This document shows positions 1-32,000 of a DNA stretch of 32,000 nt, one piece after another. Origin of the DNA: Cylindrospermopsis raciborskii Cr2010. GTDB lineage: Bacteria; Cyanobacteriota; Cyanobacteriia; Cyanobacteriales; Nostocaceae. The notes beneath the pieces are model-generated. The model was not told the DNA's origin. It was given only the letters and a program-made list of their open reading frames with translations, and searched no databases. The stretch spans positions 420,001 through 452,000 of the forward strand of contig NZ_CP065936.1 in assembly GCF_003367075.2 (NCBI RefSeq), written 5' to 3'. The position numbers and the translations under genes were made by a program. Each line of letters starts with the position of its first letter. Position 1 is the first letter of the stretch.

Positions 1-1023
<1,023 letters not shown>

Positions 1024-1225
1024 CTACTGAATATAGTATAACAGAATGATGCCTGTGCCCAACCTCTTGTATCAAAAGTAAGCTTAAATTTTAACGGTTA
1101 TGTGAACCATTGATAATATTACTCTATATCATAAAATTTTCCTTGGCTTCAATAACAGAAAATTACCCACATTCCTTTTGGTTTTTGGTATAAATAAATC
1201 AGAATGATATTACCAACAAGCTACC

Positions 1226-1750
1226 ATGAAAACTAAACTCCAGGTTAAACTACTCCAGTATATCCTGATTAGGGACAAAACAGCTCAAGGTTTTACTCTG
1301 CTAGAACTACTAGTGGTTATTGTCATTATTGGTATACTGTCCGCGATCGCCTTGCCCTCTTTTTTTACCCAAGCCAACAAAGCTAAGGAATCAGAGGCTA
1401 AAACCTATGTCAGTTCCTTTAATAAAGCTCAAACCCTATACAGGCTAGAAAATACCGGGTTTGCTACCACTCTTAATCAGTTATCAATTACCGTTCCCGC
1501 ATCCACAGATTTTTACAACTACACGATTGGAGGGAGTGGTACTATTACCAACCTTACAGCAAGTACTAAAGACCCTAACTCCCTCAAAGGGTTTAGTGGT
1601 GGAGTAACCATATTGTCAGGAAGCGGACAAACCCAGTCTGTTGCCTGTCAAACTGAACAAGTGCAGCAAGTTCACCCTGTTGTTGTTCCCATTCTGGATT
1701 CTACCCAAGCCAAATGCGATGACACAAAAAATATGACCGCCATGAAATAA
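1226..1750 (+). CDS. Type IV pilin-like protein (prepilin with N-terminal cleavage/methylation motif)
   Basis: AQG|FTLLELLVVIVIIGILSAIALPSF is a class III signal/prepilin peptidase motif followed by a hydrophobic helix. A KAKESEAK segment follows, as in cyanobacterial pilin-like proteins. Confidence 0.8.
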   Translation: MKTKLQVKLLQYILIRDKTAQGFTLLELLVVIVIIGILSAIALPSFFTQANKAKESEAKTYVSSFNKAQTLYRLENTGFATTLNQLSITVPASTDFYNYTIGGSGTITNLTASTKDPNSLKGFSGGVTILSGSGQTQSVACQTEQVQQVHPVVVPILDSTQAKCDDTKNMTAMK

Positions 1751-1768
1751 TCAAATAAATTATAGCCT

Positions 1769-1806
1769 GAGCCAGAAAGTTTAGTACTGACTAGTCGTTC
1801 TGGCTC
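1769..1806 (+). terminator. Hairpin downstream of the pilin gene (possible terminator)
   Basis: GAGCCAGAA (1769-1777) pairs with TTCTGGCTC (1798-1806), 19 nt after the stop codon. The loop is long (20 nt) and the downstream T tract is weak. Confidence 0.35.
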
Positions 1807-2034
1807 TCCCTTTTATTGATCGAGCGTAAAACCCCAACGCCCCCATGGGTTAGCCATCCTCATAAATAATCGTGCCTCCCTACTTGGCTGGTGGTAGTAA
1901 TTACCGTACAAAAGCTAAAGATTCTCAATTTGAGGGAATATTGTATGATATGCTATGAGAGTTAAAACCAAAACTTAACCATAAAGTTAAATGTTGCACG
2001 GTAGAAAAATCGCCAACACTGCATTATTTTTCTC

Positions 2035-2063
2035 TTGACCAAAATAATCAGATAGTTTACAAT
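2035..2063 (+). promoter_or_regulatory. Candidate sigma70-type promoter
   Basis: TTGACC (2035-2040), a 17-nt spacer, then TACAAT (2058-2063). It lies upstream of a 42-codon ORF and the 72-aa ORF at 2327. Confidence 0.35.
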
Positions 2064-2326
2064 GGTATGTTAGTTATCAGGAGTTAACCTTGAAACTATT
2101 AAGTGACTGTTAAAATCAACGACAATGCTAAAACAAATCCCTAGCAAAATCAGCACAAGTTGTTCAAATCAGTCTAAAACGGTCCTCCATGGACTCCTCA
2201 ACAAACCTCTGTCTACCGCAAGCAAGAAAGCTCAAACACATAGCTTTGTATAAGTTTGAAAACGTCAAATGTTGCACAGTTTTAACTGAGCATTTACTTC
2301 AATAAAATCTGAACACAATCCTGGTT

Positions 2327-2545
2327 ATGACTCAACAAGTGATTCACCACATGGTGAAATTGCAGCGTAATGTTCAATCATTAGTAGAATCGAATATTAT
2401 CAAGCCCAGCGACAGTATATGGAAGATTGCCTTTCTATATGCTGACGAATGGAAATATTGGAAACAAGAGCTACTAGACTTTGGTTTTAGTATGCAAGAT
2501 CCCATCGGGGATCTATTAGCAGTAGAAACCTGGGACGAAGATTAA
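2327..2545 (+). CDS. Hypothetical protein (72 aa)
   Basis: This is an ORF only, with no motif I recognise. It is convergent with the kinase gene. Confidence 0.35.
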   Translation: MTQQVIHHMVKLQRNVQSLVESNIIKPSDSIWKIAFLYADEWKYWKQELLDFGFSMQDPIGDLLAVETWDED

Positions 2546-2553
2546 AGCCACAA

Positions 2554-3792
2554 TCAACATTCCAACAGTGCTTGAGCCAAATCCTGAGCACTTTGAAAAC
2601 GGTCCCCCGGTAGTGGTTCGGTCACTCTCTCAATCACCTTCTGAATTTTTGGTGTAATGGTCGGAACGTTTTGGACATCAAAACAAAACCCCTTACCCCT
2701 AGGACGAAAGAACTTGAGAGGATTTTGTCCAGTCAATAAAAAAATCAGGGTTGGTCCTACTGCATACAAATCCGACTGGGTCAGCGGTTGTCCCCTTTCC
2801 TGTTCGGGAGCGCAGTACCCCTCAGCACCAATCCTTGTTCCCGATCCAGTGCCAATTTCCTTCACAGCACCAAAGTCCAAAACCACAATTCGATGATTAC
2901 CATTTCTCACCATCAGATTAGCTGGTTTAATATCCCGATGAATCAAAGGTGGGTTTTGAGAATGAAGATAATCCAGAATCTCACAGGTTTGGACCATCCA
3001 GGCGATCGCCTGGGTTACCGTTACCGATCCACCATAGGATACAACTTTTTCCAAATCCTGTCCCTGGATTAATTCCATGGCCAAGAATTTTTTCCCCCCT
3101 TCCACAAAAAAATCATAATATTTAGGGATTCCCGGATGATGGAGACATTTAAGCGTATTTGCTTCTCTCTCAAATAGCTCCTGAGCTTTAGCAATTACGC
3201 TCATGTCTCTGTTCATTTGTTTCAAAACTAAAAGTTGTGGCACTCCCGTAGTTATACCCGCACTGTCCCAAGCTAGATAGGTAGTACCCATGCCTCCCTG
3301 TCCTAAAACACGTAACACTTGATAATGACGTATTTGTTTAATAACAGACATAGGCTGACCACAGTGAACACAAAACATGTTATTGGGTAAATTGCCTTCG
3401 TGTTTACAAGCTAGGGGTGAGACTTGACCTGTAACTTGTGGTGTCATCCAAGAAGGATTGGTCAAGTTGGGTATACTTTGTATTTGGAATCGTACTATAG
3501 GACCACCCTGTGCCAACTGGAACAGGTAATTATCCATCAACCTACATTTTGAAGTTAGCACACCATTGACAAAAGTCCCATTTGTCCCCCGACTAACTAT
3601 TTGCCAGCTATCAACATCTCCAGTTTCCGGGAGTTTTTTCAGTTCTAAATGATACCTTGAAACTAAGTTACTATGTAATACTACGTGATTATCTACAGCT
3701 CGACCAATGCGAATGAGAGTGGCATTCTCGAAACGCCATTCTTGGACTGGAGTTTGGTATTGCGGATCTAAAAGAGTCAGGATAACCAGCAT
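2554..3792 (-). CDS. FHA domain / zinc-ribbon / Ser-Thr protein kinase
   Basis: The N-terminal FHA pattern is IGR..DN.VVL....VSRYH...TNGTFVNG. A Cys cluster CKHEG...CVHCG follows. The kinase motifs are GQGGMGTTY, LVLK, HRDIKPANL, DFG and YCAPE. Confidence 0.85.
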   Translation of the reverse strand: MLVILTLLDPQYQTPVQEWRFENATLIRIGRAVDNHVVLHSNLVSRYHLELKKLPETGDVDSWQIVSRGTNGTFVNGVLTSKCRLMDNYLFQLAQGGPIVRFQIQSIPNLTNPSWMTPQVTGQVSPLACKHEGNLPNNMFCVHCGQPMSVIKQIRHYQVLRVLGQGGMGTTYLAWDSAGITTGVPQLLVLKQMNRDMSVIAKAQELFEREANTLKCLHHPGIPKYYDFFVEGGKKFLAMELIQGQDLEKVVSYGGSVTVTQAIAWMVQTCEILDYLHSQNPPLIHRDIKPANLMVRNGNHRIVVLDFGAVKEIGTGSGTRIGAEGYCAPEQERGQPLTQSDLYAVGPTLIFLLTGQNPLKFFRPRGKGFCFDVQNVPTITPKIQKVIERVTEPLPGDRFQSAQDLAQALLEC

Positions 3793-3867
3793 GATTAATT
3801 ATATAACTAATTATACAAATATAGATAAGTAATAGACACTAACAACTTATTAATTTAAATTTATCAT

Positions 3868-5235
3868 TCATTTTATTTTTTGTTTCAATCGGTACAAAAT
3901 AGTATTTTTTTCCACCTGAGTCAAAATTTCCTCAATTACAGTATTAGCACCCAACCTTCCCCAGGTGCAGCCATTTTCTAAATATACTTGTGCGGCTTTT
4001 CCTACAGCATAAGCACCATAAGAAGCCACACCGGACTGAGCCAGGGCACCACCAGCAAAAGTAGTAATGTTTATAGAACCTTCACCAGCTACTGCTGCTG
4101 CACTTTTACCCATGCCTAGAACTAAATTGCTAGCTATTTCTGCAAGTAATAGACCACCAGAGCTCAAGAGGATAGTTTTTAATAACCTAGTTGCTTCATA
4201 GCTAGTCATAGGGAGAGAGTATAATCTAGCCAAAGAACGAATTAAAGCCAAATCAGTAATTAGACCACCAATAACATCTAAAAAACCAATGGGATTTAGA
4301 GCAATAGCTAAGGCCTTATATTTACAGAATCGCCAAATCAACGCCTCCGCTTCTTGTTGACGAAAATACAAAGTTTTTTCCGCTATAATTGCTTCCGATT
4401 CCCTAGCTTGTACCAGTGCATTCAAAGCCAAAAGCGATCGCCCTTCTCGATTTAGTATATTCAGAATAGTTTGCTTTAGCTCTTGCACTTGAGGTTTGGG
4501 AGTTTCCCATTCATAACTTATCCTACCATCTGCATATTCCACCCTCACCTCCATAGGTGCAGGTTCAGCGGACACCATCACAATTTCATCTGGTAATAAT
4601 GGATCACTTTCCTGATCACCCGTAGCTGCTCCTAAAACTTGTAAATTGTGATAAATTGTGCTTTTATCCGTATCTGGATACAAATCTATTTTATTGAACA
4701 CTAAAATCAGAGGTTTTTGAGCTTGTCGTAATTCTAGTAAAGCTTGGTACTCTGTTCTAGTTATATCTCCGGATACCACGAACAGAATTAAATCAGCTTG
4801 TTGTGCCACAGTGCGAGCCATTTCTCCCCGAACTTCCCCATTGATTTCATCCAAACCAGGAGTATCAATTAATTCAACACACACCTTAGTACCCGATTGC
4901 CAACGGAGGGAGCGGGGCCATTGAGTGACACCATTAAGAGGTCCTGTTTCCAGGATTTTTTCCCCCAGGAGGGAATTTAACACAGCGGACTTACCACGAC
5001 TGACCAGACCAAAAGCAGCTATTTTGATCAGATTTGAGTCCAGCTTGTGCAGAGTAGCATTGAGGATTTCCATTTGAGGTTTAATCAAACTTGCCAAATC
5101 TGGTCTAGACGACAAGTGTCCTGACTTACGAAGATAGGCATACCAAGATAGAGTTTGTTTGATGCTGGCACGAGCGCGATTTAGATGGGTTTCTTGGGAA
5201 ACTACTCGCGACTGAAATTCCTGCATTGTGGACAA
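3868..5235 (-). CDS. GTP-binding protein with hydrophobic C-terminal domain (DUF697-like)
   Basis: The G1 motif is GLVSRGKSAVLNSL, G3 is DTPG and G4 is NKID. The C-terminal third is Gly/Ala-rich and hydrophobic. Confidence 0.8.
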   Translation of the reverse strand: MSTMQEFQSRVVSQETHLNRARASIKQTLSWYAYLRKSGHLSSRPDLASLIKPQMEILNATLHKLDSNLIKIAAFGLVSRGKSAVLNSLLGEKILETGPLNGVTQWPRSLRWQSGTKVCVELIDTPGLDEINGEVRGEMARTVAQQADLILFVVSGDITRTEYQALLELRQAQKPLILVFNKIDLYPDTDKSTIYHNLQVLGAATGDQESDPLLPDEIVMVSAEPAPMEVRVEYADGRISYEWETPKPQVQELKQTILNILNREGRSLLALNALVQARESEAIIAEKTLYFRQQEAEALIWRFCKYKALAIALNPIGFLDVIGGLITDLALIRSLARLYSLPMTSYEATRLLKTILLSSGGLLLAEIASNLVLGMGKSAAAVAGEGSINITTFAGGALAQSGVASYGAYAVGKAAQVYLENGCTWGRLGANTVIEEILTQVEKNTILYRLKQKIK

Positions 5236-5325
5236 TTTTAATAGGTGACCAAATAAGTTTAGTTTATCATGTACGACAAAATCAGTCGGTTAAAAACAGT
5301 CTCCAGGTAGGGGTTAATTCAACCA

Positions 5326-5466
5326 ATTATTTAAGTGTAATGCGGATGTGTTTGTGGCTGGGGACTTATTTTGGTATCCAGTGAAGGGTAGTAACAAAAT
5401 TAAACTAGCTCCCGATACCATGGTGGTGTTTGGGAGACCCAAGGGACACCGGGGGTCTTATCGACA
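5326..5466 (+). pseudogene. Internal fragment of a Uma2-family nuclease gene (seventh, decayed copy)
   Basis: About 140 bp are near-identical to 8073-8213 of copy 1 (coding LFKCNADVFVAGDLFWYPVKGSNKIKLAPDTMVVFGRPKGHRGSYRQ). At 5466/5467 it is fused directly to the sequence that normally follows the Uma2 stop codon. Confidence 0.8.
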
Positions 5467-5676
5467 ATACCCCCGTGAGAAGGGTTTTCTCAACCTGAGA
5501 TTTTTCTCTACTTAAAGCAGTACGAAGTAACATGGGAGTTTGGAACTGATATTGACACCACGCTCAATGCCCATTTTTGGCAATAGCGATCGCAAACTGC
5601 ATTGCATAACTAAAATAAACAGAATTAATGTTATAAAAAATGGCTTAAAGAAATGTAGACTAAGTGCCATATCCCC

Positions 5677-5860
5677 TTGACTTATGCAAGAAATATGATA
5701 TTATTCAGACGGTGAGGTAATTAATAGCCTCGCGTGGAAATAAAATATAAGTCAAACCATAAGGTGCAGATCTTTGACGGTCTACATGATCTCAGTTCGT
5801 GCCAACCAGACTCACCCACCCAAGTAACTACAAGAGTCGAGTGGTAAGGATTCTCTTACC
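5677..5860 (+). ncRNA. R element copy R1: promoter plus candidate structured small RNA (unassigned family)
   Basis: TTGACT (5677-5682), a 16-nt spacer, then TATTAT. The following ~140 nt has no ORF longer than 13 codons. Predicted helices are GGTGC 5763-5767 with GTGCC 5799-5803, and GACTC with GAGTC. A terminal hairpin pairs GGTAAG with CTTACC (5843-5860). Confidence 0.4.
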
Positions 5861-5948
5861 CCAGCCTAAAAACCTCTTGAAATATATTCAGGTAGCATAA
5901 CCACTCTGGAAGATTGCCTTGACCAATATCTTTTAACCAAGAGCGATC
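5858..5948 (+). repeat. hicB-tail module (last 43 bp of hicB plus 48 bp downstream), present five times
   Basis: The same ~91 bp (accccagcctaaaaacctcttgaaatatattcaggtagcataaccactctggaagattgccttgaccaatatcttttaaccaagagcgatc) occurs at 5858-5948, 6491-6581 (the native hicB end), 9196-9286, 13204-13294 and 15813-15903. Confidence 0.85.
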
Positions 5949-6102
5949 ACTCTTCTAAACAAAACCCTGAGAAAAAGCAAGCCTCATACTGCTTTTGTGA
6001 GTGGTGATCGCATTTAGCAAAGGGAGAATCATCAAACTGGTCTCTGATTGTACTGCATCTTTGTGAAACCCGCTATATATTTATTTAATAACTTTCAATT
6101 GA

Positions 6103-6309
6103 ATGCCTAAAAAAATTCGAGAACTAAAGGCAATGTTGTTAAAAGCCGGGTTTATCCAACGGACTGGTAAAGGTAGTCACACAATCTGGATTCACGAAAA
6201 AATGCCAGATATGCCAATAACAATTGCAGGTAAGGATGGTGACGATGCTAAAATCTATTTAGAGAAACAAGTTAAACAAAGACTCGCAAGACTAGAAGAA
6301 TTGCAATGA
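6103..6309 (+). CDS. hicA: Type II toxin-antitoxin system HicA-family toxin
   Basis: KIRELKAMLLKAGF...GKGSHTIWIH matches the HicA/YcfA mRNA-interferase pattern. There is a 4-bp ATGA overlap with the next ORF. Confidence 0.75.
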   Translation: MPKKIRELKAMLLKAGFIQRTGKGSHTIWIHEKMPDMPITIAGKDGDDAKIYLEKQVKQRLARLEELQ

Positions 6310-6533
6310 ATTCACATTACAGTATGATTATTTTCTGGTCTCAAGAGGATAACTGCTATGTAGTCCACCTCCCTGACTTCCCTTTTCAAGACATCCACAC
6401 CCACGGGAATACTTATGAGGAAGCAGCCAAACATGGTCAGCAAGTGATTGACAGTTATCTTCAGCTTTATCAAGAAAATAACCAACCTCTACCCCAGCCT
6501 AAAAACCTCTTGAAATATATTCAGGTAGCATAA
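6306..6533 (+). CDS. hicB: Type II toxin-antitoxin system HicB-family antitoxin
   Basis: YSMIIFWSQEDNCYVVHLPDFP...THGNTYEEAAKHGQQVIDSYL matches the HicB/UPF0150 N-terminal domain pattern. It is translationally coupled to hicA. Confidence 0.75.
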   Translation: MNSHYSMIIFWSQEDNCYVVHLPDFPFQDIHTHGNTYEEAAKHGQQVIDSYLQLYQENNQPLPQPKNLLKYIQVA

Positions 6534-6644
6534 CCACTCTGGAAGATTGCCTTGACCAATATCTTTTAACCAAGAGCGATCGCCATCAGTTCAAGCGCGA
6601 TATCACCAACACCGACAGCCTAGCTGCTGAGTTTGTCGCCTTTG

Positions 6645-6731
6645 ACAATTGCAGGTAAAGATGGTAAAGATGCTAAAATCTATTTAGAAAAACAACTTAA
6701 ACAAAGACTCGCAAGACTAGAAGAATTGCAA
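6645..6731 (+). pseudogene. 3' fragment of a diverged hicA paralog
   Basis: These 87 bp are homologous to hicA 6220-6306 (ITIAGKDG.DAKIYLEKQ.KQRLARLEELQ) with several substitutions and no start codon. Identical copies lie at 13358-13444 and 15967-16053. Confidence 0.7.
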
Positions 6732-6755
6732 GGAACTGTTGCAAAATGCAGAAAC

Positions 6756-6913
6756 GGAGCCATATCCCGTTGGTCTGTTGGGTTTCGTGCCTCAACCCAA
6801 CCTACGATTACCCACGACAAAACCAGTCGGGTACGGAGCCATATCCCGTTGGTCTGTTGGGTTTCGTGCCTCAACCCAACCTACGATTACCCACGACAAA
6901 ACCAGTCGGGTAA
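6756..6913. repeat. 79-bp tandem repeat x2, each unit carrying a GTTGGGTT-N9-AACCCAAC hairpin
   Basis: The units start at 6756 and 6835 (ggagccatatcccgttggtctgttgggtttcgtgcctcaacccaacctacgattacccacgacaaaaccagtcgggta). The hairpin stem of the first unit pairs 6777-6784 with 6794-6801. Confidence 0.85.
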
Positions 6914-7299
6914 GGGTTGGACATCACTATCCTTCCCTCCCCTAAGAACCGGACTTGACAGTTTCCTCCGGCTCAAGCCTTACTTCAAGCCTTTCAACTT
7001 GGGTTTTGAGTGTGCCTGTTTATGAGAGACTGAGTGCAAATACTTCAGGTTTTCTATGTCGTCCAGACCACCTTTTGCAACAGGTACTATGTGGTGGGTT
7101 TCGATTCCATCTCCATTGAGTAGTGGTTCACCGCAGATGGGACATTTTGCTCTCGACCGTTTAGATTTTTGACTTCCACCCCTAGTCTCTTACAGAGAGC
7201 TAACACTTTCTTTTTCGAGGGTTTGATAAGGAATTCCGTCACGGGTAATTCATTGGCGATCTCCCACAGGGAGTGCTTCCCAATCCCCCTTAACCGCAC
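6769..7299 (-). mobile_element. Degenerate, internally deleted group II-intron-derived insertion (copy 1 of 3)
   Basis: The minus strand starts GTGCGG at 7299-7294. It carries a frameshifted intron-protein C-terminus with an HNH motif and a domain-V-like hairpin, GAGCCGGA...TCCGGTTC (6974-6946). Its borders are defined by comparison with the uninterrupted site at 5661-5682. Confidence 0.55.
6980..7299 (-). pseudogene. Remnant of a group II intron-encoded protein C-terminus (HNH endonuclease domain), frameshifted
   Basis: The frame ending at stop 6982-6980 reads KSKRSRAKCPICGEPLLNGDGIETHHIVPVAKGGLDDIENLKYLHSVSHKQAH, a CxxC...HH...GG...N...H HNH pattern. Track ORF 7087-7299 is in a different frame. 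No RT domain is present. Confidence 0.6.
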
Positions 7300-7302
7300 C
7301 CC

Positions 7303-7474
7303 TTGACTTATAGGAAAAACCTGATATTATATTTTCACGGGTTAAATAACCCTGCCACATACGAATAAAATATCAAGTAAACAATAAGGTGCTGAACTTT
7401 GACGGTCTACATGATCTCGGTTCGTACCAACCAGACTCATCCACCCAAGTAACTACAAGAGTCGAGTGGTAAGG
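7303..7474 (+). ncRNA. R element copy R3a: promoter plus candidate structured small RNA
   Basis: TTGACT (7303-7308), a 16-nt spacer, then TATTAT. Predicted structures are a GGGTT-aaat-AACCC hairpin, a helix pairing GGTGC 7388-7392 with GTACC 7424-7428 extended by GAAC/GTTC, an inner GGTC-tacat-GATC hairpin, and GACTC paired with GAGTC. Confidence 0.4.
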
Positions 7475-7494
7475 GGTCTTTGTCTCAATTTTAG

Positions 7495-7620
7495 ACTACA
7501 ATCAATAATTACCCACAGTTTGAGCAGCGGTTAAGTTTGATAGAGACTATACTAGCAAATAAGTTCCCAGACTTGACCAAGGAGATGATTATGCAGTTGC
7601 AAGTCTCGTTTTTACCAAGA
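7495..7620 (+). pseudogene. C-terminal fragment of a Rpn/YhgA-like (DUF4351-type) protein gene
   Basis: The translation FEQRLSLIETILANKFPDLTKEMIMQL resembles, from memory, the conserved LIETILVYKFPxLSREEI tail of cyanobacterial Rpn-family/DUF4351 proteins. There is no upstream coding body. Copies lie at 14208-14333 and 16817-16942. Confidence 0.4.
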
Positions 7621-7882
7621 GATTCGGATGGAGGCCCTACAAGAGGGAGAACGGCGTGGGAGAGAAAAGGGAAGAGAGGAAGGACAGCGAAGGAAAAACC
7701 TGAGTCCCAATTTGACCTTGTTACAGTTGTTAGGAACGAATGAGGAGGAGAGTGGGAAGATAGGTAACGACAGGAGAATTTCTACCGACGGTTTTTTATG
7801 AATTTCCAGGTACATGGGGGTTTGGGACTGATAAGAAGCTATGTAATAGTAAATTAAACCGATTGAGTCAATACCAAAGTGA

Positions 7883-8791
7883 ATGGGAGGTATAGATATG
7901 GTGAGGCAAGTTCCACCCAAAACTCAACTGGGGGTGATAAAATCTAACATTAATCAGGTTGGGGAGACAATCGTCCCTGAAATTGTCTACCCAGAAAGTG
8001 ATGGTGAACCCATGGCGGATAATACTAGGCAATTCACATGGATTGTCAAAATCAAGGAGAATTTAGAAATACTATTTAAGTGTAATGCGGATGTGTTTGT
8101 AGCTGGGGACTTATTTTGGTATCCAGTGAAGGGTAGTAACAAAATTAAACTAGCTCCCGATACCATGGTGGTGTTTGGGAGACCCAAGGGACACCGGGGG
8201 TCTTATCGACAGTGGGAGGAGGATAATATTCCTCCCCAGGTGGTGTTTGAAATTTTATCTCCTGGTAATAGTCAAGATGAAATGGACAAAAAAAAGCTGT
8301 TTTATCTGAAACATGGAGTAGAAGAGTATTATGTGTATGACCCAGATAGAATTAGTCTAGAAGTATCTATTAGGGAAAACAATTCATTTAAAGAGATTAA
8401 GGATTTTAGTGTTTGGACTAGTCCAAGACTGAATGTACGGTTTGATATGACGGGAGATGAATTAGTCATCTACTATCAAGATGGTGGTAGGTTTCTTAGT
8501 CCTGTAGAGTTGAGCAATTATGCAGAACAAGAAAATCAACGTGCAGAACGGGAAAGACTGCTTAAAGAACAAGAAAGATTTCTGAAAGAGCAGGAAACTC
8601 AACGTGCAGAACGGGAAAAACTGCTTAAAGAGCAGGAAACTCAACGTGCAGAACGGGAAAAACTGCTTAAAGAGCAGGAAACTCAGCGTGCAGAACAGGA
8701 AAGACTGCTTAAAGAGCAGGAACAACTAAAGTATCAAACCTTACTAGCACAATTAAAAGCAAAGGGTATTGATATCAGTACACTCGAATAA
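7883..8791 (+). CDS. Uma2-family (DUF820) PD-(D/E)XK endonuclease with C-terminal coiled-coil repeats, copy 1 (302 aa)
   Basis: Motifs are YPESDGEPMADNTRQF, APDTMVVFG, EILSPGN..DE.DKKKLFY..GVEEYYVYDP, then a tail with four QRAE modules and LLAQLKAKGIDISTLE. A GGAGG lies 7 nt before the second ATG (7898), so the true start may be 15 nt later. Confidence 0.85.
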   Translation: MGGIDMVRQVPPKTQLGVIKSNINQVGETIVPEIVYPESDGEPMADNTRQFTWIVKIKENLEILFKCNADVFVAGDLFWYPVKGSNKIKLAPDTMVVFGRPKGHRGSYRQWEEDNIPPQVVFEILSPGNSQDEMDKKKLFYLKHGVEEYYVYDPDRISLEVSIRENNSFKEIKDFSVWTSPRLNVRFDMTGDELVIYYQDGGRFLSPVELSNYAEQENQRAERERLLKEQERFLKEQETQRAEREKLLKEQETQRAEREKLLKEQETQRAEQERLLKEQEQLKYQTLLAQLKAKGIDISTLE

Positions 8792-9019
8792 ACTATTACC
8801 TGGACCGGAATACCCCCGTGAGAAGGGTTTTCTCAACCTGAGATTTTTCTCTACTTAAAGCAGTACGAAGTAACATGGGAGTTTGGAACTGATATTGACA
8901 CCATGCTCAATGCCCATTTTTGGCAATAGCGATCGCAAACTGCATTGCATAACTAAAATAAACAGAATTAATGTTATAAAAAATGGCTTAAAGAAATGTA
9001 GACTAAGTGCCATATCCCC

Positions 9020-9198
9020 TTGACTTATGCAAGAAATATGATATTATCAGACAGGTAATTAATAGCCTCGTGTGGAAATAAAATATAAGTCAAACCATAA
9101 GGTGCAGAGCTTTGACGGTCTACATGATCTCAGTTCGTGCCAACCAGACTCACCCACCCAAGTAACTACAAGAGTCGAGTGGTAAGGATTCTCTTACC
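9020..9198 (+). ncRNA. R element copy R2 (R1-type variant)
   Basis: It has the same promoter (TTGACT 9020-9025) and body as R1, with small indels in the 5' hairpin region. It ends in the GGTAAG-gattct-CTTACC hairpin where it is fused to the hicB-tail module. Confidence 0.4.
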
Positions 9199-9390
9199 CC
9201 AGCCTAAAAACCTCTTGAAATATATTCAGGTAGCATAACCACTCTGGAAGATTGCCTTGACCAATATCTTTTAACCAAGAGCGATCGCCCGACTGCTAAC
9301 CAATAATCACCCGTAAGGTGACGAGTTGCCTTTTACTTTAAAGAAGCCATGTTATAGTAAGTTAAACCGATTGAGTCAATACCAAAGTGA

Positions 9391-10341
9391 ATGGGAGGTA
9401 TAGATATGGTGAGGCAAGTTCCACCAAAAACTCAACTGGGGGTGGTAAAATCTAACATTAATCAGGTTGGGGAGACGATCGCGTCTGAAATTGTCTACCC
9501 AGAAAGTGATGGTGAACCCATGGCGGATAATACTAGGCAATTCACATGGATTGTCAAAATAAAGGAGAATTTAGAAATACTATTTAAGTATAATGCGGAT
9601 GTGTTTGTGGCTGGGGACTTATTTTGGTATCCAGTGAAGGGTAGTAACAAAATTAAACTAGCTCCCGATACCATGGTGGTGTTTGGGAGACCCAAGGGAC
9701 ACCGGGGGTCTTATCGACAGTGGGAAGAAGATAATATTCCTCCCCAGGTGGTGTTTGAAATTTTATCTCCTGGTAATAGTCAAGATGAAATGGACAAAAA
9801 AAAGCTGTTTTATCTGAAACATGGAGTAGAAGAGTATTATGTGTATGACCCAGATAGGATTAGTCTAGAAGTATCTATTAGAGAAAATAATTCATTTAAA
9901 GAGATTAAGGATTTTAGTGTTTGGACTAGTCCAAGACTGAATGTACGGTTTGATATGACGGGAGATGAATTAGTCATCTACTATCCAGATGGTGGTAGGT
10001 TTCTTAGTCCTGTAGAGTTGAGCAATTATGCAGAACAAGAAAATCAACGTGCAGAACGGGAAAAACTGCTTAAAGAGCAGGAAACTCAGCGTGCAGAACG
10101 GGAAAAACTGCTTAAAGAGCAGGAAACTCAGCGTGCAGAACGGGAAAAACTGCTTAAAGAGCAGGAAACTCAACGTGCAGAACGGGAAAAACTGCTTAAA
10201 GAGCAGGAAACTCAACGTGCAGAACAGGAAAGACTGCTTAAAGAACAGGAAAAATTTCTGAAAGAGCAGGAACAACTAAAATATCAAACCTTACTAGCAC
10301 AATTAAAAGCTAAGGGTATTGATATCAGCACACTCGAATAA
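9391..10341 (+). CDS. Uma2-family endonuclease, copy 2 (316 aa)
   Basis: It has the same domain motifs as copy 1 with the N-terminal variant VVKSNINQVGETIASE and KYNAD. The tail has five QRAE modules. Confidence 0.85.
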   Translation: MGGIDMVRQVPPKTQLGVVKSNINQVGETIASEIVYPESDGEPMADNTRQFTWIVKIKENLEILFKYNADVFVAGDLFWYPVKGSNKIKLAPDTMVVFGRPKGHRGSYRQWEEDNIPPQVVFEILSPGNSQDEMDKKKLFYLKHGVEEYYVYDPDRISLEVSIRENNSFKEIKDFSVWTSPRLNVRFDMTGDELVIYYPDGGRFLSPVELSNYAEQENQRAEREKLLKEQETQRAEREKLLKEQETQRAEREKLLKEQETQRAEREKLLKEQETQRAEQERLLKEQEKFLKEQEQLKYQTLLAQLKAKGIDISTLE

Positions 10342-10380
10342 ACTATTACCTGGACCAGAATACCCCCGTGAGAAGGGTTT

Positions 10381-10398
10381 TCTCAACCTGAGATTTTT
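10381..10398 (+). terminator. Weak hairpin plus T-run after the Uma2 stop
   Basis: TCTCA-acc-TGAGA is followed by TTTTT. It recurs after copies 1, 2, 3 and 6 and after the 5326 fragment. It is deleted after copies 4 and 5. Confidence 0.25.
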
Positions 10399-10440
10399 CT
10401 CTACTTAAAACAGTACGAAGTAAGTCGTCCATGGCAAGGG

Positions 10441-10470
10441 TTGCTGATTTTGCCCAGTCAGGGTTATAAT
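10441..10470 (+). promoter_or_regulatory. Candidate promoter P_D (TTGCTG-N18-TATAAT) between Uma2 copies
   Basis: TTGCTG is at 10441-10446 and a perfect TATAAT at 10465-10470, about 240 nt upstream of the next Uma2 start. The same module lies at 11759-11788, 12971-13000, 15580-15609 and 18242-18271. Confidence 0.4.
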
Positions 10471-10708
10471 GTGGGTGCCAAAAGTAAGGCGGCTTTATCT
10501 AACGGATTTGAGGGAAAGGCAAAACCTGAGTCCCAATTTGACCTTGTTACAGTTGTTAGGAACGAATGAGGAGGAGAGTGGGAAGATAGGTAACGACAGG
10601 AGAATTTCTACCGACGGTTTTTTCTGAATTTCCAGGTACATGGGGGTTTGGGACTGATAAGAAGCTATGTAATAGTAAATTAAACCGATTGAGTCAATAC
10701 CAAAGTGA

Positions 10709-11659
10709 ATGGGAGGTATAGATATGGTGAGGCAAGTTCCACCAAAAACTCAACTGGGGGTGGTAAAATCCAATAAAAATCAGCTTGGGGAGACGATCGC
10801 GTCTGAAATTGTCTACCCAGAAAGTGATGGTGAACCCATGGCGGATAATACTAGGCAATTCACATGGATTGTCAAAATAAAGGAGAATTTAGAAATACTA
10901 TTTAAGTATAATGCGGATGTGTTTGTAGCTGGGGACTTATTTTGGTATCCAGTGAAGGGTAGTAACAAAATTAAACTAGCTCCCGATACCATGGTGGTGT
11001 TTGGGAGACCCAAGGCACACCGGGGGTCTTATCGACAGTGGGAAGAAGATAATATTCCTCCCCAGGTGGTGTTTGAAATTTTATCTCCTGGTAATAGTCA
11101 AGATGAAATGGACAAAAAAAAGCTGTTTTATCTGAAACATGGAGTAGAAGAGTATTATGTGTATGACCCAGATAGGATTAGTCTAGAAGTATCTATTAGA
11201 GAAAATAATTCATTTAAAGAGATTAAGGATTTTAGTGTTTGGACTAGTCCAAGACTGAATGTACGGTTTGATATGACGGGAGATGAATTAGTCATCTACT
11301 ATCCAGATGGTGGTAGGTTTCTTAGTCCTGTAGAGTTGAGCAATTATGCAGAACAAGAAAATCAACGTGCAGAACGGGAAACTCAGCGTGCAGAACGGGA
11401 AAAACTGCTTAAAGAGCAGGAAACTCAGCGTGCAGAACGGGAAAAACTGCTTAAAGAGCAGGAAACTCAACGTGCAGAACGGGAAAAACTGCTTAAAGAA
11501 CAGGAAAAATTTCTGAAAGAGCAGGAAACTCAACGTGCAGAACAGGAAAGACTGCTTAAAGAACAGGAAAAATTTCTGAAAGAGCAGGAACAACTAAAAT
11601 ATCAAACCTTACTAGCACAATTAAAAGCTAAGGGTATTGATATCAGCACACTCGAATAA
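10709..11659 (+). CDS. Uma2-family endonuclease, copy 3 (316 aa)
   Basis: It carries the variants KSNKNQLGETIASE and KAHRGS. The tail has five QRAE modules in a different arrangement, including a truncated QRAERET unit. Confidence 0.85.
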   Translation: MGGIDMVRQVPPKTQLGVVKSNKNQLGETIASEIVYPESDGEPMADNTRQFTWIVKIKENLEILFKYNADVFVAGDLFWYPVKGSNKIKLAPDTMVVFGRPKAHRGSYRQWEEDNIPPQVVFEILSPGNSQDEMDKKKLFYLKHGVEEYYVYDPDRISLEVSIRENNSFKEIKDFSVWTSPRLNVRFDMTGDELVIYYPDGGRFLSPVELSNYAEQENQRAERETQRAEREKLLKEQETQRAEREKLLKEQETQRAEREKLLKEQEKFLKEQETQRAEQERLLKEQEKFLKEQEQLKYQTLLAQLKAKGIDISTLE

Positions 11660-12026
11660 ACTATTACCTGGACCAGAATACCCCCGTGAGAAGGGTTTTC
11701 TCAACCTGAGATTTTTCTCTACTTAAAACAGTACGAAGTAAGTCGTCCATGGCAAGGGTTGCTGATTTTGCCCAGTCAGGGTTATAATGTGGGTGCCAAA
11801 AGTAAGGCGGCTTTATCTAACGGATTTGAGGGAAAGGCAAAACCTGAGTCCCAATTTGACCTTGTTACAGTTGTTAGGAACGAATGAGGAGGAGAGTGGG
11901 AAGATAGGTAACGACAGGAGAATTTCTACCGACGGTTTTTTCTGAATTTCCAGGTACATGGGGGTTTGGGACTGATAAGAAGCTATGTAATAGTAAATTA
12001 AACCGATTGAGTCAATACCAAAGTGA

Positions 12027-12935
12027 ATGGGAGGTATAGATATGGTGAGGCAAGTTCCACCAAAAACTCAACTGGGGGTGGTAAAATCCAATAAAAATCA
12101 GCTTGGGGAGACGATCGCGTCTGAAATTGTCTACCCAGAAAGTGATGGTGAACCCATGGCGGATAATACTAGGCAATTCACATGGATTGTCAAAATAAAG
12201 GAGAATTTAGAAATACTATTTAAGTATAATGCGGATGTGTTTGTAGCTGGGGACTTATTTTGGTATCCAGTGAAGGGTAGTAACAAAATTAAACTAGCTC
12301 CCGATACCATGGTGGTGTTTGGGAGACCCAAGGCACACCGGGGGTCTTATCGACAGTGGGAAGAAGATAATATTCCTCCCCAGGTGGTGTTTGAAATTTT
12401 ATCTCCTGGTAATAGTCAAGATGAAATGGACAAAAAAAAGCTGTTTTATCTGAAACATGGAGTAGAAGAGTATTATGTGTATGACCCAGATAGGATTAGT
12501 CTAGAAGTATCTATTAGGGAAAACAATTCATTTAAAGAGATTAAGGATTTTAGTGTTTGGACTAGTCCAAGACTGAATGTACGGTTTGATATGACGGGAG
12601 ATGAATTAGTCATCTATTATCCAGATGGTGGTAGGTTTCTTAGTCCTGTAGAGTTGAGCAATTATGCAGAACAAGAAAATCAACGTGCAGAACGGGAAAA
12701 ACTGCTTAAAGAGCAGGAAACTCAGCGTGCAGAACGGGAAAAACTGCTTAAAGAGCAGGAAACTCAACGTGCAGAACGGGAAAAACTGCTTAAAGAACAA
12801 GAAAGATTTCTGAAAGAGCAGGAAACTCAACGTGCAGAACAGGAAAGACTGCTTAAAGAGCAGGAACAACTAAAGTATCAAACCTTACTAGCACAATTAA
12901 AAGCTAAGGGTATTGATATCAGCACACTCGAATAA
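12027..12935 (+). CDS. Uma2-family endonuclease, copy 4 (302 aa), chimeric
   Basis: The 5' part matches copy 3 through 12494. From 12495 onward the sequence matches copy 5. Confidence 0.85.
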   Translation: MGGIDMVRQVPPKTQLGVVKSNKNQLGETIASEIVYPESDGEPMADNTRQFTWIVKIKENLEILFKYNADVFVAGDLFWYPVKGSNKIKLAPDTMVVFGRPKAHRGSYRQWEEDNIPPQVVFEILSPGNSQDEMDKKKLFYLKHGVEEYYVYDPDRISLEVSIRENNSFKEIKDFSVWTSPRLNVRFDMTGDELVIYYPDGGRFLSPVELSNYAEQENQRAEREKLLKEQETQRAEREKLLKEQETQRAEREKLLKEQERFLKEQETQRAEQERLLKEQEQLKYQTLLAQLKAKGIDISTLE

Positions 12936-13072
12936 ACTATTACCTGGACCGGATACCCCCGTGAGAAGGGTTGCTGATTTTGCCCAGTCAGGGTTATAAT
13001 GTGGGTGCAAAGTTACCTTCCTTAAATTAGAAAACTGGATTTCATCCTGATGCAAAAGTTTTATTAAATTTA

Positions 13073-13245
13073 GTAGTCCACCTCCCTGACTTCCCTTTTC
13101 AAGACATCCACACCCACGGGAATACTTATGAGGAAGCAGCCAAACATGGTCAGCAAGTGATTGACAGTTATCTTCAGCTTTATCAAGAAAATAACCAACC
13201 TCTACCCCAGCCTAAAAACCTCTTGAAATATATTCAGGTAGCATA
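13073..13245 (+). pseudogene. 3' fragment of hicB (173 bp, no start codon)
   Basis: It is identical to hicB 6360-6533 at a constant offset of 6713. The block 6360-7882 is re-used at 13073-14635 and 15682-17244, apart from a 41-bp indel. Confidence 0.8.
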
Positions 13246-13468
13246 ACCACTCTGGAAGATTGCCTTGACCAATATCTTTTAACCAAGAGCGATCGCCATC
13301 AGTTCAAGCGCGATATCACCAACACCGACAGCCTAGCTGCTGAGTTTGTCGCCTTTGACAATTGCAGGTAAAGATGGTAAAGATGCTAAAATCTATTTAG
13401 AAAAACAACTTAAACAAAGACTCGCAAGACTAGAAGAATTGCAAGGAACTGTTGCAAAATGCAGAAAC

Positions 13469-13626
13469 GGAGCCATATCCCGTTGGTCTGTTGGGTTTCG
13501 TGCCTCAACCCAACCTACGATTACCCACGACAAAACCAGTCGGGTACGGAGCCATATCCCGTTGGTCTGTTGGGTTTCGTGCCTCAACCCAACCTACGAT
13601 TACCCACGACAAAACCAGTCGGGTAA
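13469..13626. repeat. 79-bp tandem repeat x2 (second locus)
   Basis: Same sequence as 6756-6913, at offset 6713. Confidence 0.85.
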
Positions 13627-14012
13627 GGGTTGGACATCACTATCCTTCCCTCCCCTAAGAACCGGACTTGACAGTTTCCTCCGGCTCAAGCCTTACTTCA
13701 AGCCTTTCAACTTGGGTTTTGAGTGTGCCTGTTTATGAGAGACTGAGTGCAAATACTTCAGGTTTTCTATGTCGTCCAGACCACCTTTTGCAACAGGTAC
13801 TATGTGGTGGGTTTCGATTCCATCTCCATTGAGTAGTGGTTCACCGCAGATGGGACATTTTGCTCTCGACCGTTTAGATTTTTGACTTCCACCCCTAGTC
13901 TCTTACAGAGAGCTAACACTTTCTTTTTCGAGGGTTTGATAAGGAATTCCGTCACGGGTAATTCATTGGCGATCTCCCACAGGGAGTGCTTCCCAATCCC
14001 CCTTAACCGCAC
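13482..14012 (-). mobile_element. Group II-intron-derived insertion (copy 2 of 3)
   Basis: Identical to 6769-7299 at offset 6713. Confidence 0.55.
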
Positions 14013-14015
14013 CCC

Positions 14016-14187
14016 TTGACTTATAGGAAAAACCTGATATTATATTTTCACGGGTTAAATAACCCTGCCACATACGAATAAAATATCAAGTAAACAATAA
14101 GGTGCTGAACTTTGACGGTCTACATGATCTCGGTTCGTACCAACCAGACTCATCCACCCAAGTAACTACAAGAGTCGAGTGGTAAGG
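14016..14187 (+). ncRNA. R element copy R3b
   Basis: Identical to 7303-7474 (TTGACT at 14016-14021). Confidence 0.4.
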
Positions 14188-14635
14188 GGTCTTTGTCTCA
14201 ATTTTAGACTACAATCAATAATTACCCACAGTTTGAGCAGCGGTTAAGTTTGATAGAGACTATACTAGCAAATAAGTTCCCAGACTTGACCAAGGAGATG
14301 ATTATGCAGTTGCAAGTCTCGTTTTTACCAAGAGATTCGGATGGAGGCCCTACAAGAGGGAGAACGGCGTGGGAGAGAAAAAGGAAGAGAGGAAAGACAG
14401 CGAACGAAGAGTAACGCGGCTTTATCTAACGGATTTGAGGGAAAGGCAAAACCTGAGTCCCAATTTGACCTTGTTACAGTTGTTAGGAACGAATGAGGAG
14501 GAGAGTGGGAAGATAGGTAACGACAGGAGAATTTCTACCGACGGTTTTTTCTGAATTTCCAGGTACATGGGGGTTTGGGACTGATAAGAAGCTATGTAAT
14601 AGTAAATTAAACCGATTGAGTCAATACCAAAGTGA

Positions 14636-15544
14636 ATGGGAGGTATAGATATGGTGAGGCAAGTTCCACCCAAAACTCAACTGGGGGTGATAAAATCTAA
14701 CATTAATCAGGTTGGGGAGACAATCGTCCCTGAAATTGTCTACCCAGAAAGTGATGGTGAACCCATGGCGGATAATACTAGGCAATTCACATGGATTGTC
14801 AAAATCAAGGAGAATTTAGAAATACTATTTAAGTGTAATGCGGATGTGTTTGTAGCTGGGGACTTATTTTGGTATCCAGTGAAGGGTAGTAACAAAATTA
14901 AACTAGCTCCCGATACCATGGTGGTGTTTGGGAGACCCAAGGGACACCGGGGGTCTTATCGACAGTGGGAGGAGGATAATATTCCTCCCCAGGTGGTGTT
15001 TGAAATTTTATCTCCTGGTAATACTCAAGATGAAATGGACAAAAAAAAGCTGTTTTATCTGAAACATGGAGTAGAAGAGTATTATGTGTATGACCCAGAT
15101 AGAATTAGTCTAGAAGTATCTATTAGGGAAAACAATTCATTTAAAGAGATTAAGGATTTTAGTGTTTGGACTAGTCCAAGACTGAATGTACGGTTTGATA
15201 TGACGGGAGATGAATTAGTCATCTATTATCCAGATGGTGGTAGGTTTCTTAGTCCTGTAGAGTTGAGCAATTATGCAGAACAAGAAAATCAACGTGCAGA
15301 ACGGGAAAAACTGCTTAAAGAGCAGGAAACTCAGCGTGCAGAACGGGAAAAACTGCTTAAAGAGCAGGAAACTCAACGTGCAGAACGGGAAAAACTGCTT
15401 AAAGAACAAGAAAGATTTCTGAAAGAGCAGGAAACTCAACGTGCAGAACAGGAAAGACTGCTTAAAGAGCAGGAACAACTAAAGTATCAAACCTTACTAG
15501 CACAATTAAAAGCTAAGGGTATTGATATCAGCACACTCGAATAA
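14636..15544 (+). CDS. Uma2-family endonuclease, copy 5 (302 aa)
   Basis: The N-terminal haplotype matches copy 1 (VIKSNINQVGETIVPE, KCNAD) with NTQDE in place of NSQDE. The tail is identical to copy 4. Confidence 0.85.
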   Translation: MGGIDMVRQVPPKTQLGVIKSNINQVGETIVPEIVYPESDGEPMADNTRQFTWIVKIKENLEILFKCNADVFVAGDLFWYPVKGSNKIKLAPDTMVVFGRPKGHRGSYRQWEEDNIPPQVVFEILSPGNTQDEMDKKKLFYLKHGVEEYYVYDPDRISLEVSIRENNSFKEIKDFSVWTSPRLNVRFDMTGDELVIYYPDGGRFLSPVELSNYAEQENQRAEREKLLKEQETQRAEREKLLKEQETQRAEREKLLKEQERFLKEQETQRAEQERLLKEQEQLKYQTLLAQLKAKGIDISTLE

Positions 15545-15681
15545 ACTATTACCTGGACCGGATACCCCCGTGAGAAGGGTTGCTGATTTTGCCCAGTCAG
15601 GGTTATAATGTGGGTGCAAAGTTACCTTCCTTAAATTAGAAAACTGGATTTCATCCTGATGCAAAAGTTTTATTAAATTTA

Positions 15682-15854
15682 GTAGTCCACCTCCCTGACT
15701 TCCCTTTTCAAGACATCCACACCCACGGGAATACTTATGAGGAAGCAGCCAAACATGGTCAGCAAGTGATTGACAGTTATCTTCAGCTTTATCAAGAAAA
15801 TAACCAACCTCTACCCCAGCCTAAAAACCTCTTGAAATATATTCAGGTAGCATA
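15682..15854 (+). pseudogene. 3' fragment of hicB (second truncated copy)
   Basis: Identical to 13073-13245 at offset 2609. Confidence 0.8.
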
Positions 15855-16077
15855 ACCACTCTGGAAGATTGCCTTGACCAATATCTTTTAACCAAGAGCG
15901 ATCGCCATCAGTTCAAGCGCGATATCACCAACACCGACAGCCTAGCTGCTGAGTTTGTCGCCTTTGACAATTGCAGGTAAAGATGGTAAAGATGCTAAAA
16001 TCTATTTAGAAAAACAACTTAAACAAAGACTCGCAAGACTAGAAGAATTGCAAGGAACTGTTGCAAAATGCAGAAAC

Positions 16078-16235
16078 GGAGCCATATCCCGTTGGTCTGT
16101 TGGGTTTCGTGCCTCAACCCAACCTACGATTACCCACGACAAAACCAGTCGGGTACGGAGCCATATCCCGTTGGTCTGTTGGGTTTCGTGCCTCAACCCA
16201 ACCTACGATTACCCACGACAAAACCAGTCGGGTAA
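16078..16235. repeat. 79-bp tandem repeat x2 (third locus)
   Basis: Same sequence as 6756-6913. Confidence 0.85.
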
Positions 16236-16621
16236 GGGTTGGACATCACTATCCTTCCCTCCCCTAAGAACCGGACTTGACAGTTTCCTCCGGCTCAAGC
16301 CTTACTTCAAGCCTTTCAACTTGGGTTTTGAGTGTGCCTGTTTATGAGAGACTGAGTGCAAATACTTCAGGTTTTCTATGTCGTCCAGACCACCTTTTGC
16401 AACAGGTACTATGTGGTGGGTTTCGATTCCATCTCCATTGAGTAGTGGTTCACCGCAGATGGGACATTTTGCTCTCGACCGTTTAGATTTTTGACTTCCA
16501 CCCCTAGTCTCTTACAGAGAGCTAACACTTTCTTTTTCGAGGGTTTGATAAGGAATTCCGTCACGGGTAATTCATTGGCGATCTCCCACAGGGAGTGCTT
16601 CCCAATCCCCCTTAACCGCAC
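16091..16621 (-). mobile_element. Group II-intron-derived insertion (copy 3 of 3)
   Basis: Identical to 13482-14012 at offset 2609. Confidence 0.55.
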
Positions 16622-16624
16622 CCC

Positions 16625-16796
16625 TTGACTTATAGGAAAAACCTGATATTATATTTTCACGGGTTAAATAACCCTGCCACATACGAATAAAATATCAAGT
16701 AAACAATAAGGTGCTGAACTTTGACGGTCTACATGATCTCGGTTCGTACCAACCAGACTCATCCACCCAAGTAACTACAAGAGTCGAGTGGTAAGG
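16625..16796 (+). ncRNA. R element copy R3c
   Basis: Identical to 14016-14187. Confidence 0.4.
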
Positions 16797-17244
16797 GGTC
16801 TTTGTCTCAATTTTAGACTACAATCAATAATTACCCACAGTTTGAGCAGCGGTTAAGTTTGATAGAGACTATACTAGCAAATAAGTTCCCAGACTTGACC
16901 AAGGAGATGATTATGCAGTTGCAAGTCTCGTTTTTACCAAGAGATTCGGATGGAGGCCCTACAAGAGGGAGAACGGCGTGGGAGAGAAAAAGGAAGAGAG
17001 GAAAGACAGCGAACGAAGAGTAACGCGGCTTTATCTAACGGATTTGAGGGAAAGGCAAAACCTGAGTCCCAATTTGACCTTGTTACAGTTGTTAGGAACG
17101 AATGAGGAGGAGAGTGGGAAGATAGGTAACGACAGGAGAATTTCTACCGACGGTTTTTTCTGAATTTCCAGGTACATGGGGGTTTGGGACTGATAAGAAG
17201 CTATGTAATAGTAAATTAAACCGATTGAGTCAATACCAAAGTGA

Positions 17245-18132
17245 ATGGGAGGTATAGATATGGTGAGGCAAGTTCCACCCAAAACTCAACTGGGGGTGAT
17301 AAAATCTAACATTAATCAGGTTGGGGAGACAATCGTCCCTGAAATTGTCTACCCAGAAAGTGATGGTGAACCCATGGCGGATAATACTAGGCAATTCACA
17401 TGGATTGTCAAAATCAAGGAGAATTTAGAAATACTATTTAAGTGTAATGCGGATGTGTTTGTAGCTGGGGACTTATTTTGGTATCCAGTGAAGGGTAGTA
17501 ACAAAATTAAACTAGCTCCCGATACCATGGTGGTGTTTGGGAGACCCAAGGGACACCGGGGGTCTTATCGACAGTGGGAGGAGGATAATATTCCTCCCCA
17601 GGTGGTGTTTGAAATTTTATCTCCTGGTAATACTCAAGATGAAATGGACAAAAAAAAGCTGTTTTATCTGAAACATGGAGTAGAAGAGTATTATGTGTAT
17701 GACCCAGATAGAATTAGTTTAGAAGTATCTATTAGGGAAAATAATTCATTTAAAGAGATTAAGGATTTTAGTGTTTGGACTAGTCCAAGAATGAATGTAC
17801 GGTTTGATATGATGGGAGATGAATTAGTCATCTATTATCCAGATGGTGGTAGGTTTCTTAGTCCTGTAGAGTTGAGCAATTATGCAGAACAAGAAAATCA
17901 ACGTGCAGAACGGGAAAGACTGCTTAAAGAACAAGAAAGATTTCTGAAAGAGCAGGAAACTCGGCGTGCAGAAAAGGAAAGACTGCTTAAAGAACAAGAA
18001 AGATTTCTGAAAGAGCAAGAAACTCAACGTGCAGAACGGGAAAAACTGCTTAGAGAGCAGGAACAACTAAAGTATCAAACCTTACTAGCACAATTAAAAG
18101 CTAAGGGTATTGATATCAGCACACTCGAATAA
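17245..18132 (+). CDS. Uma2-family endonuclease, copy 6 (295 aa), most diverged
   Basis: It is identical to copy 5 up to 17718, then diverges (RMNVRFDMMGDE). The tail has three modules, with RRAEKERLL and LLREQEQ variants. Confidence 0.85.
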   Translation: MGGIDMVRQVPPKTQLGVIKSNINQVGETIVPEIVYPESDGEPMADNTRQFTWIVKIKENLEILFKCNADVFVAGDLFWYPVKGSNKIKLAPDTMVVFGRPKGHRGSYRQWEEDNIPPQVVFEILSPGNTQDEMDKKKLFYLKHGVEEYYVYDPDRISLEVSIRENNSFKEIKDFSVWTSPRMNVRFDMMGDELVIYYPDGGRFLSPVELSNYAEQENQRAERERLLKEQERFLKEQETRRAEKERLLKEQERFLKEQETQRAEREKLLREQEQLKYQTLLAQLKAKGIDISTLE

Positions 18133-18438
18133 ACTACTACCTGGACCGGAATACCCCCGTGAGAAGGGTCTTCTCAACCTGAGATTTTTCTCTACTTAAA
18201 GCAGTACGAAGTAAGTCGTCCGTGGCAAGGTTTGCTGATCTTGCCCAGTCAGGGTTATAATGTGGGTGCGGAGTTACCTTTAGATGTGTAATCGAACGAT
18301 ATAGCTGAATCTCCACCCTTAAATTAGAAAACTGGATTTCATCCTGATGCAAAAGTTTTATTCAATTTACCAGAGGTTACTAAAGAATGTAGCGAGATCC
18401 CTATGGGAGTGCTTCGCAATCGCCCTGAACCGCACTCC

Positions 18439-18610
18439 TTGACTTATACGAAAAACCTGATATTATGTTTTCACGGGTTAAATAACCCCGCCACATACGA
18501 ATAAAATATCAAGTAAACAATAAGGTACTGAGCTTTGACGGTCTACATGATCTCGGTTCGTACCAACCAGACTCGTAAACCCAAGTAGCTACAAGAGTCG
18601 ATTAGTAAGG
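18439..18610 (+). ncRNA. R element copy R4 (diverged), 128 nt upstream of the polysaccharide cluster on the same strand
   Basis: TTGACT (18439-18444), a 16-nt spacer, then TATTAT. The helix GGTAC 18524-18528 with GTACC 18560-18564 is fully Watson-Crick here. The 3' part is diverged (cgtaaaccc, gattag). Confidence 0.35.
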
Positions 18611-18737
18611 ATTCTCTGTCTCAATTTTAGCCTAGCTGATCGCCCTATCCATCCAATTAATTCCCAATTTATATATTATATATAAATAAAACTAACATAA
18701 GCCTACCCTAAAACAATAGTTCACAAGAAATCCTAAT

Positions 18738-19541
18738 ATGGTCCACGCAACAAAACCTATAATGTTAAAAGCAAGGCTCCTATACACAGCAAAAATCCTG
18801 TTTCATGTTTTGGGAGAGTTTGGATACAACCCAATTAAAATGGTAGTTTCCATCTTAGAATTACCACTTTATATTTATCAACTCACTTCATTTTCGATAA
18901 GAAGCAAAAGTCCAGTTAAGATTCGATTGTTTCCCTATTTAACTGATAGACGTGATTTTGCTGGTAGTATCAGTCGCCATTATTTCCATCAAGATCTATG
19001 GGCAGCTAGAAAGGTCTACGAGAATAAACCAGAGAATCACATTGATGTAGGATCTCGAATTGATGGTTTTGTAGCGCATTTACTCACGTTTCGTACGGTC
19101 GAAGTGCTAGATGTGAGAAAAATGACCTCTTCTGTGAAGGGAATGACCTTTAGGCAAGTTAATCTGATGGAATTTCAAAAAGTGCCTGGCAGCGTATGTG
19201 ATTCACTTTCTTGTCTTCATGCCCTGGAACACTTTGGTTTAGGTCGCTACGGGGATCCGATTGATCCCGAGGGACATATTAAAGGACTTAAGTCTTTAAC
19301 TAAGATGCTAAAATCAGGTGGGACGTTGTTGTTATCAGTTCCCACAGGAAAAGAAAGAATAGAGTTCAACGGACACCGCATTTTTTCCGTAACCACTATA
19401 CTAAATTTAACTACTAGTGACTATGACTTAGTGTCATTTTCATACATAGATGATACAAACACTTTATATGAGAACGTTGATACATCATTTGTTCCCACCA
19501 TGTTGTATGGGTGTGGACTATACGAGTTGAAAAAGAAGTAG
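18738..19541 (+). CDS. SAM-dependent methyltransferase-like protein (DUF268-type)
   Basis: HIDVGSRIDGFVAHL and SLSCLHALEHFGLGRYGDPIDPEG...LKSGGTLLLSVP resemble the DUF268/class I methyltransferase fold pattern. Confidence 0.6.
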   Translation: MVHATKPIMLKARLLYTAKILFHVLGEFGYNPIKMVVSILELPLYIYQLTSFSIRSKSPVKIRLFPYLTDRRDFAGSISRHYFHQDLWAARKVYENKPENHIDVGSRIDGFVAHLLTFRTVEVLDVRKMTSSVKGMTFRQVNLMEFQKVPGSVCDSLSCLHALEHFGLGRYGDPIDPEGHIKGLKSLTKMLKSGGTLLLSVPTGKERIEFNGHRIFSVTTILNLTTSDYDLVSFSYIDDTNTLYENVDTSFVPTMLYGCGLYELKKK

Positions 19542-19678
19542 AACATCAAAACACTACATTCCCTAAGGTTATTATAAAATACAAGCGGAACTTAACATTG
19601 AAAAGCAAAGTAACACAAATTGTTTAATTTAACAACATCAGAATCTAAAATATACTAACATGGTGTCCGACTGAAAGA

Positions 19679-21139
19679 ATGTTAAAAAATGGAGCCTATA
19701 ATATAATAGGAGCTTCGCTGCGTGCAGTAGCTGGTATAATTACGGGACCGGTTCTGTCCCGTTTAATGGGTTTGGAAGAATATGGTATTTGGGCTCTTAT
19801 CTCGTCAGTGTTAGCTTTCCTAACAGTGGTAGAGGGGGGACTATCTAATGCAATTACCGTCTTTCTTTCCAGAGATATTGCTGATAAAGATGACCTAAAG
19901 ATATCTGAGACCATAACCATTTCGCTGACCTGGATGCTAGTTTTAGCAATTTTAGCATCTGTATTCCTGTATTCAACCGCAGGAATAGTTATCAATTACT
20001 TTCCTGGGCTAAGTTCTACACAGCAGCACAACAGTATTCGAGCTTTACAGATAGGTTGTTTTTCGGTTTTGTGCCAGCTATTACAACAGGTGTTTATAGG
20101 AATTGAACAGGCATACCATGAGTATAAACTACTGAGTTTTTTAAAAACTGTACAATTTGGATCATTGAGTGTTGGATGGATTATTTCCGCCCATTTAGGT
20201 GGAGGTTCGGTTACACTTGCCACCTGGCAACTGGTTGTGACTTTAATTGTTCTAGGTTGGCACATTTATGTGGTTAGAGCTTTGACTAAAGATCACAATC
20301 TACAATTTCTATGGAACAACCAAAGAGCTACCCAAATTTTTCGCTACAATTTAGCAATGTGGTTAATGACGATTGGAGGAATCTTATTTACACGTGGTGA
20401 TAGAATTGTCGTGGGTTCGGTCTTAGGTCCAGAGTCTCTGGCCATTTATGCCATAGTAAGTGATGTTGCATCTGGAATAAATTTCCTTGTAGCGCAGCCA
20501 ATTCAACCATTTTTACCTGTGGTTAGTCGCCTTGCACTAGACTCTACCTCCTTGCATGCTCTCCAAAATAAGTTTAGACAGGTCATCCAAATAAATAGCT
20601 GTATGGCGGTTTGGTCTGGATCACTTGTTTTAATTTTCTCCCCACTTGTTATTAGTTATGCGATTGGATTGAAGGGTAGTGAGTACAATACTGCATTGTT
20701 TTGTCTTCAAGCATTGGCACTGATAACCACCATACAGTCTCTTTGTAACACCGGCTACTATGTTTTTATGAGTCAAGATGTTAGATATTTGGCATCAATA
20801 TTGTTTATAGGTGGGTTTTCATCTATACTACTAATATATCTAGGATCGCTAGGATATGGTTTAGTGGGATCAATTATTGGAAATTTTGGCTACAACATAA
20901 TGACCATTTGCACTTTTAAATCTGCCGAGAAATTCGGTATTAGTTATAGGTTAACTTTTACTTATATGGCTTTTCCAATGTTTTTGTTTTTCATGACATT
21001 TGCCATGAATTACATATTTTATTTCCCTCACTCCATTTTCTCATTTTTACTAGTCTTGCAGTGCTGTGTGGTTCTGACCTGGTTTGCTTTCCAAAATAAT
21101 ATCCGTATTCCTACAATTATTAGGAGTTTAGGAAGATAA
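19679..21139 (+). CDS. Wzx-like oligosaccharide flippase (MOP superfamily polysaccharide biosynthesis protein)
   Basis: It is 486 aa and hydrophobic throughout, with about 12-14 predicted helices. It sits in a glycan cluster. Confidence 0.7.
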   Translation: MLKNGAYNIIGASLRAVAGIITGPVLSRLMGLEEYGIWALISSVLAFLTVVEGGLSNAITVFLSRDIADKDDLKISETITISLTWMLVLAILASVFLYSTAGIVINYFPGLSSTQQHNSIRALQIGCFSVLCQLLQQVFIGIEQAYHEYKLLSFLKTVQFGSLSVGWIISAHLGGGSVTLATWQLVVTLIVLGWHIYVVRALTKDHNLQFLWNNQRATQIFRYNLAMWLMTIGGILFTRGDRIVVGSVLGPESLAIYAIVSDVASGINFLVAQPIQPFLPVVSRLALDSTSLHALQNKFRQVIQINSCMAVWSGSLVLIFSPLVISYAIGLKGSEYNTALFCLQALALITTIQSLCNTGYYVFMSQDVRYLASILFIGGFSSILLIYLGSLGYGLVGSIIGNFGYNIMTICTFKSAEKFGISYRLTFTYMAFPMFLFFMTFAMNYIFYFPHSIFSFLLVLQCCVVLTWFAFQNNIRIPTIIRSLGR

Positions 21140-21213
21140 ATCCGTCAATCAACAACCATAAAGTTACCGGATTTGCCAGTCATAGCGAAAAGCAATCACT
21201 ATTTTCATTATTC

Positions 21214-22488
21214 ATGTATACATACAGATTTTTCAGAAAATCAGATACCGTTTGGTACTTTTTGTTGTTTGCTTTGCTGTTGTTAACTTTATATATTCAG
21301 TATTTGTCCAAACACGGTTACATACCCTTGACTGGTATTTATGTTCCCGATGGTTATACCTATGAATTAAGGGCGCTAGAAAACAGGGAACTTGAAGAGT
21401 TTTCTGCATTCTCATACAATCTCTTTAATCAATTTATTTATAATAGTTTCTTGGGTGCATTTGGCTTTTTTTTATTCAACTCATCATTACTTTTTTTATC
21501 TGTTTGGCTATGTAGACCCGTTTTTGCTAGTATTTCAGAGAATTCCGTAAATTATGCGAGATTTGCTATTGTATTCAATCCATACTTACTAATTAGTGCA
21601 ATTGGACCTAACAAAGAAAGCATTTTACTGTTCATAAACCTACTCTTTTGGTATTCATGCTTTTATGGTTATAGGAATGAGGAGAGGAGATCAAACAATA
21701 AAGGAAAGTTGGTGGCAAAAATAATCAAGCTAGTTGCACTATTTACTTTAGCTTCCATACCTTTGTTTATTCGACCAATTGTATCAATTCTCCTTTATGT
21801 TAGTTTGATTTACAAGATTTTTAGGTTTAAAAAAACTAGACTAGTGGCAACATGGGTACTTGTGTTTTACTTTGTGTCCATATCAATTCCGGCTATCAAC
21901 GAAATTTACGCTCAACAAGTAGATCAAGGCTTGTCTAGCTTCACCAGTTCCAGTATTTACGATTTAGCTGCAACTCTCGCTAAATATAGTCTTGATCCAA
22001 TAATGCAATATCCTGCCTTCATAGCCAAAACAATCCTGTTATTTTTTGGTTTCATTGTCAGGCCATTCAGTTTTTTTGAACTCCTTGATGTAGGATATAG
22101 TTTTTTGGCAGTTGCGTATTTCCCAATTAACCTGAGTTTGATTTTAACGTTCTTCAACAAGAACAACTACAATAATTCTGAAAATTCATCAGAATCCGGG
22201 GAAGAAATTCTTTCCTCGCCAAATAATGATAGTCCCAATGCATTCCTTATTTTTGCACTATTATCTATGTTCATTGTAGTTGTGAGTCCTGGATTTACAT
22301 TTCGGTACTTTATTCCCATTACACCATTTACTTTTGCTTTGTTCACTTGTCAAAATTCCTCCACCAGGAAAATGCTAGTGACGATATCGGTTTTGATTGG
22401 TGTTTTAGTGATAGTAGGGAACCTACTTTTTTCTCAAAAAAGTTTCTATCAAGACGTTTCACTACCTGTTTTCATGGATTGGCTGTGA
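21214..22488 (+). CDS. Polytopic membrane protein, possible O-antigen polymerase (Wzy-like)
   Basis: It is 424 aa with many hydrophobic helices and a hydrophilic Ser/Asn-rich loop. It lies next to the flippase. The function is inferred from context only. Confidence 0.5.
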   Translation: MYTYRFFRKSDTVWYFLLFALLLLTLYIQYLSKHGYIPLTGIYVPDGYTYELRALENRELEEFSAFSYNLFNQFIYNSFLGAFGFFLFNSSLLFLSVWLCRPVFASISENSVNYARFAIVFNPYLLISAIGPNKESILLFINLLFWYSCFYGYRNEERRSNNKGKLVAKIIKLVALFTLASIPLFIRPIVSILLYVSLIYKIFRFKKTRLVATWVLVFYFVSISIPAINEIYAQQVDQGLSSFTSSSIYDLAATLAKYSLDPIMQYPAFIAKTILLFFGFIVRPFSFFELLDVGYSFLAVAYFPINLSLILTFFNKNNYNNSENSSESGEEILSSPNNDSPNAFLIFALLSMFIVVVSPGFTFRYFIPITPFTFALFTCQNSSTRKMLVTISVLIGVLVIVGNLLFSQKSFYQDVSLPVFMDWL

Positions 22489-22639
22489 AAGAGAAAGTAT
22501 TGGCATTACTGAATCATGAGATTTTTTTAATTAAAATGACTTCAGATTTATTTCATCCCTCATTCTTCCAACACCCTAATTCTGCAAAGCTGGCTAAAAC
22601 ACTTTAGTTACTAACACTACAAAGTCTCACTCTTTCAAA

Positions 22640-23698
22640 ATGACTAAACTACTAGTTACCGGTTCTTCAGGTTTAATTGGTTCCGAGGTTTGTATTTATT
22701 TCGCCAACTCGGGTTGGGAAATACATGGTGTTGACAATAATCAAAGAGCTATCTTTTTTGGACCCCAGGGGGATACTCGTTGGAATCAACACCGCTTACA
22801 GTCTTCTATTGATAGATTCACCCATCACGAATTGGACATTCGCGATCGCCAAGGAGTGTTAAATTTACTATGCGATTTGCGTCCGGATGCTATTGTTCAC
22901 ACTGCTGCACAACCATCCCATGATCGAGCGGCTGCAATTCCTTTTGATGATTTTGATACTAATGCTGTAGGTACGTTGAATCTTTTAGAAGCAGCACGCC
23001 AATTTTGCTCCGAAGTTCCCTTTATTCATATGTCAACCAATAAGGTGTACGGAGATGCTCCTAACGAGATTCCTTTAATTGAACTTGATACTCGTTGGAA
23101 TTATGCCGACCCGTGTTATCAAGAAGGCATTCCGGAAACTTTCCGTATTGATCAGTCAAAGCACTCATTGTTTGGAGCATCCAAAGTTGCTGCTGATGTA
23201 ATGGTCCAAGAGTATGGTCGTTACTTCAATATGAACACGTGCTGCTTGCGTGGGGGGTGTTTAACTGGTCCAAATCACTCTGGAGTAGAGCTACATGGGT
23301 TTCTAAGTTATTTAGTCAAATGTAACTTAGAAGGACGCGTGTACAATGTATTTGGCTATAAAGGTAAACAGGTTAGAGATAATATTCATTCATTAGATGT
23401 AGCTAGGTTTATTGATGAATTTATTAGAAGTCCCCGTTCAGGAGAAGTCTACAACCTTGGTGGTGGTAGAAACAATACCTGCTCAATTTTAGAGGCTTTT
23501 GATATGGTGTCTTCCCTTTCGGGTAAACCAATGCACTATGAATACATAGACAAAAATCGTGAAGGGGATCACATTTGTTATTATAGCGATTTGACAAAGA
23601 TGCAAGCAGACTATCCCAACTGGGCTATCACAATTCCTCTTGCCCAGATTTTTGCCGAGATAGTTGACTCCTGGAAATCCCGGTTGCTGGAACAATGA
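22640..23698 (+). CDS. NAD-dependent epimerase/dehydratase (CDP-paratose 2-epimerase-like)
   Basis: [12 protein letters not shown] is a Rossmann motif and [17 protein letters not shown] (YxxxK region) and GKQVRD are shared with this extended-SDR subgroup. Confidence 0.7.
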
Positions 23699-23800
23699 AC
23701 ACTAAATAATAGTTTCTTAATAATTTTATTTATCCTAACCCGCGCATTCGAGAAAAATTTTCTCTGATTTACAAAATTTAGGAGTCATCAATACTCAGTC

Positions 23801-24694
23801 ATGAAAAAAACAGTAGTCCTTCTGAAGGGAGGTCTGGGAAATCAAATGTTCCAGTATGCCTTTGCCAGATCTATTTCTCTTAAAAATTCTTCAGAACTTG
23901 TAATAGACAACTGGTCCGGATTTACATTCGATTACAAGTATCACCGACAATATGAACTTGGTACTTTTTCCATAGTAGGCCGCCCCGCCAACCTAACCGA
24001 AAAGTTTCCTTTTTGGTTTTACGAACTAAAGTCTAAGTTCTTCCCAAGATTACCAAAAGTCTTTCAACAACAGTTCTATGGTCTGCTAATCAATGAAGTA
24101 GGTGGTGAATATATACCAGAGATTGAAGAAACCAAAATATCCCAAAACTGTTGGTTAAACGGCTACTGGCAAAGTCCTTTATATTTCCAGAAACATTCTG
24201 ATTCAATTGCCAGAGAATTAATGCCCCCTGAACCAATGGAAAAGCATTTTTTGGAACTTGGCAAACTCTTAAGACAAACTGAGTCTGTGGCTTTAGGAAT
24301 CAGGCTATATGAGGAAAGTAAAAATCCTGGATCTCATTCAAGCAGTGGTGAGTTAAAGAGTCATTTTGAAATCAATCAAGCTATTCTAAAGTTGAGAGAA
24401 TTATGCAATGGGGCTAAATTTTTTGTATTTTGCACCCATCGCTCCCCTCTGCTGCAAGAACTAGCCTTACCTGAAAATACCATTTTTGTCACCCATGATG
24501 ATGGATATGTTGGTAGTATGGAGAGAATGTGGCTTTTGACACAATGTAAGCACCATATATTTACTAACAGTACATTTTACTGGTGGGGAGCCTGGTTAAG
24601 TCAGAAGTTTTATATTCAGGGAAGTCAAATCGTTTTTGCTGCGGACAATTTCATCAATTCAGATGCTATACCTAAACATTGGAATCTTTTTTAG
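23801..24694 (+). CDS. Alpha-1,2-fucosyltransferase (glycosyltransferase family 11)
   Basis: The N-terminal GGLGNQMFQYAF and C-terminal NSTFYWWGAWL are GT11 signatures. Confidence 0.75.
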   Translation: MKKTVVLLKGGLGNQMFQYAFARSISLKNSSELVIDNWSGFTFDYKYHRQYELGTFSIVGRPANLTEKFPFWFYELKSKFFPRLPKVFQQQFYGLLINEVGGEYIPEIEETKISQNCWLNGYWQSPLYFQKHSDSIARELMPPEPMEKHFLELGKLLRQTESVALGIRLYEESKNPGSHSSSGELKSHFEINQAILKLRELCNGAKFFVFCTHRSPLLQELALPENTIFVTHDDGYVGSMERMWLLTQCKHHIFTNSTFYWWGAWLSQKFYIQGSQIVFAADNFINSDAIPKHWNLF

Positions 24695-24746
24695 ATTCTC
24701 AAACCAGTGTAATATGCAATATACTGGTGCAGTGTAATAACTGTAA

Positions 24747-24795
24747 GCTGGACTTCAGGATGCCTACGAATCACTTAAGGTCATTCAACATATTT
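24747..24795 (+). repeat. 49-bp orphan copy of the 3' end of the Gfo/Idh/MocA oxidoreductase gene
   Basis: gctggacttcaggatgcctacgaatcacttaaggtcattcaacatattt matches 28719-28767 with one mismatch. It lies in an intergenic spacer. Confidence 0.8.
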
Positions 24796-24881
24796 TCAAC
24801 ATATTTATCCGTGCTACTACTTTTATTTTCAGCGGTATTCTCCCATATAATACATTACCAAACATAGGCATTGTAAATTGT

Positions 24882-25841
24882 ATGAAAAAAGTTTTCATTA
24901 CTGGGTGTGCTGGTTTTATCGGCAGTAATCTCACTGATCGCTTACTAAGCTTAGGTACTAAAGTTACTGGTTATGATAACTTTTCCACTGGCCAAGAACG
25001 TTTTTTGGCATTGGCTTCTAAAAATGCTAACTTCAACTTAGTTCGCGGCGATTTGCTGGACCAAACTGTCCTTACTAATGCCATGGAGGGGTGCGAAATG
25101 GTGTTTCATCTGGCAGCCAATGCTGATGTGCGTTTCGGAACTAATCATCCCCGTCGTGACCTTGAGCAAAATACCATTGCTACTTATAATGTCCTTGAAG
25201 CTATGAGACAGAATGGTATTCAACACATTGCCTTTTCTTCCACCGGGTCTGTGTATGGCGAAGCACCTGTCATTCCCACCCCAGAAGATGCGCCCTTTCC
25301 CATTCAAACCTCCCTTTATGGAGCTTCTAAACTGGCTGGAGAGGGGTTGATTGCCGCCTACTGTGAGGGGTTTGGCTTTCAATCCTGGATTTTTCGTTTT
25401 GTTTCTATCCTGGGTGAACGGTATACTCATGGGCATGTTTTCGACTTTTATAAGCAACTAAAAGCCGATCCAACACGTTTAGCTGTGTTGGGAAATGGCA
25501 CTCAACGTAAGTCTTATCTCTATATCCAAGACTGTCTAGATGCTATACTGTTAGCTATAGAGCGTGCTTCTAATCGGGTTAATATATTTAATCTAGGGGT
25601 TGATGACTATTGCCAGGTAAATAACTCCATTGGCTGGATTTGCCAGGAGTTGGGCGTTAATCCCCAATTGGAATATTCAGGGGGCGATCGCGGTTGGATT
25701 GGTGACAATCCCTTCATCCATCTTGATGTGAGTAAGATTCAAGCACTGGGGTGGGAACCTAAGTTGACCATCCGAGAAGGTGTGATCAAAACTGTTCAAT
25801 ACCTGAGAGCTAACGAATGGGTATTTGAGGTTCGCAAATGA
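24882..25841 (+). CDS. NAD-dependent epimerase/dehydratase (UDP-glucose 4-epimerase-like extended SDR)
   Basis: ITGCAGFIGSNL and YGASKLAGE (YxxxK) are the diagnostic motifs. Confidence 0.8.
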   Translation: MKKVFITGCAGFIGSNLTDRLLSLGTKVTGYDNFSTGQERFLALASKNANFNLVRGDLLDQTVLTNAMEGCEMVFHLAANADVRFGTNHPRRDLEQNTIATYNVLEAMRQNGIQHIAFSSTGSVYGEAPVIPTPEDAPFPIQTSLYGASKLAGEGLIAAYCEGFGFQSWIFRFVSILGERYTHGHVFDFYKQLKADPTRLAVLGNGTQRKSYLYIQDCLDAILLAIERASNRVNIFNLGVDDYCQVNNSIGWICQELGVNPQLEYSGGDRGWIGDNPFIHLDVSKIQALGWEPKLTIREGVIKTVQYLRANEWVFEVRK

Positions 25842-26695
25842 ACTCTAAGGTTGCCTTAATTACTGGAGCTTCGAGAGGTTTGGGCAAGGTCTTGGCTCAT
25901 CGGTTTTGGGAGTCCAATTACAGTCTCTATCTCATCGCTAGAAGTTACGAAGAATTACAAAAGGTAAGATCTTCTTTACCGCCTAGGCCCAGTCAAAATT
26001 GTGACATTTATGGTTGTGATCTGAGTATTTCTGAGTCTATTGAACGTTTAAGATCTGAAATTTATAACAACCTGTCACGTTTAAATGTGCTCATTAATAA
26101 CGCCGGAACCCATGGTCCAATTGGTCAGAGTTGGGTTAACAATACTGTTGACTGGCAAAAAACCATACAAGTAAATCTCTTCGCTCCTGTGGCCCTTTGT
26201 CAAATAGCAGTTCCGCTTATGGAGCAAACTGGTGGCGGGGTAATAATTAATCTTTCTGGCGGAGGCGCAACTGGCCCGCGTCCCAATTTTTCAGCATACG
26301 CAACGGCTAAGGCGGCTCTAGTTCGTTTTAGTGAAACCCTTGCAGAGGAAACACGAGGAATAAGTATTAGAGTTAACTGTATTGCACCTGGTGCCATGAA
26401 GACGGCTTTATTGGCGGAAATATTAGAAAAGGGCACTCAATTGTCTGGTGAGCGTGAGTTTGATCTTGCCAGCAAGGTCCTTGTGGAGGGTGGAGCATCA
26501 ATGGATAGGGTAGCTGACCTGGCTTTATTTCTCGCCTCTGAAGATAGTAAAGGTATTACAGGTAAGTTAATTAGTGCAGTCTGGGATCGCTGGGAAGATT
26601 GGCCTTTGTATCTTGACGAGTTGAGTAAAACAGATGTTTACACCTTGCGGCGTATTGTTGGACGAGACCGTGGTATGACCTGGGGGGATAAATAA
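25838..26695 (+). CDS. Short-chain dehydrogenase/reductase
   Basis: Motifs are ITGASRGLGK, NNAG and YATAKAAL. There is a 4-bp overlap with the previous gene. Confidence 0.8.
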   Translation: MNSKVALITGASRGLGKVLAHRFWESNYSLYLIARSYEELQKVRSSLPPRPSQNCDIYGCDLSISESIERLRSEIYNNLSRLNVLINNAGTHGPIGQSWVNNTVDWQKTIQVNLFAPVALCQIAVPLMEQTGGGVIINLSGGGATGPRPNFSAYATAKAALVRFSETLAEETRGISIRVNCIAPGAMKTALLAEILEKGTQLSGEREFDLASKVLVEGGASMDRVADLALFLASEDSKGITGKLISAVWDRWEDWPLYLDELSKTDVYTLRRIVGRDRGMTWGDK

Positions 26696-26747
26696 ATGCT
26701 TTTATATCAGTTCCAAGGACAATCTAAGAAATGAGGTAATTGTAAAT

Positions 26748-27677
26748 ATGTCGGAGAATAGCTTTCCCTATTTGCTTGAATACGTAAACTGCGATCTCTG
26801 CGGAGCTAATCAGCCTAAAACGAGATATGTTAAGAAAGGTTCCGCTTTGCCAATAGACTTCAGTATCGTTCAGTGTAGTAATTGTGGCTTAGTATACACT
26901 AATCCTAGACCGCACCCCTCATTGACCCATTTGATATACACCACGGAATACTATTATGGAGAAGGGTGCGATCCGGTCTTTTCTGCTGAAGGGTCAACCA
27001 AGGCAAATGATTCTGAAATGCTTTTAGATGCTATATCTTCGTACTTTGAGCAAGTACATCATTCACCTGAAGATAGAAAAATACTAATCGAAGCTGGTGG
27101 AGGTGCGGGTCTTATTTGTAAAGCGGCAAATGACCGCCACTTCAACTCAATTATGACAGACCTATCTCCTGACTCTATAAATATAGCTCGAAATAATGGT
27201 ATCAATTGCATTCTTGGAGAACTTGATTCAGAGGAGCTTGAACATCTGCATGGTAAGGTGGATGTTGTTGTTGCTAACGAGGTAATTGAGCACGTTTATT
27301 CACCAAGAAAATTTCTTATAGATGTATTTAGACTACTTCGTCCGGGTGGAATTTTTTGTTATACAACGGGTAATTACGCAGAGACTCGCTTACAAGGTAA
27401 GAATTGGAGCTATATGAATATACCTGACGCTCATATACACTTTTTTACTCGAGGCATTATGGATAGATACCTCAAAGAAACTGGATTTTCTGGTAGGGTT
27501 GATATATACAGTTTCTATACCAAAAATAATGCGGGCTATAAATTAATGAGAAAGTTGGGGATCAAGTTATCGAAAGGTTATCCTAAAACAACTATGGAGA
27601 AGTTGTTCTACTCACATATTTTTAAGGCCAGCGAGGTAGCATTTTTCCGGCGTCGGTTTGACTGGGCAATTAAGTGA
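26748..27677 (+). CDS. Class I SAM-dependent methyltransferase with N-terminal zinc-ribbon
   Basis: CDLCG...CSNCG is a Cys4 motif. IEAGGGAGL is the SAM motif I, and VVANEVIEHV...LRPGG follows. Confidence 0.7.
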   Translation: MSENSFPYLLEYVNCDLCGANQPKTRYVKKGSALPIDFSIVQCSNCGLVYTNPRPHPSLTHLIYTTEYYYGEGCDPVFSAEGSTKANDSEMLLDAISSYFEQVHHSPEDRKILIEAGGGAGLICKAANDRHFNSIMTDLSPDSINIARNNGINCILGELDSEELEHLHGKVDVVVANEVIEHVYSPRKFLIDVFRLLRPGGIFCYTTGNYAETRLQGKNWSYMNIPDAHIHFFTRGIMDRYLKETGFSGRVDIYSFYTKNNAGYKLMRKLGIKLSKGYPKTTMEKLFYSHIFKASEVAFFRRRFDWAIK

Positions 27678-27805
27678 GATCCTCTAATTCGGACGTTGGA
27701 CAGGGGATGAAATAAAACCTGTAAACTTTAGAAATCCGTTGTTGTGGTGTTTTTTATATTATTGGTATGATAAACACTTGTATACTAAATCAGTAGTACA
27801 ACAGC

Positions 27806-28792
27806 ATGTTAAATATTGGAATAATTGGTTGTGGACTGATTGGGCAAAAACGCGCCAAATCCCTAGGCGAAGGCAGTCGCCTTGTGGCCTGTGCGGACAT
27901 CGATCTAAACCGTGCCCAATCCCTAGCGGGCACCCAGTCCAAGGCATTTGATAATTACCACGATCTCCTTGCACTCCCCGAGGTTGATGCGGTGGTGGTG
28001 TCCACCCTCCACGACTCCTTGGCTGCAATTACCCTGGCTGCCATCCAGTCTGGTAAGCATGTACTGGTAGAAAAACCCGCTGCTCGCCACACAAGAGAAT
28101 TAGAACCGGTTATGGCAGCAGCTAATCAAATAGATGTCAAGGTGCGTGTAGGCTTTAATCACCGATATCACCGAGCCATGCGTAAGGCCAAGCAGTTGGT
28201 TGATGATGGTGTTCTAGGAGATTTAATGTTTATTAGAGCCCGTTATGGTCATGGTGGTCGAGTTGGCTATGACAAGGAGTGGCGGTCCAGACCAGAATTG
28301 TCGGGGGGAGGGGAATTGATTGATCAAGGCCCTCACTTAATCGATCTATCCCGTTGGTTCTTATCTCAAGAATTTGTAGAAGTTCAGGGATTTGCTCATA
28401 CTTACTACTGGGATATGCCGGTGGATGACAATGGATTTATGTTGCTCAAGACTGCTAACCACCAGACTGCCTTTCTCCATGCTTCGTGCACTGAGTGGAA
28501 GAATCTATTTTCCATGGAGATCTATGGACGTGATGGCAAGTTAGAGATTTCTGGGTTGGGTGGTAGCTATGGTGTAGAACGACTGACCTGGTACAAAATG
28601 TTACCTGAGATGGGTCCCCCTGAAACTACCACCTGGGAATATCCGATGACCGATAATTCTTGGGCAATTGAGTTAGCTGAATTTTATGACGATATTCTTT
28701 TGAATCGATCAGTGGATGCTGGACTTCAGGATGCTTACGAATCACTTAAGGTCATTCAACATATTTATAGGATCTCTAACTATGATTTTTAA
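27806..28792 (+). CDS. Gfo/Idh/MocA family oxidoreductase
   Basis: IGIIGCGLIGQKRA is an N-terminal Rossmann motif, with the conserved VEKP motif. Confidence 0.8.
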   Translation: MLNIGIIGCGLIGQKRAKSLGEGSRLVACADIDLNRAQSLAGTQSKAFDNYHDLLALPEVDAVVVSTLHDSLAAITLAAIQSGKHVLVEKPAARHTRELEPVMAAANQIDVKVRVGFNHRYHRAMRKAKQLVDDGVLGDLMFIRARYGHGGRVGYDKEWRSRPELSGGGELIDQGPHLIDLSRWFLSQEFVEVQGFAHTYYWDMPVDDNGFMLLKTANHQTAFLHASCTEWKNLFSMEIYGRDGKLEISGLGGSYGVERLTWYKMLPEMGPPETTTWEYPMTDNSWAIELAEFYDDILLNRSVDAGLQDAYESLKVIQHIYRISNYDF

Positions 28793-29537
28793 CCTGCTTT
28801 ATAAATCTGCATATATCCTTGAGAAATTATCGGCCTTTGCTCAGGGTAAGGGTTATGGCAGTAGAAGTATTCGCCAGGAGATTGCTGTTGCAAAAAAACT
28901 GATGCAGTCCTTACAACGTGAATTACTCATGATTGATATTGGCGGCAATATAGGCGACTACACATACCAGTTGCGTAAAGGGTTCAAGCAGGCAGAAGTT
29001 CATATTTTTGAACCATCTATTGTCAATGTAAACAAGTTAAGTCAACGATTTAAAGGCGATCCATTGGTTATTTTGAATCCCGTTGGGGTTTCTAACTGTG
29101 AGGGAAGTTTCTTGTTGTATTCTAATGAACAGGGATCTGGAATTGCTAGTCTATCGAAGCGACGATTGGATCACTTTGATATTAGCTTTGACTTTTCGGA
29201 GCAGATCCAGACTATTTGCTTTGAAAATTACTGGATCAATCAACTGAATCGGAAAAGAATAAATCTAGTAAAGCTAGATATTGAAGGACATGAGTTAGAT
29301 GCTTTAAGAGGATTCGGATCCGCAATCTGGGCTACTGAACTCATTCAATTTGAGTTTGGTGGATGTAATTTAGATACCCACACTACCTTTCAAGACTTCT
29401 TTTATTTCTTTAAAGAACACAATTATGAAATATATAGAATAACGCCATTCGGTTCAGAAAAAATAAGTAAATACCGTGAAATTGATGAATTTTATTCAAC
29501 AACTAATTTTATTGCAAGAAATAGATCCTTACTATGA
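28782..29537 (+). CDS. FkbM-family methyltransferase
   Basis: IDIGGNIGDYT and KLDIEGHELDAL are the motifs. I prefer the ATG at 28782 (MIFNLLYK...) because the track start at 28716 would overlap the preceding gene by 77 nt. Confidence 0.7.
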   Translation: MIFNLLYKSAYILEKLSAFAQGKGYGSRSIRQEIAVAKKLMQSLQRELLMIDIGGNIGDYTYQLRKGFKQAEVHIFEPSIVNVNKLSQRFKGDPLVILNPVGVSNCEGSFLLYSNEQGSGIASLSKRRLDHFDISFDFSEQIQTICFENYWINQLNRKRINLVKLDIEGHELDALRGFGSAIWATELIQFEFGGCNLDTHTTFQDFFYFFKEHNYEIYRITPFGSEKISKYREIDEFYSTTNFIARNRSLL

Positions 29538-30517
29538 TTATTGCCCGTAGTCCATTACGCATTACTCTCGGTGGTGGAGGTACTGACCTTCCTTCCTACT
29601 ACCGTGACCACGAAGGGTTTTTAATTGCTGCAGCGATTGATAAATACGTTTATGTCACTGTTATGCGTCCCTTTACAGAGGGAATCTTTCTTAAGTACTC
29701 CCAGCTGGAACATGTGAATGAGATCGCTGAGGTGAAGCATCCCATTATCAGAGAATGTCTCCATATCCTTGACCTAAAAACCCCCCAGGTGGAGATTACC
29801 ACTTTGGCGGATATCCCTGCTGGAACAGGATTAGGATCCTCTGGTAGTTTTACTACAGCCCTACTCAAAGCTCTATACACCCATCGCAGATGCCATCTAC
29901 ATCAAGAAGAACTGGCAGAACTAGCCTGTCATATTGAGATTGACCGTTTGGGCGAACCCATTGGCAAACAAGACCAGTATGCAGCTGCTATCGGTGGTAT
30001 TACCTGTTTTACTTTTCATAAAGATGATCAGGTGACAGCTAACCCTCTGGCAATCAGTATGGATACGATGTTTGACCTGGAAGATAACTTGCTATTGTTT
30101 TTTACGGGCTTTTCTCGTAGTGCTAGTGGCATTCTCAAAGACCAAAAGGAGCGCACCCAAAAAAGTGATAGCGATATGCTGGCTAATCTACATTACGTAA
30201 AGGATTTAGGATATCGTAGTAAAGCAGCTCTTGAGTCGGGTGATACCTACCTTTTTGGGCAACTAATGCATGAACACTGGGAACATAAAAAGAAACGCTC
30301 CGGGGGAATGAGTAACCCTCAAATTGATGAGTGGTACCAATTGGCCATGAATAATGGTGCCATAGGTGGCAAGTTGGTTGGCGCTGGTGGCGGCGGATTT
30401 CTGATGTTTATGGCAAGCGATCGCAATAAGCTACGTCACGCCATGACAAATGCTGGACTAGAAGAAGTTAGGTTCGGTTTTGATTTTGAGGGCACCAAAG
30501 TGGTGTTGACATCCTGA
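29534..30517 (+). CDS. hddA: GHMP kinase, D-glycero-alpha-D-manno-heptose 7-phosphate kinase-like
   Basis: PLRITLGGGGTDLPSYY and PAGTGLGSSGSFTTALL form the GHMP ATP motif. It is translationally coupled to hddC, gmhA and gmhB. Confidence 0.7.
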   Translation: MIIARSPLRITLGGGGTDLPSYYRDHEGFLIAAAIDKYVYVTVMRPFTEGIFLKYSQLEHVNEIAEVKHPIIRECLHILDLKTPQVEITTLADIPAGTGLGSSGSFTTALLKALYTHRRCHLHQEELAELACHIEIDRLGEPIGKQDQYAAAIGGITCFTFHKDDQVTANPLAISMDTMFDLEDNLLLFFTGFSRSASGILKDQKERTQKSDSDMLANLHYVKDLGYRSKAALESGDTYLFGQLMHEHWEHKKKRSGGMSNPQIDEWYQLAMNNGAIGGKLVGAGGGGFLMFMASDRNKLRHAMTNAGLEEVRFGFDFEGTKVVLTS

Positions 30518-31215
30518 TGCTTCCAGTAGCTATTCTTGCAGGTGGATTGGCCACTAGGCTACGTCCAATTACTGAAAAAATTCCCAAGTCTCTTGTTCCC
30601 GTTGCTGGTAAGCCTTTTATTTGTCACCAGTTAAATTACCTGCGTGAACAGGGACTAGAGAAAGTTGTCCTGTGTATTGGTTATCTGGGAGAGATGATCC
30701 AAGAAGTGGTAGGAAACGGGGAAAATTTCGGTCTAAGTGTTAATTACTCTCTCGATGGCTCAGTGCTTTTAGGAACCGGAGGCGCTTTAAAACAAGCCTT
30801 ACCTCTCCTCGGAGATGAATTTTTTGTTCTATATGGTGACAGTTTTTTGCCTATAGATTTTTCAGCGGTGGAAAATTTTTTCCTAAGTTGTAATAAACCA
30901 GCCTTGATGACCATTCTACGTAATGCCAATCAGTGGGACAAGAGTAATGTTATTTTTCGCAATGGAACTCTAGAAGAGTACAATAAGAGTATATATCGTA
31001 CGGACATGGAGTTTATTGACTATGGACTGGGCATCTTGTCTAGATCCGTTCTGGATAAATATCCCATAGCTCAGCCCTTTGATCTGGCAGATGTATACCA
31101 TTCTCTTTCTACGGAAGGAAATCTACTGGGATACCAAGTTCACGAGCGTTTTTATGAAATAGGATCCACTGTGGGTCTTCAAGAAACTGAGACTTACTTT
31201 TTAAGAAAACTTTAG
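30517..31215 (+). CDS. hddC: Sugar-phosphate nucleotidyltransferase, D-glycero-alpha-D-manno-heptose 1-phosphate guanylyltransferase-like
   Basis: AILAGGLATRLRPITEKIPKSLVPVAGKPF is the nucleotidyltransferase signature. Confidence 0.7.
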   Translation: MLPVAILAGGLATRLRPITEKIPKSLVPVAGKPFICHQLNYLREQGLEKVVLCIGYLGEMIQEVVGNGENFGLSVNYSLDGSVLLGTGGALKQALPLLGDEFFVLYGDSFLPIDFSAVENFFLSCNKPALMTILRNANQWDKSNVIFRNGTLEEYNKSIYRTDMEFIDYGLGILSRSVLDKYPIAQPFDLADVYHSLSTEGNLLGYQVHERFYEIGSTVGLQETETYFLRKL

Positions 31216-31229
31216 GAGATAACAACACC

Positions 31230-31829
31230 ATGACCTACGCACAACAACATTTAGAAGAAGCTACACGCATTCTTGAAAAGATAGATTTTAATACTGTTGA
31301 ACAAGTAGCTGACATTTTAGCATCTGTCAAAGCAGAAGAAGGCAGAATATTCTTTCTTGGTGTTGGTGGCAGTGCAGGTAATTGTTCTCATGCGGTTAAC
31401 GACTTTCGTAAAATAGTTGGCATTGAATCATACGCGCCCACAGATAATGTTTCCGAATTAACAGCACGAGTGAATGATGAGGGCTGGGCAACAATCTTTG
31501 TCGAGTGGCTAAAAACCAGCAAGTTGAAGACAAAAGACTGTATTTTCGTATTTTCCGTGGGAGGGGGTAATCTGGAAAAAAACATTAGTCCCAATCTCGT
31601 GGAAGCACTGAAATATGCGGAGACAGTAGGTGCCAAAATTACGGGTGTTGTTGGTCGGGATGGTGGCTATACTGCAAAAGTAGCGGATGCCTGTGTTATT
31701 ATTCCCACAGTAAATCCAGATACTATTACTCCCCATTCTGAAGCGTTCCAGGCAGTTATCTGGCATTTGCTGGTATCCCATCCCAAACTCAAAGCTAATC
31801 AAACAAAGTGGGAATCAACCGTTAAGTGA
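31230..31829 (+). CDS. gmhA: SIS-domain D-sedoheptulose 7-phosphate isomerase
   Basis: It shows a SIS fold pattern: FFLGVGGSAGNCSHAVNDF, FSVGGG and GVVGRDGG. Confidence 0.7.
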   Translation: MTYAQQHLEEATRILEKIDFNTVEQVADILASVKAEEGRIFFLGVGGSAGNCSHAVNDFRKIVGIESYAPTDNVSELTARVNDEGWATIFVEWLKTSKLKTKDCIFVFSVGGGNLEKNISPNLVEALKYAETVGAKITGVVGRDGGYTAKVADACVIIPTVNPDTITPHSEAFQAVIWHLLVSHPKLKANQTKWESTVK

Positions 31830-32000
31830 ATCAAGCACATAAAGCCGTATTTCTCGACCGAGATGGTGTGATTAATAGGGCCCTAGTCAAGCAGGGAAAA
31901 CCCTATCCCCCTTCTACCATCGATGAGCTTGAGATTCTACCCGGTGTTGATGAAGCATTAAGTTCTCTAAAAAGAGAGGGCTTTCTTCTTATTGTAGTCA
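31826..32000 (+). CDS. gmhB: HAD-IIIA D-glycero-D-manno-heptose 1,7-bisphosphate phosphatase-like (partial, runs off window)
   Basis: A GTG start overlaps the gmhA stop (GTGA). The translation is (M)NQAHKAVFLDRDGVINRA..., and DxDGV is the HAD motif I typical of GmhB. Confidence 0.65.
   Translation, partial: MNQAHKAVFLDRDGVINRALVKQGKPYPPSTIDELEILPGVDEALSSLKREGFLLIVV

Follow-up and report, generated by a model that had tools for sequence, protein, structure and literature searches.

The locus examined here raises the question of what is encoded by a short element, R, that recurs among mobile and defence-like genes on the + strand of the window (the whole 32,000-nt stretch of DNA that was analysed). 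Alignment, nhmmer and a covariance-model search each placed six copies of R where a preliminary description had reported them (Table 1), and no further R fragments were found elsewhere in the window. The number of copies was right but their independence was not, as segmental duplication leaves only three independent variants: R1 with the similar R3, R2 with R4 and R5, and R6. R2, R4 and R5 are 100% identical and are carried by duplicated units of ~2.6 kb, R4 and R5 matching R2 because they are housed in duplicated 2609/6713-bp units. The copy containing GATTAGTAAGG, which had been labelled R4 as the diverged copy, is the sixth copy, at 18439. A length of ~172 bp with homology ending at GTAAGG proved too short, as R2, R4, R5 and R6 all run through GTCTCAATTTTAG, a sequence kept in homologues elsewhere, and ATTCTCT is common to R6, R1 and R3. 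R1 is cut 3' of GGATTCTCT and runs straight into a copied hicB 3' end (5857-5948), and R3 is fused to the hicB tail in the same way (9195-9286).

Table 1. Coordinates of R copies, of the parts of R2 and of neighbouring genes in the window
Feature	Position	Strand	Evidence or remark
R1	5677..5856	+	promoter, P1, P2 (one U.U mismatch), P3
R2	7303..7494	+	sequence, promoter scan, folds, covariance-model match 7356-7496 at 143 bits
R2 promoter	-35 7303-7308; TG 7322-7323; -10 7325-7330	+	promoter scan
R2 predicted start	~7337	+	promoter scan
R2 5' hairpin P1	7339-7352	+	fold
R2 A-rich linker	7353-7387	+	
R2 long hairpin P2	7388-7428; invariant core 7394-7423	+	folds
R2 hairpin P3	7434-7438/7459-7463	+	folds
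R2 pyrimidine-rich tail	ends in GTCTCAATTTTAG 7482-7494	+	
R3	9020..9194	+	R1 variant with 5-nt deletion in P1
R4	14016..14207	+	R2-identical; within duplicated unit
R5	16625..16816	+	R2-identical; within duplicated unit
R6	18439..18630	+	90% identity to R2
DUF29 gene 3'-end remnant	5556..5586	+	alignment with L029
hicA/hicB toxin-antitoxin pair	6103..6533	+	Pfam; 3' of R1, same strand
Group II intron 3' remnant (domains V/VI and HNH tail of its protein)	6905..7299	-	Rfam RF00029, translation
Uma2-family nuclease gene	7883..8791	+	Pfam Uma2; PADLOC candidate PDC-S03
Five more Uma2 copies	starts 9391, 10709, 12027, 14636, 17245		

The array consists of six Uma2 genes, hicAB and the group II intron remnant, is flanked on one side by a conserved GTPase gene and on the other by a polysaccharide operon, and has same-strand genes following every R copy. 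R1 is the syntenic counterpart of the GTPase-adjoining copy in other strains (L029/L034/L035; L numbers denote loci compared). In complete R loci a DUF29 gene precedes the element (DUF29 genes in L029 and L035), and the DUF29 remnant of the window also occurs 5' of R3 (around 8894-8924). The first Uma2 gene starts 389 nt 3' of R2 on the same strand. R6 lies 108 nt 5' of a DUF268 methyltransferase gene (18738), the first gene of the 13-kb polysaccharide operon, with no other + strand promoter match or terminator between the two in the promoter scan, and this layout is repeated in strain L017. The intron remnant scored 36.7 bits against RF00029, under the 40-bit threshold; it adjoins the upstream side of R2 and recurs 5' of R4 and R5. 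Membership of R in the intron was considered and rejected: the remnant, which stops at 7299, is encoded on the opposite strand, R copies elsewhere stand without an intron, and the Rfam models of group II intron domains I-IV gave no match.

Each window copy starts with the described TTGACT-N16-TATTAT, confirmed in six of six and accompanied by a TG that makes it an extended -10 promoter. The full TTGACT-N16-TGnTATTAT gave 10 of 12 consensus matches in all six copies by consensus scan, and the six R promoters were the best + strand promoter matches within 5000-19500. Nearly all R-type homologues retain this consensus, the exceptions being L001/L028 and a 5'-truncated copy in L035. The C. raciborskii copies carry TTGTAT-N17-TATAAA and TTGCAT-N17-TAGTAA, which the consensus scan did not list and which were read by eye. 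We read a predicted sigma-70 promoter in each form of R, and the element is presumably transcribed. One C. curvispora copy has no promoter, and because of this loss some R copies are considered to be decaying.

R is non-coding: as had been reported, no open reading frame in the element exceeds 13 codons, which is the length of the longest on the + strand. The lack of a known family was likewise borne out, with R matching 0 of 4227 Rfam families when hits up to E<=10 were admitted. The whole window gave 0 matches to Rfam (release 15) at gathering thresholds, complete R copies in L036 and L035 gave only noise (10-18 bits against thresholds of 46-88), and ARAGORN detected no tRNA or tmRNA. Duplex folding of R against the starts of the Uma2, hicA and methyltransferase genes returned implausibly long duplexes and no usable signal.

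Outside the window, other members of the same species, C. curvispora and a cyanobacterial MAG of no assigned class have R homologues, and at the syntenic site of C. raciborskii stands a form that has diverged strongly. The covariance model recovered 25 full copies from these four sources and nothing else in 238 kb, and the 30-nt hairpin pattern (<=3 substitutions) occurred 26 times in 426 kb, each time inside an R copy; a suitable search pattern for the family is GAGCTTTGANGGTCNNNNNGATCTCRGTTC. In R. brookii D9, Sphaerospermopsis and Anabaena the island is absent and the covariance model finds nothing there. A genome-wide exact 18-mer scan, which is blind to C. raciborskii-type variants, gave 16 matches, about the chance expectation, of which 1 was real. 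A plasmid or phage origin was rejected: blastn gave no match, and two pattern scans of viral contigs yielded one unrelated GC-rich match and then none. A literature search on small RNAs of this clade and on Uma2 function found nothing relevant. The 3' boundaries of R vary, falling after TCTCT, TCAA, TTTTAG or CTATT. Contigs repeatedly end at R.

Folding of the window copies agreed in part with the structure first proposed. A GGUGC/GUGCC, GGUGC/GUACC or GGUAC/GUACC helix around the GGUC-UACAU-GAUC hairpin is in the minimum-energy fold of every copy, the GACUC/GAGUC helix is invariant within the window, and each of the four distinct window sequences is predicted to form the 5' hairpin. The helix differences between variants had been called compensatory; they are one-sided wobbles (U-A/U.G, G.U/A-U), and none is two-sided. 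Single-sequence fold z-scores of R were weak (-0.8 to -2.5), minus-strand folds were no better than shuffles, and folds of the 3' part differed among variants. In these models the hairpin is strand-specific, its G.U pairs working only on the + strand. The invariant hairpin, which has an internal UU loop, a single-base bulge, a loop free to vary in sequence and two G.U pairs that are conserved, is probably a sequence-specific protein-binding or processing site and not a base-pairing seed.

Support for a structured RNA comes from outside the window, where the 30-nt hairpin is retained exactly in the C. raciborskii form although the helices beside it are built from different sequence. R-type and C. 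raciborskii-type sequences, compared by hand placement with a one-base register shift, share 24 of 24 core stem bases and have 36-46% identity in the remainder; orthologous intergenic DNA of the window species and C. raciborskii differs by only about 12%, a contrast that suggests selection on the hairpin. The 30-nt bulged hairpin is the only strictly conserved part of R between the two forms. The base of P2 is GGUGC/GUACC in the R type versus GAAG/CUUC in the C. raciborskii type, in which 15 of 15 P2 pairs are standard and P2 is missing from the minimum-energy fold. P3, read from the sequences, is GACUC/GAGUC in the R type versus CAACU/AGUUG in C. raciborskii.

Smaller changes follow the same helices. 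A P3 pair goes from G-C to A-U between L001 and L028, one P1 pair is G-C, G.U or A-U across copies (read from folded P1 sequences), and all transitions in the P2 stems are pair-preserving, with one broken cell. In an alignment of 16 distinct sequences, 95% of cells were paired, versus 28-43% with partners slid. Covariation, which had been put forward as the test of the structure, could be assessed on the same 16 sequences and was modest: two-sided changes occurred in only 2 pairs, a number reached by 41 of 500 shuffles, and the covariation score of 0.104, versus 0.088, was reached by 7 of 500 shuffles. RNAalifold on all copies retains only the invariant portion of P2, where nothing can covary. 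The copies are related and their distribution is narrow, one genus-level clade, and common ancestry makes each form look better conserved than it otherwise would. We regard the covariation as suggestive but not decisive. A terminator/antiterminator switch, with P3 opposed to a P4 hairpin or the tail to P2, was considered and set aside; such pairings exist in single sequences and are not conserved.

The sequence 5' of the promoter adds a possible regulatory input. RpaB binds HLR1, a direct repeat of (G/T)TTACA(T/A)(T/A)-N2, and HLR1 is activating when centred -66 to -45 from the start and repressing at -38 to +23 (PMC6525291). Across all loci compared there were 4 exact HLR1 consensus matches (3 distinct), all just 5' of R promoters, and the boxes in the L029/L034, L031 and L032 copies are centred near -60. 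At R in the window, HLR1 is absent from all six copies within 3 mismatches, and the corresponding region in C. raciborskii has only a pair of inverted half-sites. The HLR1 feature therefore holds for the R family and not for the window copies. Where the box is present, control by RpaB would be expected to give low-light expression. Terminators also vary: a + strand terminator follows R in none of the window copies, nor in L034, while C. raciborskii has one 40-70 nt and C. curvispora one about 175 nt 3' of the core.

On balance, and by a small degree, we favor R being a lineage-specific structured non-coding RNA gene of ~160-230 nt, confined to the Cylindrospermopsis/Raphidiopsis lineage. From the original small-RNA interpretation, the promoter, the non-coding character and the lack of a known family survive, while its boundaries, copy independence and compensatory changes do not. 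A complete R, of the kind seen in sister strains and related species, comprises an HLR1 box near -60, a predicted sigma-70 extended -10 promoter, P1, a single-stranded A-rich linker, P2 with its invariant upper 30 nt, P3 and a pyrimidine-rich tail, to which C. raciborskii adds an intrinsic terminator. The ancestral copy would be transcribed divergently from the DUF697 GTPase gene, where a hypervariable island begins that carries toxin-antitoxin genes, Uma2 nucleases and a polysaccharide operon of the O-antigen type, and within this island R would have multiplied by recombination and segmental duplication. The six window copies would then be derived, retaining the promoter and P1-P3 and having lost the HLR1 box and any terminator. 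As they have no terminator, their transcripts should enter the next + strand genes, namely hicAB, Uma2 and the polysaccharide operon, and these truncated copies are best read as putative promoter-plus-leader modules.

R might instead be MITE-like or selfish DNA, a dispersed repeat prone to recombination, whose promoter is there by chance or by hitch-hiking and whose conservation is due to recent spread and gene conversion, with no RNA function behind it. We regard this as unlikely, although the way in which R is scattered does fit it: copies stand at several unrelated loci, by hypothetical genes, Fic, HNH and a truncated DegT gene, many structural variants break in R or at its edge, tandem core copies occur in one contig, and some copies are missing the promoter or the 5' half. 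The 146-nt P2-to-tail core segment of R3 is 100% identical to two C. curvispora copies, though core genes differ by 4-6%. However, terminal inverted repeats and target-site duplications were not evident by eye in wide alignments, no transposase lies near R, and the 3' boundaries differ between copies. Spread also fails to explain how 24 of 24 stem bases were kept and helices rebuilt in forms that are ~60% diverged, and a hairpin made strand-specific by G.U pairs speaks against a dispersed repeat.

The position of R before same-strand genes, with no terminator behind any window copy, would also suit a dedicated cis-acting leader (attenuator or antiterminator) of the polysaccharide operon, by analogy with JUMPStart/ops or EAR, or of the Uma2 gene, a proposal that we find rather more doubtful. 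The window, L017 and L037 all have R 5' of the polysaccharide operon: the R6 and L017 copies lie 105-250 nt from it, and L037 has a copy of the C. raciborskii type about 140 nt 5' of the flippase gene. The L001 and L028 copies precede a sugar aminotransferase gene, and in C. raciborskii a terminator separates R from Uma2 while the transcribed 3' tail can pair with the P2 3' strand in a switch-like manner. The same polysaccharide operon nonetheless exists without a complete R, and because L047 lacks R and L045 keeps only its last ~60 nt, R is dispensable for the operon and an obligatory leader was rejected. Behind the L001 copy stands a frameshifted pseudogene that lacks its 5' end, other copies are followed by small unrelated genes or by genes that converge on them, and the alternative pairings are not conserved between the R forms. 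No NusG-like domain was found by Pfam in the window operon genes (all but the last ORF, 31230-31829).

The same layout could suggest a partnership in which R RNA acts on the downstream Uma2 nuclease. R promoters probably drive transcription of Uma2 genes, and R lies 190-940 nt 5' of Uma2 on the same strand in at least 6 independent junction types. One version has R RNA and Uma2 forming an RNA-nuclease module, laid out as promoter, structured RNA, leaky terminator and nuclease gene, in which the RNA would restrain or direct the nuclease and which would have been amplified in a phage-defence/O-antigen island under an RpaB light switch; we consider it improbable. The RNA as an antitoxin-like inhibitor in a type III toxin-antitoxin layout, or as a guide-like cofactor, is if anything a shade less probable. 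Among these junctions is that of the diverged C. raciborskii R with a Uma2 that is only 30% identical to the window Uma2, a terminator there separates the RNA from the nuclease gene, the R core is tandem in one contig, and Uma2 matches a candidate anti-phage family. Yet about half of the R copies have no Uma2 behind them, two window Uma2 genes have no R upstream, and the island is so packed with Uma2 genes that descent alone might account for the linkage. Cyanobacteria widely carry Uma2 genes, but the only clade in which R was found is Cylindrospermopsis/Raphidiopsis. Neither short processed repeats nor a ToxN-like protein is present, and the conserved part has no fixed 3' boundary, contrary to what a guide scaffold needs.

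That R is the end of an insertion sequence, or its omega RNA or bridge RNA, is very improbable. IS200/IS605 end hairpins are imperfect, with bulges, and the bulged hairpins of R resemble them; the flanks of R also vary beyond a scaffold that is structured and conserved, and its surroundings are rich in mobile elements. However, four R-bearing stretches gave no Rfam match at E<=10, no TnpA, TnpB, IscB or IS110 recombinase gene adjoins any of about 20 copies or occurs in the window, and each R unit has one hairpin, not a left/right pair, with variable boundaries. The comparison with such systems that had been proposed thus turned up neither tnpB, iscB, tnpA or a DEDD/serine IS110 recombinase gene nor a fixed boundary. 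Finally, R almost certainly does not code a small peptide (MISVRT...) from an AUG in the hairpin loop: L029 and L001 have a 25-codon ORF ending LSQF* (read from sequence) and window copies remain in frame past the ORF stop codon, but the ORF is only 13 codons in the window, stops at codon 8 in L033 and is frameshifted in L032a (read from sequences), differs between L029 and L001 by codon changes that are 10/10 non-synonymous, lacks a ribosome-binding site and has no AUG in the C. raciborskii loop (CAGUG), so the frame is not conserved and the peptide was rejected.

R, an unannotated candidate RNA family, offers a concrete object for experiment, as it combines a strong predicted promoter, an exact RpaB box in complete copies and a hairpin that stays invariant amid changing surroundings, in toxic bloom-formers (Cylindrospermopsis/Raphidiopsis) for which hardly any regulatory RNAs have been described. 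It borders an island of Uma2, toxin-antitoxin and surface-polysaccharide genes, on which phage resistance is most likely to depend, and it marks break-points of island reshuffling between strains, which bears on strain-level variation and on assembly gaps. If R were only a repeat, its practical value would be limited to annotation.

Several known systems share features with R. Like the omega RNAs of TnpB/IscB and the bridge RNAs of IS110, R would be a structured RNA, 150-200 nt long, that is partly conserved and partly variable and lies in mobile-rich DNA, but R has no cognate protein gene, Rfam match or fixed scaffold/guide boundary. The C. raciborskii order of promoter, non-coding RNA, terminator and nuclease gene recalls type III toxin-antitoxin (ToxI-like) loci; R differs in having no short tandem repeats and no ToxN/AbiQ-type toxin, and many copies have no nuclease gene. 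BOX of pneumococci and Correia of Neisseria are promoter-carrying dispersed repeats, modular and multi-copy with stable RNA hairpins, and the R core is similarly tandem-capable; R, however, lacks visible terminal inverted repeats or target duplications, and one of its hairpins is far more constrained. JUMPStart and EAR are hairpin-bearing leader elements 5' of polysaccharide operons, and R is a conserved, hairpin-bearing non-coding element 5' of long polysaccharide operons in three lineages, with polysaccharide cluster break-points directly 3' of R. Unlike JUMPStart and EAR, most R copies are elsewhere, operon strains without R exist, and there is no sequence or Rfam similarity.

Complete R copies also resemble HLR1/RpaB transcripts such as photosystem I genes and PsrR1 in carrying an exact HLR1 direct repeat. 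The R box near -60 would fall in the activating, low-light class, whereas the PsrR1 box over the start site is repressing (PMC6525291), and the two boxes are on opposite strands. NsiR1 is a 60-nt, HetR-dependent RNA encoded by a tandem array next to hetF in all heterocystous genomes (PMC4030482). R differs in its length of ~160-230 nt, its place by the GTPase gene and Uma2 island, its interspersion with protein genes and its restriction to one clade, but like NsiR1 it would be a multi-copy non-coding RNA gene of Nostocales, with a promoter per copy, one orientation and local duplication (PMC4030482).

Alignment, together with profile and covariance-model searches, placed six copies of R, a repeated unit carrying a promoter and a predicted non-coding RNA, on the + strand of the window (R1-R6), the number given in the preliminary description; no additional R fragments were found across the window. 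Each copy begins, as had also been described, with TTGACT, a 16-nt spacer (which contains a TG) and TATTAT, and a promoter scan of 5000-19500 returned the promoters of R1-R6 as the top + strand matches. Only three distinct variants are present: R2, R4 and R5 share a single sequence, being parts of duplicated units (2609 and 6713 bp), R1 and R3 form another variant, and R6, with 90% identity to R2, is the third. The 3' limit first proposed was too short, as R2, R4, R5 and R6 run on through GTCTCAATTTTAG, a tail (7482-7494 in R2) also kept in homologues outside the window, while R1 and R3 break after GGATTCTCT, where a copied hicB 3' end is joined on. The longest + strand ORF in R has 13 codons, in agreement with the earlier claim, and a peptide gene was excluded because the reading frame is not conserved across copies.

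Comparison of the window-like form of R (R type) with the strongly diverged form in C. raciborskii strains (C. raciborskii type) revealed a hairpin, GAGCU-UU-GA-N-GGUC, loop N5, GAUC-UC-AGUUC, whose stems match at 24 of 24 positions, whereas the other ~100 aligned positions are only 36-46% identical; in orthologous intergenic DNA the two species diverge by just ~12%. These figures indicate that the two types are probably old alleles or paralogues and that the hairpin is, to judge from its sequence, under strong constraint. Its loop (UACAU versus CAGUG or CGGUG in C. raciborskii) and its bulge differ. Searching 426 kb of fetched DNA with up to three substitutions allowed gave 26 occurrences of the hairpin pattern, every one within an R copy.

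This hairpin lies in P2, a long bulged hairpin predicted in all R-type copies, with a GGUGC/GUACC base in the R type versus GAAG/CUUC in C. raciborskii, where 15 of 15 pairs are standard; aligning the two types requires a one-base register shift. Helix differences among the window variants, previously read as compensatory, proved to be one-sided wobble changes. The third hairpin, P3, reads GACUC/GAGUC in the R type, GACUU/GAGUC in the cyanobacterial MAG locus L001, AACUU/GAGUU in the outside locus L028 (a two-sided change) and, by our reading of the sequences, CAACU/AGUUG in C. raciborskii. The 5' hairpin, P1, is predicted from unrelated sequences in 10 of 12 variants, and one of its pairs reads G-C, G.U or A-U across copies in our reading of the folded sequences. 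Across 16 distinct sequences, in shuffle-based statistics that ignore kinship, standard pairs filled 95% of cells versus 28-43% with slid partners, two-sided changes occurred at only 2 pairs (matched by 41 of 500 shuffles), and the covariation score was 0.104 versus 0.088 (attained by 7 of 500 shuffles). RNAalifold on all 26 copies retained only the invariant part of P2, and single-sequence fold z-scores of R copies were modest (-0.8 to -2.5). The fold of the 3' part varies among variants; in the C. raciborskii minimum-energy fold the tail pairs with the P2 3' strand, and P2 is predicted to form first during chain growth. From these folding, pairing and covariation results, P2 is well supported as a predicted structure, P1 and P3 are plausible and a structural switch is unproven. 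That + is the folded strand is indicated by the G.U pairs and by the poor folds of the minus strand.

Complete copies share TTGTAAAGAAATGTAAAT upstream of the -35 box, the complement of which fits the HLR1 consensus of the response regulator RpaB, (G/T)TTACA(T/A)(T/A)-N2-(G/T)TTACA(T/A)(T/A) (PMC6525291). Exact consensus matches numbered four (three distinct) over all fetched loci, each at the R upstream position, against our estimated chance expectation of <0.1. The box is centred near -60 and lies within -66 to -45, a placement associated with low-light activation (PMC6525291). It has been lost from the window copies, being degenerate at R1 and R3 and replaced by different upstream DNA at the others, and at up to three mismatches there was no excess of matches in the window. 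Syntenic C. raciborskii copies carry a terminator-type hairpin and U-tract 40-70 nt 3' of the core, giving a predicted RNA of ~230 nt, and C. curvispora has a terminator-like site ~175 nt 3' of the core; none was found after the window copies or in locus L034.

A co-directional array occupies 5226-18700. Its Uma2-family nucleases (295-316 aa) end in a coiled-coil encoded by 21/42/63-bp repeats whose number differs between genes, and their PADLOC match is the candidate defence family PDC-S03; a similar Uma2 array is found in C. curvispora. An Uma2 fragment with an internal deletion (5226-5515) adjoins the GTPase gene start, where other strains have two DUF29 genes. The intron domains V/VI scored 36.7 bits, slightly below the Rfam threshold of 40 bits, and the intron-protein HNH tail (CPICGEPLL...THHIVPVAKGG) is cut exactly at the starts of R2, R4 and R5. 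The right part of the adjoining 79-nt tandem, ACCCACGACAAAACCAGTCGG, resembles sequence 3' of R in other strains, which suggests that the downstream flank of an R element may have been the insertion site of the group II intron. A short repeat, GGGAGTGCTTCGCAATCGCCC, is dispersed around R copies, either alone or in runs, and it is this repeat, not intron sequence, that forms the upstream flank of R2/R6-type copies.

Features of the window and of compared outside loci (L numbers)
Feature	Position	Strand	Remarks
R1-R6	starts 5677, 7303, 9020, 14016, 16625, 18439	+	
Uma2-family nuclease genes (n=6)	starts 7883, 9391, 10709, 12027, 14636, 17245; span 7883-18132		in array, tandem
hicAB toxin-antitoxin pair, separate hicA and hicB fragments	within 5226-18700		in array
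DUF29 gene remnants	within 5226-18700		in array
Group II intron 3' remnant	6905-7299, 13618-14012, 16227-16621	-	domains V/VI and protein HNH tail
Perfect 79-nt tandem duplication	6754-6912, 13467-13625, 16076-16234		adjoins intron 3' end
GGGAGTGCTTCGCAATCGCCC repeat	7268-7290, 18404-18426; L029 3930-4030; L032 upstream of R		
Pilin, FHA-kinase and DUF697 GTPase genes	left of array		
13-kb polysaccharide biosynthesis operon	right of array		starts 108 nt after R6
GTAAAACCAGTCGGTTGAAACCGACTTGAGCTTTGAGACCGGGAATTGATTCCCGGTCTCCCCCACAG insert	L029 3750-3830, L032, L033 1110-1190, partly L030		absent from L001, L028, L035

The GTPase encoded in the window shares 96% identity with its Cylindrospermopsis curvispora counterpart and 94% with those of C. 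raciborskii and Raphidiopsis brookii. When one genome per species was scanned with an exact pattern, 16 matches came up, about our chance expectation, and only one of them, in an unclassified cyanobacterial MAG (L001), was a true R; a degenerate-pattern search added seven metagenome contigs. Loci L029 and L034 belong to the same species as the window, since their kinase and GTPase are 99% identical to its proteins, and their R is the syntenic counterpart of R1. On other metagenome contigs R neighbours hyp genes, a Fic gene and an HNH gene, and one contig holds three R cores, two in tandem. In C. curvispora three R copies, one of them without its promoter, accompany the same GTPase-DUF29-Uma2-hicAB array. 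C. raciborskii strains carry the diverged R at the syntenic site, where it is divergent from the GTPase gene and ~270 nt away from that gene's start, and have second copies at other places in the island. In R. brookii D9, Sphaerospermopsis and Anabaena the island is missing and the covariance model gave no match. Because the collection scans relied on exact patterns from R-type sequence, the true distribution may be wider.

Several smaller features accompany these loci. The conserved DNA downstream of R differs between loci in the presence of GTAAAACCAGTCGGTTGAAACCGACTTGAGCTTTGAGACCGGGAATTGATTCCCGGTCTCCCCCACAG, a ~65-nt insert containing two hairpins, which resembles a very small mobile repeat. 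In sister strain L017, R and the first polysaccharide-operon gene are separated by an additional ~140 bp (870-1010), an insertion relative to window 18660-18690. Downstream of R in L001 (MAG LVE1205-1), a DegT-type sugar aminotransferase gene (7151-7624) has lost its 5' end and carries a frameshift; it is a pseudogene at a rearrangement junction. Short metagenome contigs from the species of the window (L018-L026, L046, L048) repeatedly break 30-90 nt upstream of the DUF268 methyltransferase gene, at the R repeat; R causes assembly gaps in public data.

The best-supported reading of R is a lineage-specific structured non-coding RNA gene. A functional link to Uma2 draws on R lying upstream of an Uma2 gene in at least six independent junction types, one with an Uma2 merely 30% identical to those of the window, but the island is crowded with Uma2 genes and half of the R copies have other neighbours. 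R is dispersed, many break-points fall at it and some copies are decaying, as expected of a pure repeat without RNA function, which nevertheless does not fit the hairpin constraint. An RNA or end of an insertion sequence is disfavoured by the absence of a cognate gene nearby, zero Rfam family matches and variable boundaries. A dedicated leader of the polysaccharide operon, consistent with R6, L017, L037 and L001, is contradicted by L047, where the same operon lacks R, and L045, which has only its last ~60 nt.

For a non-coding RNA gene, the ancestral copy would have been divergent from the GTPase gene, bordering a hypervariable island, and the window copies, which keep promoter and folded core but miss the upstream box and any terminator, would be derived. 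With terminators missing, their predicted transcripts would read into hicAB, Uma2 genes and the polysaccharide operon. Because its stems are invariant and it combines conserved G.U pairs, an internal loop and a bulge with a free loop sequence, the P2 hairpin may be better suited as a protein-binding or processing site than as a base-pairing seed. Rfam searches assigned R to none of the curated families. R is most similar in type to NsiR1, a multi-copy small RNA of the same cyanobacterial order with a promoter for each copy (PMC4030482), and it also resembles HLR1-associated transcripts.

Follow-up and report, generated by a model that had tools for sequence, protein, structure and literature searches.

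Makarova et al. 2009 (PMC2701414) described cassettes of Uma2 paralogues as typical of cyanobacteria and proposed that Uma2 is a likely solo toxin. Here we describe an array of such genes within a 32,000-nucleotide stretch of the Cylindrospermopsis raciborskii Cr2010 genome (the window; all coordinates are window positions). The host is a bloom-forming cyanobacterium, and the best explanation of the locus as a whole is probably that a single conserved gene of the Nostocales, encoding a nuclease, a heptad rod and a conserved end, was amplified in tandem in a lineage-specific manner.

Layout of the array and its spacers

Six intact Uma2 (PF05685) genes lie head-to-tail on the + strand as ORFs of 295-316 aa, in the single orientation and at the positions that the initial annotation had given (Table 1). 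The Pfam scan took in genes 1, 2 and 6, which match PF05685 with E ~2e-16 and 59-60 bits (cut-off 27), and genes 3-5 were placed by their identity to gene 1 (96-99% across the domain); GenBank annotates all six as Uma2 endonucleases. Translation likely starts at the second ATG, 15 nt 3' of each ORF start and preceded by GGGAGG, and the GenBank start is identical. From gene 1 to gene 6, successive ORF starts are 1508, 1318, 1318, 2609 and 2609 bp apart; the last four values had been noted exactly, and the first had been omitted. A gene fragment had also been placed at 5326. The fragment is present, with a true span of 5328-5466, and covers Uma2 residues 59-109 (tblastn). It is the relic of a sub-array left of hicAB, where C. 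curvispora and strain G7 have at least four intact copies.

Table 1. Features of the Uma2 array in window coordinates; the genes are given from their second ATG.
Feature	Position	Strand	Details
Seventh-copy Uma2 remnant	5328..5466	+	Internal 139 nt; 98-99% identical to 8073-8211 and its equivalents in all six genes
Flank block B, copy 1 (post-gene)	5466..5948	+	Holds R module 1 and a 44-nt hicB 3'-end piece; copy 2 at 8809-9286
hicA toxin gene, intact	6103..6309	+	68 aa; Pfam PF07927, E 3.4e-10
hicB antitoxin gene, intact	6306..6533	+	75 aa; Pfam PF15919, E 9.4e-07
Repeat block C, copy 1 of 3	6360..7695	+	1336 nt; 99.8% identical to 13073-14408 and 15682-17017
Group II intron 3' fragment	6905..7147	-	Copies at 13618-13860 and 16227-16469
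R module	7303..7480	+	Promoter-like TTGACT-N16-TGnTATTAT and ~130 conserved nt
DUF2887 (PF11103) gene remnant	7513..7687	+	Frameshifted; residues ~216-279; tblastn
Conserved proximal upstream region	7840..7897	+	58 nt, at all six genes; extended -10-like TGTAATAGT/TGTTATAGT, TTGAGTCAA, GGGAGG ribosome-binding site
Uma2 gene 1	7898..8791	+	297 aa from MVRQ; ORF from 7883; rod 8531-8719, 9 heptads; = UJL34031.1 exactly
Uma2 gene 2	9406..10341	+	311 aa; ORF from 9391; rod 10039-10269, 11 heptads; = UJL34032.1 exactly
Period-1318 tandem	10198..12517	+	1002-nt exact core
Uma2 gene 3	10724..11659	+	311 aa; ORF from 10709; rod 11357-11587, 11 heptads; = UJL34033.1 exactly
Uma2 gene 4	12042..12935	+	297 aa; ORF from 12027; rod 12675-12863, 9 heptads; = UJL34034.1 exactly
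Perfect two-copy tandem, period 2609	12495..17718	+	Zero mismatches; exact-run comparison, 5224 nt
Repeat block C, copy 2	13073..14408	+	Spacer, genes 4/5
Uma2 gene 5	14651..15544	+	297 aa; ORF from 14636; chimera; = UJL34036.1 exactly
Repeat block C, copy 3	15682..17017	+	Spacer, genes 5/6
Uma2 gene 6	17260..18132	+	290 aa; ORF from 17245; rod 17893-18060, 8 heptads; = UJL34038.1 exactly
Right edge of repeated DNA	18634..18678	.	Last R copy ends ~18634; unique sequence toward DUF268 and polysaccharide genes begins

The hicAB genes, retroelement debris and R element that had been described as embedded in the array were all found, hicA and hicB by Pfam, the others as a group II intron 3' fragment and the R repeat. 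G7 and C. curvispora also have this hicA within their arrays. The final 174 nt of hicB belong to block C, with 3' fragments, 100% identical, at 13073-13246 and 15682-15855. Block C runs in order through this hicB 3' end, a hicA 3' fragment (6645-6734, 93% identical), a 79-nt perfect tandem (6754-6912, TRF), the intron piece, R module 2 and a DUF2887 remnant, and 6360-7668 matches 13073-14381 exactly. Within the intron piece, 6905-6976 is a domain V/VI-like RNA (Rfam RF00029, 36.7 bits, below the cut-off of 40, E 9.4e-05), and 6983-7147 encodes, with a frameshift, the C-terminal HNH portion of the protein of the intron (peptide KCPICGEPLLNGDGIETHHIVPV...); the identical 52-aa ORF of G7 has PF01844 HNH. 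The block B copies (483 nt, 98.3% identical) hold hicB fragments at 5857-5900 and 9195-9238. Further DUF2887 remnants, at 14226-14442, 16835-17051, 10390-10573, 11708-11891 and 18181-18267, were identified as colinear pieces in differing frames (E 6e-05 to 1e-03) by tblastn with the upstream neighbour at locus L082, itself DUF2887 (Pfam, E 4.9e-83).

Each copy had been credited with a long 5' leader and a promoter module named P_D. This holds for genes 1, 2, 5 and 6 only, upstream of which the strong promoter-like module lies at a distance of 370-620 nt; genes 3 and 4 are without an upstream TTGACT-N16-TGnTATTAT module, and the "leader" is a decayed DUF2887 pseudogene and other debris. The motif starts at 5677, 7303, 9020, 14016, 16625 and 18439, and the other R module copies span 5677-5860, 9020-9200, 14016-14193, 16625-16802 and 18439-18616. 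The R module matched no Rfam family, covariation was not found among its copies, and its fold z-score is -1.64. Genes 1-3, the type 2 arrays of G7 and CS-505 and Sphaerospermopsis all share a near-identical version of the proximal 58 nt, whose conservation holds even where the DNA further upstream is unrelated. Read at the level of consensus motifs, this region would be the promoter, and each Uma2 gene may form its own expression cassette, driven by the extended -10 and ribosome-binding site of these 58 nt.

Exchange between units and change within the rod

Chance cannot account for repeats that are 1-2.6 kb long and 93-100% identical. The initial annotation took the 2609-bp units to be 100% identical over about 5.2 kb, which is exact: the block is a perfect 2.0-copy tandem in which 12495-15109 equals 15104-17718, base for base. 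Because this 2 x 2609-bp block contains no mismatch, it points to a very recent duplication event, and the reading of nested duplications and very recent amplification is borne out. Outside the perfect block the units diverge (11798-15580 and 14407-18169 are 98.4% identical, with 39 mismatches), and the exact core of the shorter tandem pairs 10198-11199 with 11516-12517. Gene 5 is a chimera, its 5' 474 nt being identical to gene 6 and its sequence from nt 469 on identical to gene 4, and this exact join is the signature of unequal crossing-over. Gene 4 in turn has a 5' 468 nt of gene 3 type, and genes 1, 5 and 6 represent one haplotype, genes 2, 3 and 4 another. Array units exchange by unequal homologous crossing-over and gene conversion, whereby whole units are gained or lost, genes become chimeric, and higher-order repeats arise (from 1318 to 2609 bp here; three genes, 4332 bp, in G7).

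In each encoded protein a Uma2-family nuclease domain of the PD-(D/E)XK type is joined to a helical rod, and a conserved stretch of 20 residues (YQTLLAQLKAKGIDISTLE) forms the C-terminus. The proteins align with two Uma2 structures, 6OKH and 9Y1L, across the E-I-L-S...K...G-V-E-Y...D-P motif, and D88, E118, S121 and K132/133 are invariant among 27 variants. The nuclease fold is assigned from sequence, since the AlphaFold model of the domain has a pLDDT below 50 and is unusable. AlphaFold predicts residues 202-281 as one helix (pLDDT ~90). The rod is built of E/R/K/Q-rich 7-residue (21-nt) repeats, with 8-11 heptads in the window and 2-20 across the genus, and leads into the conserved KGID end; TRF detects periods of 21, 42 and 63 nt in this region. 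Over this range of 2-20 heptads, tail length modulo 7 is the same in 153 of 154 proteins. The 21-nt repeats expand and contract in frame within genes, and the copies therefore combine one common catalytic domain with unequal rod lengths; most of the variation among them is in how many heptads the tail has.

Purifying selection on the nuclease domain

Sequences in the arrays fall into two types, with mosaics of the two, and the nuclease domain is under purifying selection in both (dN/dS 0.18-0.19 in type 1 and 0.36-0.39 in type 2). Variants are 24 synonymous and 24 non-synonymous, where 79% would be expected to be non-synonymous (deficit p = 6.6e-6), and third codon positions are 2-3 times as variable as first and second. 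The "diversifying" locus that the initial annotation had considered is not what we see in this domain. The window and G7 together have 34 complete copies, every one of them intact, whereas the DUF2887 remnants are frameshifted: the nuclease genes are held intact by selection, and the spacers contain the decaying remains of the co-amplified DUF2887, of hicA/hicB and of a group II intron.

Apparent purifying selection on every copy could alternatively come from gene conversion from one selected master copy. More broadly, the array might be a neutral by-product of recombination-prone repeats, with copies that are intact through youth or gene conversion and a copy number and rod length without functional meaning. 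Identical blocks of 1.0-2.6 kb, spacers made of pure debris, and wide differences in copy number between strains are all in keeping with this. But synonymous divergence between copies reaches 6-8% with dN/dS near 0.2, non-synonymous changes are in significant deficit, DUF2887 has decayed in the same units in which every Uma2 copy is open, and conservation of the proximal 58 nt extends over the array types and to a sister genus. We consider a purely neutral origin unlikely.

Copy number across taxa and candidate roles

Comparison among strains, which the initial annotation had proposed, reveals real variation in copy number at this locus. Left and right of hicAB, Cr2010 has one remnant and six copies, G7 at least four and at least nine, and C. 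curvispora GIHE-G1 four and at least two. G7 carries at least 28 complete Uma2 copies in two arrays, the second of which has 16 or more complete copies separated by spacers of a constant 549 nt; CS-505 has at least six intact copies and Sphaerospermopsis two adjacent ones. Among orthologues from other taxa, the three-part architecture is present in all 79 that were read, 77 of which are single-copy, and only 2 of the 80 closest loci have two tandem copies. The ancestral state would be a single-copy Nostocales gene, and the arrays are genus-wide and strain-variable in Cylindrospermopsis.

A Uma2 cassette might also spread for its own benefit with no gain to the host, either by cutting next to itself and being duplicated during repair or as an addictive solo toxin. 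Such behavior would suit the grouping of Uma2 with toxin-antitoxin-like mobile modules by Makarova et al. (PMC2701414), the position of the array amid hicAB, intron debris and short dispersed repeats, the different content at this locus in other strains, and the one Uma2 copy on a C. curvispora plasmid, which adjoins an IS630 transposase. We nonetheless find it quite improbable: about 30 Nostoc genomes have a single orthologue in the stable gene order panB-uma2-trmFO, unit boundaries are without transposase, inverted repeats or target duplications, copies have spread in tandem only, as homologous recombination alone would give, and a search for phage-borne or viral Uma2 homologues found none.

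It is very unlikely that the copies differ in target specificity and that the array stores many of them, like variable restriction/recognition systems. The two types and their mosaics, three variable patches (residues 5-28, 123-129 and 168-185, of which the middle one directly follows the E-x-L-S motif), and a weak match to the PADLOC defence candidate PDC-S03 (E 4e-10) would agree with such an immune-like repertoire, but dN/dS is well under 1 across the domain, most variable sites merely split the two types, the six window domains are 96-100% identical, and mutagenic machinery is absent (a dead intron fragment is present, but neither a DGR reverse transcriptase nor a pair of template and variable repeats). 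We give scarcely any credence to an array, or at least a 2 x 2609-bp block, over-expanded or mis-joined by the assembler from a lower true copy number, as the 5224 mismatch-free nt and the breaks of short-read assemblies at the array edge (contigs from several metagenomes begin at 18674-18702) might suggest, because the six copies are set apart by in-frame changes, most of them synonymous, and by their heptad counts, hicAB-anchored arrays recur in two other independently assembled complete genomes (G7 and C. curvispora) with further arrays in G7 and CS-505, gene 5 is a clean chimera of the kind expected from a real crossover, and six proteins are on deposit for Cr2010.

Under lineage-specific tandem amplification, the product would most likely be a nuclease that acts on DNA, of the type regarded as a solo toxin or defence candidate, and what selection maintains may be dosage or, alternatively, a set of different rod lengths. 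A methyltransferase partner for the Uma2 genes was looked for and not found, and Cr2010 stays susceptible to cyanophage CrV-01T (PMC12481020); neither these observations nor the missing phage homologues favour a defence role. The defence or selfish locus suggested by the initial annotation is thus a conjecture, and a defence or toxin role is plausible as a candidate only, with the weak PDC-S03 match and the solo-toxin proposal of 2009 as the sole pointers to it.

The Uma2 annotation in GenBank was already known, as was the 2009 description of Uma2 paralogue cassettes (PMC2701414). The initial annotation regarded a locally amplified array as unusual, which is true of the high number of near-identical units but not of paralogue cassettes as such. 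What this locus adds to the known systems are arrays that are genus-wide and strain-variable, the gene 5 chimera, purifying selection set against DUF2887 decay, heptad rods, and single-copy orthologues.

Layout of the array and its repeat units

All six intact Uma2 genes that the initial annotation had reported were found where it placed them, on one strand, and its overall observation proved to be real and well described. The Pfam scan covered genes 1, 2 and 6, each of which matches the Uma2 profile PF05685 (COG4636) at 59.2-60.4 bits against a curated cut-off of 27 (E about 2e-16), and genes 3-5 were assigned by their 96-99% domain identity to gene 1. Each of the six proteins matches a Cr2010 entry in GenBank exactly (UJL34031-34038, consecutive and all labelled "Uma2 family endonuclease"), so the genes are already annotated; our literature search found no paper describing the Cr2010 array. 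Translation likely begins at the second ATG (MVRQ...), which lies 15 nt downstream of the ORF start and 7 nt after GGGAGG and is also the start chosen in GenBank. Apart from these genes, the stretch from 5.3 to 18.7 kb has just two intact ORFs, hicA and hicB, a pair in themselves.

Successive gene starts are 1508, 1318, 1318, 2609 and 2609 bp apart, reflecting a short unit of 1318 bp (gene plus 382-nt spacer) and a long unit of 2609 bp (gene plus a 1715-nt spacer of debris). The long spacer is assembled from the 3'-terminal 174 nt of hicB, a hicA 3' fragment of 90 nt, a perfect 2 x 79-nt tandem holding a hairpin repeat common in Nostocales, the minus-strand 3' end of a group II intron (comprising domain V/VI and the HNH part of the intron protein), the R module discussed below, and frameshifted remnants of a DUF2887 gene. 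The earlier claim of 100 percent identity over about 5.2 kb is exact: 12495-17718 consists of two perfect tandem copies with a period of 2609, in which 12495-15109 equals 15104-17718. Further exact blocks pair 10198-11199 with 11516-12517 and 6360-7668 with 13073-14381. Rfam at gathering thresholds gave no match, and a relaxed search gave only the group II intron, whose domain V/VI scored 36.7 bits, below the cut-off of 40. In other strains (L096-L100, loci fetched for the flank) the gene for an intron reverse transcriptase is intact and is located a few kb past a pilin gene. The hairpin repeat of the 79-nt tandem also occurs as one inverted copy per spacer in the arrays of the second sequence type (type 2, as opposed to type 1 in the window) in strains G7 and CS-505 (L092/L093), and its 34-nt core is found in other Nostocales, including six copies close together in Anabaena sp. 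CRKS33.

Rpn-family is a frequent annotation for DUF2887 proteins. In 14 other Nostocales loci the orthologous Uma2 gene is directly preceded by a short ORF that matches the C-terminus of DUF2887, and in one locus (L082) the DUF2887 gene is full-length, which indicates that the "long leader" of the array genes is what is left of a DUF2887 neighbour, duplicated along with Uma2 and then decayed. The initial annotation had also given every copy a promoter module (its P_D) together with this leader, which goes too far, since the module is missing upstream of genes 3 and 4. What all copies do have in common is the last 58 nt before the start codon, containing TGT(A/T)ATAGT, TTGAGTCAA and GGGAGG. 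This proximal region hardly differs in the arrays of the second type or in Sphaerospermopsis, despite unrelated sequence further upstream, and we infer that it would serve as the promoter and leader of each gene.

The R module itself is a very good match to a sigma-70-type promoter (TTGACT, 16 nt, TG-n-TATTAT), and the roughly 130 nt after it are conserved. Among the loci fetched it is present only in type 1 Uma2 arrays (Cr2010, G7 and C. curvispora) and in the related metagenome contig L001, where it lies upstream of a DUF268 gene. A structured RNA was rejected, as the module has no Rfam match, no compensatory pairs or covariation and a fold z of -1.64. The module may be a small RNA, a mobile repeat or an orphan promoter.

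Coordinates of the array, its spacers, its flanks and the compared elements (window positions unless a locus handle is given)
Feature	Position	Strand	Remarks
FHA-domain Ser/Thr kinase and dynamin-like DUF697 GTPase genes	2554-5235	-	left flank
Uma2 gene fragment	5328-5466		internal, 139 nt
hicA and hicB	6103-6533		intact toxin-antitoxin pair
Uma2 gene 1	7883-8791	+	genes 1-6 encode 295-316 aa
Uma2 gene 2	9391-10341	+	
Uma2 gene 3	10709-11659	+	
Uma2 gene 4	12027-12935	+	
Uma2 gene 5	14636-15544	+	
Uma2 gene 6	17245-18132	+	
TTGACT-N16-TGnTATTAT	5677, 7303, 9020, 14016, 16625, 18439		six sites
R module	5677-5860, 7303-7480, 9020-9200, 14016-14193, 16625-16802, 18439-18616		two sequence variants
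Perfect 2 x 79-nt tandem	6754-6912, 13467-13625, 16076-16234		hairpin-repeat core GTTGGGTTTCGTGCCTCAACCCAAC
Dead group II intron 3' end (domain V/VI, HNH tail)	6905-7147, 13618-13860, 16227-16469	-	three copies; carried in 2609-bp units
130-aa ORFs	6633-7025, 13346-13738, 15955-16347	+	spurious; span hicA fragment, 79-nt repeat and intron reverse strand
Small spacer ORF	7087-7299	-	no Pfam match; all three small ORFs identified through G7 and orthologue neighbours
Small spacer ORF	7537-7743		no Pfam match
Small spacer ORF	7612-7920	-	no Pfam match
Polysaccharide-synthesis cluster	18738-31829	+	right flank; same strand
Distinct Uma2 paralogue	L097:1868-2842 (-), L098:156-1130 (-)		324 aa, 30% identical; draft C. 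raciborskii genomes
Hairpin-repeat copies, Anabaena sp. CRKS33	L086:4337-4601		six copies

A conserved nuclease domain and a rod of variable length

The encoded proteins consist of a Uma2 nuclease domain (approximately residues 30-205), a helical tail of heptad repeats that we call the rod, and a conserved C-terminal end (the KGID end). The domain carries the PD ... E-x-L-S ... K pattern of a PD-(D/E)XK-type site, with APD (D88), E118-I-L-S121, K132/K133 and GVEEYYVYDP invariant in 27 variants, and from what is known of the Uma2 family we take the conserved acidic and lysine residues to be catalytic. These motifs align with EILSEGN...K in the uncharacterised Uma2 structures 6OKH and 9Y1L. The C-terminal end, YQTLLAQLKAKGIDISTLE, is conserved in 79 orthologues read from other taxa, and a version of it, KLAARLRSLGINPDDI, occurs in a paralogue of just 30% identity.

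Units of 7 residues (ETQRAER, E(K/R)LLKEQ and E(R/K)FLKEQ) make up the rod; genes 1-6 have 9, 11, 11, 9, 9 and 8 of them, and across 154 variants from the genus the count ranges from 2 to 20. Since the unit is 21 nt, all variants are in frame and 153 of the 154 have the same length modulo 7, we set aside the idea of an on/off contingency gene subject to phase variation. A canonical coiled coil was dropped as well, because hydrophobic occupancy of the a/d positions in the best register is 0.25-0.31, against 0.80 in the GCN4 zipper, and the rods of orthologues, made of ExQRAEQ repeats, contain 0-3% bulky hydrophobic residues. The reading that we prefer is that the rod may form a charged single alpha-helix of the ER/K type: it has 54-61% charged residues and 12-25% Gln, with about 0.2 opposite-charge pairs per residue at i+4 and a similar number at i+3. 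AlphaFold, run with a shallow alignment of 27 close homologues, models the rod as one uninterrupted helix with pLDDT about 90, and gives pLDDT below 50 over residues 1-173.

The initial annotation considered the locus possibly "diversifying", a description that does not fit the nuclease domain. Within the domain, pairwise dN/dS comes to 0.18-0.19 among type 1 copies and 0.36-0.39 among those of type 2, at synonymous divergence of up to 6-8%. The distinct type 1 variants differ by 24 synonymous and 24 non-synonymous changes where 79% non-synonymous would be expected (p = 6.6e-6), and the same test in type 2 gives p = 0.03. Every complete copy in the window and G7 (34/34) is open, and the co-amplified DUF2887 gene is dead. 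The low dN/dS, the deficit of non-synonymous changes and the open frames together argue that the copies are maintained as working genes. Amino-acid variation is concentrated at residues 5-28, 123-129 and 168-185, mostly as differences between the two types, and it is chiefly in rod length that the copies differ.

Copy number and recombination across strains

A protein search gave 7119 homologues with E below 1e-20. The best 120, inspected for taxon and length, come almost entirely from Cylindrospermopsis; they are 269-351 aa long, and each complete genome contributes many distinct variants. The initial annotation had proposed comparing copy number across strains, and Uma2 copy number indeed differs between Cr2010, G7 and C. 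curvispora GIHE-G1: the array anchored on hicAB has one remnant to the left and six genes to the right in Cr2010, at least 4 and at least 9 in G7, and 4 and at least 2 in C. curvispora, where it lies beside the same GTPase gene. G7 has a second array, of type 2, with at least 16 complete copies and spacers of 549 nt in 11 of the 12 measured (the other being 525 nt). Arrays of this kind account for at least 46 kb, more than 1%, of the G7 genome. CS-505 has at least 6 intact copies and two frameshifted ones, and in Cr2010 type 2 proteins are also encoded elsewhere in the genome.

Outside the genus, two tandem copies occur in only 2 of the 80 best loci, in Sphaerospermopsis (with a 1040-bp period) and in one Nostocaceae bin. 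This near-universal single copy points to an amplification specific to the Cylindrospermopsis/Sphaerospermopsis lineage. About 30 Nostoc genomes (among L012-L090, e.g. L039 and L051) have a single orthologue between panB and trmFO, and the panB-uma2-trmFO gaps of only 38-50 nt suggest that this orthologue is co-transcribed with housekeeping genes. Within C. raciborskii, what looked like a single-copy locus in two draft genomes (L097 and L098) is neither a collapsed array nor an ancestral copy: it is the distinct paralogue in the table, which lies there between the polysaccharide genes and the gene for the DUF697 GTPase and has the same layout of nuclease domain, charged helical stretch and LGINPD-type end. 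One strain has no Uma2 gene at this position. The locus behaves as a replaceable Uma2 slot.

The kinase and GTPase pair in the left flank is conserved in all Cylindrospermopsis loci fetched for this side (L096-L100), with the kinase fragmented in L096, and it matches the PADLOC defence profiles PD-T4-6 and, weakly, LeoA/LeoBC; these are broad family similarities. The cluster on the right encodes a DUF268 methyltransferase-like protein, a Polysacc_synt flippase, epimerases, and sugar kinase-like, nucleotidyltransferase-like and other proteins. Metagenome contig L001 diverges within it, with 86% identity over 21205-22498 and no match in between, so that the surface-polysaccharide genes beside the array also vary between populations.

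The copies bear marks of the recombination that drives amplification of the Uma2 units. They fall into two haplotypes, genes 1, 5 and 6 versus genes 2, 3 and 4, with genes 3 and 4 mutually closest. The first 474 nt of gene 5 match gene 6 exactly, and from nt 469 on the sequence is that of gene 4, as would be expected of the product of one unequal crossover between genes 4 and 6. In G7 the same recombination has gone further, and one of its products is a higher-order repeat of 4332 bp with three genes. A diversity-generating retroelement was rejected, since the array contains no more than a 3' piece of a group II intron, truncated and frameshifted.

Possible functions and known systems

To our knowledge, Uma2 is among the most abundant cyanobacterial protein families without a known function. 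Amplification in Cylindrospermopsis has given one of its subfamilies dozens of copies that are intact and under selection, and we take the arrays to mean that the number of copies, the length of the rod or the two together are of consequence for the cell. On our best account, recombination drives the amplification and selection maintains it, with a nuclease that would be of the toxin or defence-candidate kind and either dosage or a repertoire of rod lengths as the likely selected property; the evolutionary part of this account is shown by the copies themselves, and the functional part we infer. The second option can be made more specific: the rod might act as a rigid spacer made of a single helix and so fix how far the nuclease lies from a docking site for the KGID end, and the arrays might supply nucleases of graded reach, reshuffled by crossing-over and 21-nt slippage. 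We consider this specific version rather improbable. If true, it would mean otherwise identical nucleases with a reach of 2 to 20 heptads (roughly 2 to 21 nm), a mode of variation that we do not know to have been described for any defence or toxin system. The arrays in any case offer a natural series of proteins differing almost only in rod length. They also break short-read assemblies and will be under-counted in draft genomes and metagenome bins.

The layout fits that of a cassette of proposed solo toxins, with six genes of one family in a row, in one orientation and without a dedicated antitoxin gene. No DNA methyltransferase ORF was found in or beside the array as a restriction-modification partner; the DUF268 methyltransferase-like gene at 18738 is the first gene of the polysaccharide cluster. 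Searches of phages and viral contigs found no homologue or phage link, and the plasmid search gave only scattered single copies, one of which adjoins an IS630 transposase. Cr2010 hosts the lytic cyanophage CrV-01T (PMC12481020), and therefore the arrays do not block that phage. Cr2010 and CrV-01T form a host-phage pair in which ideas of toxicity, defence and dosage can be addressed directly.

Several known systems resemble the arrays in part. Uma2 has been called a "predicted endonuclease" (PMC3424549), and, in the passage on it in Makarova, Wolf and Koonin 2009 (PMC2701414), a "likely solo toxin ... cassettes of paralogous genes". As presented there, those cassettes agree with ours in family, phylum, the side-by-side arrangement in one orientation and the absence of a dedicated antitoxin. 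The passage describes them only as neighbouring paralogues, giving neither identity nor copy number, and we take them to be short and divergent. The Cylindrospermopsis arrays, unlike these, have 6 to at least 16 units each, 93-100% identical and with marks of ongoing crossover, and their copies all fall into a single orthologous subfamily, of which nearly all other taxa examined have just one gene. A locally amplified array is thus less unusual than the initial annotation supposed, Uma2 cassettes having been known since 2009, but the copy number, near-identity and heptad-stepped rod do stand out. In Thermosynechococcus TA-1/CL-1, Cheng et al. 2022 (PMC9403480) reported expanded uma2 (15-17 copies) and tandem arrays of rpn with up to 11 copies. 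That case is likewise a strain-specific expansion of PD-(D/E)XK-type nucleases in a cyanobacterium, recognised by genome comparison; there rpn is arrayed and the uma2 copies are not described as arrays, whereas in Cr2010 Uma2 is arrayed and DUF2887 has decayed. Three profiles of PADLOC PDC-S03, itself a candidate for phage defence, match the nuclease domain weakly (E 4e-10 to 4e-08, over only about 100 residues), and unlike the array proteins its model implies neither a rod nor a KGID end. The surroundings of the array, with hicAB, intron debris and a variable locus, look like those of an island.

In the TAEL repeats of HsdS (type I restriction) and the ER/K spacers of myosins, a helix built of repeats sets a distance, and length changes in steps of whole repeats. 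The rod would resemble these in its whole-repeat steps between constant flanking parts, with no relationship in sequence, so that the likeness is one of resemblance and not of membership. Tandem arrays of rRNA genes and of bacterial surface-protein families are shaped by unequal crossing-over and gene conversion. Like them, the Uma2 arrays contain chimeric junction genes, blocks of perfect identity and higher-order units, and differ in copy number between strains; unlike rRNA or surface-antigen arrays, the gene that they amplify is a predicted nuclease of cytoplasmic type.
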